Assembly (NCBI GenBank): GCA_050250875.1 | Contig: JBFWNV010000003.1 | Coordinates: 167,153-231,152, forward strand | Length of the DNA stretch: 64,000 nt | From: Vicinamibacterales bacterium | GTDB lineage: Bacteria; Acidobacteriota; Vicinamibacteria; Vicinamibacterales; UBA2999 | Direction of reading: 5' to 3' | Shown: positions 1 through 64,000 of the stretch, piece after piece | Numbering within the stretch: the stretch's first letter is position 1 | How the letters are laid out: each line of letters opens with the position of its first letter | The notes under the pieces: model-generated | Seen by the model: the letters and a program-made list of their open reading frames with translations, nothing else | Databases searched by the model: none | Told to the model about the DNA's origin: nothing | Translations under genes and position numbers: made by a program

Positions 1-28
1 CGGCCGGCGGCGCCGCCCGGGCGGCGCG

Positions 29-1504
29 ATGACGTCGGCGCCGCGCGTCCGCGCCGTGAACGATGCGCCGATCGCATCCGCCGGCCGCTACGTGCTGTAT
101 TGGATGATCGCGGCGCGCCGCGCCCGCTCGAATGCCGCGCTCGACCGTGCGCTGGCGCACGCCCGGGCGCTCGGCCGGCCGCTCGTCGTCGTCGAGGCGC
201 TGCGCGCCGGCTATCCCTGGGCGTCCGATCGCCTGCACCAGTTCGTCATCGACGGCATGCACGACAACGCCCGCGCCTTCGATCGGCCGGGCGTGCGCTA
301 CGTGCCGTACGTCGAACCGGTCGTCGGCGCCGGACGCGGCCTGCTCGAAGCGCTGGCGGCGGAGGCCGCGGTCGTCGTCACCGACGACTTCCCGGCCTTC
401 TTCCTGCCGCGCATGGTGACGGCCGCCGGCGCTCGCCTGCCGGTGCGGCTCGAGGCCGTGGACGGCAACGGCCTGCTGCCGATGCGGGCCGCCGATCGCG
501 CCTTCCCGACCGCGTTCGCGTTCCGCCGCTTCCTGCAACGGTCGCTGGCCGCCCACCTCGGCGCGACGCCGGACCCCGAGCCGTTCAGCGCGCCGCTGCC
601 CTTCGCGCCGCCGGCGCTGCCCGATGGCATCGCCGAACGCTGGCCGGATCTGCACACCTGGATGGCGCGCGGCGGACGGGTGGAGCGGCTGCCGATCGAT
701 CACGGCGTGACGCCGACCGGGGAGCGCGGCGGCGCCGCTGCGGCGCACGCCCGCCTCGAGGCGTTCGTCGCCGACGGCCTGCCGCGCTACGCCGACGACC
801 GCAACGACGCCGAGCACGAGGCGGTCAGCCGGCTCTCGCCCTACCTCCACTTCGGACACCTCTCGGCCCACGACGTGTTCGCCGCGGTGATGGCGCGCGA
901 GGGCTGGCTCGGCGTGGTGCCGCGCGGCGGTCTCGGCGCCCGCGCCGGCTGGTGGGGCGTGTCGGCGGCGGCCGAGGCCTATCTCGATCAGCTCGTCACC
1001 TGGCGCGAGCTCGGCTTCAACGGCTGCGTCCACCGCGCCGACTACGATCGCTACGAGTCGCTGCCGGCCTGGGCGATGGCCACGCTGTCGCGGCACGCCA
1101 GCGATCCCCGTGACGTGGTCTACCCGCACCGCGCGTTCGACGAGGCCGCGACTCACGACCCGCTGTGGAACGCGGCGCAGCGGCAGCTGCGCCGCGAGGG
1201 ACGCATCCACAACTACCTGCGGATGCTGTGGGGCAAGAAGATTCTCGAGTGGTCGGCGACGCCGCAGGACGCGCTGGCGACGATGATCGACCTCAACAAC
1301 CGCTATGCCCTCGACGGCCGCGACCCGAACTCCTACAGCGGCATCTTCTGGATCCTCGGCCGCTACGACCGCCCCTGGGGGCCCGAGCGCGCCGTCTTCG
1401 GCACCGTGCGGTACATGTCGTCGGACAATACCGCCCGCAAACTGCGGGTGAAGGCGTACCTGGCCCGTTACGCCGACCAGCCGTCTCTGCTCGCTCCGGT
1501 GTGA
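29..1504 (+). CDS. phr: CPD photolyase, class II-like
   Basis: 491-aa ORF. The C-terminal FAD-binding block HNYLRMLWGKKILEW...LDGRDPNSYSGIFWILGRYDRPW...RYMS matches my recall of class II photolyases. Codons are GC3-rich. Confidence 0.8.
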   Translation: MTSAPRVRAVNDAPIASAGRYVLYWMIAARRARSNAALDRALAHARALGRPLVVVEALRAGYPWASDRLHQFVIDGMHDNARAFDRPGVRYVPYVEPVVGAGRGLLEALAAEAAVVVTDDFPAFFLPRMVTAAGARLPVRLEAVDGNGLLPMRAADRAFPTAFAFRRFLQRSLAAHLGATPDPEPFSAPLPFAPPALPDGIAERWPDLHTWMARGGRVERLPIDHGVTPTGERGGAAAAHARLEAFVADGLPRYADDRNDAEHEAVSRLSPYLHFGHLSAHDVFAAVMAREGWLGVVPRGGLGARAGWWGVSAAAEAYLDQLVTWRELGFNGCVHRADYDRYESLPAWAMATLSRHASDPRDVVYPHRAFDEAATHDPLWNAAQRQLRREGRIHNYLRMLWGKKILEWSATPQDALATMIDLNNRYALDGRDPNSYSGIFWILGRYDRPWGPERAVFGTVRYMSSDNTARKLRVKAYLARYADQPSLLAPV

Positions 1505-1560
1505 CCCACGACATCTGGTGCCGGGGCCTGGCCCCGATGGCACGAAAGGCGTGCCGGCGC

Positions 1561-1569
1561 TGCTAGAAT
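1561..1569 (+). promoter_or_regulatory. Extended -10 box TGCTAGAAT, 7 nt upstream of the ATG at 1577 (probable leaderless transcript)
   Basis: TGnTAnnnT pattern read directly. There is no room for an SD. The same decamer TGNTAGAATC recurs at 63571. Confidence 0.4.
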
Positions 1570-1576
1570 CGCCGCC

Positions 1577-2866
1577 ATGGCACGCCTTGCACTCGTCGCC
1601 GTCGTCATCCTGCTCGGATTCTGCGCCCCCGTCGCCGCGCAGGTCACCGCCTTCGTCGATGGCCGGATCATCGACGGCACCGGCCGCGTGATCGAGCGCG
1701 GCACCGTCATCGTCCGTGACGGTCGCATCGCCGAGGTCGGCGCGGCCGCGAGCGTCCGCGTCCCCGACGGCGCGACGCGCGTGAGCCTCGGCGGCAAGAC
1801 GCTGATGCCCGGGCTCGTCAACGCGCACGGCCACCTGTCGCCGGTCGAGGGTCTGCGCACCGGCGCCGAGTTCTACACCCGCGCCAACCTCGAGCGGCAG
1901 CTCCGCGCCTACGCCACCTACGGCGTCACCACCGTGTTCTCGCTGGGTGACGATCAGGCCGATGCGTTCACGCTGCGCGCCGAGCAGCGGACGGCAGCGC
2001 CGCCGCGCGCCCGGGTCTTCGTGGCCGGCCCCATCGTGAACGCCGACACCGCGGACGCGGCGCGCGCCGCGACCGACAAGGTGATCGCGCTCGAGCCGGA
2101 CCTCATCAAGATCCGCGTCGACGACAACCTCGGCACCGGCAGGAAGATGCCCGAGGTGGCCTGGCGCGCCACGCTCGTGCGGGCCAAGGCGGCGCGGCTC
2201 ACGCTCGCCGCGCACGTCTATTACCTTGCCGACGCAAAAGCGCTGGCCGAGGCCGGCAACACCTTCATCGCCCACAGCGTGCGCGACCTGCCCGTCGACG
2301 ACGCGTTCCTCGCGGCGATGAAGCGCAACAACCTGTGCTACTCGCCGACGCTGATGCGCGAGGTGTCGACGTTCGTCTACGACAGCACGCCGCCGTGGGC
2401 CAGCGACCCGTTCTTCCGCCGCGGCTACCCGGCCGAGATCTCGGCCGCGCTCGCCGATCCGGGCCGCCAGGAGAAGTTCAAGGCGAGCCCCGCGTACGGG
2501 CAGGGTCAGAAGTACAAGGGCGGGCTGGAGGTCGCGAAAGCCAACCTCAAGCGCGTGTCCGACGCCGGCATCCGCGTGGCGTTCGGCACCGACACCGGCC
2601 CGGCGGCGCGCTTCCAGGGCTTCTTCGAGCACCTGGAGCTGGAGATGATGGTGGCCGCGGGGCTCACGCCGATGCAGGCCCTGGTGTCGGCCACGGGCAA
2701 CGCCGCAGCCTGCTGGGGCAAACAGGGCCAGCTCGGCACCATCGCGCCGGGCGCGGCCGCCGATCTGCTCGTGCTGTCGGCCAACCCGCTCGAGCGCATC
2801 GCCAACAGCCGCGCCCTCGACGCGATCTACATCGGCGGTCGGCGCTTCGACCCGCCCGCACCGTAG
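1577..2866 (+). CDS. Secreted amidohydrolase-family metallohydrolase
   Basis: Signal-like N-terminus ALVAVVILLGFCAPVAAQ. HxH metal motif GLVNAHGHL. C-terminal FGTDTG Asp motif. TAG stop. Confidence 0.7.
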   Translation: MARLALVAVVILLGFCAPVAAQVTAFVDGRIIDGTGRVIERGTVIVRDGRIAEVGAAASVRVPDGATRVSLGGKTLMPGLVNAHGHLSPVEGLRTGAEFYTRANLERQLRAYATYGVTTVFSLGDDQADAFTLRAEQRTAAPPRARVFVAGPIVNADTADAARAATDKVIALEPDLIKIRVDDNLGTGRKMPEVAWRATLVRAKAARLTLAAHVYYLADAKALAEAGNTFIAHSVRDLPVDDAFLAAMKRNNLCYSPTLMREVSTFVYDSTPPWASDPFFRRGYPAEISAALADPGRQEKFKASPAYGQGQKYKGGLEVAKANLKRVSDAGIRVAFGTDTGPAARFQGFFEHLELEMMVAAGLTPMQALVSATGNAAACWGKQGQLGTIAPGAAADLLVLSANPLERIANSRALDAIYIGGRRFDPPAP

Positions 2867-2881
2867 TCGGCCGGCCGCGGC

Positions 2882-3553
2882 TCAGAAGAGCCCGAGCACG
2901 CCGGGCACCTCAGCCACCGACGCGCACAAGTGAGTGTGCGGCGCCGCGGCGAGGCGGGCGCGGTCGTGTGCGCCCGACCACACCCCGACGTTCCAGCCGA
3001 CGCCGGCGGCCGCCCCGGCCTGGAGGTCGAGCGCGGTGTGGCCGACGCTGGCGACGCGGCCAGGCGCGCCGACGCCGGTCAGCGCCATCGCCCGCAGGAT
3101 GAGGTCGGGCGCCGGGCGGCCGGCGGCCACCTCGTCGCCGCAGACCACGGCGTCGGCGATCGCCTGCCAGCCCAGCGCCGCCAGCAGGTGCGTGGTGAGG
3201 GCACGGTCGAACCCGGTGGTCAAGACGACCCGCACGCCGCGCCCGCGCAGCCCGGCGATCACCGCGGCCGCGCCCGGCACCGCCGCCACCGCCCCCGGCG
3301 TGTAGGCGGCGCGCAGCCGCGCCTGGAAACTCGCGTAGGCCCGATCGACGCGCCCGGACAGGTCCGGTCCGGCCGGCAGGAGCGCGGCCAGGGCCTGCCG
3401 CTTCGTCGCACCGCGCACGGCCTGGATCTGGTCGTCGGTCAGCGCCACGCCCTCGGCGGCGACGACGTCGGCGAACGCCCGCGGCACGGCGTCGTCGGCC
3501 TGCACGGTGGTGCCGACGAGGTCGCAGACGACGAGCGCCGGCGCCGCACTCAT
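2882..3553 (-). CDS. HAD-superfamily hydrolase (phosphonatase-like subfamily)
   Basis: I place the start at the internal ATG (cat at 3551-3553) of the 412-aa track ORF. Motif I is VVCDLVGTTV; also LTTGF and GDEVAAGRPAPD. The upstream part of the track ORF is R/P/G-rich junk. Confidence 0.65.
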   Translation of the reverse strand: MSAAPALVVCDLVGTTVQADDAVPRAFADVVAAEGVALTDDQIQAVRGATKRQALAALLPAGPDLSGRVDRAYASFQARLRAAYTPGAVAAVPGAAAVIAGLRGRGVRVVLTTGFDRALTTHLLAALGWQAIADAVVCGDEVAAGRPAPDLILRAMALTGVGAPGRVASVGHTALDLQAGAAAGVGWNVGVWSGAHDRARLAAAPHTHLCASVAEVPGVLGLF

Positions 3554-4158
3554 CCGCCGGCCACGCACGCCGCGCAGCGCCCGGCGCCGTCGACGGCCGA
3601 CCGCGGCGCGGGATAGCCGCAGGCGACGCAGGCCGCACCGGGGTCGATCGCCGACGGCGGCACGGCATACGGCCCGGTCAACACCTCCCGCGCGCGGGCG
3701 ACGATCGCCGCGCACTCGGCGGCGGTGAGCGGGGCCTTGCCCCGCGACCAGGTGAAGCGATCGGCGAAGGCCGGAAAGAACGGCGACTCGCCCCAGCGCC
3801 AGTCGGGATCCCCGGAGCGCGGACTGCGGCCGATGACGTGCTGATGCAGCACCCGGAAGCTCGGCCCGGGCTTCGGGCCCGGCGGGTCGGCGGCGTCGTT
3901 GAGTGCCCAGTTGCCGGCGTCCCAGTAGTTCACGCAGCCGCCGTCGAGTTGCGGCAGGCACTCGAGCATCGCCCGGCCGGTGGCCGCCACCAGCAGGTTC
4001 CAGGCGACGAGTTCGGCCAGGTCGAGCGCGCTGCGTTCCCACACCCGGCGCGGCGGGTTGACGACCAGCTGCCCGCCGTCGGCGCGGTCGATCATGATCG
4101 TCTTCGGGTCCGGCAGGCACAGGTCGCCGCCCGCGGCGCGCAGCAGGACGCGGCTCAT
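3550..4158 (-). CDS. Hypothetical protein, distant HIT-fold-like, with a C-terminal 4-Cys tail
   Basis: 202 aa. GGQLVVNPPRRV and VLHQHVIGR resemble the HIT strand and a degenerate His triad (HxHxI). The tail is CVACG...CAAC. ATGA overlap with the HAD gene. Confidence 0.35.
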   Translation of the reverse strand: MSRVLLRAAGGDLCLPDPKTIMIDRADGGQLVVNPPRRVWERSALDLAELVAWNLLVAATGRAMLECLPQLDGGCVNYWDAGNWALNDAADPPGPKPGPSFRVLHQHVIGRSPRSGDPDWRWGESPFFPAFADRFTWSRGKAPLTAAECAAIVARAREVLTGPYAVPPSAIDPGAACVACGYPAPRSAVDGAGRCAACVAGG

Positions 4159-4162
4159 CGGA

Positions 4163-5842
4163 TCACGGCCTCGCCCGGCCCGGACCGTGCAGCATCCGCC
4201 CCGGGCGCGCGCCGGTCAGGCCGTCAGGGCTCAGCGCCGCCACGCCGTTGACGATCACGTGGTCGATCCCGCGCGGATAGCTGTGCGGCCGCTCGTAGGT
4301 GGCGGTGTCGGCGATGGTCGCCGGATCGAACACGACCAGGTCGGCGAACGCGCCGGCGCGGATCACGCCGCGGTCGCGGATCTGGAACTGCTCGGCGGCG
4401 AGGCTGGTCATCCGCCGCACCGCCTCCTCCAGGGTCAGCAGCCGCGTCTCGCGGACGTAGTGGCCGAGCACGCGCGGGAACGTCCCGTAGGCGCGCGGAT
4501 GCGGCTGTCCCTGCGCCAGCGGCCCCTCGTGCCGGATGGCCGCCGAGTCGGTGCCGATCGACACGAACGGGGCGGCGAGGCCGGTGCGCACGTCGTCCTC
4601 GCTCATCATGTGGTACAAGGCGCCGGCGCGGCCCTTCGTGCCGGCGATGATCTCGAAGAGCACGTCCCAGGGGTCGGCCTTGCGGGCGGCGGCGATCTGG
4701 CTCAACCGCTGGCCGACCACGGTCGGGTCGTACTCCGGCGGCACCGAGGCGATCTGCACGCCGTCGAAGGTCGCCGCCATCAACAGGTTCTCCCAGCCGT
4801 CGGTCGTGCCCTCGACCTCCTTGCGGATTCGGGCGCGCAGCGCCGGATCGGCGAGACGCGCCAGCATGGCGTCGTTGCCGCCCTCCTGCGCCCACAGCGG
4901 CAGCACGGCGGCCAGCCGCGTGCCGCCGGCCGCATACGGATACATCGTGGCCGACACCTTCTGGCCGGACGCCGCCGCGTCGCGCAGCGTCTTCACCGCC
5001 TCGCCCATCCGCCCCCAGTTGGCTTTCGCGCCGACCTTGAGGTGGAAGACGACCACCGGCAGCCCGCCGTCGCGCCCGATGCGCAGCGCTTCGTCGAGGG
5101 CGTTGAACAGGTTGAAGCTCTCGCCGCGGACGTGGGTGACATAGATGCCGCGGTGCCGTGCCGCCGCCTTGGCCAGCGCGATCAGTTCCTCGGTGGTGGC
5201 GAACGACCCGGGCATGTAGATCAGCGCGCTCGACAGCCCGAAGGCGCCGTCCGCCATCGCCCGCTCGACGATCGCCGTCATCCGCTCGAGTTCGTCCGGC
5301 GTCGGTGCCCGGTCGTCGAGGCCGATGACCTCGCTGCGCACCAGCGTCGCCGGCACCAGCGTGCCGACGTTGATGGTCGTGCCGCCCTGGCCCAGGCGGG
5401 CGGCGTACTGGTCGTAGGAGGTCCAGTCCACCGCTTGGCCGGCCCGCGCCAGCGCCTCGCCCGCCGCCGTCTTCGCGGTCCAGAACGCCGGCGAGTCGCC
5501 CTCGCCGATGATCTCGCTGGTGATGCCCTGGCGCAGATGACTCTCGCCGCGGCCGTCGATGAGCAGCGTCGTGCCCGACTGGCCCTGCACGTCGATGAAC
5601 CCCGGACTGACGACGCGGCCCGCGGCGTCGATCACCGTCGCCGCGGCGGCCGCCGACAGGTCGCCGATCGCGACGATGCGATCGCCGCTGACGCCGATGT
5701 CGGCGCGGACGGCCGGCGTGCCACGGCCGTCGATCACCTGGCCGCCGCGGATCAGCAGGTCGAAGCGCGGCGGCGAGCCGCACCCGGCCGCCACCGCCAC
5801 CCACGCCAGCAGCGCCGCCTGCCATCCAATGCGTCCGGTCAT
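4163..5842 (-). CDS. D-aminoacylase-family amidohydrolase (N-acyl-D-amino-acid deacylase-like), lipoprotein
   Basis: FDLLIRGGQVIDGRG...GFIDVQGQSG N-terminus, typical of the family. Start taken at MTGRIGW (cat 5840-5842) with GGGAG 4 nt upstream. Lipobox VAAGC. The track ORF starts 36 nt further upstream at a GTG. Confidence 0.7.
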   Translation of the reverse strand: MTGRIGWQAALLAWVAVAAGCGSPPRFDLLIRGGQVIDGRGTPAVRADIGVSGDRIVAIGDLSAAAAATVIDAAGRVVSPGFIDVQGQSGTTLLIDGRGESHLRQGITSEIIGEGDSPAFWTAKTAAGEALARAGQAVDWTSYDQYAARLGQGGTTINVGTLVPATLVRSEVIGLDDRAPTPDELERMTAIVERAMADGAFGLSSALIYMPGSFATTEELIALAKAAARHRGIYVTHVRGESFNLFNALDEALRIGRDGGLPVVVFHLKVGAKANWGRMGEAVKTLRDAAASGQKVSATMYPYAAGGTRLAAVLPLWAQEGGNDAMLARLADPALRARIRKEVEGTTDGWENLLMAATFDGVQIASVPPEYDPTVVGQRLSQIAAARKADPWDVLFEIIAGTKGRAGALYHMMSEDDVRTGLAAPFVSIGTDSAAIRHEGPLAQGQPHPRAYGTFPRVLGHYVRETRLLTLEEAVRRMTSLAAEQFQIRDRGVIRAGAFADLVVFDPATIADTATYERPHSYPRGIDHVIVNGVAALSPDGLTGARPGRMLHGPGRARP

Positions 5843-5883
5843 CGCGCTCCCGTTCACGCCGCCCGCGCCTATACTCACCGGCG

Positions 5884-7008
5884 ATGCCCCAGCCGGCGCT
5901 CGAGTTCCTCACGCCTCGCCCGGCGGGCGGCGGCGGGCGTGGCCTGTTCGACGCCGACGAGTATGCCCGGCAGCGTGCGTTCTTCACAACGCACGACGCC
6001 CGCCCGCTGGTCGCGCTCCCGGGCCTGGCCGCCGTGCTCGGCCTCGGCGGGCTCCTCGTCAAGGACGAAACGGGGCGCGCCGGGCTGCCGGCCTTCAAGA
6101 GCGTCGGCGTCGAATTCGCGGTGGACGCGCTCGCCCGTCGCGGCGATCTCGACGGCGTTTCGACGCTGGTCTGCGCCAGCGCCGGCAACCATGGCCGGGC
6201 CGTTGCCCGGGCCGCGCGCCTGGCCGGCCTCGGCGCGACGATCTTCCTCGACCGCGACGTGGCCGCGGCGCGGGTCGACGCGATTGCCTCGGAGGGCGCC
6301 ACCATCGTCCGGGTGGCCGGCACCTACGACGACGCGGTCCGCGAGGCGGCCGCGCACGCCGCATCGAGCGGCGGGCTGGTCGTCTCCGACACCTCGTGGC
6401 CCGGCTACACGCAGATCCCGCGCGACATCATGCTCGGCTACACGCGGATCATGGACGAAGCGGCGGCGGCGTGGGGCCCCGACGGCCCGCCGGACCTCCT
6501 GGTCGTCCAGGCCGGCGTCGGCGGGCTGCTGGCGGCGGTGGCGAGCTGGTCGGCGTGGACCTACGGCGCGGCGCGGCCGCGCCTGGTGGCGGTCGAGCCG
6601 CTGCGCGCCGCGTGCGTCCAGGCCTCGGCGCGTGCCGGCCGCCCCACCGCGGTGACCGGGCCCCTGACGACCATCATGGCGGGGCTGCGCTGCGGCGAGG
6701 TGTCGCCGCTGGCGTTCGAGGCGCTGGCGGGCCTGGTGGACCTGTATCTGGCGGTGGACGACCACTGGACGCGCGAAGCGATGCGCCGGTTCGCCCGGCC
6801 CGAGCCCGGCGACGTCGCCCTGGCCGTCGGCGCCTCGGGAGCCGCCGGCCTCGCCGCCCTGCTCGCCCTGCGCGGTGACCCGGCCTGTAGCGGCGTTGCC
6901 GAGGCTCTGGACCTCACGGCGGCGAGCCGCGCCCTGGTCATCGCCACCGAGGGCGTGACCGAGCCCAACCTCTGGGCGGACGCGGTCGGGCTCGGGGCTG
7001 GGGACTAG
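5884..7008 (+). CDS. Diaminopropionate ammonia-lyase-like PLP enzyme
   Basis: LVKDETGRAGLPAFKSVG matches the VKDES-R-GL-AFK-LG PLP-lysine block of DAP ammonia-lyases (Trp-synthase-beta fold). TATACT lies at 5870-5875, 8 nt before the ATG. Confidence 0.65.
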   Translation: MPQPALEFLTPRPAGGGGRGLFDADEYARQRAFFTTHDARPLVALPGLAAVLGLGGLLVKDETGRAGLPAFKSVGVEFAVDALARRGDLDGVSTLVCASAGNHGRAVARAARLAGLGATIFLDRDVAAARVDAIASEGATIVRVAGTYDDAVREAAAHAASSGGLVVSDTSWPGYTQIPRDIMLGYTRIMDEAAAAWGPDGPPDLLVVQAGVGGLLAAVASWSAWTYGAARPRLVAVEPLRAACVQASARAGRPTAVTGPLTTIMAGLRCGEVSPLAFEALAGLVDLYLAVDDHWTREAMRRFARPEPGDVALAVGASGAAGLAALLALRGDPACSGVAEALDLTAASRALVIATEGVTEPNLWADAVGLGAGD

Positions 7009-7011
7009 GGG
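6988..7011. repeat. G-rich heptad arm (GGGCTCG GGGCTGG GGACTAG GGG) overlapping the 3' end of the preceding CDS
   Basis: Read directly. It is an imperfect reverse complement of 7077-7102. Confidence 0.6.
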
Positions 7012-7076
7012 CGCGTGCCTCGGGCCTCGAGAGGGTCGGCGGGATCCGGTGGGGCGGGCAGCCGTCTGTTCCATCT

Positions 7077-7102
7077 CCCGAGCCCCGAGACCCGAGCCCC
7101 GG
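7077..7102. repeat. C-rich heptad arm CCCGAGC CCCGAGA CCCGAGC CCCGG
   Basis: Same heptad family as 60614-60639. Partner arm is at 6988-7011, 65 nt upstream. Confidence 0.6.
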
Positions 7103-7106
7103 TCGT

Positions 7107-7139
7107 CTGGCCACCGGCCAGAGTCCCACCGGTGGCCAG
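7107..7139 (+). promoter_or_regulatory. Perfect 11-bp inverted repeat CTGGCCACCGG-N11-CCGGTGGCCAG (candidate enhancer/UAS)
   Basis: Read directly. Its centre is about 110 bp upstream of the TGGCAC element. No T-tract follows, so it is an unlikely terminator. Confidence 0.4.
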
Positions 7140-7204
7140 CCTGTCCCACTTCCGGACGATCCTTGAACCGATACCGCGGAACCCGGCGCCTGGAACTCTC
7201 GTTG

Positions 7205-7217
7205 AATCAAGATGTTG
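7205..7217 (+). promoter_or_regulatory. IHF-consensus-like site AATCAAGATGTTG
   Basis: Matches WATCAANNNNTTR at every specified position. It lies between the inverted repeat and the -24 element. Confidence 0.35.
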
Positions 7218-7231
7218 GGCCTGGAGCCCGG

Positions 7232-7247
7232 TGGCACGGCGTTTGAG
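7232..7247 (+). promoter_or_regulatory. Candidate sigma54 -24/-12 promoter TGGCACG-GCGT-TTGAG
   Basis: TGGCACG is a perfect -24 element. The -12 element is TTGA rather than TTGC. It sits about 65 nt upstream of the ATG at 7313, and an NtrC-type activator is encoded in the same gene string. Confidence 0.45.
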
Positions 7248-7312
7248 ACATTTCCCCGCAGCGGGTGCCATCCGTTTGGCTGGCGCGCCCGTCTAAGGAG
7301 CGATTCGAGTTC

Positions 7313-8575
7313 ATGGACGTTCAACGACCCGCATCCGTCGCCCGTCAGAAGAAGCTGCGCCGCATCTACATGGGCGTCGCCGCCGTCGCCGTCGTCGCGC
7401 TCGTCTCGGTGTTCCTCGCCCGGTTGAAGCCGGCGTCGCCGACGGTCGAGCGCGCCACGGTCTGGGTCGACACCGTGAAGCGCGGCGAGCTGATCCGCCA
7501 GGTGCGCGGCCTCGGCACGCTGGTGCCGGTGGACGAGGCGCGCCGCTGGCTGGCGTCGTCCACGCAGGGCCGCGTCGAGCGCATCGTGCTGCGTCCCGGC
7601 GCCCAGGTGACACCCGACACGGTGATCATCGAGCTCGCCGACCCGCAGCTCCAGCAGCAGCTGCTCGAGGCCGAGAACCAGCTGCGCGCCGCCGAAGCCG
7701 ATCTCGCCAGCCTGAAGGCCCGGCTCGACACCGAGCGGCTGAACCAGCGCTCGATCGCCGCCACGGTCGAAGCCGACTACGAGCAGGCGCGGCTCGAGCG
7801 CGAGGTCAACGAGGACCTGGCCCGGGACGGCCTGGTGTCGAACCTCATCCTCAAGCAGTCCACGGTCCGTTCGGAATCGCTGCGCACCCGCGCTCAGCTC
7901 GAGAAGGAACGCGTGTCGGTCAACGAGGAGAGCGTCCGCGCGCAGCTGCTCGGCCAGCAGGCCCGCGTCGATCAGCTGCGCACGCTGTTCCAGCTGCGGC
8001 GCCACCAGGTGGACGACCTGCGCGTCCGCGCCGGGATGACCGGCGTGCTCGAACAGGTGCCGGTGGAGGTCGGCCAGCAGGTGGCGCCGGGCACCAACGT
8101 GGCCCGCGTCGCCGACCCGAACCGCCTCAAGGCCGAGCTGCGCATCGCCGAGACGCAGGCCCGCGACCTCACCATCGGCCAGGTCGCGTCGGTGGACACC
8201 CGCAACGGCATCATCCCCGGCCGGGTCATCCGCATCGACCCGGCGGCGCAGAACGGCACCGTCACGGTCGACGTCGAGCTGCAGGGCGAGCTGCCGCGCG
8301 GCGCCCGTCCGGATCTGAGCGTCGACGGCACGGTTGAACTCGACCGCCTGGAGAACGTCTTGTACGTGGGACGGCCGGCCTTCGGGCAGGAGAACAGCGC
8401 CGTCGGCCTGTTCCTGGTCGACGCGGCCTCGGGCGAAGCCAGCCGGGTCCAGGTACAGCTCGGGCGCAGTTCGGTGAACACGATCGAAGTGAAGGGTGGC
8501 GTGAAGGAAGGCGATCAGCTGGTGCTGTCGGACATGTCCGCGTGGGACGCGTTCAACAGCGTGCGGCTGCGGTAA
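7313..8575 (+). CDS. HlyD/MacA-family periplasmic adaptor (membrane fusion protein)
   Basis: ATG at 7313 with AAGGAG 12 nt upstream. N-terminal TM IYMGVAAVAVVALVSVFL, long coiled-coil segment (QLLEAENQLRAAEADLASLKARL...), beta-barrel C-terminus. Confidence 0.8.
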   Translation: MDVQRPASVARQKKLRRIYMGVAAVAVVALVSVFLARLKPASPTVERATVWVDTVKRGELIRQVRGLGTLVPVDEARRWLASSTQGRVERIVLRPGAQVTPDTVIIELADPQLQQQLLEAENQLRAAEADLASLKARLDTERLNQRSIAATVEADYEQARLEREVNEDLARDGLVSNLILKQSTVRSESLRTRAQLEKERVSVNEESVRAQLLGQQARVDQLRTLFQLRRHQVDDLRVRAGMTGVLEQVPVEVGQQVAPGTNVARVADPNRLKAELRIAETQARDLTIGQVASVDTRNGIIPGRVIRIDPAAQNGTVTVDVELQGELPRGARPDLSVDGTVELDRLENVLYVGRPAFGQENSAVGLFLVDAASGEASRVQVQLGRSSVNTIEVKGGVKEGDQLVLSDMSAWDAFNSVRLR

Positions 8576-8604
8576 AGGAACGGCGGGCGAAGCCCGACCG
8601 CCAG

Positions 8605-8623
8605 CCCGAGGCCCGAGCCCCGG
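8605..8623. repeat. Single C-rich heptad arm CCCGAGG CCCGAGC CCCGG
   Basis: Read directly. It lies in the 65-nt spacer just upstream of the SD and ATG at 8641. Confidence 0.5.
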
Positions 8624-8640
8624 TTCAAAAAGGAGCCACG

Positions 8641-9345
8641 ATGTCCGACTCTGCTCAGTCCCTCATTCGTCTCGACGGTATCAAGAAGGTCTTCTTGACC
8701 GACGAGGTGGAGACGCACGCCCTCTCGGGCATCCACATGGAGATCAAGCAGGGCGAGTACGTGGCCATCTCGGGACCGTCGGGCTGCGGCAAGTCGACGC
8801 TGCTGGCCATCCTCGGGCTGCTCGACTCGCCCTCCGACGGCAAGTACTGGCTGAACGGCCAGGAAGTGGCCGACCTGCCGATGTCGCAGCGGGCCCGGGT
8901 CCGCAACCGTGAGATCGGGTTCATCTTCCAGAGCTTCAACCTGATCGGCGATCTCACCGTGTTCGAGAACGTCGAGCTGCCGCTCATCTACCGCGGCATG
9001 AAGTCGGCCGAGCGGCGCGAACGCGTCAACGCGGCGCTCGAGCGGGTCGGCATGGCGCACCGCGCCAAGCACCTGCCGTCGCAGCTCTCGGGCGGCCAGC
9101 AGCAGCGCGTCGCGGTGGCCCGCGCCGTCGCCGGCCAGCCGTCGATCCTGCTCGCCGACGAGCCCACCGGCAACCTCGACTCGAAGAACGGCGAGGCGGT
9201 GATGGACCTGCTGCGCGAACTGCACCGCGCCGGCGCGACCATCTGCATGGTCACCCACGACCCGCGCTACGCCGCGCACGCCGACCGCGCCATCCACCTG
9301 TTCGACGGCCGGGTGGTCGAAGACAACGTCGCGGCGCTGGCCTGA
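8641..9345 (+). CDS. ABC transporter ATP-binding protein, MacB/LolD-type (ATPase 1)
   Basis: ATG with AAAGGAG upstream. Walker A GPSGCGKST, signature LSGGQQQR, Walker B ILLADEPT, H-loop MVTHD. Confidence 0.9.
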   Translation: MSDSAQSLIRLDGIKKVFLTDEVETHALSGIHMEIKQGEYVAISGPSGCGKSTLLAILGLLDSPSDGKYWLNGQEVADLPMSQRARVRNREIGFIFQSFNLIGDLTVFENVELPLIYRGMKSAERRERVNAALERVGMAHRAKHLPSQLSGGQQQRVAVARAVAGQPSILLADEPTGNLDSKNGEAVMDLLRELHRAGATICMVTHDPRYAAHADRAIHLFDGRVVEDNVAALA

Positions 9346-9370
9346 GGCCGGTGCGACGGGCCGCGACACC

Positions 9371-11797
9371 GTGATCGCCGTGGGCGTGCTCGACGACCTC
9401 GGCCAGGGCCTGCGGGCCCTGCGCCGCGCGCCCGGCTTCTGCGCGCTCGCCCTCCTCACCCTGGCGCTGGGCATCGGCGGCACCGCCGCGATGTTCAGCG
9501 TCGTCTACGGCGTGCTGCTGCGGCCGCTGCCGTTCGCCGCGCCCGAGCAGCTCGTCCGCGTCTGGAGCACCGCCGGCAACGGCGAGCGCGGGTCGTTCGC
9601 CCCCGGCCGCTTCCTCGACGTCGAGCGGGAGTCGCGGGCGCTCGGCGGCGCCGCCGCCTACATCAGCACCTTCAGCGGCGTGGCCGCCGGCGGCGAACCC
9701 GTCCGGCTGGCCGGCGCCGAGGTGACCGCCGACTTCTTCGACGTGCTCGGCGCGCCGGCGGCGCGCGGCCGCACGTTCACCGCCGCCGATCGGCCCGGCG
9801 CGGCGCTCCTGGTCCTCTCCGACGGCGCGTGGCGCCAGCAGTTCGGGGCCGACCCGGCCATCGTCGGCCGGTCGCTGCGCGTCGACGGCCAGCCGTTCGA
9901 GGTCGTCGGCATCATGCCGCGCGACTTCGCGCTGCCCGAGCGGGCGCGCTTCTGGCGCCTGGCGCCACAACTGGTCCCGACGCCGCCGATGGAGGTCGAG
10001 GGCGTGCTGCTGGCCCAGCGCGGCCTCGCCTACATGGACGTCATCGCCCGCCTCGCGCCCGGGGTCACGCCGGCCGAGGCGGCGGCCGAGCTGCGGGTGC
10101 TGGCCGCCACGCTCGGCACGCGTCATCCCGACGACGACGCCGGCAACGGCTTCGACCTCGAGCCGGTCTACGAGACCATCGTCGGCGACGTGCGGCGATC
10201 GCTGCTCCTGCTGTTCGCCGCGGTCGGCGCGGTGCTGCTCATCGCCTGCACCAACGTCGCCAGCCTGATGCTGGCGCGCGCCCTCGGCCGCCGGCGCGAG
10301 CTGGCGGTGCGCATTGCGCTCGGTGCCCCCCGCGGCCGACTCGCCCGCCAGCTGATCGTCGAGAGCCTCGTGCTGGCGCTCGCCGGCGGCGCGCTCGGCG
10401 TCGTCGTCGCCGGCTGGGCGCTCGACGGGCTGCGGCTGCTGCTGCCGGCCACCGTGCCGCGCCTGGCGGCGATCCGCCTCGACTGGACGGCGGTGGCGTT
10501 CGCCGCGGCGACGTCGCTGGTCGTCGGCCTGGCCTTCGGCACGGCGCCGGCGTGGACGAGCCGGGCCCTCGCCTCGTTCGACGCGCTGCGCGACGGCGGA
10601 CGCACCAGCACCGGCGGGCGCCAGTGGCTGCGCCGCGGGCTGGTCGTCGGCCAGGTCGCGCTGGCCGCCGTGCTGCTCGCCGCCGCCGGCGTCATGGCGA
10701 CGAGCCTGTTCAAGCTGCAGCGCGTCGATATCGGCTTCGACGCCCGGGGCGTCGTCACCCAGCAGCTGGTCCTGCCGCAGTCGCGCTACGACCGCGCCGC
10801 CCAGGTGCGCTTCTACGAGGCGGTGACCGAACGGCTCGCCGCCGATCCACGCGTCGCCGCTGCGGCCGTCGTCTTCCCCTCGCCGTTCGGCGTCAGCCAG
10901 ACCGCCGCCACGATCCGGCTCGATCGGCCGGCGCCCGGCAGCGCCGCCGATGCCGAGCACGTCGTGCGCCTGGCCTCGATCACGCCGGGCTTCTTCGACG
11001 CGATGGGCATCCCGCTGCTGGCCGGCCGCCGTTTCGACCCCGCCGACTTTCCCCAGGCGGCACGCCGCGCCATCGTCAACCGCGCGTTCGCCGCGCGCCT
11101 GCTCGGCGGCGGCGACGTCATCGGCCGCTACCTGCAGCTGGGTGACGACGCCGACGACCGCTACACGATCGTCGGCGTGGCCGCCGATGCGCGGGCCGCC
11201 CGGCTCGACCAGGCCGCCGAGCCGATCGCCTACCTGCCGCACAGCCATCTGACCCTGCCGTTCATGCGGCTGATCGTCCGCGGCACCGGCGCCGAGGCCG
11301 CGACCCGCGACGCGATGGCGATGGCGCTTCGCGCCGAAGCCCCCGACCTCGCCCTCGATCCGCCGCAGACGCTGGCGGCCCTGGTGAGCGACTCCACGGC
11401 CGAGCCGCGCTTCCGCAGCCGCCTCGTGGCCGCGTTCGCCGCCACGGCGCTCGGCCTGGCGATCCTCGGGCTCTACAGCCTGGTCAGCTTCACGGTGTCG
11501 GGCCGCACCCGCGAGATCGCGACCCGCCTGGCGCTCGGCGCCACGCCGGCGGCGATGCGGACCGGCGTGATTCGCGAGGGCCTGGCCCTGACCGCCGCCG
11601 GCCTGGCGGTCGGCCTGAGCGTCGCGGCGGCGCTCGGCCGACTCGTCGAAGGGCTGCTGTACGAGACCGCGGCGCTCGACCCCGCCGTCACCGCGGCGCT
11701 GGTGGTGGTGATGACGCTGGCCGCGGTCGTGGCATGCTATCTTCCGGCCCGGCGCGCCATGCGCGTCGCGCCCACCGAGGCGCTGCGCGCCGAGTGA
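9371..11797 (+). CDS. Duplicated FtsX-domain ABC permease, ADOP-like (MacB-type fold twice in one chain)
   Basis: 808 aa. N-terminus LRALRRAPGFCALALLTLALGIGGTAAMFSVVYGVLLRPLPF is typical of ADOP/MacB permeases. There are two TM-periplasmic domain-FtsX units, ending ...LARALGRRRELAVRIALGA and ...SGRTREIATRLALGA. Confidence 0.85.
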   Translation: MIAVGVLDDLGQGLRALRRAPGFCALALLTLALGIGGTAAMFSVVYGVLLRPLPFAAPEQLVRVWSTAGNGERGSFAPGRFLDVERESRALGGAAAYISTFSGVAAGGEPVRLAGAEVTADFFDVLGAPAARGRTFTAADRPGAALLVLSDGAWRQQFGADPAIVGRSLRVDGQPFEVVGIMPRDFALPERARFWRLAPQLVPTPPMEVEGVLLAQRGLAYMDVIARLAPGVTPAEAAAELRVLAATLGTRHPDDDAGNGFDLEPVYETIVGDVRRSLLLLFAAVGAVLLIACTNVASLMLARALGRRRELAVRIALGAPRGRLARQLIVESLVLALAGGALGVVVAGWALDGLRLLLPATVPRLAAIRLDWTAVAFAAATSLVVGLAFGTAPAWTSRALASFDALRDGGRTSTGGRQWLRRGLVVGQVALAAVLLAAAGVMATSLFKLQRVDIGFDARGVVTQQLVLPQSRYDRAAQVRFYEAVTERLAADPRVAAAAVVFPSPFGVSQTAATIRLDRPAPGSAADAEHVVRLASITPGFFDAMGIPLLAGRRFDPADFPQAARRAIVNRAFAARLLGGGDVIGRYLQLGDDADDRYTIVGVAADARAARLDQAAEPIAYLPHSHLTLPFMRLIVRGTGAEAATRDAMAMALRAEAPDLALDPPQTLAALVSDSTAEPRFRSRLVAAFAATALGLAILGLYSLVSFTVSGRTREIATRLALGATPAAMRTGVIREGLALTAAGLAVGLSVAAALGRLVEGLLYETAALDPAVTAALVVVMTLAAVVACYLPARRAMRVAPTEALRAE

Positions 11798-11798
11798 T

Positions 11799-11826
11799 CC
11801 CCCGGGCCCCGAGCCCCGAGTCCCGC
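11799..11826. repeat. Single C-rich heptad arm CCCCCGGGCCCCGAGCCCCGAGTCCCGC
   Basis: Fills the entire spacer between the permease stop (11797) and the ATG at 11827. No SD is visible. Confidence 0.5.
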
Positions 11827-12495
11827 ATGATTCGCTTAGCCAACATCGAGAAGTCCTACCGCCACGGCGTCAGCCAGACCTTCGTGCTGCGCCGCGTCAG
11901 CGTCGAGATCGCCCAGGGCGACTTCGTGTCGATCATGGGGCCGTCGGGCGCCGGCAAGAGCACGCTGCTCCACATCCTCGGCATGCACGACTCGGCGTGG
12001 AGCGGCGAGTACTGGCTGCACGACCAGCCGGTGCACGCCCTGTCGAACAAGGACCGGCTGCGGCTGCAGAAGCAGCACATCGGCTTCGTGTTCCAGAGCT
12101 ATCACCTGCTCGACAACCTGACGGTCTACGAGAACATCGACCTCCCGCTCTCCTACCGCGACGTCAAGCGCACCGAGCGGCAGGGCATGGTCGGCGACAT
12201 CCTCGACCGGTTCAACATCGTCGGCAAGAAGGATCTCTATCCGAACCAGCTCTCGGGCGGCCAGCAGCAGCTGGTCGCCATCGCCCGCGCCGTCGTCGCC
12301 AACCCGACGATCATCCTCGCCGACGAGCCGACCGGCAACCTGCACTCCGACCAGGGCCGCGAGATCATGGAGCTGTTCGCCAAGCTCAACGCCCAGGGCA
12401 CGACGGTCGTGCAGGTGACCCACTCGGAAGCCAACGCCGCCTTCAGCCGCCGCGTCATCCGCCTGAAGGACGGCTGGATCGTCGATGCGGCCTGA
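11827..12495 (+). CDS. ABC transporter ATP-binding protein (ATPase 2, distinct paralogue)
   Basis: Start at MIRLANIEKSY. Walker A GPSGAGKST, LSGGQQQL, Walker B IILADEPT, H-loop VTHS. It differs from ATPase 1 over most positions by eye. Confidence 0.9.
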   Translation: MIRLANIEKSYRHGVSQTFVLRRVSVEIAQGDFVSIMGPSGAGKSTLLHILGMHDSAWSGEYWLHDQPVHALSNKDRLRLQKQHIGFVFQSYHLLDNLTVYENIDLPLSYRDVKRTERQGMVGDILDRFNIVGKKDLYPNQLSGGQQQLVAIARAVVANPTIILADEPTGNLHSDQGREIMELFAKLNAQGTTVVQVTHSEANAAFSRRVIRLKDGWIVDAA

Positions 12496-13846
12496 CGTCC
12501 CGCCGCGCGTCCTCATCGCCGACGACCAGGCCGACGTCCTCGAGGCGCTGCGCCTCCTGCTCAAGCCCGAGGGCTACGTCATCGACACGGCTGCCTCGCC
12601 GGCCCAGGTGACGCGGGCGCTCGACCTCAAGGACTACGACGTCGTCCTCATCGACCTGAACTACGCGCGCGACACCACCTCGGGCGAAGAGGGGCTCGAT
12701 CTGCTCAGCCGCATCCACGCCGCCGACGAGTCGCTGCCGGTGGTGGTGATGACGGCCTGGGGCTCGGTGGACGTCGCCGTCGAGGCGATGCGCCGCGGCG
12801 CCCGCGACTTCATCCAGAAGCCGTGGGACAACGAACGCCTGCTGTCGATCCTGCGCACGCAGACCGAGCTGGGCCGGGCGATCCGCCGCGGCCGCCGGCT
12901 CGAGCTGGCCAACCAGGCGCTGCAGGCCGACGGCCACTCGCCGCTGCTGGCCGAATCGGCGGCGATGCGGCCGGTGCTGGAAGTGATCGCGCGGGTCGGC
13001 CCGGCCGACGCCAACGTCCTCATCACCGGCGAGAACGGCACCGGCAAGAGCCTGGTGGCGCAGGCCCTGCACGCCGTGTCGCCGCGCGCCGCGCGGCCGA
13101 TGGTCACCGTGAACGCCGGCGGCATGGCCGAGGGCGTCTTCGAGAGCGAGCTGTTCGGCCACGTCCGCGGCGCCTTCACCGACGCCAAGGTCGATCGGGT
13201 CGGCCGCTTCGAACTGGCCGACGGCAGCACGCTGTTCCTCGACGAGATCGCCAACGTGCCGCTCAGCCAGCAGACCAAGCTGCTGCGCGTGATCGAGACC
13301 GGCGAGTTCGAACGGGTCGGCTCGTCGAAGACCCGCAAGGTCAACGTGCGCGTCATCTCGGCGACCAACGCCGACCTCGCCGCCGAAGTGGCGGCCGGGC
13401 GGTTCCGCCAGGACCTGCTGTTCCGTCTCAACACCATCGAGATCGCCCTGCCGCCGCTGCGCGACCGCCGCGAGGACATCCCGCTGCTGGCGCGGCACTA
13501 CCTGCGCCTGCACGCCCAGCGCTACCGCAAGTCGCTCACCGGCTTCGACCCGAGCGCCCTCCAGCTGCTGCTCGACCACCGCTGGCCGGGCAACGTCCGC
13601 GAGCTCGATCACGCCATCGAGCGGGCGGTGCTGATGGCCCAGGGCAACGTCGTCCGCGCCACCGACCTCGGCCTGCGCGTCGAGCACGCCGGCGCCGGGC
13701 GGCTCGAGGACATGAGCCTCGAGGAAGTCGAAGCCTTCCTCATCAAGAAGGCGATGGCCCGCTACGGCAACGTCAGCCAGTCCGCCCGGGCCCTCGGCCT
13801 GTCGCGCAGCGCGCTCTACCGCCGCCTGGAGCGCTACAAGCTGTAA
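12485..13846 (+). CDS. Sigma54-dependent response regulator (receiver-AAA+-Fis HTH, NtrC family)
   Basis: Receiver VLIADDQ...VVLIDLNY. Walker [15 protein letters not shown] in place of GAFTGA. Walker B LFLDEI. C-terminal [21 protein letters not shown]. Overlaps ATPase 2 by 11 nt. Confidence 0.85.
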
Positions 13847-13869
13847 CCTGAGGGCCCCGTCCCTCGCCC

Positions 13870-15183
13870 ATGAACCGTCTGCGCTTCGATCAGCACGCCG
13901 TCGCGCTGGCCCTCGGCGCGTCGCTGCCGGCGCTCGTCGCGGCGCTGCTGCTGCTGTGGACCGGCGGCTACTCGGCCAAGGTGCAGTGGACGGTGACCAC
14001 GGTGCTGGCCGCCGTCGCCGCCGGGTGCCTGGTGTCGCTCCGCGCCCACGTCGTGACGCCGCTGCAGACGCTGGCCAACCTGATCGCCGCGATGCGCGAG
14101 GACGATTTCTCGATCCGCGGCCGCACGGTGTCGGCCGGCGACCCGCTGGGCGACGTGATGAGCGAGGTCAACGCCCTGGCCGAGACGCTGCACGAGCAGC
14201 GCCTCGGTGCCGTCGAGGCGACGGCGCTGCTGCGCACGGTGATGGAGCAGATCGACGTCGCCGTGCTGGCCTTCGACCCGGCGCAGCGGCTGCGCCTGGT
14301 CAACCGCACGGGCGAACGGCTGCTCGGCCGCCCGGCCGAGCAGGCGCTGGGACGCTCGGCGCAGGAACTCGGCGTCACCGACTGGTTCGGCGAGGCGCCG
14401 CGGATCGTCGATCTGGCCGTGCCGGGCGGCGTCGGGCGCTGGGAGGTGCGGCGCACCACCTTCCGGCTCGGCGGGCAGCGTCACGACCTGCTGGTCCTCT
14501 CGGACGTCAGCCGGCCGCTGCGCGAGGAGGAGCGCCAGGCCTGGCAGCGCCTCATCCGCGTCATCGGCCACGAGCTGGGCAACTCGCTCGGGCCGATCAA
14601 GTCGATCGCCGGATCGCTCGACGCCCTGCTCAACCGCGAGCCGCCGCCCGCCGACCTGCGCGACGACCTGCGCCGCGGCCTGCAGGTGATCGGCGCGCGC
14701 GCCGAGTCGCTGAGCCGGTTCACCGCCGCCTACGCGCAGCTGGCCAAGCTGCCGCCGCCGCGGCTCGCCCCGGTGGTGCTGAAGCCGCTGCTGCAGCGCG
14801 TCGCCGGCGTCGAGACCCGCGTGCCGGTGACGGTGCGGCCGGGGCCCGACATCACGCTGAACGTCGACGGCGATCAGATCGAGCAACTGGTGATCAACCT
14901 GCTGCGCAACGCCGCCGAGGCGACCCTCGACGCCGGCGGACACGGCGTGTCGATCGGCTGGCGGCAGACGCCGCGCGGAGTCGACGTGTGGGTCGACGAC
15001 GACGGACCGGGTCCGCCGAAGACCGCCAACCTGTTCGTGCCGTTCTTCACCACCAAGCCCGGCGGCTCGGGCATCGGACTGGTGCTGTGCCGGCAGATCG
15101 CCGAGGCGCACGGCGGCACGCTGGCGCTCGAGCTGCGCCCGCGCGGCAGCGGCTGTCGCGCCACCCTCACGCTGCCGATATGA
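13870..15183 (+). CDS. Sensor histidine kinase (2 TM with about a 3-residue loop, HAMP, PAS, HisKA, HATPase)
   Basis: TM1 AVALALGASLPALVAALLLLW, loop SAK, TM2 VQWTVTTVLAAVAAGCLVSL. H-box VIGHELGNSLGPI. N-box NLLRNAAEA. DDGPG and GGSGIGL. Confidence 0.85.
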   Translation: MNRLRFDQHAVALALGASLPALVAALLLLWTGGYSAKVQWTVTTVLAAVAAGCLVSLRAHVVTPLQTLANLIAAMREDDFSIRGRTVSAGDPLGDVMSEVNALAETLHEQRLGAVEATALLRTVMEQIDVAVLAFDPAQRLRLVNRTGERLLGRPAEQALGRSAQELGVTDWFGEAPRIVDLAVPGGVGRWEVRRTTFRLGGQRHDLLVLSDVSRPLREEERQAWQRLIRVIGHELGNSLGPIKSIAGSLDALLNREPPPADLRDDLRRGLQVIGARAESLSRFTAAYAQLAKLPPPRLAPVVLKPLLQRVAGVETRVPVTVRPGPDITLNVDGDQIEQLVINLLRNAAEATLDAGGHGVSIGWRQTPRGVDVWVDDDGPGPPKTANLFVPFFTTKPGGSGIGLVLCRQIAEAHGGTLALELRPRGSGCRATLTLPI

Positions 15184-15189
15184 GCGGGC

Positions 15190-16608
15190 ATGACCGGGCC
15201 GAGCGGCTGGACGTGTGCGTCGTGTGAGCGCCGGGTGCCACCGGGTGTCGAGGTGTGCCGATGTGGCGCGCCGCGTCCGCGGCCGGCGGCGGCCGTCGAG
15301 GCCGACGACGACGCGGCGGAGGACGGCGGCGGTCTGAACCCGGGCAAGGTGCTGCTGGCCGGCGTCGCGGTCGTCGGCCTGGCGGCGGTCTACTTCTGGA
15401 CCACCGCCGCGCCGGCCCCGGCCACGCCCGCGCCGGCGGTTTCCAGCCCGACCGGCAGCACGCCGCCGTCGGCGCCGCCGGTTCCGCAGCCGCGCGTCGA
15501 GACGGCGCCCACCTCGGAGAGCATGGCCGCCGAGTCCGCGCCGGCGAGCGCGACGTACACGACACCCGATCCGCCGACGCCGGCCCCGCTGTCCCGGGCG
15601 GACGCGTCGGGCCTCGGGCTCGAGGATCTCGTCGCCCGCACCGGTGGCGCCGTCGTGATGGTCGAGGCCGGGCCGTCGCGCGGCACTGGCTTCTTCGTGC
15701 GCCCCGACCTCATCGTCACCAACGATCACGTGGTGTCCGGGCAGACCGCGGTGACGGTGCGGCTCCACGACGGCTCGGCCCGCGCCGCGCGTGTCGAGCG
15801 CGCCGTGGCCGACGTCGACCTCGCCCTGCTGCGCCTGTCGGGCGCCGGCTCGGCGACGGTGCTGCCGCTCGGCCAGGCCAGCGCCGTGCGGACCGGCCAG
15901 GAGGTGATCGCCATCGGCTCGGCCCTTGGCCTGCAGAACACCGTGACCCGCGGCATCGTCAGCGCCCAGCGCCGCGCCGGCAGCGTCGTGCTGCTGCAGA
16001 CCGATGCCGCGATCAATCCGGGCAACAGCGGCGGACCGCTGCTCGATCGGCAGGGCGTCGTCGTCGGGGTCACCACGCTCAAGATGGGGGGACCGGCCGA
16101 GGGCCTCGGCTTCGCGGTGGCCGCGGACCACGTCGCGGCCCTGGTCGAGGGGCACTCCTCGACCCGCATCGCGACCGCCGCCGGCGCGCCGCCGCCCGCG
16201 GCAGGGGCGGCCGCGCCGAGCGCCATGCCCGGGTTCGGCGCCGCCGGGTCGAGCGCCGATGCCCGCCGCACCGACGGCGAGCAGATCTTCGAGCGGACGA
16301 TGGCGGCCCTGGCCGAGCAGGCCGCGCAGGTGGATGGTCACTGGCAGCGTTTCACCAGCGCGTGCGCGCCACGGCCCCGGCCAGGGGGCGACCGCGAGTG
16401 GTTCGGACTGTCGGAGGGCCGCGTCGAGTACACCAGCCGGGACCGCAACTGTCCGTACTGGCTCAACGACATGACGTCGATGAGCCGTGAGTTCGACGCG
16501 GCGATGCGCGCCGCCGGCGAAGCCGCGCGCCGCGCCGGGGTCTTTCCCGGCACGCTGCGCGACGTGCGCCGCCGTCACCGGCTCGACTGGCCCGGCTTCG
16601 ACCGCTGA
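15190..16608 (+). CDS. Membrane-anchored trypsin-fold (S1/HtrA-like) serine protease with an N-terminal zinc ribbon and a non-PDZ C-terminal domain
   Basis: CASCERRVPPGVEVCRCG. TM LLAGVAVVGLAAVYFW and a Pro-rich linker. Triad contexts TNDHVV, DVDLALLRL and NPGNSGGPLLD. The roughly 140-aa tail has Cys residues and no PDZ-like GLGF motif. Confidence 0.75.
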   Translation: MTGPSGWTCASCERRVPPGVEVCRCGAPRPRPAAAVEADDDAAEDGGGLNPGKVLLAGVAVVGLAAVYFWTTAAPAPATPAPAVSSPTGSTPPSAPPVPQPRVETAPTSESMAAESAPASATYTTPDPPTPAPLSRADASGLGLEDLVARTGGAVVMVEAGPSRGTGFFVRPDLIVTNDHVVSGQTAVTVRLHDGSARAARVERAVADVDLALLRLSGAGSATVLPLGQASAVRTGQEVIAIGSALGLQNTVTRGIVSAQRRAGSVVLLQTDAAINPGNSGGPLLDRQGVVVGVTTLKMGGPAEGLGFAVAADHVAALVEGHSSTRIATAAGAPPPAAGAAAPSAMPGFGAAGSSADARRTDGEQIFERTMAALAEQAAQVDGHWQRFTSACAPRPRPGGDREWFGLSEGRVEYTSRDRNCPYWLNDMTSMSREFDAAMRAAGEAARRAGVFPGTLRDVRRRHRLDWPGFDR

Positions 16609-16609
16609 G

Positions 16610-17692
16610 CTACACCGGCACGACGCGGCCTTCGGCCGCGCGCCGCAGGCGATCCCACACCGCCGCCCCGAGGTCGTGGCGCTCGGGTCCCGAAGCGACG
16701 ATCACGTCCACGCCGTCGCCGTCCAGCGCCCTGAGGGCCGCGAACAGCCGCTGCGCCGCCTGTGCCGGCTCGCCGCGCCGGCCCAGGGTGGCGACCACGA
16801 CGCGGCCGTGCGACGACACCGCGGCGACATCGGGGGCGATCGCCACCAGGTCCTCGTCCGGGGCCAGCACGCCGACTCGCCGGCCCGACGCCACGTGCGT
16901 GCGGACTTCCGCGCTCAGCCGGCGCACGACGTCGGCGGGTGCCCCGGCATAGACGGTGAGGGCGGCCGCCGGCGCGTAGTGCCGCAGCAGCTGTCCCGGC
17001 GCCACCTGCGCCTGCTCGACGGCCGCCTCACCGGCGACGGCGACGATCCCGGGCACCACCGCCCGCAGGCGCTCGAGCGGGATGCCGCCGGCGCGCCGCA
17101 CGACCGCCGGCTCCACGGTGCAGTCGACAATCGTCGACTCGACGCCGATGTCCGTCGGCCCGGCGTCGAGCACGAGATCGACGGCGCCGTCGAGATCGGC
17201 CAGGACGTGCGCGGCCGTGGTCGGACTCGGCCGCGAGAAGCGGTTCGCGCTCGGGGCGGCAACGGGCACGCCGGCGGCGCGGATGAGGGCCAGCGCCACC
17301 GGATGCGCGGGCACCCGCACGGCCACCGTGTCGAGCCCCGCCGTGACCGCCGGCGGCACCACGTCGCGCCGCGGCAGGATGAGCGTGAGCGGCCCCGGCC
17401 AGAACGCCGCCGCCAGCGCTGCGGCCGACGGCGGCACCGCCGCAGCGACCTGATCGAGGTCGGTGGCCCCCGCCAGGTGCACGATCACCGGGTCGGTCGC
17501 CGGACGCCCCTTGGCGGCGAAGATCGCCGCCACCGCCGCCGGATCCAGCGCGGCGCCGCCGAGCCCGTAGACCGTCTCGGTCGGGAACGCCACCAGCCCG
17601 CCGGCGCGGATCAGCGCCGCCGCGCGGGCGATGGTCGCGGCATCGGGCGTCGCGCGGTCGACCGCGGCGACGGACGTGGAGCGGCGGTGCAC
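16610..17692 (-). CDS. tsaC: L-threonylcarbamoyladenylate synthase, Sua5-type (YrdC domain + Sua5 C-terminal domain)
   Basis: VAFPTETVYGLG motif. Length of 360 aa, with the C-terminal extension typical of Sua5. Confidence 0.85.
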   Translation of the reverse strand: MHRRSTSVAAVDRATPDAATIARAAALIRAGGLVAFPTETVYGLGGAALDPAAVAAIFAAKGRPATDPVIVHLAGATDLDQVAAAVPPSAAALAAAFWPGPLTLILPRRDVVPPAVTAGLDTVAVRVPAHPVALALIRAAGVPVAAPSANRFSRPSPTTAAHVLADLDGAVDLVLDAGPTDIGVESTIVDCTVEPAVVRRAGGIPLERLRAVVPGIVAVAGEAAVEQAQVAPGQLLRHYAPAAALTVYAGAPADVVRRLSAEVRTHVASGRRVGVLAPDEDLVAIAPDVAAVSSHGRVVVATLGRRGEPAQAAQRLFAALRALDGDGVDVIVASGPERHDLGAAVWDRLRRAAEGRVVPV

Positions 17693-17696
17693 CCCG

Positions 17697-19139
17697 CTAT
17701 TGTGGCGCAGCGATCGGCTTGCCGGTGACGTCGACGATCTCGACGGCGGTGAAGCCGGCCAGCTGATCCTTCACCTTGGTGTAGTCGCCGACGACCACGA
17801 CCAGCGAATCGGCCGAGCCGAGCAGCATGCGGGCGCCGGTGACCACCGTCTCGGGCGCCAGCGCCGTCATGCGCGCCTGGTAGGTCTCGGGATAGTCGGC
17901 CGGCAGCCCGAAGGTCTGCACCGTGTTGAGCGTCGCCGCCAGCCCGTTCTGGGTGGCGTTCTGGATGACGAACAGGCCGCGGGCGTAGGCCTTGGCGCCG
18001 TCGAGTTCCGCCGCCGCCGGCGGCGTCGCCCGCAGCGCGTCCATCTCGGCGTAGACCTCTTTCAGCGTCGCGCCGGTGACGTCGTTGCGCACGTCGGCGA
18101 CGGCGCGGTAGACGCCGGTGTCGCCGAAGGCGGCGAACAGCGACTGCGGCGAGTAGGTGTAGCCCTTCTCCTCGCGGATGTTGCGGACCAGCCGCGAGTC
18201 GAACGCGCCGCCGTAGATCTGGTTGGCCAGCTGCAGCATGAACCAGCGCGAATCGTCGCGCTTGACGGCGAGGTTGCCGACCGAGATCGACGACTGCACG
18301 CTGCCCGGCCGGTGCACGAACACCAGGCGGCGGCCGGTCAGGGCCGGCGGCGCCGGAAACGCCGGCCGCCGCGGCTCCCCGCGCGCCCAGTCCCCGAACG
18401 CCCGCTCGACCGCCGGCACGACGGTGGCGGCGTCGACGTCGCCGGTAATGACGAGAAAGGCGTTGTTCGGCAGGTAGTGCGCGCCGTGGTAGGCGACGAT
18501 GGCGGCGCGGTCGATCGCCTTCACCGAGTCAGGCGTGGCGCCGATGCGACCGTAGGGATGGCTGCCGAAGAGGGCGGTGCGGAACTGCCGGTTCGACACG
18601 AACGAGGCCGAGGCCAGCTGCGCCTGGGTGCGCTGCGCGGCGTTGGCGACCAGCAGCTGCACTTCGGCCTCGGGGAACGTCGGCCGGCGCACCACGTCGC
18701 TGACGATGTCGAGCATCTGCGGCAGCGTCTCGGCGAGACCGCGCATCGTGAACGTGGTCGAGTCCTGGCCCACCGCCGCGCCGAGCGAGGCGCCCATCGC
18801 GAACACCTCGTCGCGCAGCTGGCGGCTGGCGCGGGTCGTGGTGCCCTCCTGGGCGGCGTCGGCGACGAACTGGGCCAGCCCCGCCTGGGTCGCCGGGTCG
18901 GCGGCCAGCCCGGATCGGAACGTCAGGTAGACCGACACCTTGGGCACCGTGGCGAAACGCGCCACGACCACCTGCAGCCCGTTGGCGAGGGTGCGCTCGA
19001 CCCGGGGCGGCGGCGCGAAGGCGCGCTCTGGCCCGATCGCCGGCCGCGGCGGCACCGCCGCCGGCCCCTGAGCGGCCACCTCGAGCGGCAGCGCGCACAG
19101 CAGGGCCGCCGCGACGGCGAGTCGATGTCGGCGCCTCAT
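17697..19139 (-). CDS. M16-family peptidase, probable non-catalytic partner subunit
   Basis: Insulinase-like fold by similarity to the neighbouring gene. No HxxEH motif. Signal peptide. 4-nt overlap with the upstream M16 gene. Confidence 0.75.
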   Translation of the reverse strand: MRRRHRLAVAAALLCALPLEVAAQGPAAVPPRPAIGPERAFAPPPRVERTLANGLQVVVARFATVPKVSVYLTFRSGLAADPATQAGLAQFVADAAQEGTTTRASRQLRDEVFAMGASLGAAVGQDSTTFTMRGLAETLPQMLDIVSDVVRRPTFPEAEVQLLVANAAQRTQAQLASASFVSNRQFRTALFGSHPYGRIGATPDSVKAIDRAAIVAYHGAHYLPNNAFLVITGDVDAATVVPAVERAFGDWARGEPRRPAFPAPPALTGRRLVFVHRPGSVQSSISVGNLAVKRDDSRWFMLQLANQIYGGAFDSRLVRNIREEKGYTYSPQSLFAAFGDTGVYRAVADVRNDVTGATLKEVYAEMDALRATPPAAAELDGAKAYARGLFVIQNATQNGLAATLNTVQTFGLPADYPETYQARMTALAPETVVTGARMLLGSADSLVVVVGDYTKVKDQLAGFTAVEIVDVTGKPIAAPQ

Positions 19140-20539
19140 CGCACACCTCCCTGGGCCGACGGCGCCGCGGCGGGTCGGCTGTCGAGCGTCGTGCGGTTGC
19201 TGGCGACGAGCCAGCGGCCCGCCGCCGCTTTCACGTCGTCGAGCGTCACGGCGTCGAGCGAACCGAGGATCGTGTTGATCCGTCCCGGGTCGTCGTCGAA
19301 CAGCGCGAAGGCGGCCAGCAGGTTGGCGCGGCCGAAGCGCGGCAGGCCACCCCCTTCGAGATCCTCGAGGAACGCCGAACGCAGGGCGCGCTTGGCGCTG
19401 GCCAGCTCCGCGGCGGTGATGCCCCGCTCCCGCACCTCGGCGAGCACCGCGTCGACGGTGGCGATCACCTGGTCGGCGGTGGTGTCGGGCCGGTAGTCCA
19501 CGCGCACGGTGAAGAGCATCGGCCCCTTCATGTCCCAGTTGGTGCCGAGCAGGTTGAAGGCGCCGGCGACGGCCGTGGCCTGGCGGGTCTCGCGCACCAG
19601 CTTCTGGTGCAGCCGCGCGCTCTGATCGCCGACGATCAGCGGATCGAGCACGGCCAGCGCGAAGAAGTCCTTCGACATCCGCGGCGGCAGGTGCCAGGCC
19701 ATCGCCATCGCCGGCGTCCGGGCCAGCCGGTCGTCGCGCGTCACGCGCTTCTCGGCCGTCTGCGCCGGCTCACCGACGTCGGCCGGCGGGATCGGCGTGC
19801 CCCGCGGGATGCCGCCGAAGTGCTTCTCGGCGAGCGCCCGCACCTCGGCCGCCGTGGTGTCGCCGACGACGACCAGCACGGCGTTGTTGGGCGCGTAGTA
19901 CGTACGGAAGAAGGCCCGGACGTCGTCGAGCGTGGCGGCCTCGAGCTCGGACAGGTCGCCGTAGAAGTTGTGGGCGTTGTGCCAGTTGGTGTTGGCCTTC
20001 TCCCACAGGTCGAGCCACTCGAAGCCGCCATGCGGCTGATTGAGGACGTTGACCCGCACCTCCTCGCTGACCACGTTCTGCTGGTTCTTCAGATTCTCGG
20101 GCGTGAGGTCGAGACCGCGCATGCGATCGGCCTCGAGCCACAGCGTGAGCTCGAGCGCGTTGGCGGGCACCACCTGGTAGTAGTTGGTGTAGTCGAACCG
20201 GGTCGAGCCGTTGAGCACGCCGCCGGCCCGCGACACCAGCTGGATGTGCTCGAGCTTCTTCAGCGAGGTCGAGCCCTGGAACATCATGTGCTCGAACAGG
20301 TGCGCGAAGCCGGTGCGGCCCTTGGGCTCGACGCGGAAGCCGATGTTGTACATGACCTCGACGAGCACCACCGGCGCGGTGCGATCGGAGCTCACGACGA
20401 CCTTCAGGCCGTTGGGCAGGGTGAAGTACTCGTACGGCACCGTGAAGGCCGGCGGCGGGCCGGCGGGTGGCTGGCCGGCAGCCGCGGATACCGTGAGGGC
20501 GGCGACGACGGCGGCGAGAAGGGCGAAGCGGGCAGGCAT
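19136..20539 (-). CDS. M16-family zinc peptidase (catalytic subunit)
   Basis: Start at MPARFALLAAVV (cat 20537-20539), followed by a signal peptide. Inverted zincin motif FAHLFEHMMFQGS (HxxEH). Confidence 0.85.
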   Translation of the reverse strand: MPARFALLAAVVAALTVSAAAGQPPAGPPPAFTVPYEYFTLPNGLKVVVSSDRTAPVVLVEVMYNIGFRVEPKGRTGFAHLFEHMMFQGSTSLKKLEHIQLVSRAGGVLNGSTRFDYTNYYQVVPANALELTLWLEADRMRGLDLTPENLKNQQNVVSEEVRVNVLNQPHGGFEWLDLWEKANTNWHNAHNFYGDLSELEAATLDDVRAFFRTYYAPNNAVLVVVGDTTAAEVRALAEKHFGGIPRGTPIPPADVGEPAQTAEKRVTRDDRLARTPAMAMAWHLPPRMSKDFFALAVLDPLIVGDQSARLHQKLVRETRQATAVAGAFNLLGTNWDMKGPMLFTVRVDYRPDTTADQVIATVDAVLAEVRERGITAAELASAKRALRSAFLEDLEGGGLPRFGRANLLAAFALFDDDPGRINTILGSLDAVTLDDVKAAAGRWLVASNRTTLDSRPAAAPSAQGGVR

Positions 20540-20618
20540 GCGATGGCTCCTGGCGGTCGGCGGCAAAGGGACGACACCGGAGAGACGTCCGGCCGCGCCG
20601 ATTGGTTCGTGATCCCGT

Positions 20619-21716
20619 TCAGGGCCGGGACGAACCCGGTGACGAACCGCGCTCGGCCCTGACGATGAGCTCGACGACGCGCGAGTAGCTGGCGACGCCC
20701 TCGGCCACGCCCTGCGACCGCAGATAGCCATCGTATACGCGCCAGCCGACCCGCTGCACGACTTCGACGGCCGCCGCCGCCCGCCGGGCGATGGCGGCCA
20801 GATCGTCGCGCGGCCCGGGCGCCAGCGCCTCGAGCGCGGCACGCCGGGTCTCACCCGGCACCTGGCGCGACGCCTCGCTCAGCAGGAACAGCCAGCCGCT
20901 GTAGCGGGCCGGCGGATCGGCCCGCTGCGTCGCCCGCCAGGCGACGAAATTGGCGTCGGCTTCGGGGGCGTAGCCGGCCAGATGCGCCCACTCGTGGGCC
21001 AGCACGAACGGCCGCTCGGCGCCGGTGAGGTCGGGGTTCAGCAGCGTCTCGAGGAACGCCGGGGCGGTGAGGCCGTCGACGCCGGCGGCGCGGAAGTACC
21101 AGCCGAGCAGCGTGCGCTTGGGTCGTCCCGGCGTCGCTGGCGCGGGCTGCCCGTCGTCACGCTGCACGGCGTGCAGCGCCTGGACCAGCGCGGGCGGCAC
21201 GCCAGCGGCGTCGGGAAATCCCAGCGCGTGGGCCGCGGCGTGGTCGGCGTTGGCGCCGGCGACCGCGCGCGTGAGCAGTGCCGCGACCTCGACCGGGGTC
21301 GGCGCGCCGCTCGACAGCGACAGGCGGACGTCCACGGCTGGACGCGCGTAGTGGAGTCCCCAGGCGATCTGGAACCAGACCAGGCCGGCGGCGGCGACGA
21401 CGAGCGTACGCAGCGTCGTCGCGGCCAGCGCCGACCAGACGCCGTCTCGCGCGCGGACCGGCCGGGCCAGGCCACGACGCCAGACGAGGCCGACGACGAC
21501 CACGAGCCCGATGAGGACGACGTCGAAGAGCGCGATCGGCACCAGGTTCGAGGCGCCGGTCACGGCCCGCTGCAACGGCGGATACAGGCCGCGGGCGTAA
21601 ACGCGTTCGGCGACGGCGGCGGGCAGCGCGGCCAGCGTACCGGCCAGGGCCGCCAGCAGCAGCACCGCGCGCCACGGGCCCGGCCCGGCGCCGCTGGTGA
21701 TGGAACGCGCCGGCAT
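20619..21716 (-). CDS. DUF3810-like membrane protein with an HExxH motif (putative metalloprotease)
   Basis: Several N-terminal TM segments. FVLAHEWAHLAGYAPEADANF, as I recall for DUF3810. Confidence 0.55.
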   Translation of the reverse strand: MPARSITSGAGPGPWRAVLLLAALAGTLAALPAAVAERVYARGLYPPLQRAVTGASNLVPIALFDVVLIGLVVVVGLVWRRGLARPVRARDGVWSALAATTLRTLVVAAAGLVWFQIAWGLHYARPAVDVRLSLSSGAPTPVEVAALLTRAVAGANADHAAAHALGFPDAAGVPPALVQALHAVQRDDGQPAPATPGRPKRTLLGWYFRAAGVDGLTAPAFLETLLNPDLTGAERPFVLAHEWAHLAGYAPEADANFVAWRATQRADPPARYSGWLFLLSEASRQVPGETRRAALEALAPGPRDDLAAIARRAAAAVEVVQRVGWRVYDGYLRSQGVAEGVASYSRVVELIVRAERGSSPGSSRP

Positions 21717-21740
21717 CGGCTCGCTGCCCCGCCCGCGCGG

Positions 21741-22139
21741 CTACGGCATCGTGATGACGACTTCGTTCGACGCCGGGCTGGTGCCGCAGGCATTGCGGGC
21801 GAACAGCCGCACGAAGTACTGCCCGGGCGGCGCCTGGCGATCCATCGTCGTCGCATTGCCGGCGGCGACGAACGTACCGATGTCGTTCTTGCCCTGGCCG
21901 GTGCCGGCTTCGAGAATGAAGGTCGTCGGCCGCTCTCCGCCCGACGGCGGCGCCCAGGTGAGCCGCACCAGGTCGGCCGCCGCCTTGGTGTACTGCAGCC
22001 CGGCCGGCGCGTCGGGGGCCGCGGCGCAGTCGAACTGGCGCGCGCCGGCGCGCTGCTGGCCGGTGCGCAGAACCCACAGACCGATCAGAATCACGGCGGC
22101 GATCACCACGACCACCGCGAGGACGCCGTTCTTGTTCAT
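21741..22139 (-). CDS. Small membrane-anchored protein with an FN3-like beta domain
   Basis: Start at MNKNG (cat 22137-22139). TM VLAVVVVIAAVILIGLWVL. LTWAPP...YFVRLFARNACG resembles an FN3 module. Confidence 0.35.
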   Translation of the reverse strand: MNKNGVLAVVVVIAAVILIGLWVLRTGQQRAGARQFDCAAAPDAPAGLQYTKAAADLVRLTWAPPSGGERPTTFILEAGTGQGKNDIGTFVAAGNATTMDRQAPPGQYFVRLFARNACGTSPASNEVVITMP

Positions 22140-22193
22140 AGCCAGGGAGTCACGCGGCCGCGTCGGATCGACGGCGGCAGGCGGGGAGAAAAG

Positions 22194-22271
22194 TGGTCGG
22201 GATGCCGGGATTCGAACCCGGGACCTCCTGCACCCCAAGCAGGCGCGCTAGCCAGGCTGCGCTACATCCCG
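22194..22271 (-). tRNA. tRNA-Pro (anticodon GGG), CCA encoded
   Basis: Hand-folded cloverleaf: acceptor CGGGATG/CATCCCG, D arm GCGC/GCGC, anticodon stem CCTGC/GCAGG with loop TTGGGGT, T arm CCGGG-TTCGAAT-CCCGG, then ACCA. 78 nt. Confidence 0.9.
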
Positions 22272-22286
22272 TCCGTGGTACTGCCA

Positions 22287-22736
22287 TCACGCGGAGCGCT
22301 TCGTCTTCCGCGCCCCCTTCGCCGCCCGTCCGGCCGGGTCGGGCGCCGCGGCCGCGATCAGCTCGAACGGCGCCGCCGCGACCGGGCGGTTCAGCAGGTC
22401 GAACACCCCCTGCAGCCCCTCCCGCACGCTGCGAATCCGCGCCCGTGTCTGCTCGTCGACGAGGACGAAGTCGTCGACCGGCGTGGTCGCGGCGCTGGTC
22501 GAGCTTTCCTCGAGCCGGCGTCGCGCCCCCGCCAGCGTGAGCCCTTCGACGTAGACCAGCTCGCGGATCCGCAGCACGCGCTCGACGTCGGCGCGGCCGT
22601 AGATTCGCGGCCCGGAAGCCGTCTGTTGGCCAAGGTCCGGGAACTCCGCCTCCCAGCTGCGCAGGACATAGGGTTGGACCTGCGCGATCTGACAGACGTC
22701 CGCGGCCTTGAGGCGCTCTTGTTTCGGAGCGACCAT
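22287..22736 (-). CDS. MerR-family HTH transcriptional regulator
   Basis: 149 aa from MVAPKQERLKAADVCQIAQVQPYVLRSWEAEF (MerR-type wHTH). The upstream part of the 640-aa track ORF is out-of-frame overlap with der. Confidence 0.7.
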   Translation of the reverse strand: MVAPKQERLKAADVCQIAQVQPYVLRSWEAEFPDLGQQTASGPRIYGRADVERVLRIRELVYVEGLTLAGARRRLEESSTSAATTPVDDFVLVDEQTRARIRSVREGLQGVFDLLNRPVAAAPFELIAAAAPDPAGRAAKGARKTKRSA

Positions 22737-22798
22737 ACACGTGGCGCCGCCGGCTCGACCCCGGTCGAACCCGCGGAATTCCGGAGTATAGCACGCGC

Positions 22799-24202
22799 CT
22801 ACGAGGCGCCCTGGACGGCCCCGCGGGCCGGCCGGGCCCGCCGCCGCACGTGCAGCCGGATCGGCGATCCCGCGAAGCCGTACTCCTCGCGCAGCCGGTT
22901 GGTGAGGTAGCGCAGGTAGGAGAAGTGCAGCGACGCCGCCACGTTGGTGAACAGCACGAAGGTCGGCGGGGCCACCCCGGTCTGCGCGGCGAACAGCACC
23001 CGCACGGCCCGGCGGCCCTCGGCCACCGGCGGCTGGGCGGCGGTGGCGGCGGCGATGAAGCGGTTCAGCTCGTGGGTCGGCACGCGGCGGCGGCGCTCGG
23101 CGGCCACGCGGTCGATGAGTTCCAGCAGCCGCGGAGTCCTGGCGCCGGTGCGCGCCGAGATGTGGAGGATGGGCGCGAAGTCGAGGAACGGCAGGCGGCG
23201 GCGAATCTCGTCGTCGATGGCCCGCGTCGCCTCGACCCCGCGGTCCTCGACCAGGTCCCACTTGTTGACGGCGATGACGATGCCGCGGCCCGCTTCGGCG
23301 GCCTCGCCGGCGATCGCCGCGTCCTGATCGGTGGCGCCGGCCAGGGCGTCGATCACCAGCACGACGACGTCGGCCTGGGCGATCGATCGGCGGGCCAGCA
23401 GCACGCTCAGCGACTCCACCGCGCCGCCGCGGGCGACCCGGCCGGCTTTGCGGATGCCGGCGGTGTCGACGATGCGCACCTTCTTGCGATGCCACTGGAA
23501 GACGCTGTCGACCGGATCGCGCGTCGTGCCCGGCAGGTCCGACACGATCATCCGGTCCTCGCGCAGCAACCGGTTGACCAGCGACGACTTGCCGGCATTG
23601 GGCCGGCCGACGATCGCCACCGCGAGCTCGCTCGGCGCGTGCGTGCCGCGCCGCTCCTCTTCTTCGCTGGCGCTCGAGACGTCCAACGGCCCGCGCGCGG
23701 GCAGCCGCCGGGCAATCTCGTCCAGCAGATCGCCGACGCCGTGACCGTGTTCGGCGCTCAGCTCGACGACCGGGTCGAAGCCCAGGCGATAGAGATCGAG
23801 GACGCCCGAGGCGGCACGCTTGTCGTCGGTCTTGTTGATGGCCAGGACGACCGGCCGTCCGGTGGCGCGGATGACCTTGGCGATCTCTTCGTCGCCCGGC
23901 ACCAGACCCTGCCGCCCGTCGACCACGAAGACGATGAGGTCGGCGGTGGCGAGCGCCCGGCGGCCGGCATCGACGACCAGGGCGTGCAGCGGGTCTTCCG
24001 AGTCGCCGAACATCCCGCCGGTGTCGGTCAGCGTGAACGCGCCGTCGGCCACGGTCACCGGGTGGGCCAGGAAATCGCGGGTGGTCCCCGGCACGGGCGT
24101 CACGATGGCGCGCCGCGTCCCCGTCATCCTGTTGAACAGCGTGGACTTCCCCACGTTGGGGCGGCCGACCAGGACGACCGTGGGCAGGGCACGGGGAGCC
24201 AC
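22799..24202 (-). CDS. der: Ribosome-associated GTPase Der (EngA)
   Basis: Two G domains (GRPNVGKSTLFN and GRPNAGKSSLVN) plus a KH-like C-terminus. No ATG is near the first G domain, so I place the start at the in-frame GTG at 24202. Confidence 0.85.
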   Translation of the reverse strand: MAPRALPTVVLVGRPNVGKSTLFNRMTGTRRAIVTPVPGTTRDFLAHPVTVADGAFTLTDTGGMFGDSEDPLHALVVDAGRRALATADLIVFVVDGRQGLVPGDEEIAKVIRATGRPVVLAINKTDDKRAASGVLDLYRLGFDPVVELSAEHGHGVGDLLDEIARRLPARGPLDVSSASEEEERRGTHAPSELAVAIVGRPNAGKSSLVNRLLREDRMIVSDLPGTTRDPVDSVFQWHRKKVRIVDTAGIRKAGRVARGGAVESLSVLLARRSIAQADVVVLVIDALAGATDQDAAIAGEAAEAGRGIVIAVNKWDLVEDRGVEATRAIDDEIRRRLPFLDFAPILHISARTGARTPRLLELIDRVAAERRRRVPTHELNRFIAAATAAQPPVAEGRRAVRVLFAAQTGVAPPTFVLFTNVAASLHFSYLRYLTNRLREEYGFAGSPIRLHVRRRARPARGAVQGAS

Positions 24203-24275
24203 GGGCCACAGTGTAATGCGCGGTTTGGCCTGCCCAGGCGCAGCGCCGCGCTCCAGGTCCGCGTCAGGCCCCGCG

Positions 24276-24304
24276 TTGACAGCGTAAGTCGTTCTATTTA
24301 TGCT
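24276..24304 (+). promoter_or_regulatory. Sigma70-type promoter TTGACA-17 nt-TATGCT
   Basis: Perfect -35, 17-nt spacer and a TATGCT -10, 37 nt upstream of the ATG at 24341. It sits in an AT-richer patch of an otherwise GC-rich window. Confidence 0.6.
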
Positions 24305-24340
24305 AGTTACCGTGCTCACTCGCGAGCGGGCGGCGGGCCG

Positions 24341-24610
24341 ATGATCAAGGTCGACATCGTCAACGAGGTGTCGCGCCTCGCCGAGATCACCAAAGTGAAG
24401 GCGGAACTGGCCGTCGATGCGGTGTTCGACGCCATGCGGGTGTCGATGCAGCGCGGCGAACGCATTGAGCTGCGAGGGTTTGGCGTCTTTCAGGTGAAGC
24501 CCCGAAAGCGCGGCATCGGCCGCAATCCCCGCACCGGCCGGGAGGTGCGCATCCCGCCCGGCCGCACCATCCGGTTCAAGCCCGGCAAGGACCTGCAGAA
24601 CATCGGCTGA
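24341..24610 (+). CDS. HU/IHF-family DNA-binding protein
   Basis: 89 aa. ELRGFGVFQVKPRKRGIGRNPRTGREVRIPPGRTIRFKPGKDL is the canonical beta-arm region. Confidence 0.85.
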   Translation: MIKVDIVNEVSRLAEITKVKAELAVDAVFDAMRVSMQRGERIELRGFGVFQVKPRKRGIGRNPRTGREVRIPPGRTIRFKPGKDLQNIG

Positions 24611-24627
24611 CGCGCCGCCCACGAGCC

Positions 24628-25593
24628 ATGGACAGCGGCGCGGCAATGGCCGCGGAGACCGTTTCCCCGCCGCCGCGGTGGCAGGACCCGCTGGGGTGGC
24701 ACGCCGTGGCCCTGTGCCTCACCATCGTCTCGACGACCTTCGTCGGCGGGATGCACTGGGCGGCGTTCACGGGCGGCGACGCGGCGGCGGCCGATCCGTC
24801 GAGCGCGGCGTTCTGGATCGGCGGTCTCGCCTTCAGCGCTCCGGTGCTCGCCATCCTCGGCTTTCACGAACTCGGGCACTACGCGGCCTGCCGCTACTAC
24901 GACGTCGACGCGTCGCTGCCGTGGTTCCTGCCGGCGCCGCTGCCGCTCACCGGCACGCTCGGCGCGTTCATCCGTCTGCGTGAGCCGATTCCCCACCCGC
25001 GCGCGCTCTTCGACATCGCCGTCGCCGGCCCGCTGGCCGGCTTCGTGGTGGCCGTCCCGCTGCTCGTCGCCGGGATCGCCTGGTCGCGCGTCGTCGCCCT
25101 GCCCGCCGACGGCGGCGGCCTGGTGCTCGGCGACCCGCTGCTGTTCCAGCTGATCGAGCGCGTCATCTGGGGGGCGATTCCCGACGAGCAGGCGCTCTAC
25201 GTGCACCCGATGGGCCTGGCGGCGTGGTTCGGGCTGCTGGCCACGGCCCTCAACCTGTTCCCCTTCGGCCAGCTCGACGGCGGACACATCTCCTACGCGG
25301 TGTTCGGACGGCGCGCCCGCTGGTTGTCGGCGGCGACCATCGTCGCCACCGTGGCGCTCGCCTACGGGTCGCTCAGCTGGGGCGCCTGGTCGGTGCTCCT
25401 CCTGCTGATGGCGGCCGTGCACGGCGTCGGCCATCCGCCGACGCTCGACGACGCCCAGCCGCTCGATCGCGGCCGCCTCGCGCTGGCCGTCGTCGCCGCG
25501 ATCGTGCTGATCCTCTGCTTCACCCCGCGCCCGATCGAGCCGATGGACATCGTCGACGACGATCCGCCGACCTCGGTCCGGGCGAGGCGGTAA
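24628..25593 (+). CDS. M50-family (site-2 protease-like) membrane metalloprotease
   Basis: HELGHYAACRYY (HExxH in a TM segment) and NLFPFGQLDGGH. Multiple TMs. Confidence 0.75.
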   Translation: MDSGAAMAAETVSPPPRWQDPLGWHAVALCLTIVSTTFVGGMHWAAFTGGDAAAADPSSAAFWIGGLAFSAPVLAILGFHELGHYAACRYYDVDASLPWFLPAPLPLTGTLGAFIRLREPIPHPRALFDIAVAGPLAGFVVAVPLLVAGIAWSRVVALPADGGGLVLGDPLLFQLIERVIWGAIPDEQALYVHPMGLAAWFGLLATALNLFPFGQLDGGHISYAVFGRRARWLSAATIVATVALAYGSLSWGAWSVLLLLMAAVHGVGHPPTLDDAQPLDRGRLALAVVAAIVLILCFTPRPIEPMDIVDDDPPTSVRARR

Positions 25594-25604
25594 CGGCGCG
25601 ACCG

Positions 25605-25610
25605 TATAAT
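25605..25610 (+). promoter_or_regulatory. Consensus -10 hexamer TATAAT, 10 nt upstream of the kinase ATG
   Basis: Read directly. No SD lies between it and the ATG at 25621. Confidence 0.35.
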
Positions 25611-25620
25611 CCGGCGACCG

Positions 25621-28600
25621 ATGTCATTGGCTCCCGGGACCGCACTCGGCGCGTATGAGATCGTCGCCCAGCTCGGCGCCGGCGGCATGGGCGAGGTCTA
25701 TCGCGCTCGCGACAGCCGGCTGGAACGGGACGTGGCCCTCAAGGTGCTGCGCGGCGACGTGGCCCGCGATCCCGCACGGCTCGAGCGGTTCGGCCGCGAG
25801 GCGCGGGCCATTGCCGCCCTGAACCACCCGCACATCGTCACCATTCATTCCACCGAGGAAGCCGACGGCCTCCGCTTTCTCACGATGGAGCTGATCGAGG
25901 GGCAGACGCTCGACGGCGTCCTCGTGCCCGGCGGACTTGCCGTCGCGCGCTTCCTCGAGCTGGCCCTTCCGCTCGCGGACGCGCTGGCGGCCGCCCACCA
26001 GAAGCACATCACCCACCGCGACCTCAAGCCGGGGAACGTGATGGTGTCGGCCGACGGCCGGGTGAAGGTACTGGACTTCGGACTGGCCCGCATGGGCGAG
26101 GCCGGTGGCGACCACGCCATCGACGCGACGCGCGCCGTGTTGACCGGCGAAGGCACCATCGTCGGGACGATGCCGTACATGTCGCCGGAGCAGGTCGAGG
26201 GGCGACCGCTCGATCCGCGCAGCGACCTGTTCTCGCTCGGCGTGATGTTCTACGAGATGCTGACCGGCGCGCGGCCGTTCCGGGCCGCGTCATCGCCAGC
26301 GCTGATGTCGGCCATCCTGCGCGACACACCGCCGCTCGTGACCAGCGAACGCGCCGACGTGCCCGAGGCCCTCGCGCGTCTGGTGGCACGGTGCCTCGAG
26401 AAGCGTCCCGACGACCGGGTGCAGACCGCGCGGGACGTCTACAACGAGCTGCGGCATCTTCAGAGGCAGCTCGAGGCGGGTGTCGCTCCTGCGCGGTCGT
26501 CATCCGGCTCCGGGCGGCACGCGTCAACCGAGCCGCGCATCGCGGTGCTGCCGTTCGGGCATCGAGGCGCAGATGCTGCCGCCGGCTTGGCCGACGGCCT
26601 CACGGAGGATGTCACCACCGGGCTCTCCCGGTTCGCGCACCTGCGCGTGGTGCCCGCCGCCACCGCGGCGACGCTCACGCCGGACGCCGCCCAGCGCGCC
26701 GGCGTGCGCTACCTGCTCGAGGGGCGGGTCCAGGGCGGTGGCGGTGGCGGCGCCGTTCGCGTCACGGTCCGCCTGATCGACGGCGCCACCGGCAGCAACC
26801 TCTGGGCCCAGACGTTCGATCGAACGCTCGGCACCGGCGCCTTCGACGTGCAGGACGACATCGCCAGCCACGTCGTGGCCACCGTCGGCGACACCAGCGG
26901 CGTGCTCGCACGATCGATCGCGGCGACGTTGCTGCGCCGTCCGGTCGAAGATCTGACCGTCCGCGAACTCGTGCTGCGATTCCATGCCTATGTCGAGCAT
27001 TTCCAGGCGGAGGAGCATGCCCGGCTGCGCGGCGGTCTGGAGCGTGCACTCGAGCAGGAGCCGCTCGTCGCCGAGGGCTGGGCGTGCCTGGCCGATCTCT
27101 ACGAGCACGAGCACTCGCAGCGGCTGAACCCCCTGCCCGACAGTCTGGGCCGCCAGCGCCGGGCCGCGCAGCGTGCCGTGGAGATCGATCCACATAATCA
27201 GCGCGGGTGGACCGCCATGGCCGCGGTGCACACCTTCGAGCGCGACCGCGCCGCCCTCCGAATCGCCGCGGAACGGGCCGTCGGCTTGAACCCGCTCGAT
27301 GCCGACACCGTCGGCTTGTGCGCACTCTTCCTGTCGTGCGCGGGCGACGACGATCGCGCCATGTCGCTGTTCGAGCGGGCGGTGCAGCTCAAGCCCCAGC
27401 ATCCAGGGTGGTATCACTTCACGCCGTTCACGACGCACTACAAGCGGCAGCAGTACGCGGAGGCGCTGGCGCAAGCGAAGCGCATCGCGCTTCACCAACT
27501 GCCGACCTCGCACATGGCGGCGGCGGCCGCCGCCGCACGGGTCGGATCGGTCGGCGAGGCACATACGGCCCTCGAAGGGCTGCGGCGCCTGGATGCGAGA
27601 CTGCTGGAGCGCGAGGCGGCGCGGCAGGCGTGGGCCCTGTGGCTGTGGGACGAGGCCGTCGTGGAGGATCTGGTCGACGGCCTGGCGCGCGCCCTCGACA
27701 TGCAACCCGTGCCGGCCCGAGCGCAGCACGCTCGGCCAGCGGAACCGCAGCGGTCCGGATCGACCGCCCCGCGGACGTCGCGTCCTGCCGTACACGAGAT
27801 GCGCGTCGCCGTGCTCCCCTTCACGGCCCGCGGAAACGCCGACGCCATAGCGCTGGCCGAAGGGCTGACCGACGAACTCACGACCGCGCTGGCCAGGTTC
27901 GCGTACCTGCAAGTCGTCACGCGGGCCGCGCCACCGGGGACGGCGGCGCAGTCGCCTCGCGCGTCAACCGCGGGCGCGGCTCCGGACGCCCGGTTTCTAC
28001 TCGAGGGCTCGCTCCACCAGATCGGGAGCTCGGTGCGGGTGAGCCTGCGGCTGTCCGACCGCGAGACGGGTGCCCACCTCTGGGCCGACACGCTCGATCG
28101 CGACCTCTCGGCCGGCCTGTTCGCGGTGCAGGACGACATCGTCAGCCGCCTGGCCGCGACCGTCGCCGACGCGGGCGGGGTGCTGGTGCGGTCGATGGGC
28201 GCGGCGGTTCGTGACCTGCCGCTCGAGGAGCTCGAGCTGGACGACCTGCTGCTGCGCTTTCAGCTCTACTCCGACCAGTTCACGGCGGCCGATCATGCCG
28301 GGCTCACGGCCGCCTTCGAAGCACTGGTGGTTCGCGAGCCCGGCGCCGCGAAGGCGTGGGCGTGCCTCGCGATACTGGTCGCGACGGAGATGTTCTTCGA
28401 TCTCAACCCCCGCCCGCAGCCCCTCGCACGTCTCCGTGAGTGCGCGGAGCGCGCCACCGTGCTCGATTCGTCGATCCAGCTCGGGTGGACCGCCATGGCG
28501 GTGCTGGCGATATTCGACCGCGACCGCAACGCCCTCGAAGCGGCCGCCGAGCGGGCGATCGCGCTCAACCCGCTGCACACCCGTACCCTGGCCGTCGTCG

Positions 28601-29055
28601 GCCTGCAGTTGGTGTTCTCGGGTGAGACCGACCGCGGCGTGGCGTTGCTGGAGCGCGCGATGGTGCTCAACCCGCGCCATCCGGGATGGTACTTGATCGG
28701 CCCGTTCCTGCAGGCCTACGAGCGCCGCGACTTCGACTTGGCGCTCCGCACTGCCCGGCGGATCGGCATGCCGCAATTCCTACCCGGTCTGCTCGCGGCG
28801 GCGTCGGCGGCCGGCAAGACCGGTGCCGCGGCGGAGGTGCGCTCGGCGATCGAGGCCATCGCCCGCGCCTGCCCGGGTCCGCTCGACCCCGCGCTGTCGC
28901 GCCGCCACTGGCAGGCCTGTCTCTGGGACACGGCGGCGATCGAACGGCTCGTCGACGGCTTTGCCAAGGCGCTGTTCATCGCGGCGGCGACGCCGCCTCC
29001 CGAGTCGAGCGCGGCGGAGCGGGCACAATCGCCGTGGGGCGAGACGCCGACATAG
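25621..29055 (+). CDS. Ser/Thr protein kinase with two tandem TolB-N-like + TPR-like modules
   Basis: Kinase motifs GAGGMGEVYRA, VALK, HRDLKPGNV, DFGLA, PYMSPEQ. Two homologous roughly 400-aa units then follow, starting RIAVLPF (26536) and MRVAVLPF (27799). Confidence 0.85.
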   Translation: MSLAPGTALGAYEIVAQLGAGGMGEVYRARDSRLERDVALKVLRGDVARDPARLERFGREARAIAALNHPHIVTIHSTEEADGLRFLTMELIEGQTLDGVLVPGGLAVARFLELALPLADALAAAHQKHITHRDLKPGNVMVSADGRVKVLDFGLARMGEAGGDHAIDATRAVLTGEGTIVGTMPYMSPEQVEGRPLDPRSDLFSLGVMFYEMLTGARPFRAASSPALMSAILRDTPPLVTSERADVPEALARLVARCLEKRPDDRVQTARDVYNELRHLQRQLEAGVAPARSSSGSGRHASTEPRIAVLPFGHRGADAAAGLADGLTEDVTTGLSRFAHLRVVPAATAATLTPDAAQRAGVRYLLEGRVQGGGGGGAVRVTVRLIDGATGSNLWAQTFDRTLGTGAFDVQDDIASHVVATVGDTSGVLARSIAATLLRRPVEDLTVRELVLRFHAYVEHFQAEEHARLRGGLERALEQEPLVAEGWACLADLYEHEHSQRLNPLPDSLGRQRRAAQRAVEIDPHNQRGWTAMAAVHTFERDRAALRIAAERAVGLNPLDADTVGLCALFLSCAGDDDRAMSLFERAVQLKPQHPGWYHFTPFTTHYKRQQYAEALAQAKRIALHQLPTSHMAAAAAAARVGSVGEAHTALEGLRRLDARLLEREAARQAWALWLWDEAVVEDLVDGLARALDMQPVPARAQHARPAEPQRSGSTAPRTSRPAVHEMRVAVLPFTARGNADAIALAEGLTDELTTALARFAYLQVVTRAAPPGTAAQSPRASTAGAAPDARFLLEGSLHQIGSSVRVSLRLSDRETGAHLWADTLDRDLSAGLFAVQDDIVSRLAATVADAGGVLVRSMGAAVRDLPLEELELDDLLLRFQLYSDQFTAADHAGLTAAFEALVVREPGAAKAWACLAILVATEMFFDLNPRPQPLARLRECAERATVLDSSIQLGWTAMAVLAIFDRDRNALEAAAERAIALNPLHTRTLAVVGLQLVFSGETDRGVALLERAMVLNPRHPGWYLIGPFLQAYERRDFDLALRTARRIGMPQFLPGLLAAASAAGKTGAAAEVRSAIEAIARACPGPLDPALSRRHWQACLWDTAAIERLVDGFAKALFIAAATPPPESSAAERAQSPWGETPT

Positions 29056-29174
29056 CGAGCCGGTGTTCCCGCTGATCGCGCCGCACGTGCCGGACGTCAA
29101 GAAATTGCAGACCGATCCGCGCATCGCCGCCAGCGTCGGCGAGCTCGACGAGCCGCTAGCCGCTGTTCGGGGAT

Positions 29175-31442
29175 CTAGAGCATGCTCACCGGATCGACGT
29201 CGATCGAGGTGCGGCGGGCCAGCGTCGGATGCGCCGCCAGCGCCGCCCGCATCGCCGCGCGCAGCCGTGCCCGCTGGCCGCCCTTGAGGAAGAACTGGGC
29301 GCGGTGCTCGCCGCGCAGCCGCGCCAGCGGCGCCGGCGCCGGGCCGAGCACCACCGTGCCGCCGCCCGTCGACTGCGCGGCGACGCGGGCGAGCTGGCCG
29401 GCGGCCCGCATGGCGTCTTCGGCGGTCGCGCCGCGCACCACCACGTTGACCATCGCGGTCACCGGCGGATAGCGCAGCGCCGTGCGATAGTCGAGCTCCT
29501 TGGCGACGAACGCCTCGTAGTCCTGCGCCGCGCCGCACCGCACGGCGTAGTGCTCGGGGAACAGCGTCTGGACGATCGCTTCGCCGGGCCGCTCGCCGCG
29601 GCCGGCGCGGCCGACCACCTGCGTGATCAGCTGGAAGGTGCGCTCCGCGGCGCGGAAGTCCGGCAGTCCCAGGCCGACATCGGCCGAGATCACGCCGACC
29701 AGCGTCACCGCCGGGAAGTCGTGGCCCTTGGCGATCATCTGCGTGCCCACCAGGATGTCGAGTTCGCGGCGGGCGAACCGCGCCAGCAACGCCGTCAGGC
29801 TGCCGCGCCGGCGCACGGTGTCGCGATCGACGCGTCCGACCCGCGCCGCCGGGAAGCGGGCCTGGAGGTCGGCTTCGACCCGCTCGGTGCCGAACCCGAC
29901 GTGCTCGAGGTACGGCGCCGCGCAGTTCGGGCAGGCCGCCGGCACGCGCTGCGCGAAGTCGCAGTAGTGGCAGCGCGCCATCGCGCGCGGGCCGTGGCCG
30001 TGCACGGTCATCGACACGCTGCAATGGGGGCACTCCACGGTCGAGCCGCACTGCCGGCACAGCACCGCCGCGGCGATCCCCCGCCGGTTGAGCAGCACGA
30101 GACTCTGCTCGCCGGCGGCCAGGCGCGCCGCCAGCGCCTCGTCGAGCGGGCGGCTGATCACGACCTCCTCGCCGGCGGCGGCCCATTCGTCGCGCATGTT
30201 GACGATCCGCACCGCGGCGAGCGGCCGGTCGGCGACGCGCCGCACCAGCGACACCGTGGTGTAGCGGCCGCGGCGGGCGTTGTGCACCGTCTCGAGCGAG
30301 GGCGTCGCCGATCCGAGCACGGCCAGCGCCCCGGCCTGGTGGGCGCGCATCACGGCGACGTCGCGGCCGTGATAGCGCGGCGTCTCGTCCTGCTTGTACG
30401 ACGTGTCGTGTTCCTCGTCGACCACCACCAGCCCCAGCCGGTCGAGCGGCGCGAACACCGCCGACCGCGTGCCGACGACGACGTCGACCTCGCCGCCGCG
30501 CACGCGGTGCCACTGGTCGTGCCGCTCGCCGTCGGACAGCCCGCTGTGCTGGATCGCCACGCGGTCGCCGAAGCGGGCGCGCACGCGGCCGGCGACCGCC
30601 GGCGTCAGTGCGATCTCGGGCACGAGCACCAGGGCCTGCCGGCCCTGGCGGCGCACGTGATCGGCCAGATGCAGGTAGACCTCGGTCTTGCCGCTGCCGG
30701 TCACGCCGCGGACCAGGGCGGCGTGGAAGCCGCCGGCCGCGGTGAGCGGCACGAGGACGTCGAGGGCGGCCTGCTGCTCGGCGGTCAGTGCGGTGACCGG
30801 CGCCGGCGGCGGCAGGCTGTGCGCCTCGAACGGGTCGCGGTCCACGGTCTCGTGGCGGATGACGACGAGGCCGGACTGCACCAGACGGGCGACGGTCGGC
30901 GCCGAGACGCCGCGATCGGCGAGCGTCGCCGTCGGCAGGCCGGCCGGCGCACCGGCGAGCAGCAGCAGTCCCTCGCGCTGCCGCCGGCCGAGCCGCAGCG
31001 CGTCGGCGCCGTCGTCGCCGGGCGGGGCGCAGCGCGGGCCGATGCGGGCGTGCTCGGCCGCGTGCACGCCGGCCGCGGTCAGCGCGGCGATGCGGCGGCG
31101 TCGGAACGTCCGCTCGTCGCCGGTCAGCACGCGCGGCGGCAGGGCCGTCGCCAGCACGTCGCCCGGACCCGCGAGGTAGTAGTCGGCGACCCACAGGGCC
31201 AGCGTCAGCAGGCTCGGCGGCACGAACGCCGTGGTGTCGCGCACGGCGGCCACCTCGCGCACCCGCACCGACGCCGGCGGCGCCGCGGCCGGCGCGGCGA
31301 CGACGATGCCGGTCACGCGGCGCGCTCCGAGCGGCACGTCCACTCGCGCTCCCGGCGCCGGCCACGGCCACGCCTCGGGCCAGCGATAGGTCAGCAGGTC
31401 GAGCGCGGGCACCGGCACCGCGACCGACACGAAGCGATCCAC
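29175..31442 (-). CDS. priA: Primosomal protein N' (PriA helicase)
   Basis: Walker A GVTGSGKTEVY, DEEHD box, Cys-rich Zn insert CRQCG..CPHC...CHYC...CPNC. Confidence 0.9.
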   Translation of the reverse strand: MDRFVSVAVPVPALDLLTYRWPEAWPWPAPGARVDVPLGARRVTGIVVAAPAAAPPASVRVREVAAVRDTTAFVPPSLLTLALWVADYYLAGPGDVLATALPPRVLTGDERTFRRRRIAALTAAGVHAAEHARIGPRCAPPGDDGADALRLGRRQREGLLLLAGAPAGLPTATLADRGVSAPTVARLVQSGLVVIRHETVDRDPFEAHSLPPPAPVTALTAEQQAALDVLVPLTAAGGFHAALVRGVTGSGKTEVYLHLADHVRRQGRQALVLVPEIALTPAVAGRVRARFGDRVAIQHSGLSDGERHDQWHRVRGGEVDVVVGTRSAVFAPLDRLGLVVVDEEHDTSYKQDETPRYHGRDVAVMRAHQAGALAVLGSATPSLETVHNARRGRYTTVSLVRRVADRPLAAVRIVNMRDEWAAAGEEVVISRPLDEALAARLAAGEQSLVLLNRRGIAAAVLCRQCGSTVECPHCSVSMTVHGHGPRAMARCHYCDFAQRVPAACPNCAAPYLEHVGFGTERVEADLQARFPAARVGRVDRDTVRRRGSLTALLARFARRELDILVGTQMIAKGHDFPAVTLVGVISADVGLGLPDFRAAERTFQLITQVVGRAGRGERPGEAIVQTLFPEHYAVRCGAAQDYEAFVAKELDYRTALRYPPVTAMVNVVVRGATAEDAMRAAGQLARVAAQSTGGGTVVLGPAPAPLARLRGEHRAQFFLKGGQRARLRAAMRAALAAHPTLARRTSIDVDPVSML

Positions 31443-31451
31443 GGGTGCCCG

Positions 31452-32189
31452 CTACCCTTCGGCGAGCATCTCGCGCACCTTCTTCATGTCCTCCCAGACC
31501 TCGCGCTTGGCGGGGGGATTCCTGAGCAGGTACGCCGGATGGAACGTCGGCACGAGCGACGCGCCGCGGAACTCGAACACGCGGCCGCGCAGCCGCGTGA
31601 TCGGCTCGGTCGATCGCAGCAGCGACTGGGCGGCGAACTTGCCGAGGGCGACGATCACCCGGGGCCGGATGGCGGCGATCTGCTGGAAGAGGAAGGGCTC
31701 GCAGGTGGCGACCTCGTCGGGTTCGGGATTGCGGTTGCCCGGCGGGCGGCACTTGATCACGTTGGCGATGTAGACCTGCTGACGGGTCAGGCCGATCGCC
31801 TCGATGATCTTGGTGAGCAGCTGCCCGGCACGGCCGACGAAGGGCTCACCCTGGCGGTCTTCGTCCTCGCCAGGGGCCTCGCCGACGAACATCAGCGACG
31901 CCGTCGGGCTGCCGACGCCGAACACCACCTGCCGGCGGCCGAGGGTGTGCAGTTTGCAGCGCGTGCAGTCGGGGCCGACCGCCGCCTGCAGCGTCGCCAG
32001 CGCCTCGGCCGGCGCCACGACGTCGAGCGCCGGCCCGGCGGCGGGTGCCGCCGCGGCGGGCGCTCCGCCGCCATCGGCCGGGTTCGTGGCGCCGTCGGCG
32101 CGCTGCCGCCAGGCCGCCTCGCGGCTGACGCCCTCGACGCCCAGCTCGCGGAAGTAGTCGAGATGGGCCTGCAGATCGTCGCGGGTCAT
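31452..32189 (-). CDS. Uracil-DNA glycosylase, family 4
   Basis: Start at MTRDDLQ (cat 32187-32189, ATGA overlap with coaBC). [26 protein letters not shown] and HPAYLLR motifs. Confidence 0.85.
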
Positions 32190-33406
32190 CGCCGCGCCGC
32201 CGGCGTGCCAGGGGCCACGCCCAGCAGCCGCTCGAGCCGATCGAGGATGCGGCCGGCGACCGCCGCCTTCGACATCAGCGGCAGCTCTTCGAGCCCGTCG
32301 TCGGCGACGAAGGTCACGGCGTTGGTGTCGACCTCGAAGCCGGCGTCGGTGCGGGCCACGTCGTTGGCGACGATGAGATCGACGCCCTTGCGGCGGCGCT
32401 TGGCGTCGGCGTGGGCGACGACGTCGTGGGTCTCGGCGGCGAATCCGACGAGCACCGGCCGGCCGCTGGCGCGTGACGGCAGCCGGCCGAGGTCGGCGAG
32501 GATGTCGGTCGTCCGCACCAGCGGCAGCGACCAGCCGCCGTCCGATTTCGCCACCTTCTGCCCGGCCACGGTTTCCGGGGTGTAGTCGGCCACCGCCGCT
32601 GCCATCACCACCGCGTCGGCGCCGGCGGCGCGGGCCATCACCGCGCGGTGCATGTCGGCGGCGCTGCGCACCCGCACGACGTCCACGCCGGCCGGCGGGT
32701 CGAGGTGCGTCGGCCCGGTCACGAGCACGACCGCGGCGCCACGGCGCGCCGCCTCGCGCGCCACGGCATAGCCCATGCGGCCGCTCGAGCGGTTGCCGAC
32801 GAAGCGCACCGGGTCGATGTCTTCGTAGGTCGGCCCGGCGGTGACGACCACCGCCCGGCCGGCCAGCGACGCGCCGCCGAGCAGCCGCCCGGCGGCCGCG
32901 ACGATCGCCTCGGGCTCGGCGAGCCGGCCCTTCCCCACCCAGCCGCAGGCGAGATAGCCCTCGCCCGGCTCGACGACGCGCACCCCGCGCGCCGCCAGCG
33001 TCTGCAGGTTGGCCTGCACCGCCGGATGCTCGAGCATGTGGGTGTTCATCGCCGGCGCCAGCAGCACCGGCGCGGTCGTCGCCAGGTACAGCGACGACAG
33101 GAAGTCGTCGGCCAGTCCGTGCGCGAACTTGCCGATGACGTTGGCGGTCGCCGGCACGACCAGCAGCAGATCGGACGACGTCGCCAGCGCGATGTGCTAG
33201 ATGTCGGCGTTCAGTCCGGGCGCCCACTGGCTGCCGATCACCCGCCGGCGGGTGATCGCTTCGAAGGTCAGCTCGCCGACGAACCGCCGGGCGCTGCGCG
33301 TCATCACCACCGTGACGTCGTGGCCGGCCTGCTGCAGGCCGCGCACGACCTCCACGGCCTTGTAGGCGCCGATGCCGCCGCTCACGCCGACTGTGATGCG
33401 TGCCAT
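32186..33406 (-). pseudogene. coaBC: coaBC (phosphopantothenoylcysteine decarboxylase/synthetase) interrupted by an in-frame TAG at 33197-33199
   Basis: The two track ORFs (33197-33406 and 32186-33157) are in the same frame. The read-through gives ...[31 protein letters not shown]. Motifs: [31 protein letters not shown]. Confidence 0.8.
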
Positions 33407-33415
33407 GCCTCGCTC

Positions 33416-34039
33416 CTACTCCGTGAAAAAGGTGCGGACGATGGCGTCGGCGATCCGCGCCATGCGGTGCGTCCGCGACCGCTCGGCGGCGATGATCTCC
33501 TGCAGGCGCACCACCGTCGACTCCAGATCGTCGTTGACCACGAGGTAATCGTACTCCCGGAAGCTCGACACCTCGGCGCGGGCCGTGGCCAGCCGCCGGC
33601 GCATCGCCGGCTCGGGATCGGCGCTGCGGCCGCGCAGCCGGCGCTCCAGCACCTGGTAGGAGGGCGGCATCACGAACACCGCGGTGTGATCGACGCCGCG
33701 CTGGCGCACCTGGCGGGCGCCCTGCACGTCGATCACCAGCACCACGTCCTGGCCGTCGTCGAGCATGTGGGCGACGTCGGCGGCGCCGGTGCCGTAGAGG
33801 TTGCCGAACACGTCGGCCCATTCGAGGAAGGCGTTGTCGGCGATCATCGCCTCGAACGCCGGCCGCGAGATGAAGTGGTAGTCGACGCCGTCGCGCTCGC
33901 CGACACGGGCCGGACGCGAGGTGTAGGACTTCGATTCCCGCAGGTTGGGAAGAATCTGCACGAGCCGCTCGACCAGCGTCGTCTTGCCGGTGCCCGACGG
34001 CGCCGAGATGACGAACAGCAGCCCGCGGCTACTCGACAT
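33416..34039 (-). CDS. gmk: Guanylate kinase
   Basis: P-loop [10 protein letters not shown]. Length 207 aa. Overlaps the yicC end by 11 nt. Confidence 0.9.
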
Positions 34040-34916
34040 TCTGGATCTGCTCCCGCATCCGCTCGAGTTCGGCCTTGGCCTGGATGATCAGCTCCGAGAC
34101 GGCGACTCCGTCGGCCTTGCTGCCGATGGTGTTGACCTCGCGGTTCATCTCCTGCAGCAGGAAGTCGAGCTTGCGGCCGCACGGCTCGGCGCCGTCGACC
34201 AGCGCGTCCCAGTGCTCGAGGTGGGCGCGGAACCGGGTGACCTCCTCGGCGATGTCGGATCGCTGCGCCGCCCGCACCACCTCCTGCGCCAGCGCCGCCT
34301 GATCGATCGGCAGCGACGCGCTCATCTCGCGGGCACGCTCCAGCAGCCGCTGCTCGACCTGGACGCGGCCCTGCTCGGCGGCACCGGCAATCGCAGTGAT
34401 GAGGCCGCCGAGCGCGGTCTTGCGGGCGGCCAGATCGGCGCGGAGCAGCCCGCCCTCGCGGGTGCGCATCTCGTCGAGCGCCTCGAGGGCGCGGACCAGT
34501 ACGGCCTCGGCGGCGGCGGCCCACACCACGCTGCCGTCCTCGCCGGCCGGCCGCTCGCGGATCGACAGCGCCTGCGGCAGCCGCAGGACGTCGCCGGGCG
34601 TCAGGGCCCCGACCACCAGCCCGGCGTCGCGGGCGGCGTCGACGGCGGCGGTGAGGGCGCGGACGAACCCGTCGTTCAGCTCGACCACCGGCGTCGGGCC
34701 GCCGCGCGTCTGCAGCGCGACCTGCACCTCGATTCGGCCGCGGGCGACGCGCTGCTGCACGGCCGCCCGCACCCGCGGCTCGGCGTCGCCGATGACCGGC
34801 GGCAGCCGAACCTGCAGGTCGAGGAAGCGATGGTTCACCGCCCGCAACGTCACGCTGATCGTCCCGGCGTCGTCGTCGTGCGACGCCGTGGCGAACCCGG
34901 TCATGCTCTTCATCAT
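34029..34916 (-). CDS. yicC: YicC-family protein
   Basis: MMKSMTGFA N-terminus, C-terminal EVNTIGSKA...[13 protein letters not shown], and the conserved yicC-gmk order. Confidence 0.8.
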   Translation of the reverse strand: MMKSMTGFATASHDDDAGTISVTLRAVNHRFLDLQVRLPPVIGDAEPRVRAAVQQRVARGRIEVQVALQTRGGPTPVVELNDGFVRALTAAVDAARDAGLVVGALTPGDVLRLPQALSIRERPAGEDGSVVWAAAAEAVLVRALEALDEMRTREGGLLRADLAARKTALGGLITAIAGAAEQGRVQVEQRLLERAREMSASLPIDQAALAQEVVRAAQRSDIAEEVTRFRAHLEHWDALVDGAEPCGRKLDFLLQEMNREVNTIGSKADGVAVSELIIQAKAELERMREQIQNVE

Positions 34917-34944
34917 GCGGCGGCCATCCCTCTCGACCGGCGGC

Positions 34945-36705
34945 TCATGACGGCGCGACGCCGGCGCGGTCCGGCCGGCGCGCCTCGGCGAACTGCGCCC
35001 GATGGAGGCGCGCGTAGTGGCCCTGGGGCCGCGCCAGCAGCTCCTCGTGGCGGCCGGCCTCGACCAGGCGGCCGCGCTCGAACACCAGGATGGCGTCGGC
35101 CCGCTGCACCGTCGACAGCCGGTGGGCGATGACGACGCAGGTGCGGTTGCGCATCAGGGTGGTGAGGGCCTCCTGCACCTGCCGCTCCGACTCGGAGTCG
35201 AGCGACGAGGTCGCCTCGTCGAGCACGAGGATCGGCGCGTCGCGCAGCAGCGCCCGGGCGATGGCCAGCCGCTGCCGCTGCCCGCCCGACAGGCGCTGCC
35301 CGCGTTCGCCGATCGTCGTCGCGTAGCCGGCGGGCTGGCTCTGGATGAACTCGTGGGCGTTGGCGGCGCGGGCGGCGGCCTCGATCTGCTCGCGGCTGGC
35401 GTCGGGCATCCCGTAGGCGATATTAGCCGCGATCGTGTCGTCGAACAGCACGGTCTCCTGCGTGACCACGCCGATCTGGCGGCGCAGCGACGCCAGCGTC
35501 ACGTCGCGGACGTCGTGGCCGTCGACGAGCAGCGCCCCCGCCGACACGTCGTAGAAGCGTGGCAGCAGGTTGGCCAGCGTGGTCTTGCCGGCGCCGCTCC
35601 GGCCGACGATGGCGACGACCTGCCCGGCCGGGACGGTGAACGACACCCCGTTCACCACCAGCTTGCCGTGGCCGTCTTCGTAGCCGAAGGAGACGTCGCG
35701 GTACTCGATGGCGTGCTGGAACGGCGGCAGCGTCACGGCGCCGGGCCGCTCCACCACTTCGGTGTGCGCGTCGAGCAGTTCGAACACGCGCTCGGCGGCG
35801 GCCGCCGCCTGCTGCAGGTTGGCGTTGACCCGCGTCAGCTTCTTGATCGGCCCGTACATGAGCAGCAGCGCGGCGACGAACGAGGTGAACTCGCCCGGCG
35901 TGAGCCGGCCGGCGGCGATCTCCTGGCTGCCGTACCACAGCGCGCCGACGATGGCCACGCCGCCCAGCGCCTCCATCAGCGGCGGCAGCAGCGACAGCAC
36001 GCCGGTGACGCTCATGTTGGTGCGGTAGAGCTGATCGGAGGCGGCGCGGAACTTGGCCGCTTCGCGGCCCTCGGCCAGGAACGCCTTGACGATGCGGTGC
36101 CCCGAGAACGCTTCGCCGGCGACGTGCGACAGCCGCTCGAGCGCCTCCTGGCTGCGCCGCGACACCGTGCGGAGCCGCCGGCCGAGCCGGGCGAGCGGGT
36201 AGACGACCAGCGGCGCCGCGGTGACGCAGACCAGCGCCAGGCCGGCGTCGATGTAGACCAGCAGCGCGGCGTAGCCGACCACCGTCAACGACTCGCGGGC
36301 GATGTCGCCGACGGTCTCGGACACCGCCCGCTGCACCAGGCCGACGTCGTTGTTCACCCGCGACAGCAACTGGCCGGTCGATCGGCGGGCGAAGAAGGCC
36401 GCCGACTGGCCGAGGACGTGCTCGAACAGGTCGGTGCGCAGGGCGCGGACGACGCGGTGGCCGAGGTCGTCCATCCAGTAGCTGGAGAAGAACGCGCCGA
36501 CGCCCTTGACGACGTAGACGACGACGATCGCGGTGCCGACGAAGGCCAGCGACTCGCGCGCCGGCAGCACCTGGTCGAGGATCGGCTTGACCAGCCAGGC
36601 CAGCGCCGCCGAGGCCGCGCCGTACAGCAGCATCGCCGCGAACGCCCCGGCGATCACCAGCCGGTGCGGTGCTGCGTAGCGGAGCAGGCGCAGCAGGGGA
36701 TCCAT
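34945..36705 (-). CDS. Fused TMD-NBD ABC exporter, MsbA/PglK-like
   Basis: Start at MDPLLRLLRY (cat 36703-36705), 1-nt overlap with the galE stop. Six-TM N-terminal half. GRSGAGKTT, LSGGQRQRLAIARAL, LVLDEATSSLD. Confidence 0.8.
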   Translation of the reverse strand: MDPLLRLLRYAAPHRLVIAGAFAAMLLYGAASAALAWLVKPILDQVLPARESLAFVGTAIVVVYVVKGVGAFFSSYWMDDLGHRVVRALRTDLFEHVLGQSAAFFARRSTGQLLSRVNNDVGLVQRAVSETVGDIARESLTVVGYAALLVYIDAGLALVCVTAAPLVVYPLARLGRRLRTVSRRSQEALERLSHVAGEAFSGHRIVKAFLAEGREAAKFRAASDQLYRTNMSVTGVLSLLPPLMEALGGVAIVGALWYGSQEIAAGRLTPGEFTSFVAALLLMYGPIKKLTRVNANLQQAAAAAERVFELLDAHTEVVERPGAVTLPPFQHAIEYRDVSFGYEDGHGKLVVNGVSFTVPAGQVVAIVGRSGAGKTTLANLLPRFYDVSAGALLVDGHDVRDVTLASLRRQIGVVTQETVLFDDTIAANIAYGMPDASREQIEAAARAANAHEFIQSQPAGYATTIGERGQRLSGGQRQRLAIARALLRDAPILVLDEATSSLDSESERQVQEALTTLMRNRTCVVIAHRLSTVQRADAILVFERGRLVEAGRHEELLARPQGHYARLHRAQFAEARRPDRAGVAPS

Positions 36706-37703
36706 CACCGGGACACGGTAGCCCGATAGCCTCCCGGGTGCGCCGCCCGCCACCGGGCGGCGTCGGCGACGATCGTCGCCAGGTCGCTGCGCCGCGGGCG
36801 CCAGCCCAGCTCGGCCTGGATGCGCGCGCTCGCGGCGTAGAGCGCCGACGGGTCGCCGTCGCGCCGCGGCGCCGGCGTCCACGGCACCGGACGGCCGACC
36901 ACGCGCGATACGGTGTCGATGACCTCGCGGACCGACCACGGCCGGCCGGTGCCGACGTTGTAGGCCCCGCCGCGGTGGCCGCCGGCGAGCGCGTCGAGGG
37001 CGTGGAGGTGGGCGGCGGCGAGATCGGCGACGTGGACGTAGTCGCGCAGGCACGTGCCGTCGGGGGTCGGGTAGTCGAGGCCGAACACCTGCAGCGGCTC
37101 GCCGCCGCGGGCGGCGTCGATGGCGCGCGGCACGAGATGGATCTCGGGATCGTGGTCCTCGCCGAGTTCGCCGTCGGGATCGGCGCCGGCGGCGTTGAAA
37201 TAGCGCAGCGCGATCGCCCGCAGGCCGTGCGCGACGCCGAAATGGCGCAGCGCCCGCTCGACGGCCAGTTTCGACTCGCCGTAGGCGTTCACCGGCACCT
37301 GCGGGTGATCCTCGGTGAGCGGCAGCGTCACCGGTTCGCCGTAGGTGGCGCAGGTGGACGAGAACACGAACCGCTCGACGCCCTCGGCGGCCATCGCCTC
37401 GAGCAGGCGCAGCGATCCGGTGACGTTGTTCTCGTAGTACTTGGCGGGCTGGCGCACCGACTCGCTGACCGTCAGCCAGGCGGCGAAGTGCATCACCGCG
37501 TCGATGCCGTGCTCGCGCAGTGTCGCCCGCACCGCGGCGCTGTCGTGGACCCGGGCCCGCACCAGCGGCACGCCGCGCACCGCCTCGGCATGGCCGGCCG
37601 AGAGGTCGTCGAGCACGACCACGGCGTGGCCGGCGGCGCGGAGCGCCTTCACGGCATGGCTGCCGATGTACCCGGCCCCGCCCGTGACCAGCACCCGGCC
37701 CAT
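36705..37703 (-). CDS. galE: UDP-glucose 4-epimerase
   Basis: VLVTGGAGYIGSH Rossmann motif and YGESK (YxxxK). Confidence 0.85.
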   Translation of the reverse strand: MGRVLVTGGAGYIGSHAVKALRAAGHAVVVLDDLSAGHAEAVRGVPLVRARVHDSAAVRATLREHGIDAVMHFAAWLTVSESVRQPAKYYENNVTGSLRLLEAMAAEGVERFVFSSTCATYGEPVTLPLTEDHPQVPVNAYGESKLAVERALRHFGVAHGLRAIALRYFNAAGADPDGELGEDHDPEIHLVPRAIDAARGGEPLQVFGLDYPTPDGTCLRDYVHVADLAAAHLHALDALAGGHRGGAYNVGTGRPWSVREVIDTVSRVVGRPVPWTPAPRRDGDPSALYAASARIQAELGWRPRRSDLATIVADAARWRAAHPGGYRATVSR

Positions 37704-37707
37704 CGCG

Positions 37708-39003
37708 CTACCGTCCGACCGACTTGTAGACGAAGCCCAGCTCCTTCATCTGCTCCGGCTGGTAGATGTTGCGGCCGTCGAAGATCACCGGCGCCTTGAG
37801 CAGCTTGCGCATGCGCTGGAAGTCGGGCTCGCGGAACTCCTGCCACTCGGTGATCACGGCCAGCGCGTCGGCACCCTTGAGGGCGTCGTAGTTCTTCTTC
37901 ACGAAGGCGACGCCTTTGGGGAAGAGGCTCTTGGCGACGGTCATCGCCTCCGGGTCGTAGGCCTGCACCCTGGCGCCCTTCTCGAGCAGGGTCCTGATGA
38001 TCGGCACCGCCGGCGCCTCGCGCATGTCGTCGGTCTTGGGCTTGAACGCCAGTCCCCAGATGGCGATGGTGCGGCCCTTGAGCGAGCCGAAGTGCGCCTC
38101 CATCTTGCGCAGCAGCAGCCGCTTCTGCGACTCGTTGACCTGTTCGACCGCCTTGAGAATCCTGAAGTCGTACTTCTTGTCGGCCGAGAACCTGACGATC
38201 GCCTTGACGTCCTTGGGGAAGCAGCTGCCACCGTAGCCGACGCCGGGGAACAGGAACGCCGGGCCGATGCGGCGATCGGAGCCCATCGCCTGGCGGACCC
38301 GATCGACGTCGGCGCCGTAGGCCTCGCAGACGTTGGCGATCTCGTTCATGAACGAGATCTTGGTCGCCAGCATGGCGTTGGCGGCGTACTTGGCCAGCTC
38401 GGCGCTGGCGCAGTCCATCACCATGATCGGCGCGCCGGTGCGCGTGAAGGGCTTGTGCAGCGCCACCATCAGCTCGGCGGCCTTCTCGTCCTCGGCGCCG
38501 ATGACGACGCGATCGGGCTTCATGAAGTCGTCGACGGCGGCGCCCTGCTTCAGGAACTCGGGGTTGCTGACAACGCTGAACGGGTGGGTGGTCTCGCGGC
38601 GGACCACCTCGCGCACCTTCGCCGCGGTGCCGACCGGCACCGTGCTCTTGTCGACGATCACCTTGTAGCCGTTCATCGCCCGGCCGATCTGCGCGGCGAC
38701 GCCCATCACGTGCTGGAGGTCGGCCGAGCCGTCCTCGCCCTGCGGGGTGCCGACGGCGATGAAGACGATCTGCGACGCGCGCACCGCCTTGGGCAGGTCG
38801 GTGGTGAAGGTCAGCCGGCCCTCGGCCTTGTTGCGGCGGAGGAGGTCTTCGATGCCCGGCTCGTAGATCGGGCTCTTGCCGCGGCGCAGCATCCGCACCT
38901 TGGCGTCGTCCTTGTCGACGCAGACCACGTCATTGCCGCTCTCCGCCAGACATGCGCCAACGACCAGCCCCACGTACCCGGTTCCGACCACCGCGACCTT
39001 CAT
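37708..39003 (-). CDS. ugd: UDP-glucose 6-dehydrogenase
   Basis: Start at MKVAVVGTGYVGLV (cat 39001-39003). Catalytic Cys block GYGGSCFPKD. Confidence 0.9.
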   Translation of the reverse strand: MKVAVVGTGYVGLVVGACLAESGNDVVCVDKDDAKVRMLRRGKSPIYEPGIEDLLRRNKAEGRLTFTTDLPKAVRASQIVFIAVGTPQGEDGSADLQHVMGVAAQIGRAMNGYKVIVDKSTVPVGTAAKVREVVRRETTHPFSVVSNPEFLKQGAAVDDFMKPDRVVIGAEDEKAAELMVALHKPFTRTGAPIMVMDCASAELAKYAANAMLATKISFMNEIANVCEAYGADVDRVRQAMGSDRRIGPAFLFPGVGYGGSCFPKDVKAIVRFSADKKYDFRILKAVEQVNESQKRLLLRKMEAHFGSLKGRTIAIWGLAFKPKTDDMREAPAVPIIRTLLEKGARVQAYDPEAMTVAKSLFPKGVAFVKKNYDALKGADALAVITEWQEFREPDFQRMRKLLKAPVIFDGRNIYQPEQMKELGFVYKSVGR

Positions 39004-39123
39004 GCGCCTCTTCGCTCCCTCTGGCGGGCCCCACCGCGGGCGCGCCGAACGTGTCACGGTACCATCCGCCCGCGACTGGTGTCAACATACTGACCCACAA
39101 GGACTTGTTGTCCCCCGCGGGTC

Positions 39124-40272
39124 GTGGTACCGTTGCCCGGCGTGCACGTGATCGTCGACTATCGCCCGGCGCTCAGGGCCCGCACCGGCATCGGCGAGTA
39201 CGTGCACGAGCTGGCTCGCGCGCTGGCCGCGACGGCCCCCGCCGGCGAACGGCTGACCCTGTTTTCGAGCTCGTGGGCCGACCGCATCATGCCCGACGCG
39301 GCGGCCGACATCCCCACCGCTGCGCGCGTCGACCGCCGGCTGCCCGTGCGCGCACTGACCTGGTCGTGGCATCGGCTGTCGTGGCCGCCCATCGAGCGGC
39401 TGGCCGGCGCCTGCGACGTGGTGCACTCGCCCACGCCCCTGCTGGTGCCGTCGCGACGGGCCGCCCAGGTCGTGACGGTGTTCGACCTGCACTTCCTGCA
39501 CGCCCGCCAGAACGTCAGTGGCCCGGCCCGGCGTGACTTCCCAGACCTGGTCCGCGACCACGTCCAGCGGGCCGACCACGTCATCGCGGGGTCGGCCTAC
39601 GCCGCCGGTCTGGTCGGACGCGAACTCGGGGTGCCGGCGGCGCGGATCACGACGACCCCGCTGGGCGCGCCGCGATGGGCGGAGGCGGTGCGGGCGCGCC
39701 GCGGCGGCGACCCGGGCTCCACGATTCTGTTCCTCGGCACGCTCGAACCGCGCAAGAACCTGGGCGTGCTCCTCGACGCCTACGCGCGGCTCGTCGAGAC
39801 GTCGCCGGGTGCGCCGCCGCTGGTCCTGGCCGGCCGGCCCACGCCGGCGGCGGCCGCCTGGCTGGCGCGGCTCGACACGCCGCCGCTGGCGGGTCGGGTC
39901 CGGACGCTTGGCTACGTCGACGATGCGACCCGCCAGCGCCTGTATGCCGAGGCGCGGATGCTGGTACTGCCGTCGGTGGACGAGGGGTTCGGCCTGACCG
40001 CGCTGGAGGCGCTGGCCTGCGGCGTGCCCGTGGTGGCGTCGGCGGCGGGCTCGCTTCCGGAGGTGGTCGGCCGGTCAGGTCTGCTGGTCGATCCCGGCCG
40101 TCCCGAGGCGTGGACCGCCGCGCTCGCCGCCCTGCTCGACGACGGCACGGCCCGGGCTCAGGGCCTGCTCGGCCCGGTCCACGCGGCGGCCTTCAGCTGG
40201 AGCGCCACGGCCGCCGCGACGCGGACCGCGTATGCCGCGGCCGTCGCGGCCCGGCGCGCGGGGAGCGTCTGA
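39124..40272 (+). CDS. Glycosyltransferase, GT4 family
   Basis: GT-B C-terminal EX7E block PSVDEGFGLTALEALACGVPVV. Confidence 0.8.
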   Translation: MVPLPGVHVIVDYRPALRARTGIGEYVHELARALAATAPAGERLTLFSSSWADRIMPDAAADIPTAARVDRRLPVRALTWSWHRLSWPPIERLAGACDVVHSPTPLLVPSRRAAQVVTVFDLHFLHARQNVSGPARRDFPDLVRDHVQRADHVIAGSAYAAGLVGRELGVPAARITTTPLGAPRWAEAVRARRGGDPGSTILFLGTLEPRKNLGVLLDAYARLVETSPGAPPLVLAGRPTPAAAAWLARLDTPPLAGRVRTLGYVDDATRQRLYAEARMLVLPSVDEGFGLTALEALACGVPVVASAAGSLPEVVGRSGLLVDPGRPEAWTAALAALLDDGTARAQGLLGPVHAAAFSWSATAAATRTAYAAAVAARRAGSV

Positions 40273-40274
40273 CG

Positions 40275-41351
40275 ATGCGCGTCGCCATCGACGCCCGCGA
40301 ACTGGCCGGCCACCCGACCGGCGTCGGCCGCTACCTCACCGAACTGCTGAAGGAGTGGCGTGACGGCGCCGGGGCCGGGCATGAACTGCTGCTGTACAGC
40401 CACCGACTGCCGCTCGAACCGCTCGACGACTGGCCGGTGCGGCTGGTGCCCGGATCGGGCGGCACGCGCTGGGAGCAGTGGGAGTTCGCGCGGGCGTTGG
40501 GGCGGGATCGGCCCGACGTGCTCTTCGCACCGGGGTATACGGCGCCCCTGGCGTGTCCGGCACCGGTCGCCCTCGCCGTCCATGACGTCTCCTACTTCGC
40601 GCACCCCGAGTGGTTCAGCGCCCGCGAGGGCCTGCGCCGCCGCCAGATCACCGCCTGGGCGGCGCGCCGGGCCCACGTCGTGCTGGCGCCATCGGCGTTC
40701 TCGGCCCGGGAGATCGTGCGCTTCACCGGCGTCCCCGAATCGCGTGTCCGCGTCGTCCACCTCGGCGTCCGCGCGGCCGCGACGCCGCCGTCGCGCGACC
40801 GCCGGCCGCTCGTGCTCTTCGTCGGCTCGCTCTTCCAACGCCGCCACATCGACGTCCTCATCGACGCGTTCGCGCGGGTCTCCGCCACCCACCCCGACGC
40901 CCATCTCGACATCGTCGGCGAGAACCGCACCGTGCCCCGCCTCGACTTCGCGACGCAGGTGGCCGCGCTGGGCCTGGCCGACCGGGTCGGCCTCCGTCAC
41001 TGGGTGGACGACGAGACGCTGGCGACGCTCTACGGCGAGGCGGCCGCCTTCCCCTTCCTGTCGGAATACGAAGGGTTCGGCTTCACGCCGCTCGAGGCGC
41101 TGGCCCACGGCGCCGTGCCGGTCGTGCTCGACACCCCGGTCGCCCGCGAGATCTACGGCGACGCGGCGGTGCGTCTCGACCCGGGACCGGACCTGGCGAA
41201 GACGCTCGCCGACACGCTGTCGCGGCTGCTCAGCGACCCCGCGGCACGGGCCGCACACCTGGCGGCCGCCGAACCCGTGCTGGCCGCTTACCAGTGGCGC
41301 GACACCGCGGCCCATACGTGGCGAGCCCTGGAGGAGGCGGCCGGTGCCTGA
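40275..41351 (+). CDS. Glycosyltransferase, GT4 family
   Basis: Start at MRVAIDARELAG (ATG 40275). LSEYEGFGFTPLEALAHGAVPVV. Confidence 0.8.
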   Translation: MRVAIDARELAGHPTGVGRYLTELLKEWRDGAGAGHELLLYSHRLPLEPLDDWPVRLVPGSGGTRWEQWEFARALGRDRPDVLFAPGYTAPLACPAPVALAVHDVSYFAHPEWFSAREGLRRRQITAWAARRAHVVLAPSAFSAREIVRFTGVPESRVRVVHLGVRAAATPPSRDRRPLVLFVGSLFQRRHIDVLIDAFARVSATHPDAHLDIVGENRTVPRLDFATQVAALGLADRVGLRHWVDDETLATLYGEAAAFPFLSEYEGFGFTPLEALAHGAVPVVLDTPVAREIYGDAAVRLDPGPDLAKTLADTLSRLLSDPAARAAHLAAAEPVLAAYQWRDTAAHTWRALEEAAGA

Positions 41352-42171
41352 GCCAGCCGGCCTCGACGTGGTCATCGTCAGCTACAACGTCCGCGCCGAT
41401 CTCGACCGCTGCCTGGGCTCGCTCGCCGCCCATCCGCCGGACCGCCCGCTGCACGTCACCGTGGTCGACAACGCGTCGAGCGACGGCACCGTGGCCCACC
41501 TGCGCCGGCACTGGCCGGCGGTGACGGCCATCGACGCCGGCGCCAACCTCGGGTTCGCCCGGGCCAACAACGTCGGCATCCGCGCCTCGACGCAGCCGCT
41601 GGTGCTGCTGCTCAACCCCGACACGATCGTCGGCGCCGGGCAGATCGACCGGCTGGTCGCGGCGCTCGAGGCCGATGCCGGCGCGGCAGCCGCCGGACCG
41701 CGCCTCGTCGACGGCGACGGCCGTCCCGAACTGTCCTTCGGCCCGGCGCTGTCGCCGTGGGGCGAGTTCCGCCAGCGGCGCCTGATGCGCGCCTACGAGC
41801 GCCGGGCCGCGTGGGCCGAGGCGCGGGTCGCGCGCGAGACCGCGGCAGCCGGGCCACGGCCCTGGCTGAGCGCCGCCTGCCTGCTGGTCCGCCGGGCCGA
41901 TCTCGAGGCGGTCGGCCTCTTCGACGAGCGCTTCTTCATGTACACCGAGGACGTCGACCTGTGCGCGTCGCTCGGCGCGCGCGGCCGGCGCGTGATCTTC
42001 GTGCCGGCGGCGACGGTCACGCACCTGCGCGGCCGCGCCGGCGCCGCCGCGCCCGCGGTGACGGCCCGCCGCCGCCGCGAGAGCCACGTCGCCTACTACC
42101 GCAAGCGCCATCCCGCGTGGGCGCCGCTGCTGGCCTGGTGGCTGCGCCGCCGCGGGTTCGATGTCCGATAA
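41344..42171 (+). CDS. Glycosyltransferase, GT2 family
   Basis: GTG at 41344, overlapping the upstream gene by 8 nt. VVIVSYN...VVDNASSDGT and YTEDVDL. Confidence 0.8.
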   Translation: MPEPAGLDVVIVSYNVRADLDRCLGSLAAHPPDRPLHVTVVDNASSDGTVAHLRRHWPAVTAIDAGANLGFARANNVGIRASTQPLVLLLNPDTIVGAGQIDRLVAALEADAGAAAAGPRLVDGDGRPELSFGPALSPWGEFRQRRLMRAYERRAAWAEARVARETAAAGPRPWLSAACLLVRRADLEAVGLFDERFFMYTEDVDLCASLGARGRRVIFVPAATVTHLRGRAGAAAPAVTARRRRESHVAYYRKRHPAWAPLLAWWLRRRGFDVR

Positions 42172-43300
42172 TCCCGGCGGCCGCATGCGAATCGCCATCG
42201 ACGCGCGGAAGCTCCACGATTTCGGGATCGGCACGTACATCCGCAACCTCGTCCACGAGCTGGCGGCGCTCGACCCGGCATCGGAGTACGTGCTGCTCAC
42301 CCGGCCGGCCGACGTCGCCGACGCAGCGGCCGCCGGCGCCAACGTTCGAGCGGTGGCCGAGCCGGCGCGCCCTTACTCGGTCGGCGAGCAGCTGCGCGTG
42401 CCGCTGGCGGCGCGGCGCCTCCATGCCGACCTCTTCCACGCGCCCCACTACGTCCTGCCGCCCTTCGTGCCCGGCCCGACCGTGGTGACGATCCACGACT
42501 GCATCCACCTGCGTTTCCCCCAGTACCTGCCGAGCCGGGCCGCCTGGGTCTACGCCCACACGATGATCCGGCTCGCCGCCCGGAAGGCGACGCGCATCCT
42601 GACGGTGTCCGACGCCTCCAGGCGGGACATCCTGCACTACACCGGCGTCCGGCCCGAGAAGGTCGTGGTCGTCTACAACGGCCTCGACGCCCGCTTCGCC
42701 ACCCCCCCGGACGACGCCGCGCTCGACCGCGTCCGCCAGCGGTTCGACCTGTCGCATCCCTTCGTCCTCTACGTCGGCAACATCAAGCCGCACAAGAACC
42801 TCGAGCGGCTGATCGAAGCGTTCGCGCTGGCCCGCACCGGCGGCCCGGACGATCTTCGGCTGGTGGTGATCGGCGACGAGATCTCGAAATACCCGGGCCT
42901 GCGCCAGATGGTGCACCGTCATCGGCTCGACAAGCACGTCCGCTTCTTCGGCTTCCAGCCGGCGCCGACGCTGGTGGCGTTCTACCGGCTGGCCCGGGCG
43001 TTCGTGTTCCCGTCGCTCTACGAGGGCTTCGGCCTGCCGCCGCTCGAGGCGATGGCCAACCTCACGCCGGTGGTCACCTCGAACCTGTCGTCGCTGCCGG
43101 AGGTGGTCGGCGACGCCGCGGTGCTGGTCGATCCGTACGACAGCGCGTCGATCGCCGACGGGATCCGCCGCGTCGTCGACGACGAGGCGCTGCGCGCGCA
43201 GCTCATCGCCCGCGGCCGGGCTCGCGTGCAGGAGTTCTCATGGCGGCGGGCGGCGGCCCGCACCCTCGAGGTCTATCGCGACGCGACGGGGCACGCCTGA
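42161..43300 (+). CDS. Glycosyltransferase, GT4 family
   Basis: PSLYEGFGLPPLEAMANLTPVV. The start could instead be MRIAID at 42185. Confidence 0.8.
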   Translation: MSDNPGGRMRIAIDARKLHDFGIGTYIRNLVHELAALDPASEYVLLTRPADVADAAAAGANVRAVAEPARPYSVGEQLRVPLAARRLHADLFHAPHYVLPPFVPGPTVVTIHDCIHLRFPQYLPSRAAWVYAHTMIRLAARKATRILTVSDASRRDILHYTGVRPEKVVVVYNGLDARFATPPDDAALDRVRQRFDLSHPFVLYVGNIKPHKNLERLIEAFALARTGGPDDLRLVVIGDEISKYPGLRQMVHRHRLDKHVRFFGFQPAPTLVAFYRLARAFVFPSLYEGFGLPPLEAMANLTPVVTSNLSSLPEVVGDAAVLVDPYDSASIADGIRRVVDDEALRAQLIARGRARVQEFSWRRAAARTLEVYRDATGHA

Positions 43301-44415
43301 TGCGGGTCGCCCTGGTCCACGACTGGCTCACCGGCATGCGCGGCGGCGAGAAGGCCCTCGAGCAGATCGCGGCGCTCTTTCCCGGCGCCGACCTGTTCAC
43401 GCTGGTCCACGTGCCCGGCAGCGTCTCACCGGCGATCGAGGCGCATCCGATCCACACGGCGTTCATCCAGCGGCTGCCGTTCGTCGCCCGGGCCTATCGC
43501 CATTACCTGCCGCTCTTCCCGGCGGCCATCGAACGGCTCGACCTGTCGGGCTTCGACCTGGTGGTCAGCTGCAGTCACTGCGTAGCCAAATCGGTGATCG
43601 TGCCGCCCGGTAGCCGCCACCTCTGCTATTGCCTGACCCCCATGCGTTACGCCTGGGATCAGTTCGACGCCTATTTCGGCCCGGAGCGGGTCGGGGCCGT
43701 GGCCAGCGCCGTCATGAAACCGGTCATGGCCCGCCTGGCCCGCTGGGACCGCGAGACCGCCCACCGCCCTAACCGCTATCTCGCTATTTCTCAATATGTT
43801 GCGCGGAGAATCGGGCTGTACTATAATCGCCAGTCGGCGATCGTCTATCCGCCGGTCGATACCGAGGCGTTCACGCCCGGCGGCCCCGGAGAGCGCGGCG
43901 CCTTCCTGATCGTGTCGGCCTTGGTGCCCTACAAACGCCTGGACGTGGCCATCGCGGCCGCCCGTGCCGCCCATCTGCCGCTGGACATCATCGGCGAGGG
44001 TCCGGAGCGCAGCCATCTCGAGTCGCTGGCCGCCGGCGCGCCGGGCGTGCGCCTGCTCGGGCGGCTCGACGACGCCGCGGTGCTGGCCCACTACCGGACC
44101 GCGACCGCGGTCCTGCTCCCCGGAGAGGAAGACTTCGGGCTGGTGCCGGTCGAAGCCCAGGCGTGCGGCCGCCCGGTGGTGGCGCTGGGCCGCGGCGGCG
44201 CGACCGAAACCGTGATCGACGGCGAGACCGGGCTGCTCGTCGCCGACGACAGCGTCGCTGCCTGGACCGCGGCGCTCGGCGAGGCGGCGGCGCGGCCGTG
44301 GTCCGCCGCCCGCATCCGCGCCAACGCCGAGCGCTTCGGCGCGGCACGCTTCCGGACCGAATTCCAGGCCGCCGTCGACGAGGTGCTGGCCGCGCCGGCC
44401 GAGTCGCGATGGTAA
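43300..44415 (+). CDS. Glycosyltransferase, GT4 family
   Basis: Start at MRVALVHDWLTGMRGGEK (TGATG overlap). PGEEDFGLVPVEAQACGRPVV. It contains an atypical A/T3 codon patch at about 43560-43870. Confidence 0.8.
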   Translation: MRVALVHDWLTGMRGGEKALEQIAALFPGADLFTLVHVPGSVSPAIEAHPIHTAFIQRLPFVARAYRHYLPLFPAAIERLDLSGFDLVVSCSHCVAKSVIVPPGSRHLCYCLTPMRYAWDQFDAYFGPERVGAVASAVMKPVMARLARWDRETAHRPNRYLAISQYVARRIGLYYNRQSAIVYPPVDTEAFTPGGPGERGAFLIVSALVPYKRLDVAIAAARAAHLPLDIIGEGPERSHLESLAAGAPGVRLLGRLDDAAVLAHYRTATAVLLPGEEDFGLVPVEAQACGRPVVALGRGGATETVIDGETGLLVADDSVAAWTAALGEAAARPWSAARIRANAERFGAARFRTEFQAAVDEVLAAPAESRW

Positions 44416-45851
44416 GACGCTTCAACCGGCTGCTCGTCGCCCTGCACGTGCTCACCGACGCCTCGATCGGCGTGGTCGCGTTCCTGCTCGCCTACCTGGT
44501 CCGCTTCGAGCTCGGCGTCTTCGACGTCACCAAGGGCCAGCCGCCGTTCGCGCAGTACGTCAACGTCCTGCCCTTCATCGCCGTGATCGTCCCGCTCGGC
44601 TTCCACCTGCAGGGCCTCTACCGCCTGCGCCGCGGCCGGTCGCGCATCGACGTCTTCTTCAACGTCCTGGTCGGCAGCATCTTCGCCGTGGTGATCGGCG
44701 TGGTCGGCACGCTGTATTTCCAGGCCTACTACGTCCCCGACGAGCTGAAGAGCCGCGGCACCTACGAGGTGTCGCAGCTGGTCTGGGGCATCTTCCTGGT
44801 CTGCACGATCGTCCTCGGCTACCTGGCCCGCAAGGTGGTGCGCGAGATCCTCGAGCGGCGGTGGATCTCGGGCCTCGGACTGCGCCGGGTGCTGATTGCC
44901 GGGGCCGGCGATCTCGGCCGGATGATCGCCGACCGCATGTTCGAGCACCGCGAGCTCGGCTACCAGGTGGTCGGCTTCGTCGACGACCGCGCCGGCGGCG
45001 ATCACCTCGGCTACCGCGGCCTGCCGCTGCTCGGCACGCTGGCCGAGGCGCCGGAGATCGCCGTCCGCGAACAGATCGATCACCTCTACGTCGCCCTGCC
45101 GATGGAAGAGCACGTCAAGATGCTCGACCTGGTCGAAGGCGCCAGCCGCGAGTGCGTCGACGTCAAGGTGGTGCCCGACCTGCTGCAGTTCATCGCCCTG
45201 CGCGCCCGCCTCGAGGACCTCGACGGCATCCCGGTCATCAACGTCAACGACGTGCCGCTGCAGGGCGTCAACGCCTTCGTCAAGCGCGCCCTCGACATCG
45301 CGATTTCGATCGTCGCGCTGGCGCTGATGGCGATTCCCGGCCTGCTCATCGCCTGGCTGATCAAGCGCAGTTCGCCGGGACCGGTGTTCTACCAGCAGAC
45401 CCGGATGGGGCTCGACGGCCGCGCCTTCTCGGTCTACAAGTTCCGCACCATGCCGCTCGACGCCGAGGACGACACCGGGCCGGTGTGGGCCAACGACGAC
45501 GACCCGCGCGCCACCCGGGTCGGGCGCTGGCTGCGCCGCTTCGATCTCGACGAAACGCCGCAGTTCGTCAACGTCCTCAAGGGCGAGATGTCGATTGTCG
45601 GCCCGCGGCCCGAGCGGCCCTACTTCGTCGAGCAGTTCAAGCACCGCATCCCACAGTACATGCTGCGCCACAAGGTGAAGGCCGGCATCACCGGCTGGGC
45701 GCAGGTCAACGGCTGGCGCGGCAACACCTCGCTCGAAAAGCGGATCGAGTACGACCTGTATTACATCGAGAACTGGTCGGTGTCCCTCGACCTGAAGATC
45801 ATCTGGCTCACCGTCGTGCGCGGCCTGTTCTCCCACCGCCCCGCCTACTGA
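44409..45851 (+). CDS. Polyprenyl-phosphate hexose-1-phosphate transferase (WbaP/PglC-type initiating sugar transferase)
   Basis: ATG at 44409. N-terminal TMs. [27 protein letters not shown] and [21 protein letters not shown]. Confidence 0.85.
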
Positions 45852-45876
45852 CCGCTTCGCTCCATTCCCGCATCCA

Positions 45877-46812
<936 letters not shown>

Positions 46813-46887
46813 GCGGCGTCGGCCGAATCGTCCAGCGCCGGGTGGGCACGGCAGCCGCACCCGCCCGCCGCACCGATGCAGCCGCGG

Positions 46888-47274
46888 TCAGACGACCGTG
46901 GCACCTCGCGCCGCCAGCAGTGCGCGCAGCACCGAACGGTGGCAGTGCGCCTCGTCTTCACAGTAGCAGCCGACCGAGAAGTCGCTGGTCCTCGACAGCG
47001 CCGCCAGCACGTCGAGCGTCTGGCTCGCGGCCGGCTCGGCCATCTCGGCGCGATACTTCCGCGTGAACACCGCCCACTGCGCCGGCGTCTCGGCCGCCTG
47101 TCCGAGCTTCATCGTCTCGACGCTGGGCGCCAGCACCGGATACCAGACGTCGTACCAGTTGCCGGACGAAAACTGCGTCTTCGGCACGCCGCGCGGCGGC
47201 CGCCGCACGGTGCCGATGCGCGGCCCCTCCTTCGGGTGACGCGGACCACCAAGACGAACGATTCGGACAGCCAT
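46888..47274 (-). CDS. DUF488-family protein
   Basis: Start at MAVRIVRL (cat 47272-47274). Small basic protein with W-D-W...APS and CYCE blocks, as I recall for DUF488. Confidence 0.5.
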   Translation of the reverse strand: MAVRIVRLGGPRHPKEGPRIGTVRRPPRGVPKTQFSSGNWYDVWYPVLAPSVETMKLGQAAETPAQWAVFTRKYRAEMAEPAASQTLDVLAALSRTSDFSVGCYCEDEAHCHRSVLRALLAARGATVV

Positions 47275-47458
47275 CGACCCCCCTGACACTCGGCCTCGCG
47301 GAACCGCGTCGAGGGTGGAACGGGCACCCGGCGGGTCCTGTCACGGGGCAGCCCAGTCGCTCAAGCTCGGCAAGCCGTCCGCCCGGTACCCTCGCCTTCG
47401 CGACCGGGCGCCCGCCCCGTGCCACCCGCCAGCCCGCTCGACCCTCGACGCCAGCAAC

Positions 47459-48103
47459 CTACGCCGCCGGGTGCGCCCTGAGCCAGGCGATCACGTCCTC
47501 CGCATGGCGGTCCGGCGGGAACACCGGGTAGAAGACGTGGGTGATGCGGCCGGCCTCGGCGACGATCGTCAGCCGCTTGATGAGGCGCATGCCTTCGACC
47601 GTGAACGTCGGCAGCCGCAGCGCGTCCACCAGTGCGAACCTGGCGTCGCTCAACACCTCGAACGGCACCTTCAGCCGCTCGACCATCTCCTGCTGGTACT
47701 CGGTGGTCTGCGTGCTGACGCCGAGCACCTCGGTCTGGAGCGTTGCCAGATCGGCGTGGTGATCGCGGAAGCCGCAGGTCTCCAGCGTGCAGCCGCGCGC
47801 GCCGGGGATCTGGTCCCAGCCAGCGGGGAGCGTCACGCCGGGCCGTCCGGTCATCGGGTAGGCGTAGACGACGAGCCGTCGGGCCGTGACGGTCGAGAGA
47901 TTCACGGGCCGGTGGCGCGTCGATGGCAGCGCCAGGTCCGGCAGCCGCATGCCGACCAGATGGCGGCAGCCGCCGTCGTCCTGCGGCACCGGCAGGTTCG
48001 GCGGCAGCTGGTCGAGCGGGGCCTGGTGGGCGCCGGCGCGGCCGCCGGTCACTGCCGCCGCGGCCGACCAGGCCAGCAGCTCCCGCCGCGTCCAGGCCGC
48101 CAT
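47459..48103 (-). CDS. Bcp-type peroxiredoxin with a Tat-like signal peptide
   Basis: N-terminus TRRELLAWSAAAAV (twin-Arg). Active site PGARGCTLETCGFRD (CxxxxC, as in Bcp). Confidence 0.7.
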   Translation of the reverse strand: MAAWTRRELLAWSAAAAVTGGRAGAHQAPLDQLPPNLPVPQDDGGCRHLVGMRLPDLALPSTRHRPVNLSTVTARRLVVYAYPMTGRPGVTLPAGWDQIPGARGCTLETCGFRDHHADLATLQTEVLGVSTQTTEYQQEMVERLKVPFEVLSDARFALVDALRLPTFTVEGMRLIKRLTIVAEAGRITHVFYPVFPPDRHAEDVIAWLRAHPAA

Positions 48104-48107
48104 GACG

Positions 48108-50084
48108 CTACTGCGCGCGCGGCGGCAGGGCCAGCGCGACGAGTTCCGCCGCCGAGCCCTGCCCCGACACGGCGACGACGATGTACTGCCGGCCCTCGTG
48201 CAGGTAGGTCATCGGCGAGCCGGTCTGCGGCCCGGGAATCGGCACCGCGCCCAGCTCCTTGCCGGTCTGCTTGTCGTAGGCGCGGAACATGCCGCTGCGC
48301 TGGCCGTTCGGGTGCGTGGCCATGCCGCCGTCGCCGGCCATCACCAGCGTCCTGGTGGTCAGCACGCCGACGCGGCCGGTGCGGCCGGTGCGCGGGATGG
48401 TCACGCCCTTCAGCGCCGGGTGGTTCTTCACCGCGTCGTCGGTCTCGCCGTGCACGGTCTGCCACAGGATCTCGCCCTTGTTGAGGTCGATGGCCGAGAT
48501 CCGGCCCCACGGCGGTCGGATGATCGGCAGGTTGTCGATCGCCAGCCGCTGCCCGCCTTCGCTGCCGCCGCCGTTGATGTAGTCCATGTTGGAGCGCTTC
48601 GGGTCCTTCACCATCGACACCAGCGCCGGTTCGTCCTTCGAGTAGATGTAGACGACCTTGGTCTCCGGGTCGAACGAGCCGCCCTGCCAGTTCGGACCGC
48701 CCGTCGAGCCCGGGAGCTGCAAGGTCCCCTGCGTGCCGCCCGGGATCCGCGCCGACGGCGGCTCCCAGATCGAGCCGATGCGGTAGTTCTTCACGAACTC
48801 CCGGGCCTTGGCGTTGAGCTCGGGCGTGAAGTCGAGCAGATCCTCGATCGTGATGCCCTGGCGGCCGAACGCCGGCGGCTTGCTCGGAATCGGCTGGGTC
48901 GGGGCGTACCATTCGCCCGGCAGATCGCCCTTCGGCACCGGCGTCTCGACGATGGGCCAGACCGGCGTGCCGTTGGTGCGGTCGAAGACGTAGAGCCAGT
49001 TCTGCTTGGTCGGTACCGCCACGGCCTTGATCGCCTTGCCGTCGACGGTGATGTCGGCGAGGATCGGCGCGCTCGGCATGTCCCAGTCCCAGATGTCGTG
49101 ATGGGTGGTCTGGAAATGCCAGCGCATGCGGCCGGTCCTGATGTCGAGGGCGACCAGCGAGCTCGAGAAGAGGTTGTCGCCGTGGCGGTGGCCGCCGTAC
49201 CAGTCGCCGGTCGGGGCCTCGACCGGCACGTACACGAGGCCGAGCTGCTCGTCGGCCGACATCTGTGCCCACGAACCGGTGTTGCCGGTGTAGGTCCACG
49301 ACTCGTTGAGCCACGTCTCGTTGCCGGGCTGGCCGTGGCCGGGGATCGGCGTGAAGCCCCACAGCTTCTTCCCGGTGCGGGCGTCGATGCCCATGATGAC
49401 GCCTTTGATGTGTTCCTTGGTCGGCGGCGCGCCGCCGGGCAGGTGCGCCGAGCCGACGATGACCACGCCGCTCGCGACGATCGGCGCCGAGTGCAGGCCG
49501 ATCTCGGCCTTGTCGAGATCGGGAACGTCGTAGCCGAGGTGCTTGCGCATGTCGAGCACGCCCTTGACGCCGAACGCCGGGTCGAGCTCGCCGGTGACGG
49601 CGTCGATCGACAGCAGCTGGTAGCCGGGCGAGACCATGAACACGCGTTTGGTGGCGCCGCTCTCCCAGTAGGCGACGCCGCGGCCGGACAGACCGCGCGG
49701 ATAGGTGCGCGGCCGCTCGTCGAAGCGCTTCGCCCACAGCAGCTCGCCGGTGGCTGGATCGATGCTGACCGGCGTGCGCCGGTTGCCCACGGCGGCGTAG
49801 AGCCGGCCATCGGCATAGAGCGGCGTGTTCTGCAGCTGGATCTCCGGCCGCGGCCCGAAGTTGTCGGTGCGGAACCGCCAGGCGATGCGGAGGGTGGCGA
49901 AGTTGTCGGCGGTAATCTGGTCGAGCGCCGAGTAGCGCGTGCTGGCGAGGTCGCCGCCGTAGGTGCGCCACTGACCCGCCGCCGGCGCGCCCGACGGGGC
50001 CTGCCGGGCCGTGACCACGGCGAGCGAACCCATGAGCAGGGCCAGGGCCATCCCATTCCGAACGCTCATCAGTCTGCGTGCCAT
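48108..50084 (-). CDS. PQQ-dependent dehydrogenase-like beta-propeller, secreted
   Basis: Start at MARRLMSV (cat 50082-50084) with GGAGG 7 nt upstream, followed by a signal peptide. Recurrent D-x-x-TG-x-x-x-W blades (SIDPATGELLWA, GIDARTGKKLWGF, ALDIRTGRMRWHF, AIDLNKGEILWQ). Confidence 0.65.
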   Translation of the reverse strand: MARRLMSVRNGMALALLMGSLAVVTARQAPSGAPAAGQWRTYGGDLASTRYSALDQITADNFATLRIAWRFRTDNFGPRPEIQLQNTPLYADGRLYAAVGNRRTPVSIDPATGELLWAKRFDERPRTYPRGLSGRGVAYWESGATKRVFMVSPGYQLLSIDAVTGELDPAFGVKGVLDMRKHLGYDVPDLDKAEIGLHSAPIVASGVVIVGSAHLPGGAPPTKEHIKGVIMGIDARTGKKLWGFTPIPGHGQPGNETWLNESWTYTGNTGSWAQMSADEQLGLVYVPVEAPTGDWYGGHRHGDNLFSSSLVALDIRTGRMRWHFQTTHHDIWDWDMPSAPILADITVDGKAIKAVAVPTKQNWLYVFDRTNGTPVWPIVETPVPKGDLPGEWYAPTQPIPSKPPAFGRQGITIEDLLDFTPELNAKAREFVKNYRIGSIWEPPSARIPGGTQGTLQLPGSTGGPNWQGGSFDPETKVVYIYSKDEPALVSMVKDPKRSNMDYINGGGSEGGQRLAIDNLPIIRPPWGRISAIDLNKGEILWQTVHGETDDAVKNHPALKGVTIPRTGRTGRVGVLTTRTLVMAGDGGMATHPNGQRSGMFRAYDKQTGKELGAVPIPGPQTGSPMTYLHEGRQYIVVAVSGQGSAAELVALALPPRAQ

Positions 50085-50170
50085 CCTCGGGCCTCCGATG
50101 CGCCGCCGATTGTAGTGGCCCAAAGCGCGATTCGCGACAGTAATCGCGGCCGGCGCCGGGGACCCGCCGG

Positions 50171-50725
50171 TCACGTCCCGGGTCGCGTCATGCGCCGCAC
50201 GTAGTCGAGCGACGACACCAGCGTGATGGCCAGCGACGCCCACACGAACCAGTCGACGACGGCCGACGTGCGGCCCAGGTAATTGAAGAACAGCACCACC
50301 ACGCAGGTCAGGATGAACAGCGCCGTCGCCGCCTTGCCGAGCGGCGACGGACGAAACGTCCGCGGCCCGGTGGCGAGGTTGACGATCGCCACGGTGAGGA
50401 CGATGGCGACGTCGCGGCTGATCACGAGGATCGTGAGCCACAGCGGCAGCCGGTTGGGCAGCCCGAGGTTGGGCAGCGTGAGCACGACGAAGGTCGTCAC
50501 CAGCAGCAGCTTGTCGGCGGCCGGATCGAGCCACGCCCCGAGCGAGGTCCGCTGGTTGGCGCGCCGGGCGATCAGCCCGTCGAGGGCGTCGGTGAGCCCG
50601 GCCACGGCGAACAGGGTGAGCGCCCAGCCGAACGCGCCGTAGACCACGCAGAGGACGAACGCGGGAATGAGCAGCAGCCGGAGCAGCGTGAGCTGGTTGG
50701 CGAGGGTCAGGACCGGCTCGGTCAC
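50171..50725 (-). CDS. pgsA: CDP-alcohol phosphatidyltransferase (PgsA-like)
   Basis: GTG at 50725 (GTGA overlap with the upstream stop). DGLIARRANQRTSLGAWLDPAADK = DGx2ARx8Gx3Dx3D. Confidence 0.8.
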   Translation of the reverse strand: MTEPVLTLANQLTLLRLLLIPAFVLCVVYGAFGWALTLFAVAGLTDALDGLIARRANQRTSLGAWLDPAADKLLLVTTFVVLTLPNLGLPNRLPLWLTILVISRDVAIVLTVAIVNLATGPRTFRPSPLGKAATALFILTCVVVLFFNYLGRTSAVVDWFVWASLAITLVSSLDYVRRMTRPGT

Positions 50726-52062
50726 GGTCCGATCCCCAGGGCTTCGAGACGCGAGACGATCGCGGTCAGCTCTTCGCCGGTGACCGGCTGCAGGAGCCGG
50801 AACGCCCCGCCGTCGAGGCGCATCACGCCCGACGCCACCGCCCGCCGCACCGCGGGATAGGCCAGATGCGCCGCCGGCACGTCGGTGATCTCGACCGGCG
50901 ACAGATCCCACCGGGCCGTCGCCGCGCCGCCGCCCGGGCCGAGCGCGAGCACCCGGCTCACCACCTCGGCGACGTCGGCGCGCCGCAGCTGCGTCGCCGG
51001 CTGGAAGGTGTAGTTGGAGAACACCTCCATGGCGCCGGCCCGCGCCGTCGCCTCGATCCACGGCTGCGCCCAGTGGCCACGCACGTCGGTGACCACCAGC
51101 TGGCGCTGCGGGGCCGCCGCCAGCCGCGCGCCGAGCCGCACCGCCAGCAGCGCGGCCAGGTCGGCCCGCGTCGCCGCCGGCGCGGACGCGATGGCGTGAT
51201 ACTGCGCCGGCAGCGCCGCGATGCGGGCCCGCTCGCGCATCCGGGCGATCGCCGCCGCGGTCGAGGGCGTCGGATCGAGCGCCGCCGCCCGCTCGTAGGC
51301 GGCGAGCGCGCCGACGTGATCGTCGCGGCCTTCGCGCACCTCGCCGACGACGAGGTGCGCGCGGACGTCGTCGGCATCGAGCGCCAGCGCGCGCTCGGCC
51401 TCGGCGAGCGCGGCGTCGGGCCGGCCGGCCCGCAGCTCGGCGCGGGCGAGGTCGCGATAGAGGAACGCCGATTCGGGCGAGGCGGCGATGGCCGCGCGAT
51501 ACGCGGCGCGGGCGTCGTCCCACCGCCCGGCGGCAGCCGCCCGCTCGGCGCGGGCCACGCGGTCCTGCAGCTGCCGGACCCGCAGCGCTTCGATGCGCGG
51601 CGCCAGGTCGGCCAGCGACGGATCGGCGGCGAGCGCCGCCTCGAACCCGGCCAGCGCCTCGTCGTCCCGGCCGGCGGCGAGCAGCGCGAGGCCGCGGCCC
51701 ACCAGCGCCGGCGCGTAGGCCGGCTGCGCCGCCACCGCCCGATCGAACGCGCCGACCGCCTCGTCGGCGCGGCGTCGCGCCAGCTCGACGTAGCCTTGTC
51801 CGGCCAGCGCCGGCGCGAACGCCCGCCGGGTGCGCAGCACGGCGGCGAACTCCCGCTCCGCGGCCGCGACGTCGTCGGACTGCAGCAGCCGCCAGCCGCG
51901 GTCGAGCAGCTGCAGCGTCGCCGGCGGCGTGTCGGGCGGCGCAGCTGGAAAGACGAAATCCGGATGCGCCGGCACGGCGGGCATCGGCACCACCGGCGGC
52001 GGCGGCGCACAGCCCGCGGCCAGGATCACGGCGAACGCGGCAATCGCCCTACGCACTCGCAC
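50722..52062 (-). CDS. Lipoprotein with TPR repeats and two C-terminal SLH-like repeats
   Basis: Lipobox ILAAGC. Repeated A-x-x-Y-x-x-A-hydrophobic TPR-like units. TDVRGHWAQPWIEATARAGAM...F.P and TDVPAAHLAYPAVRRAVASGVM resemble SLH motifs. Confidence 0.55.
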   Translation of the reverse strand: MRVRRAIAAFAVILAAGCAPPPPVVPMPAVPAHPDFVFPAAPPDTPPATLQLLDRGWRLLQSDDVAAAEREFAAVLRTRRAFAPALAGQGYVELARRRADEAVGAFDRAVAAQPAYAPALVGRGLALLAAGRDDEALAGFEAALAADPSLADLAPRIEALRVRQLQDRVARAERAAAAGRWDDARAAYRAAIAASPESAFLYRDLARAELRAGRPDAALAEAERALALDADDVRAHLVVGEVREGRDDHVGALAAYERAAALDPTPSTAAAIARMRERARIAALPAQYHAIASAPAATRADLAALLAVRLGARLAAAPQRQLVVTDVRGHWAQPWIEATARAGAMEVFSNYTFQPATQLRRADVAEVVSRVLALGPGGGAATARWDLSPVEITDVPAAHLAYPAVRRAVASGVMRLDGGAFRLLQPVTGEELTAIVSRLEALGIGP

Positions 52063-53341
52063 TGGCCTTGCCCGCGGGCGTCCGGAGGGCGGGCCCGACC
52101 AGCCGCCGCGGCAGGTCGACCTCGAGCCGCATCCGCGTCCCGGTGGACACCTGCGACACCACGCGCCCGTGCCGGAACAGATACCGCAGCCGCTCGGCGT
52201 CGCCGGGGTCGTCGGGATCGAGATCCACGGTGACGCGCTGCCGGTCGAGCGCCACCGCAGCCGCCACCGCCTCGAGCAGCGCGGCGACGCCAGCGCCGGT
52301 CCGCGCCGAGATGCACAGGCGCCCGGGCTGGGCCCGCTCCAGCGCCGCCCGCTCGTCGTCGGGCAGCAGGTCGATCTTGTTGTAGACCTCGAGCCGCGGC
52401 ACCTCCAGCGCGCCGACGCTCTCCAGCACCCGCATCACCGCGGCGATCATCCGCTCGCGCTCCGGGTGCGAGGCGTCGATGACGTGCAGCAGCAGATCGG
52501 CGTCGGCCGCCTCCTCGAGCGTGGCGCGGAAGGCGGCGACCAGCGCGTGCGGCAGGCGGTCGATGAAGCCGACGGTGTCGGAAATCAGCAGCTCGCGGGC
52601 GTCGGCGAGGCGGACGCGTCGCACCAGCGGATCGAGGGTGACGAAGAGCGCGTCCGAGGCCTGGGCCTCGGCGCGGGTCAGCCGGTTGAACAGCGTCGTC
52701 TTGCCGGCGTTGGTGTAGCCGACCAGCGCCACCGTCGGCACCCGGCTCTTGTCGCGGCGCTCGCGCAGCTGGCCGCGGCGCTGCCGCACCTGCTCGATCT
52801 CGTCCTTCAGCGCCTTGATGCGGGTGCGGATGCGCCGCCGGTCCATCTCCAGCTTGGTCTCACCGGGGCCGCGGGTGCCGATGCCGCCGCCGAGCCGCGA
52901 CAGCGCCGTGCCGGCGCCGACCAGCCGCGGCAGCAGATACTGGAGCTGCGCCAGCTCCACCTGCAGCTTGCCCTCGCGCGTGCGGGCGCGGCGGGCGAAG
53001 ATGTCGAGGATGAGCTGCGTGCGGTCGATCACCTTGCATGCCACCACCTCCTGCAGCTCGCGGAGCTGGGCCGGGGTCAGCTCGTTGTCGACGATGACGA
53101 CGTCGACGCGCGCTTCGGCACACGCCAGGGCCAGCGCCTTGGCCTTGCCGCGGCCGATGAAGGTGGCGGCGTCGGGCGTCGGACGTTCCTGCAGCGCCCG
53201 CACCACCGTGGTGGCGCCGGCGGCGTCGGCCAGGCCGTCGAGTTCGTCGAGCGAGTGCTCGGCGTCGGCGCGGCGCATGCTGCCCGTCACCAGCCCGACG
53301 AGAGCCGCGCGCTCGAGCGCGGCGAGCCGTCGTTCGCGCAT
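52049..53341 (-). CDS. hflX: GTPase HflX
   Basis: Start at MRERRLAALE (cat 53339-53341). HflX N-domain and G1 motif GYTNAGKTTLFN. Confidence 0.85.
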   Translation of the reverse strand: MRERRLAALERAALVGLVTGSMRRADAEHSLDELDGLADAAGATTVVRALQERPTPDAATFIGRGKAKALALACAEARVDVVIVDNELTPAQLRELQEVVACKVIDRTQLILDIFARRARTREGKLQVELAQLQYLLPRLVGAGTALSRLGGGIGTRGPGETKLEMDRRRIRTRIKALKDEIEQVRQRRGQLRERRDKSRVPTVALVGYTNAGKTTLFNRLTRAEAQASDALFVTLDPLVRRVRLADARELLISDTVGFIDRLPHALVAAFRATLEEAADADLLLHVIDASHPERERMIAAVMRVLESVGALEVPRLEVYNKIDLLPDDERAALERAQPGRLCISARTGAGVAALLEAVAAAVALDRQRVTVDLDPDDPGDAERLRYLFRHGRVVSQVSTGTRMRLEVDLPRRLVGPALRTPAGKASASA

Positions 53342-53417
53342 GATCGAGGAGATCCCGCCCGTATAATCGCACACTTGGCGGCGCGCCCGGCGCCGCCGCG
53401 AGGGAGGGAACGCCGCG

Positions 53418-53522
53418 GTGCCGCTCGAGATCACGACGTTCGCGCCGGCCTCGCTCGCGAGGCCGCGCGACCTTCACGACACCCGGCGTCGCGTGGCCAA
53501 CGCGGCGGCGGCGGACGCGTGA
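53418..53522 (+). CDS. Candidate 34-aa small ORF (MPLEITTFAPASLARPRDLHDTRRRVANAAAADA)
   Basis: TATAAT at 53362-53367, AGGGAGGG at 53401-53408, GTG at 53418, TGA at 53520. GC3-rich codons. I recognise no homology. Confidence 0.15.
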   Translation: MPLEITTFAPASLARPRDLHDTRRRVANAAAADA

Positions 53523-53630
53523 TGGCGCGGCCGCGTCCCGCCGCGTCCGGACGACGCCGGCCGCCCCTGCCGCGGGCGCCCCTGCCCCGCCAGACCGGCG
53601 GCCGTCACGAAGACAAGACCCGGCGGCCGA

Positions 53631-54881
53631 TCAGGAAGCAGAAGCATCGGCGCCGCCCGTCGGAGGACGAATAGGCGCCGACGTCCGCATCCGCCACCAG
53701 ACGATCGCCGCCACGCCCAGCATCAGCACGATGTCGGCCTCGAACACCACGCGCAGCTCCGGCCCGCTGATGAAGCCGGCGACGATCGGGCTGGCGGCGA
53801 GGCCGATGAGCGACGCGGTCATCATCAGACCGAAGCCGGTGGCGTGCGCGTCGCGCGGCAGCAGCGCCCCGCCGGAAGTGTACGCTGCGGTCATGCCGAC
53901 GCCGATGGCGGCGCCGGCGGCGGCCAGCGCCACCGCGAAGGCCGGCACCGACGGCGTCCACACGATCAGCATCAGGCCGGCGGCGGTGACCAGCGCGGCG
54001 CCGGTGATCAGCGCCGGCGGGCTCCACCGCTGCAGCAGCGGCGCGGCGATGCGGTGGCCGAGCGCCGCGGCCAGCGCGCTCACCGAGAACAGCACGCCGG
54101 CCACCAGCGGCACCTGCGCCGGCGGCACCAGCCGCTCGACGTAGAGCGGCAGGATCGGCCCGAAGCTGCGATCGACCAGCTGCAGGCCGAGGATGACGAC
54201 GAACACCAGCCAGAAGCCCGGCGTGGCCGCCAGTTCGCGAAAGACCTCGCGCAGGCCGCGGGCCGCCGCTCGCGCCTGGCGCGTGCGTGGCTCGCGGTAG
54301 ACGACGGCGATGGTGGCGGCGGCGACGAGATAGAACAGCGCCGCGACCAGGAACGTGGCGCGCAGCCCGACGAGCGGGGCCAGCACGCCGCCCACCACCG
54401 GCCCGACGGCCGGACCGAGCCGCTGGGCCACCTGCACAGTGCCGATCGCCGACGCCATCCGTTCGCGCGGCGCCGACTCGGCGGCCATCGACACGGTGAG
54501 CGCGCCGTAGCCGGCGAAGATACCAAGCAGCGCCCGCAGCGCGAAGAGCTGCCAGGCGGCGGTGACGAAGGCCATCGCCGCCTTGGTGACGACGAAGGCG
54601 CCGAGCGAGCGGATGACCAGCACCTTGCTGCCGTAGCGGTCGCCGACGCGTCCCCACAGCGGCGCGCTGACGGCGGTGATGGCCGGTGTCGCGCCGAGCG
54701 TGAGTCCGGTCCACAGCGCGATGTCGGCGACATCGGTCACGCCGAGCTCGCGGATGTAGAGCGGCAGGAACGGCATCACCAGCGTGAAACCCGCGAAGCC
54801 GATGCCGTTGGCCGCGGCGGCGGCCAGGACGTTGCGCCGCGGCGAGAAGGCGGCGCTCGAAGCGGACGCGTCGTCGCTCAC
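53631..54881 (-). CDS. MFS transporter
   Basis: GTG at 54881 with GGAGG upstream. 12-TM-like hydrophobic pattern. GRVGDRYGSK (MFS loop 2-3 motif). Confidence 0.75.
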   Translation of the reverse strand: MSDDASASSAAFSPRRNVLAAAAANGIGFAGFTLVMPFLPLYIRELGVTDVADIALWTGLTLGATPAITAVSAPLWGRVGDRYGSKVLVIRSLGAFVVTKAAMAFVTAAWQLFALRALLGIFAGYGALTVSMAAESAPRERMASAIGTVQVAQRLGPAVGPVVGGVLAPLVGLRATFLVAALFYLVAAATIAVVYREPRTRQARAAARGLREVFRELAATPGFWLVFVVILGLQLVDRSFGPILPLYVERLVPPAQVPLVAGVLFSVSALAAALGHRIAAPLLQRWSPPALITGAALVTAAGLMLIVWTPSVPAFAVALAAAGAAIGVGMTAAYTSGGALLPRDAHATGFGLMMTASLIGLAASPIVAGFISGPELRVVFEADIVLMLGVAAIVWWRMRTSAPIRPPTGGADASAS

Positions 54882-54898
54882 GCCGGCCCGCGCCCTCC

Positions 54899-55888
54899 CT
54901 AAAAGCGGATGCGGACGGACGGTCCGGCGTACACCTGGATGCTGTCGATGAAGCGGATCCGGTGCGGGTTGTTCTGCATGACGATCGAGCTGGTGCGGAT
55001 GCCGTCGCCGAAGAACCGGACGCCCTTGAGCAGACTGCCGTCGGTGACACCGGTGGCGGCGAAGATGATGTTCTTGCCGCGGGCCAGATCGGCCGAGGTG
55101 TAGACCCGGGCGGTGTCGGTGATGCCCATGGCGTGGCAGCGGGCCTCGTCCTCGGGCTTGGCGATGACCAGCCGGGCGAAGATCTCGCCGTTGAGACACT
55201 GCATCGCCGCCGCCGTCAGCACCCCTTCCGGCGCGCCGCCGGTGCCCATCACGGCGTGGACGCCGCTGCCGGACACCGCCGCGGCGATGCCGGCCGACAG
55301 ATCGCCGTCGCCGATCAGGCGAATGCGCGCGCCGGTGGCGCGGATGTCGTGGATCAGCTTCTCGTGCCGGGGACGGTCGAGCACCACCACGGTCAACTCG
55401 TCGACCTGGCGACCGAGCGCGCGGGCGATCGCCCGCAGGTTCTCGCGCACCGGGGCGTCGATGTCCACCAGATGCTTGGAGCTGGGCCCGACCACCAGCT
55501 TCTCCATGTAGAGATCGGGCGCGTGCAGCAGCCCGCCCTCGTCGGACGCGGCCAGCACCGCGATGGCGTTGGGCGCTCCGGTGGCGCACAGATTCGTGCC
55601 CTCGAGCGGGTCGACGGCGATGTCCACCTTGTCGTAGCCGCGCCGGTCGCCGTTGCTCTTGCCGGCCAGGCCCACCTTCTCGCCGATGTAGAGCATCGGC
55701 GCTTCGTCGCGCTCGCCCTCGCCGATGACGATGGTGCCGTCGATCGGCACGGTGTCGAGTTCGCGGCGCATGGCTTCCACCGCCGCCTGGTCGGAGCCGT
55801 GGCGGTCGCCCTGGCCCATCGTGTGCGCGCAGGCGATGGCCGCCTGCTCGACGACCCGCAGGAACTCGAGGGAGAGGTCGGATTCCAT
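54899..55888 (-). CDS. glpX: Class II fructose-1,6-bisphosphatase GlpX
   Basis: Start at [19 protein letters not shown] (cat 55886-55888). [15 protein letters not shown] and DPLEGT motifs. Confidence 0.85.
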
Positions 55889-56014
55889 GGCGGGGCCTTG
55901 CGTCGTGCGCTTCCGGGCGTGGGACATGGCGTGCGACTCCGGCGATCCGCAGGCAACCGCGGATCGCGTCAACCCTGTGCAGGGTAATGACTTACGGACA
56001 GACGAGCGATCCTA

Positions 56015-56812
56015 TCACAGGCCCGCGCGGCGCAGCCGCACCGGCGCGCCGGCGGCCAGTCCGAGCACCGTGGCGGCACGGCCGCCGCTGACGGCGATCT
56101 CCAGCCGGTCGCTGCTGCCGAACAGTGCGCAGACCGATCCGGCCGGCACGTCGGCGTAGGTGTCGACCAGGCGCGGCACGATGTGCGGCCCGGCGGCGAT
56201 GTCGATCCCGCCGCCGCGCAGCAGCCGCTCCACGGCGGCGCGGCCGATGTTGGTGACGAGGTTGCCGAACCGATCGACCAGCTCGACCTCGCCGTCGACG
56301 CCGTCGGGCCGTTCCACCACCGCCGGCCACTCCAGCCGCACCGGCGCCGCCACGCTGCGGCCCAGCGTGGTGATCGCCGCGCCCCTGGCCAGCCACGCCG
56401 CGGCGGGCGCGAACCGGTCGCGGCCCTCGAACGTGCGGCTGATCGTCGGCCGCGCGAACTTGCGCTCAGTCAGCTCGACGACGCGTCGGGCCGGCGTCTC
56501 GTCGAGCACGGCGCTGAGCACGCCGTTGTCGGGAGCGACGAAGCGATGGTCGCCGGTGTCCACGGCGAGGCCACGACGGGCCGAGCCGACGCCGGGATCG
56601 ACGACGACGAGGAAGACCGTGCCGGCCGGGAAGTAGCGGTAGGACGCGGCCAGCTGCCGCGCGCCGGTGCGCACGTCGTGCGCCGGCACCTCGTGCGTGA
56701 TGTCGACCAGGGCGGCCTCGGGGCAGATGCCGAGCACCACGCCTTTCATGGTGCCGACGTAGTGATCGACGGTCCCGAAGTCGCTGAGCAGCGCAATCAG
56801 GGGGCGTGACAT
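56015..56812 (-). CDS. SAM hydroxide adenosyltransferase family (DUF62)
   Basis: Start at [13 protein letters not shown]...[10 protein letters not shown], the characteristic N-terminus of this family. Confidence 0.7.
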
Positions 56813-56850
56813 GCGCGTCTCTCCACGTCGAGCGCCGCCGGCGGGCGGGC

Positions 56851-57534
56851 TCAGACGCCGGCGAGATAGGCCGGCTTGCGGAAGATGATCTCGCGCATGT
56901 TGGTCTTCATCAGGAACGAGTCCGACACGCGCAGGGTCTCGAACAGCTTGATGATGTCGCGGTTCTGCAGGCTGCGCTGCCGGGCCTGCGTCCCGCCGTA
57001 GTGGCGATAGCGCAGCGTGCCGCGATCGACGACGACGTACTTGGTGTAGAGCGCACGGCCGGGTTCGACCGCCGTGCTGAAGAAGCCGAGCAGCGAGCCG
57101 TCGGCGACGAGGAGGCGCGCCAGCGTCGCCGCCAGCGCCGTCGCCGCGGCGCGGTCGAGGAAGTCGAACACGTCCCAGCACAGGATGCCGTCGATGCTGC
57201 CGGGCTCGCTCTTGAAGCGCGTGCGGAAGAACTCGGGCAGGCGATCGAGGGTGCCGGCGGCGCCGTGGCGCTCGATGTCGGCGAAGAGATCCTCGACCCG
57301 CAGGCGGCAGCCGAGCTCTTCGCCGAAGAACGAGACGTTGGCGCCGACCACCGGACCGAGGTCGAGCAGCACCGGGGCCGGCTTCGCCGCGACGTTGGCG
57401 AGGAACTTCGGGAGCGCCTTCGTCGGGTAGACGAGCTCCGGCGTATCGGGCGACGCCGGCGCCGCCGACGCGCCCGACGGTTCGGCGCGCCGTCCGCCGA
57501 ACCGGGACAGGAGATCGTGCAGTCCGCCAGCCAC
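56851..57534 (-). CDS. Class I methyltransferase-fold-like protein with a degenerate SAM loop
   Basis: VLLDLGPVVGANV (motif I-like, lacking GxGxG), ILCWDVFDFLD, LLVADGSLLGFF. Confidence 0.4.
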   Translation of the reverse strand: MAGGLHDLLSRFGGRRAEPSGASAAPASPDTPELVYPTKALPKFLANVAAKPAPVLLDLGPVVGANVSFFGEELGCRLRVEDLFADIERHGAAGTLDRLPEFFRTRFKSEPGSIDGILCWDVFDFLDRAAATALAATLARLLVADGSLLGFFSTAVEPGRALYTKYVVVDRGTLRYRHYGGTQARQRSLQNRDIIKLFETLRVSDSFLMKTNMREIIFRKPAYLAGV

Positions 57535-57586
57535 AAGCGAGGCTCCGGACGCGGAGGCTGGGGTCCGCCCCCCGCGCCGCGTCGGA

Positions 57587-58102
57587 CTAGACGCCGGCCT
57601 TGGCCGGCACCGGCGCGGCCGGGGCCGCGTCCTTGACGGCCGGCTTGGCGGCCGACTTCTGCTGCATGTCGATGGCGCCGCGGAAGTGCGCGCCCTCGGC
57701 GATCGCCACGCGCGGCGCGGTGACGTCGCCGTCGACCGAGCCGTTGTCGCGGATGTCGACTTTCTCCGAGGCGGTGACGTTGCCGGTCACCTCGCCCAGC
57801 ACGATCACCTGCTTGGCGAAGACCTCGGCGCGAATCTTGCCGTTGGGGCCGATGGTGAGCGTGTTGTCGCGCAGCTCGATGCGCCCCTCGACATTGCCTT
57901 CGATGGTGAGATCCTCGCTGCCGCTCAGCTCACCCTTGATGACCACAGACTTCCCGATGTTCACGTTGTCCCTCCCCGTCATCGCGTGCGGGCGATGTTC
58001 GCCGCCACTGGGGACGGCAGGTGAATGCGCCGCTGCCGGGGCAGGGGCGGGTGCCGGTGCCGGGGGTGCGGCCGGCTTGGGCGACTCGTCACGCTTCCAC
58101 AT
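57587..58102 (-). CDS. Bactofilin-family cytoskeletal protein
   Basis: Repetitive beta-helix core VVIKGELSGSEDLTIEGNVEGRIEL...VIVLGEVTGNVTA...VDGDVTA, flanked by Pro/Ala-rich tails. Confidence 0.8.
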   Translation of the reverse strand: MWKRDESPKPAAPPAPAPAPAPAAAHSPAVPSGGEHRPHAMTGRDNVNIGKSVVIKGELSGSEDLTIEGNVEGRIELRDNTLTIGPNGKIRAEVFAKQVIVLGEVTGNVTASEKVDIRDNGSVDGDVTAPRVAIAEGAHFRGAIDMQQKSAAKPAVKDAAPAAPVPAKAGV

Positions 58103-58229
58103 TGCGTCTTCCTCCCGATGCGGACGTACAACCGCCCGCGCTGCTCGCCGTGGTGACCTGGGGAAGGGCTCCTGGAACGAAGCCCGGCCAGTATAGGCAC
58201 CACGGGAAATCGCTGTCTACCCCATTTGT

Positions 58230-58258
58230 TTGCTGACGTTTAGACCGGGTGTTACGAT
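58230..58258 (+). promoter_or_regulatory. Sigma70-type promoter TTGCTG-17 nt-TACGAT, 7 nt upstream of the GTG at 58266
   Basis: Read directly. It implies a leaderless start at VSRIYLDHNATT. Confidence 0.4.
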
Positions 58259-58265
58259 CCGGGCA

Positions 58266-59422
58266 GTGTCGCGCATCTATCTGGACCACAACGCGACGAC
58301 GCCGCTCGTGCCGGCCGCGCTCGATCGGCTCACGGCAGTCGCCCGCGACACCTGGGGCAACGCGTCGAGCGTCCACCACTTCGGCCAGCAGGCGAAGGCG
58401 GCGCTCGACGACGCGCGGGCCCAGGTGGCGGCCCTCCTCGGCGCCGAACCGCCCGAGATCGTCTTCACGGCCGGCGGCACCGAGGGCGACAACGCCGCGA
58501 TCCGCGGCGCGCTCGAGGCGCTCGAGGCGTCGGGCCGGCGTCATCTGATCGTCTCCGCGATCGAACACGAGGCCGTGCTGCAGACCGCCAAGTCGCTGTC
58601 CCGGCGGGGGTTCGAGGTCACCGTCCTGCCCGTCGGCGGCAGCGGCGTCGCCGACCCCGAGGCCTTGCGCGGGTTGATGACCGATCGCACGGCCCTCGTA
58701 TCGGTCATGCACGCCAATAACGAGATAGGCACGGTGCAGCCGGTGGCCGCCCTCGCCGCGGTCGCCCACGCCGCCGGGGCGCTCTTCCATACCGATGCCG
58801 TGCAGACCGCCGGCAAGGTGCCGGTGGACGTCGCCGCCCTGGGCGTCGACCTGCTGTCGATCTCGGCGCACAAGTTCGGCGGTCCCAAGGGCGCCGGGGC
58901 GCTGTGGATCCGCCGCGGCGTCCGAGTCCTGCCGTTCGTCACCGGTGGGCGCCAGGAGCGCAACCGCCGCGCCGGCACCGAGAACGTCCCGGCCCTGGCC
59001 GGCATGGGCGCGGCCGCCGAGCACGCCCGGCACCATGCCGCCGCGGCGGCGCCACGGGTGGCGGCGCTGCGCGATCGACTCGAGGCCGGCGTACTCGCCG
59101 GCGTGCCCGGCACCGCCGTCAACGGCGAGCGCGCCGCGCGGGTGCCCAACACCACCAACATCTCGTTCGATCGCGTCGAGTCGGAGTCGTTGCTCATCGC
59201 CCTCGACCTCGAGGGCATCGCCGTGTCGTCGGGCTCGGCCTGCTCGTCGGGCACGCTGGAACCGTCGCACGTCCTCAAGGCGATGGGCTTTCCGCACCAT
59301 CGCACCCTCAACTCGCTGCGCTTCAGCCTCGGCAGCGCCACCACCGAGGCCGAGATCGATCACGTCGTGGCGGTGCTGCCCGGTCTGGTCGAGAAGCTGC
59401 GCAAGCTGGCTCCGGCACGGCG

Positions 59423-59426
<4 letters not shown>
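58266..59426 (+). CDS. Cysteine desulfurase (NifS/IscS class I)
   Basis: IYLDHNATTP, PLP-lysine SAHKFGGPKG, catalytic loop GSACSSG. The track ORF begins at a TTG 36 nt upstream. Confidence 0.85.
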
Positions 59427-60493
<1,067 letters not shown>

Positions 60494-60498
60494 GAACC

Positions 60499-60543
60499 GG
60501 GGCTCGGGGCTCGGGGCTCGGGGCTCGGGGCTCGGGGCTCGGG
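60499..60543. repeat. Tandem heptad microsatellite (GGGGCTC)x6 + GGG
   Basis: Counted directly. It is the left arm of an inverted repeat with 60614-60639 and satisfies the G4N3 quadruplex pattern. Confidence 0.9.
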
Positions 60544-60613
60544 AAAGAGCAAACACCTTCCCACCAGGCAGGGAGCGCCCTTCAGACGAGCGTCAGTTCC
60601 GCCTTACGGGCTT

Positions 60614-60639
60614 CCCGAGACCCGAGCCCCGAGCCCCGG
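60614..60639. repeat. C-rich heptad arm CCCGAGA CCCGAGC CCCGAGC CCCGG
   Basis: Reverse complement of the left-arm heptads. The 70-nt AT-richer spacer is 60544-60613. Confidence 0.85.
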
Positions 60640-60643
60640 CCGT

Positions 60644-61591
60644 TCAGTGTCCGACGCCGCTCAGGAAGCGCTCCGCATCAATGGCCGCCATGCAGCCCGA
60701 CCCGGCGGCCGTGACCGCCTGGCGGTAGACGTGATCCTGCACGTCGCCGGCGGCGAACACGCCCGGGATGTTGGTGCGCGGGCCGTCGTGCGTCTTGATG
60801 TAGCCGTTGGCGTCGAGGTCGAGCTGGCCGGCCACCAGCTTGGTATTGGGGATGTGGCCGATGGCGATGAACACGCCGTCGACCGGCAGTTCGCTGACCG
60901 CGCCGGTCTGCAGGTTGGTCAGCACCAGGCTCGACACCTCGCCCTTGGTCACGTCCTTGATGTCGGTGACGGCGGTGTTCCAGACGAACGAGATCTTCGG
61001 GTCGTTGAGCGCCTTGTCCTGCATCACCTTCGAGGCGCGCAGCGTGTCGCGGCGGTGGATCACCGTGACGTGCGAGGCCAGCTTGGCGAGGTAGATCGCC
61101 TCTTCCATCGCGGTGTCGCCGCCGCCGACGACGGCGACGTGCCGGCCCTTGAAGAAGAAGCCGTCGCAGGTCGCGCAGGTCGAGACGCCGCGGCCCGACA
61201 GCTGCTTGTCGACCCCGAGGTCGAGCCACTTGGCCGAGGCGCCGGTCGCGATGATCAGCGCCTGGGCCGTGTAGACGGTCTTGCCGACGGTGATCGTGAA
61301 TGGCCGTGCCGAGAGGTCGAGCGCGGCCACGTCGCCCTGGACGATCTGGGCGCCGAAGCGCTCGGCCTGGGCGCGCAGCTCCGCCATCAGATCCGGGCCG
61401 AGGATGCCGTCGCGATAGCCGGGCCAGTTCTCGACCATCGTGGTGAGCATCAACTGGCCGCCGGCTTCCACGCCTTCGATCACCAGCGGCGCCAGGTTGG
61501 CGCGCGCCGTGTAGAGCGCGGCGGTGAGGCCCGCCGGGCCCGAGCCGATGACGACGACCTCGCGGTCGGTGGGGGTCGCCGGCGCGCTCAC
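60644..61591 (-). CDS. trxB: Thioredoxin-disulfide reductase
   Basis: GTG at 61591 (GTGA overlap with the trxA stop). VIGSGPAG, redox CATCDG, GGGDTAMEEA. Confidence 0.9.
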   Translation of the reverse strand: MSAPATPTDREVVVIGSGPAGLTAALYTARANLAPLVIEGVEAGGQLMLTTMVENWPGYRDGILGPDLMAELRAQAERFGAQIVQGDVAALDLSARPFTITVGKTVYTAQALIIATGASAKWLDLGVDKQLSGRGVSTCATCDGFFFKGRHVAVVGGGDTAMEEAIYLAKLASHVTVIHRRDTLRASKVMQDKALNDPKISFVWNTAVTDIKDVTKGEVSSLVLTNLQTGAVSELPVDGVFIAIGHIPNTKLVAGQLDLDANGYIKTHDGPRTNIPGVFAAGDVQDHVYRQAVTAAGSGCMAAIDAERFLSGVGH

Positions 61592-61911
61592 AGGTGCTTG
61601 TCGATCATGCGGGCGAGGTCGTCCTTCGCCGCCAGCCCGACCACCGAGTCGGCCAGCTGGCCGTTCTTGAAGAGCAGCAGCGTCGGGATGCCGCGCACGC
61701 CGAACTTCGGCGCGGTGGCCGGATGGTCGTCGATGTTCATCTTGGCCACGGTGACGCGGCCCGCGTATTCCTCGGCCAGCTGATCCACGGTCGGCGCCAG
61801 ACGCCGGCAGGGAGCACACCACTCCGCCCAGAAGTCCACGAGCACCACGCCCTGCTTCACCGCGGCGTCGAAATCGCCGTCGCCGAGGGTCTTGATCTTG
61901 TCCGAAGCCAT
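61588..61911 (-). CDS. trxA: Thioredoxin (active site WCAPC)
   Basis: 107 aa. VLVDFWAEWCAPCR. GGAG lies 5 nt upstream of the ATG. Confidence 0.9.
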   Translation of the reverse strand: MASDKIKTLGDGDFDAAVKQGVVLVDFWAEWCAPCRRLAPTVDQLAEEYAGRVTVAKMNIDDHPATAPKFGVRGIPTLLLFKNGQLADSVVGLAAKDDLARMIDKHL

Positions 61912-61954
61912 ATTTCTCCCCAGTGGTTCTGATGCCGCTCGCCCGTGACCCGTG

Positions 61955-63514
61955 TCACGCCGTCCGCGCCGGACGCCTCTGTCGGCGGCCGCGCCGGGCG
62001 GCGATCACTCCTTTATACACCTTCACGTAGTCGCGCGCCGAACGCTCCCAGGAGTGATCCTGCTTCATGCCGTTCTGCTGCAGCCGCTTCCACTCGGCCG
62101 GCGCGTCGAACACGCGCAGCGCGTCGCGCAGCGCCGCGAGCATCGCCCGCCCGCTGTACTCGGCGAAGAGGAAGCCGGTGCCGCGCCTGGTGGCCGCGTC
62201 CCACGGCTGGACCGAGTCCACCAGGCCGCCGGTCGCGCGCACCACCGGCACGGTGCCGTAGCGCAGGCTGTACATCTGATTCAGGCCGCACGGCTCGTAG
62301 CGCGACGGCATGAGAAACAGGTCCGCTCCCCCCTCGACCAGGTGAGCGAGCCGCTCGTCGAAGCCGATCACGGCGCCGATCCGCGACGGCCGATGCGCCG
62401 CCAGCGACCGCCACATCTGCTCGTAGCGGCCGTCGCCGCTGCCGAGCACCACGAAACCGGCGTCGAGATCGGCCAGCTCCGAGGCCACCTGGGCGACCAG
62501 GTCGAAGCCCTTCTGATCGACCAGGCGCGACACCAGGCCGACCAGCGGCCGCGCCATCGCCGCGGCGTCGGCGGCGAGTCCGAACGCCTCGAGCACGGCC
62601 CGCTTGGCCGCCGCCTTGCCGGCCAGCGACCGCGCCGTGAACGACGCCGGCAGGTAGGGATCGCGGTCGGGATTCCACAGGTCGGTGTCGATGCCGTTGA
62701 GGATGCCGGAGAGGGCGTGGGCGCGGGCGCGGATGACGCCGTCGAGGCCGTCGCCGTACTCGGGCCGCTGGATCTCCTGCGCGTAGGTGGGGCTCACCGT
62801 CGTCAGCGCGTCGCTGAAGTTGATCCCCGACTTCAGCAGGCTGACGCGATCCCAGAACTCGAGCCCGTCCACCGTGAACAGATCCCATCCCAGCCCGAGC
62901 CGCGGCAGCCACGACTTGTCGACGATGCCCTGGTAGGCCAGGTTGTGGATCGTGAACACCACCGGCACGCGGCCGAGCGACGGGTGGCGCGCGAAGTGCT
63001 GGCGGAGGTAGGCGGGGGCCAGCCCGGCCTGCCAGTCGTGGCCGTGCACCACGTCGATCGGCACGGGCTGCGCCGCCGCCCACTCGAGCGCGGCGATGAC
63101 CAGAAAGGCGAAGCGCAGCGCGTTGTCGTCGAAGTCGACACCGCCGCTGTTGTAGAGGCCGGCGCGATGGTAGAGCGGCGGGCACTCGACCAGCATCGCG
63201 CGGGCGCCGAGACCGAGCGGCTCCTCGAACAGCCCCGCCGAGTACGACACGCCGGCCACGGCCGCCGACACGTCGTGGCGCCACTGCCCCGCCGACACGC
63301 CGGCGTAGCGCGGCGTGAACAGCGTCACCTCGTGGCCGAGACGGCCGAGCGCGCGCGGCAGCGCGCTGGCCACGTCGGCGAGTCCGCCGGTCTTCGCAAA
63401 CGGCGCCGCCTCCGAGGCGATCATCAGGATCTGCAGCGGCGCCGCCGGACGACGCGGCGCACGCGGCGCCGGCGCGGGGCGCGGCGTCCGGACGAACGGC
63501 ACGGGCCGGGACAT
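61955..63514 (-). CDS. glgA: Glycogen synthase
   Basis: ILMIASEAAPFAKTGGLADV and a C-terminal GT5 block (PSRYEPCGLNQMY). About a 28-aa basic N-terminal extension. Confidence 0.9.
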   Translation of the reverse strand: MSRPVPFVRTPRPAPAPRAPRRPAAPLQILMIASEAAPFAKTGGLADVASALPRALGRLGHEVTLFTPRYAGVSAGQWRHDVSAAVAGVSYSAGLFEEPLGLGARAMLVECPPLYHRAGLYNSGGVDFDDNALRFAFLVIAALEWAAAQPVPIDVVHGHDWQAGLAPAYLRQHFARHPSLGRVPVVFTIHNLAYQGIVDKSWLPRLGLGWDLFTVDGLEFWDRVSLLKSGINFSDALTTVSPTYAQEIQRPEYGDGLDGVIRARAHALSGILNGIDTDLWNPDRDPYLPASFTARSLAGKAAAKRAVLEAFGLAADAAAMARPLVGLVSRLVDQKGFDLVAQVASELADLDAGFVVLGSGDGRYEQMWRSLAAHRPSRIGAVIGFDERLAHLVEGGADLFLMPSRYEPCGLNQMYSLRYGTVPVVRATGGLVDSVQPWDAATRRGTGFLFAEYSGRAMLAALRDALRVFDAPAEWKRLQQNGMKQDHSWERSARDYVKVYKGVIAARRGRRQRRPARTA

Positions 63515-63570
63515 GGCCCCCTAACTTAGCAGCCCGCGACATCGCAACGCGGGCTTTCGACGCCCCCGCT

Positions 63571-63579
63571 TGGTAGAAT
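63571..63579 (+). promoter_or_regulatory. Extended -10 box TGGTAGAAT, 7 nt upstream of the GTG at 63587
   Basis: Same TGNTAGAATC decamer and spacing as at 1561. Confidence 0.4.
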
Positions 63580-63586
63580 CTCGGCC

Positions 63587-64000
63587 GTGGCCTCGCCCCC
63601 GCGCCCGGAACGGGCCGTGCCGCGCGAACTCGCGGCGCTGACCGACCTCGCCGCCCGGCATCCCGAACTCGCCCCGGCGGTCGCCCTCGAGCGCGAGCTG
63701 CTCGACGGCGAGCGGCGCCTGCAGCGCCGCCTCGGCACGCCGTGGATCGACGCCTCGACCGACGTCCTCACCGCGCGGCTCGCCCAGGGCGAATGCCTGG
63801 TCGAGCTGGCCCATCTCGGGCTCGACTGGAACGAGCTGCGGCTGCGCCTCCGCCAGGTGATCGACGTGCTGCGCCGTCACGACGTCCTCGAGGGCGACGA
63901 CCTGCGGCGGCTCCAGGACGTCGACCGCGGCGCCGACCTCCCCGACATCGTCGGGCGCTGGTTCGACGCGGCGCCGGGGCGAACCGGCGCCGGCGGCGAC
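63587..64000 (+). CDS. Hypothetical protein, 5' partial (runs off the window)
   Basis: Not in the ORF track. My hand translation from the GTG at 63587 is open to the window end with strongly GC3-biased codons (VASPPRPERAVPRELAALTDLAARHPELAP...). Confidence 0.4.
   Translation, partial: MASPPRPERAVPRELAALTDLAARHPELAPAVALERELLDGERRLQRRLGTPWIDASTDVLTARLAQGECLVELAHLGLDWNELRLRLRQVIDVLRRHDVLEGDDLRRLQDVDRGADLPDIVGRWFDAAPGRTGAGGD

Follow-up and report, generated by a model that had tools for sequence, protein, structure and literature searches.

What is encoded by a compact run of seven genes in a soil acidobacterium of the order Vicinamibacterales, in which the parts of an ABC transporter adjoin a two-component system, and how might it be switched on? 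An earlier note on this DNA had described a seven-gene module, which it took for a diderm analogue of the Bce modules in which the transporter is the sensor. We examined the locus within the window, that is, the whole 64-kb stretch of DNA analysed, and in related genomes. It is likely that the locus is a sigma54-dependent operon, probably self-activating, that encodes a MacAB-like exporter together with its cognate NtrC-type two-component system. The genes are:

7313..8575, + strand: periplasmic adaptor (membrane fusion protein), HlyD / RND_mfp
8641..9345, + strand: ABC ATPase 1 of the MacB/LolD/DarD type, with an ABC_tran domain
9371..11797, + strand: ADOP-family duplicated permease of 808 aa (TIGR03434), with two MacB_PCD and two FtsX domains
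11827..12495, + strand: ABC ATPase 2 of the MacB/LolD/DarD type by domain and family profiles, overlapping the EBP gene by 11 nt
12485..13846, + strand: NtrC-type response regulator / sigma54 enhancer-binding protein (EBP), with REC, AAA+ and HTH_8 domains
13870..15183, + strand: histidine kinase with a TM hairpin, HAMP, PAS, DHp (H-box HELGNSL) and CA, identified by HAMP, PAS and HATPase domains
15190..16608, + strand: membrane-anchored S1C (HtrA-like) protease (Trypsin_2, 6e-31)

All seven + strand reading frames were recovered where the earlier note had placed them, with GC3 of 0.92-0.96 in frame, and profile matches agreed with its domain assignment for each. Its start codons are backed by homologues that align from residue 1, in preference to the longest-ORF starts at 7265, 8542 and 11734, and its spacings (+65, +25, +29, -11, +23 and +6 nt) are correct. 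Because the 11-nt overlap of the ATPase 2 and EBP genes is kept in 32 of 50 loci, and because no + strand terminator-like site was found within the cluster, the genes probably constitute one tight, co-transcribed unit.

A search of gene neighbourhoods showed that the order of a core is conserved across species, but that the permease and the protease are not fixed members. The order adaptor, ATPase 1, (permease), ATPase 2, EBP, kinase is kept in about 75 Vicinamibacterales species, and the link between transporter and two-component genes in about 80 species, plus two other lineages. In Polyangium the order is adaptor, ATPase, permease, EBP, kinase; in Terriglobia (L083) three permeases are followed by EBP, kinase, adaptor, ATPase 1 and ATPase 2; and in Acidipila (L074) four tandem permeases precede EBP and kinase. 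The conserved core is thus the adaptor, both ATPases, the EBP and the kinase. The seven-gene composition does not hold as a unit: the permease slot is filled in 33 loci and deleted in 20-22 of about 55 informative ones (about 40% of related species), and of about 65 loci only 16 (about a quarter) have the protease after the kinase.

We then considered what the transporter genes encode. The permease matches the curated ADOP model TIGR03434 at 799.4 bits (cutoff 622.3) over residues 7-808, sharing its duplicated architecture along the full length, and also matches MacB_PCD (3.1e-38) and FtsX (3.6e-21), each in two stretches. It consists of two units of TM1, a MacB periplasmic core domain and TM2-4, giving 8 predicted TM helices (4+4). 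Its best solved relative in a PDB sequence search is MacB (1.6e-19); BceB and YbbP gave no match to it at E <= 1e-3 in that search. A BceB-type permease, with ten TM helices and a single large extracellular domain between TM7 and TM8, was rejected on the 8 TM helices and two MacB_PCD domains, and with MacB as the nearest relative.

The name ADOP, for 'Acidobacterial duplicated orphan permease', refers to the lack of a neighbouring ATPase gene. This orphan trait, which is one of context and not a sequence criterion, fails for the window permease, as two ATPase genes flank it. Unlike the orphans, it also lies after an adaptor gene and before a two-component system. Its paralogues at about 40% identity are orphans, one standing alone (L084) and one in a PadR-ADOP pair (L085). 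The permease evolves fast (dN/dS 0.38 versus 0.06-0.26 in the core genes), and its deletions leave scars in the slot; in the permease-deleted species the ATPases and adaptor stay under purifying selection. The permease is best explained as a fast-evolving subunit that sets specificity and can be exchanged.

The adaptor has a single N-terminal TM helix (residues 18-36), scores 116.4 bits against TIGR01730 RND_mfp (cutoff 94.9), also matches HlyD_3 and HlyD_D23, and is 70-92% identical among Vicinamibacterales loci. The two ATPases are paralogues, 47% identical, and are separate polypeptides without fusion to the permease; both match models of the MacB N-terminal half, LolD, DarD and FtsE at 1e-57 to 1e-78. 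In ATPase 1 the Walker A, LSGGQ, Walker B and H-loop motifs are all intact, and it is 85-99% identical among loci, with a dN/dS of 0.06-0.11. That the two ATPases form a heterodimer would be the parsimonious reading only, and two homodimeric units could be formed instead; the order ATPase1-permease-ATPase2-permease in locus L028 and the single ATPase of Polyangium count against the heterodimer.

These components closely recall MacAB-TolC, a type VII ABC tripartite efflux pump that works by mechanotransmission (PMC5985334). Shared with it are a 4-TM unit of FtsX type, in which a MacB periplasmic core domain separates TM1 from TM2, the MacB/LolD-family ATPases and an adaptor gene placed first in the operon. 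Here, unlike MacAB-TolC, a single 808-aa chain holds both permease units, the two ATPases differ and are separate polypeptides, and the operon has a putative sigma54 promoter and its own two-component system. A further difference is that no outer-membrane factor gene is nearby: no TolC-like gene was found among the 27 window genes scanned, nor in related loci. In E. coli, tolC is encoded apart from the pump genes, and the outer-membrane factor could be placed likewise here. YbbAP-TesA (PMC12646458) resembles the locus in having a type VII permease that is duplicated within one chain and bears two periplasmic domains like those of MacB, and in its separate ATPase subunits; however, YbbP has 10 TM helices, including a TM5-6 linker pair, and is served by one ATPase gene acting as a homodimer, and the partner of YbbAP is a lipid hydrolase where here there is an adaptor. 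The pump is therefore best regarded as a predicted MacB-type (type VII ABC) envelope exporter, its direction of transport and its substrate being predictions as well.

The control region upstream of the adaptor gene has the following elements.

7123..7137, + strand: upstream activator (UAS) box 1, GTCCCACCGGTGGCC, a predicted distal EBP site
7143..7157, + strand: upstream activator box 2, GTCCCACTTCCGGAC, some 90 nt ahead of the -24 element
7192..7217, + strand: GGAAC...CTCGTT box, then an IHF-like site, AATCAAGATGTTG (7205-7217), between UAS and promoter
7232..7246, + strand: sigma54-type -24/-12 element, TGGCACGGCGTTTGA, with GA, not GC, at -12

Both boxes fit GTCCC-N5-6-CGGAC, and box 2 is an imperfect palindrome, GTCC-N7-GGAC. 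The UAS box is present in all 53 distinct upstream regions (48 by a strict pattern), against 0.76 expected in shuffles, and is the sole intergenic match in the window; in 45 of the 53, box 2 is preceded at a distance of 20-21 nt by a second box. An inverted repeat at 7107-7139, specific to the window, contains box 1, and it is this repeat that position 7107, where the earlier note began the region, marks. The IHF-like motif occurs in 36 of 53 regions (0.12 expected). Ahead of the adaptor gene, TGGCAC-N5-nTGn was found in about 54 of 57 loci, with a spacer whose sequence varies. The sigma54-type element proposed at 7232-7246 is thus real and conserved, but its -12 reads TTGA, not TTGC: compared with GG-N10-GC, the -24 and the spacing match, and a UAS and an IHF-like site accompany them. 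Nearly all Vicinamibacterales loci have a -12 without the canonical C (TTGA/G/T), and the Polyangium promoter is a canonical GG-N10-GC. Among the annotated window genes, which are a scanned subset of the ORFs, no rpoN was seen.

Terriglobia and Polyangium (Myxococcota) also have recognisable versions of this UAS / IHF-like / -24/-12 arrangement. The same UAS box stands ahead of both Terriglobia operons (L083); in Polyangium (L076/L078) it stands reverse-complemented ahead of the operon, and the CTCGTT box is conserved there too. Given the control region in 53 of 53 upstream regions and its recurrence in these lineages, the proposal that the EBP acts back on its own promoter fits a deeply conserved architecture and is well supported, the boxes being the putative EBP sites.

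The EBP itself has the REC domain, AAA+ sigma54-interaction domain and C-terminal HTH of the NtrC family (Response_reg 3.3e-24, Sigma54_activat 4.5e-63, HTH_8 1.7e-11). Its loop reads GAFTDA instead of GAFTGA, it scores under the cutoffs of every named equivalog (e.g., AtoC, ZraR and NtrC), and its recognition helix is conserved out to Polyangium. The TM helices of the kinase are joined by 4-8 residues, with the turn at 32-35 in an AlphaFold model, and the hairpin carries a conserved LLW.G.Y..KV.WT motif. Conservation is 75-82% in HAMP, PAS and DHp and 36-55% in the TM helices. Its best solved relatives are ZraS and ThkA, and it has weak matches to the PhoR and PnpS families. The kinase therefore resembles an intramembrane sensor in its very short loop, but it is not a bare one, having strongly conserved HAMP and PAS domains; because it keeps these, its layout is nearer to PhoR than to BceS. 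ZraSR and AtoSC share with the present pair a REC, AAA+, HTH_8 regulator, a kinase DHp-CA closest to that of ZraS and a promoter, here a predicted one, of the classical UAS / IHF / -24/-12 layout. Unlike them, the pair here has no periplasmic sensor domain, scores below every equivalog cutoff and has a MacB-type pump as its predicted target.

Together, these observations suggest how the operon may work. The kinase would be held in the membrane by a hairpin without a periplasmic domain, and would be switched on by what we infer to be a membrane-level or cytoplasmic cue. The likeliest route of input would be HAMP-PAS, which is conserved and might sense what state the transporter is in, although the kinase may act alone. 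Once phosphorylated by the kinase, the EBP would bind at the two GTCCC-N5-6-CGGAC boxes, which lie 90-110 nt ahead of the -24 element, and an IHF-like bend would deliver it to sigma54 holoenzyme at TGGCAC-N5-TTGA. The entire operon would then be transcribed, and as this includes the regulator genes, positive feedback would result. The pump would clear the inner membrane or periplasm of an amphiphilic or hydrophobic compound, exporting it through an outer-membrane duct encoded elsewhere.

A different account of sensing is offered by BceRS-BceAB, the modules by which Firmicutes sense and resist antimicrobial peptides (PMC4513084, PMC10314905), in which an FtsX-superfamily ABC transporter likewise lies beside a two-TM kinase with almost no external loop, and a feedback loop acts onto the transporter genes. 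Were the present kinase without an input of its own, its hairpin would dock on the permease and be switched by the conformational cycle of the transporter, so that expression would track transport demand. The short, motif-bearing loop is compatible with this, as is the constant adjacency of the kinase/EBP pair to ADOP-type transporter genes in two phyla, most directly in Acidipila, where the pair sits right behind four permease genes; and BceAB-BceS provides the experimental precedent. Yet in the roughly 40% of species whose locus has lost the permease, the hairpin motif is unchanged and the ratio of TM to cytoplasmic rates in the kinase (about 2) is the same; and within the kinase, conservation is lowest in the TM helices and highest in HAMP and PAS. 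In a mirror-tree comparison, the divergence of the hairpin did follow that of the permease (partial r = 0.52-0.56, versus 0.21-0.27 for the unrelated neighbours PALP and Sua5), but HAMP-PAS and the EBP AAA+ domain, which are not expected to touch, gave an equally high partial-Mantel r of 0.54, so the method is confounded by rate class. The proteins also differ. BceB has 10 TM helices and one extracellular domain, against 8 TM helices and two MacB-type domains in the MacB-like permease here; the present kinase has HAMP and PAS, its regulator is an NtrC-type sigma54 activator where Bce modules have an OmpR-type one, an adaptor and a second ATPase gene are present, and the host is diderm. We regard such flux sensing as conceivable but doubtful.

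Alternatively, HAMP-PAS might read the nucleotide or conformational state of the ATPases from the cytoplasm, directly or through an adaptor protein, while the working permease may be supplied in cis or by a gene elsewhere. In diderms, the kinase PhoR has a TM hairpin whose periplasmic loop is negligible, carries its PAS domain in the cytoplasm and receives its signal from an ABC transporter (PMC9239213), and PhoU bridges PstB and the PhoR PAS domain (PMC9239213, PMC4423584, PMC5775613). The present kinase has the PhoR layout (TM hairpin, tiny loop, cytoplasmic PAS, DHp, CA) as well as the family matches mentioned; the ATPases, at 85-99% identity, are its invariant and most conserved neighbours, and translation of the EBP gene is coupled to that of ATPase 2. 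A kinase that reads the ATPases would also account for the survival of the system when the cis permease is lost. However, the likeness ends at kinase layout: PstSCAB imports its substrate and belongs to another ABC type, PhoB is OmpR-type, and PhoU, on which signalling there depends, has no counterpart as a gene or domain in the cluster or flanking genes. HAMP-PAS correlates no better with the ATPases than with the EBP AAA+ domain, Acidipila has no ATPase gene within 10 kb of the kinase, and the idea is purely inferential; on balance it appears unlikely. That the seven genes are mere neighbours, with the two-component system controlling unrelated targets and another activator serving the transporter promoter, is highly improbable: EBPs are able to act on distant operons, and protease and permease are demonstrably not fixed members, but three lineages and about 80 species keep the adjacency, the overlap of ATPase 2 and EBP genes is retained, and the UAS box, unmatched in other intergenic DNA of the window, is conserved jointly with the EBP recognition helix.

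The protease, at +6 nt here, had been counted in the same operon, but this placement is confined to the minority of loci given above. It begins with a Zn ribbon and a single TM helix; a Pro/Ala-rich linker then leads to the protease domain, behind which lies a conserved helical C-terminal domain (AlphaFold model). The ribbon cysteines C9, C12, C23 and C25, the triad H180/D210/S280 and an invariant C-terminal pair, C392/C421, are conserved in the family alignment. The catalytic domains of HtrA1, HtrA2 and DegP match residues 163-323; HtrA/DegP proteases carry one or two PDZ domains at the C terminus, but a domain search gave no PDZ match here, and the C-terminal 120 residues are predicted helical. 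Some public gene calls shorten this protein, clipping the Zn ribbon. In other relatives, family members 42-45% identical to it lie within polysaccharide/glycosyltransferase gene clusters. The protease is a lineage-specific passenger, outside the conserved machine.

The earlier note knew of no described system of this composition. This needs qualification: ADOP is curated as TIGR03434, PhoR-PhoU-PstSCAB is a precedent, and so is a link between sigma54 and FtsX-type ABC genes. Specifically, a 2025 in silico study reports sigma54 promoters enriched upstream of COG0577/COG1136 ABC genes, FtsX-type 'antimicrobial peptide' systems, in Gammaproteobacteria, Opitutia and Bacteroidia (PMC12316311). The term 'Acidobacteri' is absent from its main text, and its passages on these systems describe no cognate two-component system, UAS or variable permease slot, all of which are present here. 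From this locus, a large family of "orphan" permeases gains its first candidate ATPase motors, adaptor and regulator.

The earlier note had described seven same-strand ORFs, and their coordinates are borne out by ORF positions, third-position GC and the starts of homologs; profile searches also agree with the domain calls for all seven proteins.

Genes of the module, by window position
7313-8575, + strand: adaptor, HlyD/RND_mfp, TIGR01730 above cutoff in the profile search
8641-9345, + strand: ATPase 1, MacB/LolD/DarD-type, with Walker A, LSGGQ, Walker B and H-loop intact
9371-11797, + strand: permease, 808 aa, with two MacB periplasmic core domains and two FtsX domains
11827-12495, + strand: ATPase 2, MacB/LolD/DarD-type, with Walker A, LSGGQ, Walker B and H-loop intact
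12485-13846, + strand: regulator (EBP, an NtrC-type sigma54 enhancer-binding protein), with REC, sigma54 AAA+ and HTH_8 domains
13870-15183, + strand: kinase, with two TM helices and HAMP, PAS and HATPase domains
15190-16608, + strand: protease, Trypsin_2

The successive spacings are +65, +25, +29, -11, +23 and +6 nt, third-position GC in these frames is 0.92-0.96 (window GC ~74%), and homolog alignments begin at residue 1 of the start codons chosen earlier. The two ATPases share 47% identity. Amidohydrolases and a PLP-dependent enzyme flank the cluster upstream, and convergent genes for Sua5, M16 peptidases, DUF3810 and Der lie downstream; these are housekeeping genes, and the module limits were therefore placed at 7008 and 16610. 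Crude, E. coli-tuned scans for terminators and sigma70 promoters gave no + strand match within the cluster. Co-transcription of the transporter and regulator genes appears likely, because the same 11-nt overlap of ATPase 2 and EBP is kept in 32 of 50 loci and the cluster contains no internal terminator-like site. No TolC-like gene, PhoU or rpoN was found among the annotated genes near the locus. The sole Rfam match within the window is a tRNA gene (22197-22271, - strand).

We mapped the window proteins onto 80 species-representative loci drawn from the kinase alignment (L-numbers denote these related loci in other genomes, P-numbers homologous public proteins). The names borne by kinase homologs assign the organism to Vicinamibacterales (Acidobacteriota). 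Throughout Vicinamibacterales the genes run adaptor, ATPase 1, [permease], ATPase 2, EBP, kinase, and their products share with those of the window 70-92% identity (adaptor), 85-99% (ATPase 1), 82-97% (ATPase 2), 78-96% (EBP) and 68-92% (kinase). Outside Vicinamibacterales, the same kinase/EBP pair lies behind an adaptor, an ATPase and a permease in Polyangium, behind four tandem permeases of the window permease's family in Acidipila, and, in a second Terriglobia genome (L083), between three such permeases and an adaptor-ATPase1-ATPase2 operon. Since the gene order is conserved within Vicinamibacterales and these three arrangements occur beyond it, the comparison points to a functional link between the two-component system and this type of transporter that is old and robust.

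Several records in the comparative set deserve comment. Ten metagenome-assembled genome (MAG) records (L005, L027, L052, L067, L047, L054, L061, L063, L065 and L066) carry a typical Vicinamibacterales locus with kinase identity of 68-92% yet have Bifidobacteriaceae, Acidimicrobiia, Cyanobacteriota or 'cyanobacterium' in their titles; taxonomic mislabeling or contaminated bins are the probable cause. Two contigs of MAG CAWJVW01 (L022 and L023) each bear a copy of the module, one with a frameshifted permease, and have identical downstream genes and identical identities to the window, which may reflect duplication in the assembly or in the genome itself. A 23,432-bp JGI metagenome contig encodes both P0121, 99% identical to the window permease, and P0241, 100% identical to the window protease, so this strain, or one very near to it, has been sampled elsewhere.

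According to the earlier note, the output of the system returns to the operon's own promoter. The region ahead of the adaptor gene contains the following elements.

Elements of the control region, by window position
7123-7137: box 1, GTCCCACCGGTGGCC, upstream of the adaptor gene
7143-7157: box 2, GTCCCACTTCCGGAC, an imperfect palindrome GTCC-N7-GGAC
7192-7217: GGAAC...CTCGTT box with IHF-like site, AATCAAGATGTTG
7232-7246: sigma54-type promoter element, TGGCACGGCGTTTGA
7295-7300: Shine-Dalgarno sequence

Conservation was counted over 53 distinct related upstream regions. Box 2 occurs in all 53 (48 under the strict pattern), against 0.76 expected from shuffles, at a fixed position ~90 nt ahead of TGGCAC; in 45 of the 53 it is preceded, at a distance of 20-21 nt, by a second box, and the IHF-like motif is present in 36 of the 53 versus 0.12 expected. 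Across related loci the -24 element is essentially invariant and the spacer sequence variable. In the Terriglobia locus L083, the same box, GTCCCAAAATCGGAC, precedes the EBP-kinase operon and the adaptor-ATPase operon alike. Its exact reverse complement precedes the Polyangium operon, where a further box, the CTCGTT motif and a promoter of canonical GG-N10-GC form are present as well. Conservation of the EBP recognition helix extends over the window, L083 and Polyangium. The control region is a predicted sigma54 promoter of classical architecture, conserved together with its EBP, and this gives strong support to the proposed feedback. Scanning the 64-kb window with the box pattern gives this promoter and one chance match within a coding region (28053); a search for the same activator sites elsewhere in the window and beside orphan permease genes yielded no further promoter, and no wider regulon emerged.

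Two variants of this region were observed. At -12 (window 7243-7246 and its equivalents in ~54 loci), Vicinamibacterales have TTGA, TTGG or TTGT and almost never the canonical TTGC, and the Polyangium version has GC. In the distant Vicinamibacterales locus L073, a second GTCCC...CGGAC box (7718) precedes ATPase 2 and has apparently given the ATPase2-EBP-kinase genes an activator site of their own.

The permease is a full-length member of the 'Acidobacterial duplicated orphan permease' (ADOP) family (TIGR03434, 799 bits versus a cutoff of 622), yet its position between two ATPase genes contradicts the 'orphan' context of that family. Hydropathy analysis gives eight TM helices: the unit [TM1, periplasmic domain, TM2-4] occurs twice in direct repeat, with ~35 cytoplasmic residues linking the two copies. 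MacB structures are its closest solved relatives, and BceB and YbbP, which have 10 TM helices each (PMC12646458), are absent from its matches among solved structures. Because of these three features the pump is MacAB-like, not Bce-like, and the Bce analogy drawn earlier does not hold for the permease. The locus also departs from the Bce module in having a kinase that is not bare and an NtrC-type regulator where an OmpR regulator would be expected. It is likened instead to MacAB, a type VII ABC exporter (PMC5985334), with the difference that the pump is here placed under a two-component system of the NtrC-type sigma54 kind.

The window and 33 further loci have the permease between the ATPase genes, and it is missing from 20-22 loci scattered over clades, so the seven genes are not the fixed unit that had been supposed. 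Several loci retain scars: permease residues 17-82 can still be read in the L071 spacer (E = 4e-14), the L073 slot (5846-7900) contains N- and C-terminal remnants of the permease, fused, together with an inserted FkbM-type methyltransferase gene, and weak C-terminal traces are left in L025 and L067. Given the scattered absence and these scars, the loss is therefore secondary and has been repeated. The permease is also by far the fastest-evolving gene, with 43-47% identity where the ATPases have 82-90%. In rough NG86 estimates made at extreme GC3, its dN/dS is 0.38 in loci having the gene, where the adaptor, ATPase 1 and ATPase 2 give 0.20, 0.06 and 0.13; in loci that lack it, all three remain full-length, with values of 0.19, 0.11 and 0.18. 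The adaptor and ATPases are thus under purifying selection after permease loss. A single locus, L028 (2982-8582), has two ADOP permeases, in the order ATPase1-permease-ATPase2-permease-EBP-kinase, an arrangement compatible with an ancestral pair of ATPase-permease units.

Intergenic 7-nt tandem arrays (CCCCGAG / GGGCTCG), often in inverted pairs, occur in window spacers at 6988-7029, 7077-7101, 8604-8622, 11800-11825, 60498-60543 and 60614-60638. At the same spacers, relatives have (TCCCTAG)n, (GTGGGTC)n...(CTACCCA)n or (GTGCTCA)n (L026, L027 and L071 between the ATPase genes, L075 upstream), and some of the arrays sit exactly at permease deletion sites. They may be a lineage-typical intergenic repeat, perhaps involved in deletions.

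The protease begins with a conserved Zn ribbon (C9, C12, C23, C25) and one TM helix, followed by a disordered Pro/Ala linker and an HtrA-type catalytic domain (H180, D210, S280); in place of a PDZ domain it ends in a helical, family-conserved domain with two invariant cysteines (the AlphaFold model, pLDDT 73, served for topology only). Its inclusion in the operon stands in part: since it lies close behind the kinase in 16 loci, the majority of them in the window's own clade, and overlaps the kinase gene in L001, the two are likely co-transcribed in this lineage, but most other loci have a methyltransferase, Sua5 directly or inserted genes in its place. Elsewhere in Vicinamibacterales (L088, L089), family members with 42-45% identity are embedded in glycosyltransferase/polysaccharide clusters. 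A role as a conserved output or maturation factor was rejected on its absence from most loci and on the presence of family members in polysaccharide clusters; the protease is a passenger specific to its lineage and does not define the module. The window's own polysaccharide cluster (34945-46812; MsbA-like ABC exporter, UDP-glucose dehydrogenase, GT4 glycosyltransferases, Bac_transf priming transferase) resembles the L088/L089 sets and has no protease, and the gene after the kinase is the only family member in the window at E < 1e-5. Public protease gene calls (P0241, P0243, P0281; window 15190-15234) often start 15-25 codons late and drop the first CxxC of the Zn ribbon, which is conserved in the family alignment.

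The kinase is predicted to form a TM hairpin of helices 6-31 and 36-77 with a 4-residue turn (AlphaFold model, pLDDT 62, topology only), followed by HAMP, PAS, DHp (H-box HELGNSL) and CA domains. Three readings of the input step alone were roughly weighed within the main explanation. Autonomous sensing, by the membrane part or the PAS domain, has a substantial chance of being correct, though somewhat short of even. Bce-like coupling, the transporter-as-sensor idea proposed earlier, is rather doubtful. The kinase does lack any periplasmic domain, its hairpin carries a conserved motif (LLW.G.Y..KV.WT), transporter genes are its invariable neighbors, and a mirror-tree signal links hairpin and permease (partial Mantel, partial r = 0.52-0.56; r = 0.21-0.27 for unrelated fast-evolving neighbors). 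However, kinase HAMP-PAS and EBP AAA+, between which no contact is expected, score equally high by the same method (r = 0.54), so the mirror-tree signal is confounded by rate class and was given little weight as evidence of co-evolution. A Bce-type TM-TM mechanism is further opposed by the TM helices being the least conserved part of the kinase (36-55%) and HAMP, PAS and DHp the most (75-82%), and by the hairpin motif and the TM-to-cytoplasmic rate being the same whether or not a cis permease is present. In layout the kinase matches PhoR, whose signal comes from the PstSCAB transporter via PhoU and the PhoR PAS domain (PMC9239213, PMC4423584, PMC5775613). That the ATPases are invariant would agree with a comparable cytoplasmic route from PAS to ATPase, but the locus has no PhoU-like gene, and we consider this coupling unlikely.

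Among the large paralogous families of Acidobacteriota, which are dominant soil bacteria, are the ADOP permeases, and the naming of the family left the question of what powers them; to our knowledge they have so far had no assigned ATPase, adaptor or regulator. Because the permease has been lost repeatedly while the adaptor and ATPases stay under purifying selection, the simplest inference is that these proteins may be able to work with permeases encoded elsewhere, and we regard this use in trans as the most interesting lead of the locus. It can be extended to a proposal to which we give only a small chance: the adaptor and both ATPases would constitute a shared, sigma54-controlled, demand-regulated motor that energizes ADOP permeases generally. 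The slot permease would be an exchangeable specificity cassette, many 'orphan' ADOP permeases would plug into the same motor in trans, and the loop-less kinase would read motor activity, in PhoR or Bce fashion, so that expression follows demand. Consistent with a shared motor are the repeated, scarred deletions and the intact, selected adaptor and ATPases; the three or four tandem permeases adjoining the same two-component system in Terriglobia, with one ATPase pair beside them in L083 and none at the Acidipila locus; and the true orphan ADOP paralogs (~40% identical) in related genomes, one solo and one paired with PadR.

Full-text literature searches returned no account of this system or of ADOP biology, ADOP appearing only in two incidental mentions, and no case in which a MacB/FtsX transporter and an intramembrane kinase are joined with a sigma54 two-component system. 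A 2025 in-silico survey reports FtsX-type ABC genes preceded by sigma54 promoters in other phyla (PMC12316311). The GTCCC-N5-6-CGGAC boxes and sigma54 promoter, conserved from Vicinamibacteria to Myxococcota, form a precisely defined candidate regulatory site that is directly testable, and transporter-coupled kinase signaling could be examined here in a diderm. Its evolutionary pattern is one of a strongly conserved motor and regulator with a fast-evolving, repeatedly deleted permease. If this is merely a regulated efflux pump, it would still be a well-delimited new regulon, not a new principle. The locus supplies concrete candidates for the ATPase, adaptor and regulator of ADOP permeases, and a shared motor, if true, would answer what powers them.

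Follow-up and report, generated by a model that had tools for sequence, protein, structure and literature searches.

A duplicated ADOP permease between two different MacB-type ATPases in a sigma54-type operon of Acidobacteriota

Described relatives of the locus

The permease unit of MacAB-like pumps, exemplified by MacAB-TolC (type VII ABC; E. coli MacB, PDB 5NIK) and Streptococcus pneumoniae Spr0693-0695 (PDB 5XU1), consists of TM1, a MacB_PCD domain, and three further TM helices. MacB is a homodimer with a fused nucleotide-binding domain (NBD), and Spr0694/0695 has one ATPase gene. Another architecture is that of E. coli YbbAP (PDB 9GE6; PMC12654888), a pseudo-two-fold assembly in which a fused, internally repeated permease with two periplasmic domains works with separate MacB-type ATPases, and which comes without adaptor, second ATPase, or paralogue arrays. 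In LolCDE, also of type VII, the transmembrane part is asymmetric (LolC is not LolE), with two identical, MacB-type LolD subunits. The darobactin exporter DarBCD is located in a RiPP biosynthetic cluster. It combines an adaptor, a MacB-type ATPase, and a duplicated permease of ~780 aa (NCBIfam NF038007, NF038008, and NF038010) and has only one ATPase gene. Two different NBDs with asymmetric cross-interface elements, including the D-loop, are found in TAP1/2, TM287/288, and TmrAB (PMC4242082, PMC7756269); in these type I/IV exporters, TMD and NBD are fused within each half-transporter and there is a truly degenerate site, in which the Walker B Glu, H-loop, or signature is altered.

The locus described here lies in a 64,000-nucleotide stretch of a Vicinamibacterales contig (Acidobacteriota), hereafter the window, and all coordinates are positions in it. 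We observe one unit in the order sigma54-type promoter, HlyD-type adaptor, ATPase (ATP1), ADOP permease, second ATPase (ATP2), NtrC-type response regulator, and histidine kinase with two membrane helices, with all operon parts on the + strand:

7143..7157, +: conserved upstream motif GTCCCACTTCCGGAC, which the sigma54 activator of the operon may bind
7232..7247, +: sigma54-type promoter candidate TGGCACGGCGTTTGAG, with -24 TGGCAC and -12 TTGA instead of TTGC
7313..8575, +: membrane fusion protein of HlyD/RND_mfp type, a periplasmic adaptor anchored in the membrane by one N-terminal segment
8641..9345, +: ATP1, canonical MacB/LolD-type ABC ATPase, 234 aa (GPSGCGKST, LSGGQQQR, ADEPTGNLD, MVTHD)
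9371..11797, +: 808-aa duplicated permease of the ADOP family, with two MacB_PCD domains in the periplasm and 8 TM helices by prediction
11827..12495, +: ATP2, second MacB/LolD-type ABC ATPase, 222 aa, catalytic motifs intact (GNLH, LSGGQQQL)
12485..13846, +: NtrC-type sigma54-dependent response regulator (receiver, AAA+ sigma54 activator, Fis HTH)
13870..15183, +: histidine kinase, two N-terminal TM helices ~10 residues apart, then PAS and HATPase_c
15190..16608, +: trypsin-like serine protease, membrane-anchored, 6 nt past the kinase

An earlier note on this DNA had singled out the permease with its two flanking ATPase genes; that trio is real, but the adaptor, sigma54 regulator, kinase, and promoter of the same unit were overlooked. 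The build of the permease unit, the NBD subfamily, and the adjacent HlyD-type adaptor are shared with MacAB-like pumps, whereas here a single chain contains both permease units, two different genes encode separate NBDs, and the unit includes a sigma54 two-component system. The locus has no outer-membrane factor gene, adjacent or otherwise, and the window's operon holds no permease gene besides the ADOP. Taken whole, we read the unit as a MacAB-like envelope machine (type VII ABC) under sigma54 control, in which the ATPases form a heterodimeric pair that is probably common to many ADOPs, a reading that we consider evenly poised.

The permease and its operon

As the earlier note had recognized, the permease is a true ADOP, scoring 799.4 bits against TIGR03434, “ADOP family duplicated permease” (curated cutoff, 622.3), and aligning end to end (profile positions 2-803 of 803). 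Its two TM-periplasmic-FtsX halves are equally borne out: Pfam detects MacB_PCD and FtsX twice each, the 8 hydrophobic segments seen in a hydropathy scan fall into two sets of one segment, a periplasmic domain, and three segments, and the halves are related (31% identity over 255 aa; E, 8e-8). YbbP differs in having two extra linking TM helices (PMC5985334). The DarB and DarC models score far below cutoff (28 against 700 and 70 against 450). Both ATPases match MacB, LolD, FtsE, YbbA, and DarD-type models, with DarD the top NCBIfam match (261 and 259 against a cutoff of 375), ATP1 reaching 226 bits on the YbbA model (cutoff, 336), and 5XU1_A the best solved match for each.

The adaptor scores 116 bits on TIGR01730 (cutoff, 94.9), with Pfam matches to HlyD_3 and HlyD_D23 and one TM segment in a hydropathy scan. 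Its ORF opens with GTG at 7265, and the likely start is the ATG at 7313, orthologues being called at 419-420 aa; in related loci the gene is always immediately 5' of ATP1. The promoter candidate TGGCACGGCGTTTGAG lies ~65 nt 5' of this ATG, and its TGGC and TTG are invariant across 7 orthologous upstream regions. The -12 element is TTGA in most orthologues, which counts against the sigma54 reading, and the canonical TTGC in one (L007). Of 44 adaptor genes, 10 have a strict sigma54 motif in the 260 nt ahead of them, with ~0.3 expected; for ADOP genes the figure is 3 of 354, which is chance level; the sigma54 promoter is thus conserved and enriched ahead of adaptor genes. The GTCCC and CGGAC blocks of the GTCCCACTTCCGGAC region are invariant when 7 orthologous upstream regions are aligned, and a second GTCCCAC copy stands nearby at 7123-7129.

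ATP1 is preceded by AAGGAG 8 nt upstream. A longer ATP2 ORF from 11734 is unsupported, since orthologues are called at 222 aa. The regulator start overlaps the ATP2 stop by 11 nt, an overlap kept in four orthologous loci, and regulator and kinase are co-conserved among related loci, the kinase having the topology of an intramembrane-sensing kinase. The protease gene is present in three close loci (L001, L003, and L006) and absent from L007, L013, and more distant ones, and may be an operon member only in close relatives. GC3 is 0.92-0.96 in all genes, so both ATPases are native in composition.

The ATPase pair

The adaptor-ATP1-ADOP-ATP2-regulator-kinase order is kept in orthologues at 81, 80, 61, 59, 54, and 44% permease identity, and its conservation down to 44% shows that the adjacency is not due to chance. 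Across 170 related loci, both ATPase types are found together in 26 distinct loci of Acidobacteriota, Gemmatimonadota, and Verrucomicrobiota (including Vicinamibacterales, Pyrinomonadaceae/Blastocatellia, Acidobacteriaceae, Verrucomicrobiae, and Spartobacteria), always on a single strand and with ATP1 before ATP2. Between them lie 0 (7 loci), 1 (11), 2 (3), 3 (3), 4 (1), or 6 (1) ADOP genes, and in some loci the two ATPase genes stand side by side ahead of an ADOP array. The permease of the window is thus flanked on either side and no orphan, as the earlier note had stated, and with the pair co-conserved with ADOPs, adaptor, and sigma54 two-component system in three phyla, we are confident that both flanking ATPases belong to the ADOP system.

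ATP1 and ATP2 are 47% identical over 220 aa without gaps. The statement that they differ through most of their length was too strong, as about half of the positions differ; that both retain Walker A/B, signature, and H-loop motifs is confirmed by our reading of the sequences. ATP2 is a complete NBD of ordinary length with an intact Q-loop as well, and since it retains every cis catalytic motif it is not a classical degenerate NBD, which separates it from the TAP1/2 type. Two of its residues, overlooked before, are altered: the D-loop Asp is His (GNLH), and the Arg after the signature is Leu (LSGGQQQL). LSGGQQQR and GNLD are found in every ATP1-type sequence. In every ATP2-type sequence, the residue after the signature is L (once Q) and that in the D-loop is H (N or Q in the most distant), the Asp being kept in 0 of ~60, a set comprising all ATP2-best matches down to 55% identity. 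Identities across the three phyla are 71-98% for ATP1, and ATP2 orthologues are 58-98% identical. ATP1 is closer to the ATPases of single-ATPase sigma54/adaptor/FtsX systems (55-63%) than to ATP2 (41-48%), so ATP2 is an old, separate lineage and not a recent tandem copy.

In the machine that we propose, the two-TM kinase and the NtrC-type regulator would activate the sigma54 promoter ahead of the adaptor gene, as autoregulation, and the adaptor would join the fused, pseudo-dimeric permease to an outer-membrane exit. The permease would be powered, for export or extraction, by two different ATPases, the canonical ATP1 and an ATP2 with a remodelled dimer interface, one copy of each forming a heterodimer upon the two non-identical halves of the single permease. 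The ATP site on the ATP2 Walker motifs would be completed by the canonical ATP1 signature and D-loop, and that on the ATP1 Walker motifs by the altered ATP2 elements; with sites completed by unlike partners, the motor would be intrinsically asymmetric. D-loops are less conserved where two ATP sites are non-equivalent (PMC7756269). In LolCDE, asymmetry lies in the permeases, whereas the present locus has fused permease halves and two unlike NBD genes. The heterodimer that the earlier note had suggested gains from ATP2 lacking two interface residues while ATP1 is canonical, and from ATP2 never occurring without ATP1; we still infer it from these patterns, and incline slightly towards it. Counting against it, the fused YbbP binds two identical YbbA (PMC12654888).

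The most serious alternative, which we regard as unlikely, is that of two separate homodimeric motors, with ATP1 serving the adjoining, adaptor-coupled ADOP and ATP2 serving array members and orphans. NBDs are homodimeric in all solved type VII systems (PMC5985334), the nearest relatives of ATP1 are from single-ATPase systems, and ATP2 keeps its catalytic motifs. In addition, ATP1 is found without ATP2 where the downstream region is visible, in L158 (adaptor-ATP1-ADOP-regulator-kinase), in L081 (10 kb downstream free of ATP2), and likewise in L148 and L026, which by analogy with related single-ATPase systems indicates that ATP1 can probably work as a homodimer. Further ADOP genes follow ATP2 in five loci, and one of these, the verrucomicrobial L050 (adaptor-ATP1-ADOPx4-ATP2-ADOPx4), could equally represent two ATPase-led units. 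However, 11 loci, the window included, have one ADOP between the ATPases and none after ATP2, and ADOPs form no two classes by docking segments or phylogeny. In a homodimer of ATP2, neither site would have the D-loop Asp or the post-signature Arg, and in other ABC proteins NBD dimerisation is weakened when this Asp is lost (PMC4242082). Furthermore, 29 loci with ATP2 only yield no clean counter-example of ATP2 without ATP1 where the upstream edge is visible: in 27 of the 29, no more than 1.3 kb separates the ADOP/ATPase cluster from where the available sequence stops, and of the remaining two, L110 has 2.7 kb upstream and L106 adjoins an ATP1 at 58%, below threshold.

Orphan permeases and a shared motor

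For the rest of the family as sampled, the premise that ADOPs are orphans holds. None of the three paralogues examined at 40-42% identity has an ATP1/ATP2-type ATPase as a neighbour, the sole ABC ATPase near them being unrelated, FecCD-linked, and ~7 kb from one of the permeases. In 80 genome loci, 25 of 228 full-length ADOP genes adjoin an ATP1/ATP2-type gene, and of the 57 genome loci without such genes only 3 hold any ABC ATPase in the region examined, at no more than 34% identity. Beyond close relatives, the nearest kin of ATPase-adjacent ADOPs are ADOPs from ATPase-free loci; judged by sequence, the former are phylogenetically interleaved with orphans and not a separate subfamily. Both coupling helices and the C-terminus have the same consensus whether an ATPase is adjacent (54 ADOPs) or none is nearby (162). 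The two helices have a common core, RxREIxIRxALGA, and would not obviously discriminate between two NBDs, which counts against the heterodimer.

With the pair occurring beside 0 to 6 ADOPs and the docking segments alike in orphans, we tentatively propose that ATP1 and ATP2, perhaps with the adaptor, also drive the paralogues that come without a dedicated ATPase gene. Among ABC importers, multitask ATPases such as MsiK provide one ATPase gene for many permease systems that lack one. MsiK-type proteins are homodimeric importer NBDs, unlike the ATP1/ATP2 pair, and we know of no description of ATPase sharing in type VII systems or by a heterodimeric pair. A third ATPase type adjoins an ADOP in one locus (L014), so that some ADOPs may have private ATPases.

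That the pair serves the operon's permease only, with orphans using something else or not being ATP-driven, seems to us improbable. The 1:1:1 machine of the earlier note fits the single-permease layout of the window and 10 other loci, as do the close spacing and overlap of the genes, but it is too narrow, since elsewhere the pair brackets 0, 2, 3, 4, or 6 ADOPs. Against it, too, ATPase-adjacent ADOPs form no distinct clade, orphans keep the coupling helices and C-terminal segment at an equal level of conservation, and orphan loci offer no alternative ATPase; the variable number of bracketed ADOPs and the interleaved phylogeny make the pair look family-wide.

We think it very unlikely that ATP2 is a signalling ATPase, coupling transporter activity to kinase and regulator, and not a transport motor. 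ATP2 is directly 5' of the regulator in many loci, here with the 11-nt overlap, and with its two TM helices and minimal loop the kinase shares the topology of transporter-dependent sensors such as BceS. BceAB-BceRS likewise links a type VII-related transporter genetically to a two-component system with an almost loopless two-TM kinase; BceR is OmpR-type and BceB a 10-TM protein with a single external domain, whereas here we find a sigma54 activator and a duplicated MacB-type permease, so the resemblance is an analogy only. However, ADOP genes or ~2 kb part ATP2 from the regulator in seven loci, the regulator is upstream or divergent in three others, and ATP2 has no domain beyond the MacB-type NBD. 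Chance adjacency, with one ATPase belonging to an unrelated transporter, has in its favor only the general abundance of ABC ATPase genes and is negligible given a pair conserved with ADOPs in 26 loci of three phyla and an operon with no other permease gene.

In the literature searched, we found no description of a paired-ATPase ADOP machine. The recurrence of the pair beside 0 to 6 ADOPs in three phyla suggests that the motor is shared and asymmetric. Conservation within ADOPs is lowest in the periplasmic domains (0.43 against 0.68-0.77), and paralogues driven by a common pair would differ mainly in these domains.

Gene content and regulation of the ADOP operon

The ADOP permease lies within a run of same-strand genes at 7265-16608, delimited from third-codon-position GC in a window with a GC content of 70-76% throughout.

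Genes of the run, in order and all on one strand
7313-8575 (ORF from 7265): HlyD/RND-type periplasmic adaptor (TIGR01730, 116.2 bits; cutoff, 94.9)
8641-9345: ATP1, ABC ATPase
9371-11797: ADOP permease, 808 aa (TIGR03434; two MacB_PCD and two FtsX domains)
11827-12495: ATP2, ABC ATPase
12485-13846: NtrC-type sigma54-dependent response regulator, overlapping the ATP2 stop by 11 nt
13870-15183: PAS histidine kinase with two TM helices, about 10 residues between them
15190-16608: membrane-anchored trypsin-like protease, starting 6 nt past the kinase stop

For ATP2, a longer ORF from 11734 was dropped in favor of the ATG at 11827 on the basis of orthologue lengths. All operon genes show a GC3 of 0.92-0.96, and neither ATPase gene (0.94 and 0.96, matching the neighbors) is therefore foreign.

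Against TIGR03434 the permease scores 799.4 bits (curated NCBI cutoff, 622.3), with residues 7-808 aligned to positions 2-803 of the 803-position profile, which confirms the family assignment proposed in the earlier note. That note had also described a non-orphan ADOP flanked by two different ATPases, and this is correct: the two are 47% identical in a gapless alignment. Internal duplication of the permease is evident from PF12704 and PF02687, each matching two stretches (Pfam), in halves that are 31% identical, and from eight hydrophobic segments arranged as (1 + periplasmic domain + 3) x 2. The permease thus has the four-TM unit in which a large periplasmic domain separates TM1 from TM2, and residues 115-406 match Escherichia coli MacB (5NIK; E = 1.6e-19). 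A protein search returned orthologues named Vicinamibacterales (Acidobacteriota) first, followed by thousands of paralogues. An actinobacterial source, initially considered from the 73% GC content, was rejected on account of the operon's sigma54 activator and of closest homologues that come from Vicinamibacterales.

Upstream of the adaptor gene, the intergenic sequence TGGCACGGCGTTTGAG (7232-7247) is a candidate sigma54-type promoter (TGGCAC-N5-TTGA), of which TGGC and TTG are invariant in seven aligned orthologous regions, with the canonical TTGC in the related locus L007. A second conserved block, GTCCCACTTCCGGAC (7143-7157), falls in the stretch GTCCCAC...CCGGAC that spans 7123-7157, likewise before the adaptor gene. 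The strict motif (TGGC[AG][CT]-N5-TTG[ACT] within 260 nt upstream) precedes 10 of 44 adaptor genes, where the background density predicts about 0.3, and the enrichment extends to other phyla. Since the motif is both conserved and enriched before adaptors, the operon probably has its own sigma54 promoter and activator; neither a sigma70-like promoter nor a plus-strand terminator was found inside the operon. The closely spaced TM helices give the kinase an intramembrane-sensing topology. Bce-type kinases rely on an ABC transporter for sensing and are paired with an OmpR-type regulator, whereas the kinase here is paired with a sigma54 activator.

The remaining window genes are housekeeping genes (PriA, Der, HflX, Sua5, glycogen synthase, and others), and a family scan of the rest of the window recovered no second ADOP. 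The flanks (5884-7008, 4163-5878 on the reverse strand, 1505-2866, and 16610-17692 on the reverse strand) comprise a PLP-dependent enzyme, two amidohydrolases, Sua5/TsaC, and M16 peptidases, and no TolC-type outer-membrane factor was found among the scanned flanking genes (amidohydrolases, PLP enzyme, protease, Sua5, and M16 peptidases). Flanking genes and operon are syntenic in orthologues down to 44% permease identity, and the locus therefore belongs to the stable chromosomal core and is no mobile island. The terminal protease combines a CxxC...CxC motif at its N-terminus with a single TM helix and a linker rich in Pro and Ala, and its position is kept only in the close Vicinamibacterales relatives L001, L003, and L006. 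We also observe tandem repeats of the heptamer CCCGAGC in three operon spacers (7077-7101, 8605-8622, and 11801-11825) and as an intergenic inverted pair elsewhere (60498-60543, reverse strand; 60614-60638, forward strand). The heptamer repeat gives 22 matches where 11 are expected and shows no conservation in orthologous upstream regions.

A conserved unit with two distinct ATPase classes

Using an alignment of the orthologue clade, we retrieved 80 genome loci; a second alignment, of ATP2 orthologues, served to retrieve 80 loci from metagenomes. The seven proteins of the window were mapped onto all loci by tblastn. The order adaptor, ATP1, ADOP, ATP2, regulator, kinase is found in orthologues at 81, 80, 61, 59, 54, and 44% permease identity, the closest of which also keep the 11-nt overlap between ATP2 and regulator. 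An ATP1- or ATP2-type gene is present in 23 of the 80 genome loci, a sample biased to permeases resembling that of the window, and only 3 of the 57 loci lacking both hold an ABC ATPase of any kind, at most 34% identical. The ATPase genes recur in Vicinamibacterales, Blastocatellia/Pyrinomonadaceae, Acidobacteriaceae, Bryobacteraceae, Acidiferrales, Gemmatimonadota, Verrucomicrobiae, and Spartobacteria, and complete genomes such as OY970174.1 and OY970205.1 carry the locus. Across phyla, identity is 71-98% for the ATP1 type and 58-98% for the ATP2 type, against only 30-46% for the adjoining permeases. Both types occur together in 26 distinct loci, on one strand and with ATP1 before ATP2 in all; the adaptor lies directly upstream of ATP1 in every case.

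ADOP genes between ATP1 and ATP2 in the 26 loci
0 ADOP genes: 7 loci
1 ADOP gene: 11 loci
2 ADOP genes: 3 loci
3 ADOP genes: 3 loci
4 ADOP genes: 1 locus
6 ADOP genes: 1 locus

Regulator and kinase mostly follow ATP2 and are upstream or divergent in some loci. The conserved multi-gene unit thus combines an adaptor, ATPases of two distinct classes, and a two-component system of the sigma54 type with a variable number of ADOPs.

ATP1 without ATP2, where at least 3 kb is visible downstream, was found at L158 (adaptor-ATP1-ADOP-regulator-kinase) and at L081, L148, and L026 (adaptor-ATP1-ADOP), and these loci are the main counter-examples to an obligate ATP1/ATP2 pair. Together with the Verrucomicrobial layout, they favor the main rival explanation, in which ATP1 and ATP2 form two separate homodimers. 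That explanation accords poorly with the single-permease operons and with the dependence of ATP2 on the presence of ATP1: none of the 29 ATP2-only loci is a clean instance of ATP2 lacking its partner. In 27 of them the ADOP/ATPase cluster comes to 1.3 kb or less from where the available sequence stops; the remaining two are L110, with 2.7 kb upstream, and L106, in which a 58% identical ATP1 is adjacent.

Both ATPases are MacB/LolD/FtsE/YbbA/DarD-like and fall under every equivalog cutoff. Their motifs differ between the classes as follows.

Motifs of the two ATPase classes
Walker A: ATP1-type GPSGCGKST; ATP2-type GPSG(A/S)GKS(T/S)
Signature and next residue: ATP1-type LSGGQQQR; ATP2-type LSGGQQQL (Q once)
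Walker B and D-loop: ATP1-type DEPTGNLD; ATP2-type DEPTG(N/S)LH (N or Q in the most distant members)
H-loop: ATP1-type MVTH(D/S); ATP2-type QVTH(S/N/D)

The A-loop aromatic residue, Walker A Lys, Q-loop Gln, LSGGQ, Walker B Asp-Glu, and H-loop His are common to both classes, and both are therefore predicted to bind and hydrolyze ATP. ATP2 carries an invariant interface signature: the D-loop Asp is found in none of about 60 ATP2-type sequences and in every ATP1-type sequence, and the Arg after the signature motif is lost in all ATP2-type and kept in all ATP1-type sequences; in the ATP2 of the window the replacing residues are His173 and Leu149, respectively. These two positions act across the dimer interface, and the asymmetry is not that of a classical degenerate site, with Walker B Glu, H-loop His, and LSGGQ intact in both classes. 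Loss of the D-loop Asp is a further point against separate homodimers.

Systems with a single ATPase, consisting of a sigma54 regulator/kinase, adaptor, ATPase, and FtsX permeases (e.g., L122, L128, L133, and L141), are widespread. ATP1 is 55-63% identical to their ATPase and 41-48% identical to ATP2, and ATP2 is therefore an ancient addition, no recent tandem copy; the single-ATPase ancestry of ATP1 also speaks for two homodimers. Two candidate adaptations to the pair were rejected. The Walker A Cys of ATP1 (GPSGCGKST), considered as a co-adaptation to ATP2, is also present in the ATPases of single-ATPase systems. Immediately after the H-loop His, ATP1 has D and ATP2 has S; this difference was dropped as a compensation for the D-loop His because THD is the usual state in MacB, LolD, and MJ0796, and THS is also found in single-ATPase relatives.

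The same architecture with non-ADOP permeases is observed at L106 (4905-20576), a low-GC (approximately 43%) metagenome locus beside a GH2 beta-galactosidase, in the order kinase and sigma54 regulator (divergent), adaptor, ATP1-like gene, ATP2-like gene (LSGGQQQL/GNLH), and four permeases. Its duplicated FtsX permeases are 781-816 aa long, and the two that were scanned, of 783 and 813 aa, reach 241-303 bits where the ADOP cutoff is 622; the architecture therefore reaches beyond ADOP proper.

ADOP permeases with and without adjacent ATPases

The ADOP family definition calls its members "orphan," which we take to be a descriptive trait meaning that no ABC ATPase gene is adjacent. The trait is absent in the ADOP of the window, which has ATPase genes on both sides, and present in 203 of 228 full-length ADOP genes sampled from the genome loci, the other 25 adjoining an ATP1- or ATP2-type gene. 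The mostly orphan character that the earlier note had ascribed to the family is borne out in the sampled loci, and the finding itself is real and wider than first supposed. All three paralogues at 40-42% identity lack a nearby ATPase of the ATP1/ATP2 type, the sole ABC ATPase in their vicinity being an unrelated FecCD-linked one approximately 7 kb away from the permease of L009. Being orphan is thus a genuine trait of the family, from which the window's member departs. ADOP tandem arrays reach up to 10 copies in related genomes; L063, L075, L040, and L038 hold 7-10 head-to-tail ADOP genes, with gaps mostly below 300 bp, and the 18-22 kb retrieved contain no ATPase.

ATPase-adjacent and orphan ADOPs are distinguished neither by phylogeny nor by docking surface. 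Outside close relatives, the best matches of ATPase-adjacent ADOPs are ADOPs of ATPase-less loci, at 40-53% identity (all-against-all comparison of 279 full-length sequences), which rules out a special "non-orphan" subfamily. In a joint alignment, the cytoplasmic elements predicted to contact NBDs are equal in consensus and conservation (0.68-0.79) between 162 ADOPs without an ATPase and 54 ATPase-adjacent ones.

Consensus of predicted NBD-contact elements in ADOPs
Coupling helix 1: R.REiAIR.ALGAsR.RLvRQL
Coupling helix 2: RTrEIGIRMALGAq..dVLrLV
C-terminus: ARRAtRVDPmvALRyE

The two coupling helices share a common core and differ in their conserved tails. Periplasmic domains are the least conserved parts (0.43), and the alignments suggest a family whose chassis stays constant and whose periplasmic heads vary.

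Upstream of ADOP genes, the strict sigma54 motif occurs in 3 of 354 cases, at chance level and without enrichment. The idea of sigma54 promoters before orphan ADOP genes was accordingly rejected, and the orphans are probably under different regulation. PadR-family genes lie beside or near orphan ADOPs (L009:7676-8008 and L010:16588-16926), the former overlapping the ADOP start by 8 nt, and these neighbors suggest that orphan ADOPs are regulated separately from the sigma54-controlled core locus. In a Vicinamibacterales MAG, a third ATPase type directly follows an ADOP (L014:12545-13219); it is 60% identical to ATP1, with LSGGHQQL, a canonical GNLD D-loop, and IATHD, and both adaptor and regulator are missing at that locus. 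Some ADOPs may thus have private ATPases.

Comparison with known systems and a proposed machine

Among solved structures, the best matches are the Streptococcus pneumoniae MacAB-like pump (5XU1), MacB (5NIK and 5LIL), MJ0796, YbbA (9GE6), LolD, BceA, and FtsE; both ATPases match best to 5XU1_A, MacB, MJ0796, LolD, YbbA, FtsE, and BceA. All of these systems have identical NBD pairs with canonical Arg and Asp, whereas the window encodes two different NBDs. A 2018 review of the MacB family distinguishes homodimeric (MacB and FtsX), heterodimeric-permease (LolCE), and fused (BceB and YbbP) architectures, describes the NBD as a separate protein in the fused cases, and makes no mention of a heterodimeric NBD (PMC5985334); YbbAP consists of a fused permease and two YbbA subunits (PMC12654888). 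Membership in the DarBCD darobactin exporter was ruled out (DarD, 260.6 and 258.6 against 375; DarB, 28.1 against 700; DarC, 70.4 against 450), as was YbbAP membership (NF007879, 225.9 for ATP1 and 163.6 for ATP2 against a cutoff of 336). As in type VII ABC/MacB tripartite pumps, the window has the permease unit, NBDs of the MacB/LolD/FtsE subfamily, and an adaptor, but the two identical NBDs of every solved member are absent. As in heterodimeric-NBD transporters, two distinct NBD genes are co-inherited and show a conserved interface asymmetry; D-loops are less conserved in transporters with two non-equivalent sites (PMC7756269).

Most likely, ATP1 and ATP2 would form a heterodimer on the pseudo-dimeric permease; of its two composite sites, one would be fully canonical and the other altered. 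On the same reading, the pair would also power ADOP paralogues elsewhere in the genome. Judged by sequence, this would be a tripartite type VII ABC system that brings together a co-conserved NBD pair, asymmetric at its interface, and multiple fused permeases that can replace one another. By analogy with type VII systems, the machine would act on substrates in the periplasm or outer leaflet, expelling or extracting them rather than carrying them across the membrane. Possible rather than probable, in our judgment, is the broader reading that ADOPs are no orphans at all: each genome would have one engine (adaptor, ATP1, ATP2, and sigma54 two-component system) whose heterodimeric pair docks interchangeably on dozens of permeases with a constant cytoplasmic chassis and differing periplasmic heads.

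The ADOP literature is nearly empty, and no description of an ADOP-plus-ATPase-pair system was found in the literature searched. The only ADOP discussion found there concerns Psychroflexus torquis, in which a highly expressed 42-kb cluster holds ten ADOP paralogues "associated with other transporter proteins," including ATP-binding ones, and where the role is called unknown (PMC3914696).

All solved type VII systems have identical NBDs (PMC5985334 and PMC12654888), and the pair described here would add a natural heterodimeric one to this mechanotransmission class. If one engine does serve many permeases, this would be both the first heterodimeric NBD pair and the first case of "one motor, many permeases" among type VII ABC systems. 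With the asymmetry in the D-loop and the catalytic site undegraded, it offers a natural experiment on D-loop control of NBD dimerization and coupling (PMC4242082). In soil Acidobacteriota, Gemmatimonadota, and Verrucomicrobiota, ADOPs rank with the largest paralogous families; a genome may carry tens of them in phyla that are among the most abundant in soil, and the low-GC L106 lineage has related duplicated FtsX permeases. For the energy source of ADOPs, the conserved ATPase pair with its adaptor and regulator provides a concrete, testable answer, and a problem of dozens of genes shrinks to a two-gene knockout.

Follow-up and report, generated by a model that had tools for sequence, protein, structure and literature searches.

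The coaBC locus and its interrupted reading frame

The window that we analyzed, a stretch of 64,000 nt with a G+C content of 73%, lies within a 428,515-nt contig of the Vicinamibacterales (Acidobacteriota) MAG GCA_050250875.1 and carries coaBC within the gene order gmk-coaBC-udg-priA that is common to the window and its relatives (Table 1). The coaBC frame is 99.75% identical (405/406; tblastn) to an intact protein, P0001, which is the translation of the window's coaBC with Glu at codon 70. This protein matches the NCBIfam model TIGR00521 (coaBC_dfp) with 427.7 bits at a cut-off of 219.7 and over profile positions 5-391 of 392, the Pfam domains PF02441 and PF04127 are recorded on it, and CoaBC residues 3-395 match the solved CoaBC of M. 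smegmatis (PDB 6tgv; E = 9e-80). The locus therefore shares with bifunctional CoaBC (Dfp; TIGR00521, 6tgv) the same two domains, an N-terminal flavoprotein decarboxylase (PF02441) and a C-terminal CTP-dependent ligase (PF04127), but differs from it in codon 70, which reads TAG for GAG in this assembly only.

Table 1. Coordinates of the features of the coaBC locus and of the stretches aligned with the sister assembly GCA_050182705.1 (positions are those of the window)
Feature	Position	Strand	Remarks
coaBC frame	32186..33406	-	406 codons including the internal TAG; TGA stop at 32186-32188 (translation)
Premature in-frame TAG, codon 70	33197..33199	-	plus strand reads CTA; ancestral codon GAG (Glu)
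Substituted base	33199..33199		window A on the plus strand (T in the codon); GCA_050182705.1 C (G in the codon)
CAC codon, His71	33194..33196	-	catalytic His of the decarboxylase (CoaC) domain; directly downstream of the TAG
N-terminal fragment ORF, 69 aa + TAG	33197..33406	-	first third of the flavoprotein domain only
Longest ORF downstream of the stop, 323 aa	32186..33157	-	GTG start at 33157; lacks residues 1-83 including the catalytic His
AGGAG Shine-Dalgarno of coaBC	33413..33417	-	read off the sequence; overlaps the gmk TAG stop (33416-33418)
tRNA-Pro (anticodon GGG)	22194..22271	-	between a MerR-family gene and der; only RNA gene of the window (ARAGORN, Rfam)
Alignment with L002, 20,039 nt	23368..43406		1 mismatch, no gaps; at 33199
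Alignment with L029	1..17008		1 mismatch; at 2178
Alignment with L030	10619..23570		5 mismatches; clustered at 23494-23544
Alignment with L032	47142..58103		5 mismatches; clustered at 47171-47216

An earlier note on this DNA had described an in-frame TAG one codon before the catalytic His of coaBC, and the sequence bears this out: the complement of a plus-strand CTA interrupts what is otherwise a single frame of 406 codons. The change from GAG to TAG is one G-to-T substitution (C to A on the plus strand). The stop is thus a real and specific event in the sequence, yet it is one substitution. Changes that create a stop make up 64 of the 3,654 possible single-base changes in coaBC (1.75%), and premature stops account for 2.1% of all possible single-base changes in a 20-kb stretch.

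The same note had placed the His that follows the stop in the CoaC active site, which agrees with our alignments: the counterpart of H71 is His90 in Arabidopsis AtHAL3a (1e20/1mvl), M. smegmatis CoaBC (6tgv) likewise has a His at this column, and the catalytic site of PPCDC contains an essential His (PMC6168597). The substrate-flap Cys in the motif YLACGW is aligned with Cys175 of AtHAL3a, which is a Ser in the C175S mutant structure 1mvl, and CoaBC has its N-terminal HFCD flavoprotein domain with both the catalytic His and this flap Cys present.

The stop leaves two fragments. The 69-residue N-terminal one reaches only 64 bits against TIGR00521 and covers profile positions 5-65 of 392. Downstream, the internal GTG that had been pointed out at 33157 is indeed the first start codon after the TAG and opens the 323-residue ORF; the 20 nt upstream of it (CGTCCGATCTGCTGCTGGTC) hold no Shine-Dalgarno motif. 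The AGGAG ahead of coaBC itself is intact, so the gene retains its normal translation signal, and the stop codon of gmk that overlaps it is a TAG, meaning that this triplet acts as a terminator in the gene directly upstream of coaBC.

Separate coaB and coaC genes occur naturally in Streptococcus and Enterococcus (TIGR02113 / TIGR02114), and the coaBC region of the window is likewise spanned by two consecutive ORFs. Split genes of this kind, however, break between the two domains, whereas in the window it is the CoaC domain that is interrupted, one codon ahead of the catalytic His. Both fragments in the window moreover share one frame, and we rejected a natural coaB/coaC split because neither of them reaches the cut-offs of the split-gene models (TIGR02113 / TIGR02114).

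In the deposited record of the source MAG, the genes around coaBC carry protein accessions of the MGE40836xx series (kinase ..687, PriA ..688, UDG MGE4083689, Gmk MGE4083690, and YicC ..691), with no accession between UDG and Gmk, where coaBC sits. The series from 666 to 703 is consistent with one accession per gene between positions 1577 and 48103 of the window, and among the approximately 39 genes of this interval coaBC alone is without one, while the approximately 38 others have theirs. This fits a coaBC that was deposited as a pseudogene or received no gene call, with no protein product, and the gap in the series indicates that the TAG belongs to the record as deposited and did not originate with the window.

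Comparison with a nearly identical sister assembly

A second NCBI MAG of the Vicinamibacterales, GCA_050182705.1 (below, the sister assembly), consists of shorter contigs, three of which cover 54,368 nt of the window. Away from the ends of these contigs, the two assemblies differ at 2 bases, 33199 and 2178, over the 54,368 nt compared, and there is no synonymous or intergenic difference among them. On this sequence identity, the source of the window and the sister assembly represent one clone. At 33199 the sister assembly reads GAG and encodes an intact CoaBC of 406 residues (P0001 / MGE0363466), the accession of which lies between those of Gmk and UDG; the uninterrupted frame that the window lacks because of the TAG at codon 70 is therefore present in the clonally identical assembly. 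The remaining 1,217 nt of coaBC, the AGGAG site, and the neighboring genes are identical to the intact allele.

The second difference, at 2178, lies in an amidohydrolase gene (1577..2866, plus strand) and changes GAG to GTG (E201V). All 6 other members of the protein cluster, the sister's included, have Glu at residue 201 where the window has Val, and the V201 variant finds an exact match only in MGE4083666 of the source MAG. At both 33199 and 2178 the derived state is thus that of the window. Each of these two changes is radical and strikes a conserved Glu codon, although n=2 gives a test for selection little power.

Ten further mismatches fall into two clusters, at 23494-23544 (sister contig JBFXCB010000033.1) and 47171-47216 (JBFXCB010000025.1), each no more than approximately 100 nt from a contig end. 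At the first cluster, the overlapping 24-kb sister contig JBFXCB010000075.1 agrees with the window. We therefore rejected these ten mismatches as true differences and attribute them to contig-end noise in the sister assembly, not in the window.

Both private substitutions lie inside the hexamer GCTCGA (core TCGA), at window positions 2173-2178 and 33196-33201. Since TCGA covers 4.4% of the compared bases, both differences would fall into it by chance with p ~0.002, a value calculated post hoc. The coincidence may reflect a motif-linked, perhaps methylation-related, base-calling error, with which it fits, and we treat it as a lead only; being post hoc, it is no proof of error. Site 2178 also sits in a 10-nt palindrome (CGCTCGAGCG). 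Separately, a Logan contig of 1,802 nt (L031) from SRA run SRR27751816 is 100% identical to window positions 20333..22134, which indicates that the same clone is present in this public run.

Conservation of codon 70 and search for the TAG allele

Codon 70 is GAG in all of 26 related loci, in the context GACATC-GAG-CACATC; these loci take in 14 species representatives from a genome collection and ten contigs from other metagenomes. When the genome collection was scanned with the first base of the codon left as N, all 14 related species had G. At the protein level, the alignment of orthologues that had been proposed as a check returned Glu at this column in 119 of 120 close homologues and Asp in the remaining one, with neither gap nor stop. 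The earlier description of the stop as lying in a conserved block thus holds within the order (Glu in 119/120), but it does not extend to the wider family, in which the column varies (Q in M. smegmatis, ...HEVQHVRIG..., and L in AtHAL3a).

Among all data searched, the TAG allele is private to one assembly. The 30-mer that bears the TAG had no match in JGI metagenome contigs, the strain-specific 5' region had none in the metagenome scan, and the exact fragments of 69 and 323 residues were absent from a collection of 15 billion proteins. Likewise, a similarity search with the 69-residue fragment returned no identical truncated product. One sequence that it brought up, P0252, is a 68-residue CoaC fragment of another organism (ENA, 986-nt contig; 73% identical) that ends ...GANADI at the same column as the TAG. 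This end is probably the end of the contig, and as 1-2 such coincidences are expected among approximately 120 fragments, we did not count it as evidence.

The search with the 69-residue fragment also recovered, from long contigs of other MAGs, many pieces of coaBC that end in frameshift tails. In a group of related ENA contigs (L005, L007, L008, L010, L011, and L012; ERZ250394xx-ERZ250395xx), nearly every gene is broken up into short pieces, coaBC among them, in a manner typical of uncorrected indel errors. Given frameshifted coaBC genes next to broken neighbors in many assemblies, a broken coaBC is a common assembly artefact in the MAGs of this clade.

Interpretation of the premature stop codon

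The earlier note had left three options for the TAG, namely an error such as GAG to TAG, a nonsense allele with internal re-initiation of CoaB, and programmed read-through. The last of these can be widened to any purposeful decoding of the codon, be it by programmed read-through, a suppressor tRNA, or pyrrolysine, that would yield full-length CoaBC. Such recoding would agree with a frame that runs on for 336 more codons identical to the functional allele and with the C that follows the TAG, since termination in bacteria is not strong where a C follows the stop codon. It is nevertheless contradicted by the relatives, none of which has a stop at codon 70 (GAG in 26/26 loci including the 99.99% identical clone), and by the use of TAG as a frequent terminator: TAG ends 18 of the 45 confident (high-GC3) ORFs of the window, among them gmk, yicC, and priA, as well as the three genes ending at 2866, 7008, and 60493 that had already been listed. 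On these 18 ORFs we rejected a global reassignment of TAG, in keeping with the earlier judgment that it was unlikely. The window has a single tRNA gene, for tRNA-Pro(GGG), so that neither a suppressor nor a pyrrolysine tRNA is found there, and pyrrolysine was rejected on the latter count. No stimulatory structure stands out either, because folding of the 120 nt that begin with the TAG is no more favorable than that of shuffled controls (z = -0.66), and the identity of this stretch, the TAG codon aside, to the GAG allele shows that it holds no dedicated recoding signal. We therefore regard deliberate decoding of the TAG as extremely improbable. A further reading, that this copy of coaBC is a decaying pseudogene of the ordinary kind, dispensable because an intact paralogue exists at another locus of the genome, would account for the absent protein accession, as expected of a gene annotated as a pseudogene or not called at all. 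Yet there is one change in 1,221 nt relative to the intact allele, the ribosome-binding site is intact, the order gmk-coaBC-udg-priA is conserved, the copy occupies the single, syntenic coaBC position, and there is no second copy within the window. An old pseudogene was rejected on the single lesion with no other change, and we regard this reading as very improbable.

More weight is due to the possibility that the TAG is a genuine and very recent nonsense allele that has reached fixation or an appreciable frequency in the population sampled. Translation would then end after 69 residues, and the most that the cell could still make is a protein initiated anew at GTG 33157 or beyond, without CoaC activity but possibly with CoaB activity. 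Survival would have to depend on pantetheine or 4'-phosphopantetheine from neighbors, on a second coaC, or on low-level near-cognate read-through of UAG. In favor of such an allele, the deposited record contains the TAG, and the source contig, a long one, is clean apart from coaBC: each of the approximately 38 other genes from 1577 to 48103 has an accession. Expressed by itself, the CoaB domain of E. coli is active (PMC7794376), and a bypass is conceivable by analogy with E. coli and Salmonella, in which pantethine overcomes the loss of coaBC via type I pantothenate kinase (PMC12570885). Against it, CoaBC is essential, its silencing being uniquely bactericidal in M. tuberculosis, and CoaB of M. 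smegmatis is inactive alone (PMC7794376), while pantethine provides no bypass where the pantothenate kinase is of type III (PMC12570885). Re-initiation of CoaB, as the earlier note had envisaged it, finds its start codon in place but is otherwise weak, as the GTG has no Shine-Dalgarno motif and its product would lack 83 residues including the catalytic His. The sister clone has GAG and zero neutral differences over the 54 kb; had the lineage been separate for any appreciable time, synonymous changes would be expected to have arisen first, and their absence speaks against a genuine allele, as does its not being seen in the other assemblies or metagenome contigs searched. Taken together, we consider a genuine nonsense allele unlikely.

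A real allele would leave the cell without CoaC, and possibly without CoaB, and dependent on a bypass like that of the coaBC-deficient enterobacteria rescued by pantethine, as the work of Balibar et al. 2011 and Ernst and Downs 2015 is summarized in a review (PMC12570885). Those, however, are laboratory mutants with a type I pantothenate kinase, whereas the allele of the window is itself doubtful. Going one step further, a soil Vicinamibacterales lineage might just have lost the CoaC step (possibly also CoaB) and persist as an auxotroph fed with pantetheine or 4'-phosphopantetheine by its community, or by leaky UAG read-through. Were this true, it would offer a natural snapshot of the first step in a "Black Queen" style loss of an essential cofactor pathway, and the discovery that an uncultivated soil acidobacterium is naturally auxotrophic for a precursor of coenzyme A would be relevant to cross-feeding and to the difficulty of growing such bacteria in culture. 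Present evidence does not favor this scenario, which we hold to be decidedly unlikely.

A technical error in the consensus as the probable cause

The TAG is probably a private consensus, base-call, or assembly error, the option of the earlier note that our comparisons support best; GAG, the original codon that it had guessed, proves correct, being present in both the identical MAG and 26/26 loci. An error of one of these kinds, or a rare read variant taken into the consensus, would have turned GAG into TAG at 33199; the real coaBC of the organism would then be an intact gene for 406 residues with Glu70, as in the sister assembly, and no functional event would have taken place at codon 70. That the cause is technical and not mutational is something that we infer from several observations. 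The same clone in GCA_050182705.1 has GAG and an intact CoaBC, and the two internal differences between the assemblies are both radical, at conserved sites, and derived in the window, with none neutral. The codon is conserved as GAG in 26/26 loci and as Glu or Asp in 120/120 homologues, coaBC is free of further decay, and the TAG allele was not sighted elsewhere in JGI contigs or 15 billion proteins. The lack of a coaBC protein in the deposited record and the frequency of broken coaBC genes in the MAGs of this clade favor the same explanation. Finally, errors are blind to selection, while strong selection acts against a real nonsense mutation in a single-copy gene that is essential, which again favors error.

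The pattern resembles that of consensus errors in metagenomes, with a single G-to-T transversion that one assembly alone carries and a second transversion, likewise private, within the 54 kb compared. Oxidative damage is known to produce G to T (C to A) artefacts of library preparation (Costello et al. 2013, PMC3616734), with which the change in coaBC is compatible, though compatibility is all that we claim. Unlike the errors of this oxidative G>T / C>A class (PMC3616734), the second difference in the window is A to T, which is not an oxidative signature.

Other considerations count against an error. The length of the source contig (428 kb) hints at good coverage, at which a short-read consensus error would be unusual, or at long reads. 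Two differences are also too few for a firm argument from synonymous and non-synonymous changes, as about half of random pairs would both be non-synonymous, and a fresh mutation that selection had yet to purge would look exactly alike.

With a technical error as the preferred reading, the finding is an ordinary one, and its value lies in quality control, as a flag on the assembly. When an essential gene of a MAG shows an in-frame stop, near-identical assemblies should be compared before the stop is given a biological meaning.

Other features of the window

Outside coaBC, a segment of approximately 3.6 kb (25547..29174) between the gene of an M50 peptidase and priA contains the gene of a Ser/Thr protein kinase of 1,144 residues with TPR-like repeats (25621..29055, plus strand). 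In the relatives L003, L004, and L006, the M50 gene is directly followed by priA, which makes the kinase segment a lineage-specific insertion.

Two stretches of the window, 53434..54899 and 55972..56851, contain no ORF with the high third-position G+C that is typical here. At the sister locus (L032), they correspond to genes for an MFS transporter (~53631-54881) and a SAM hydroxide adenosyltransferase-like protein (~56015-56812), so both stretches are probably genes of slightly different composition.
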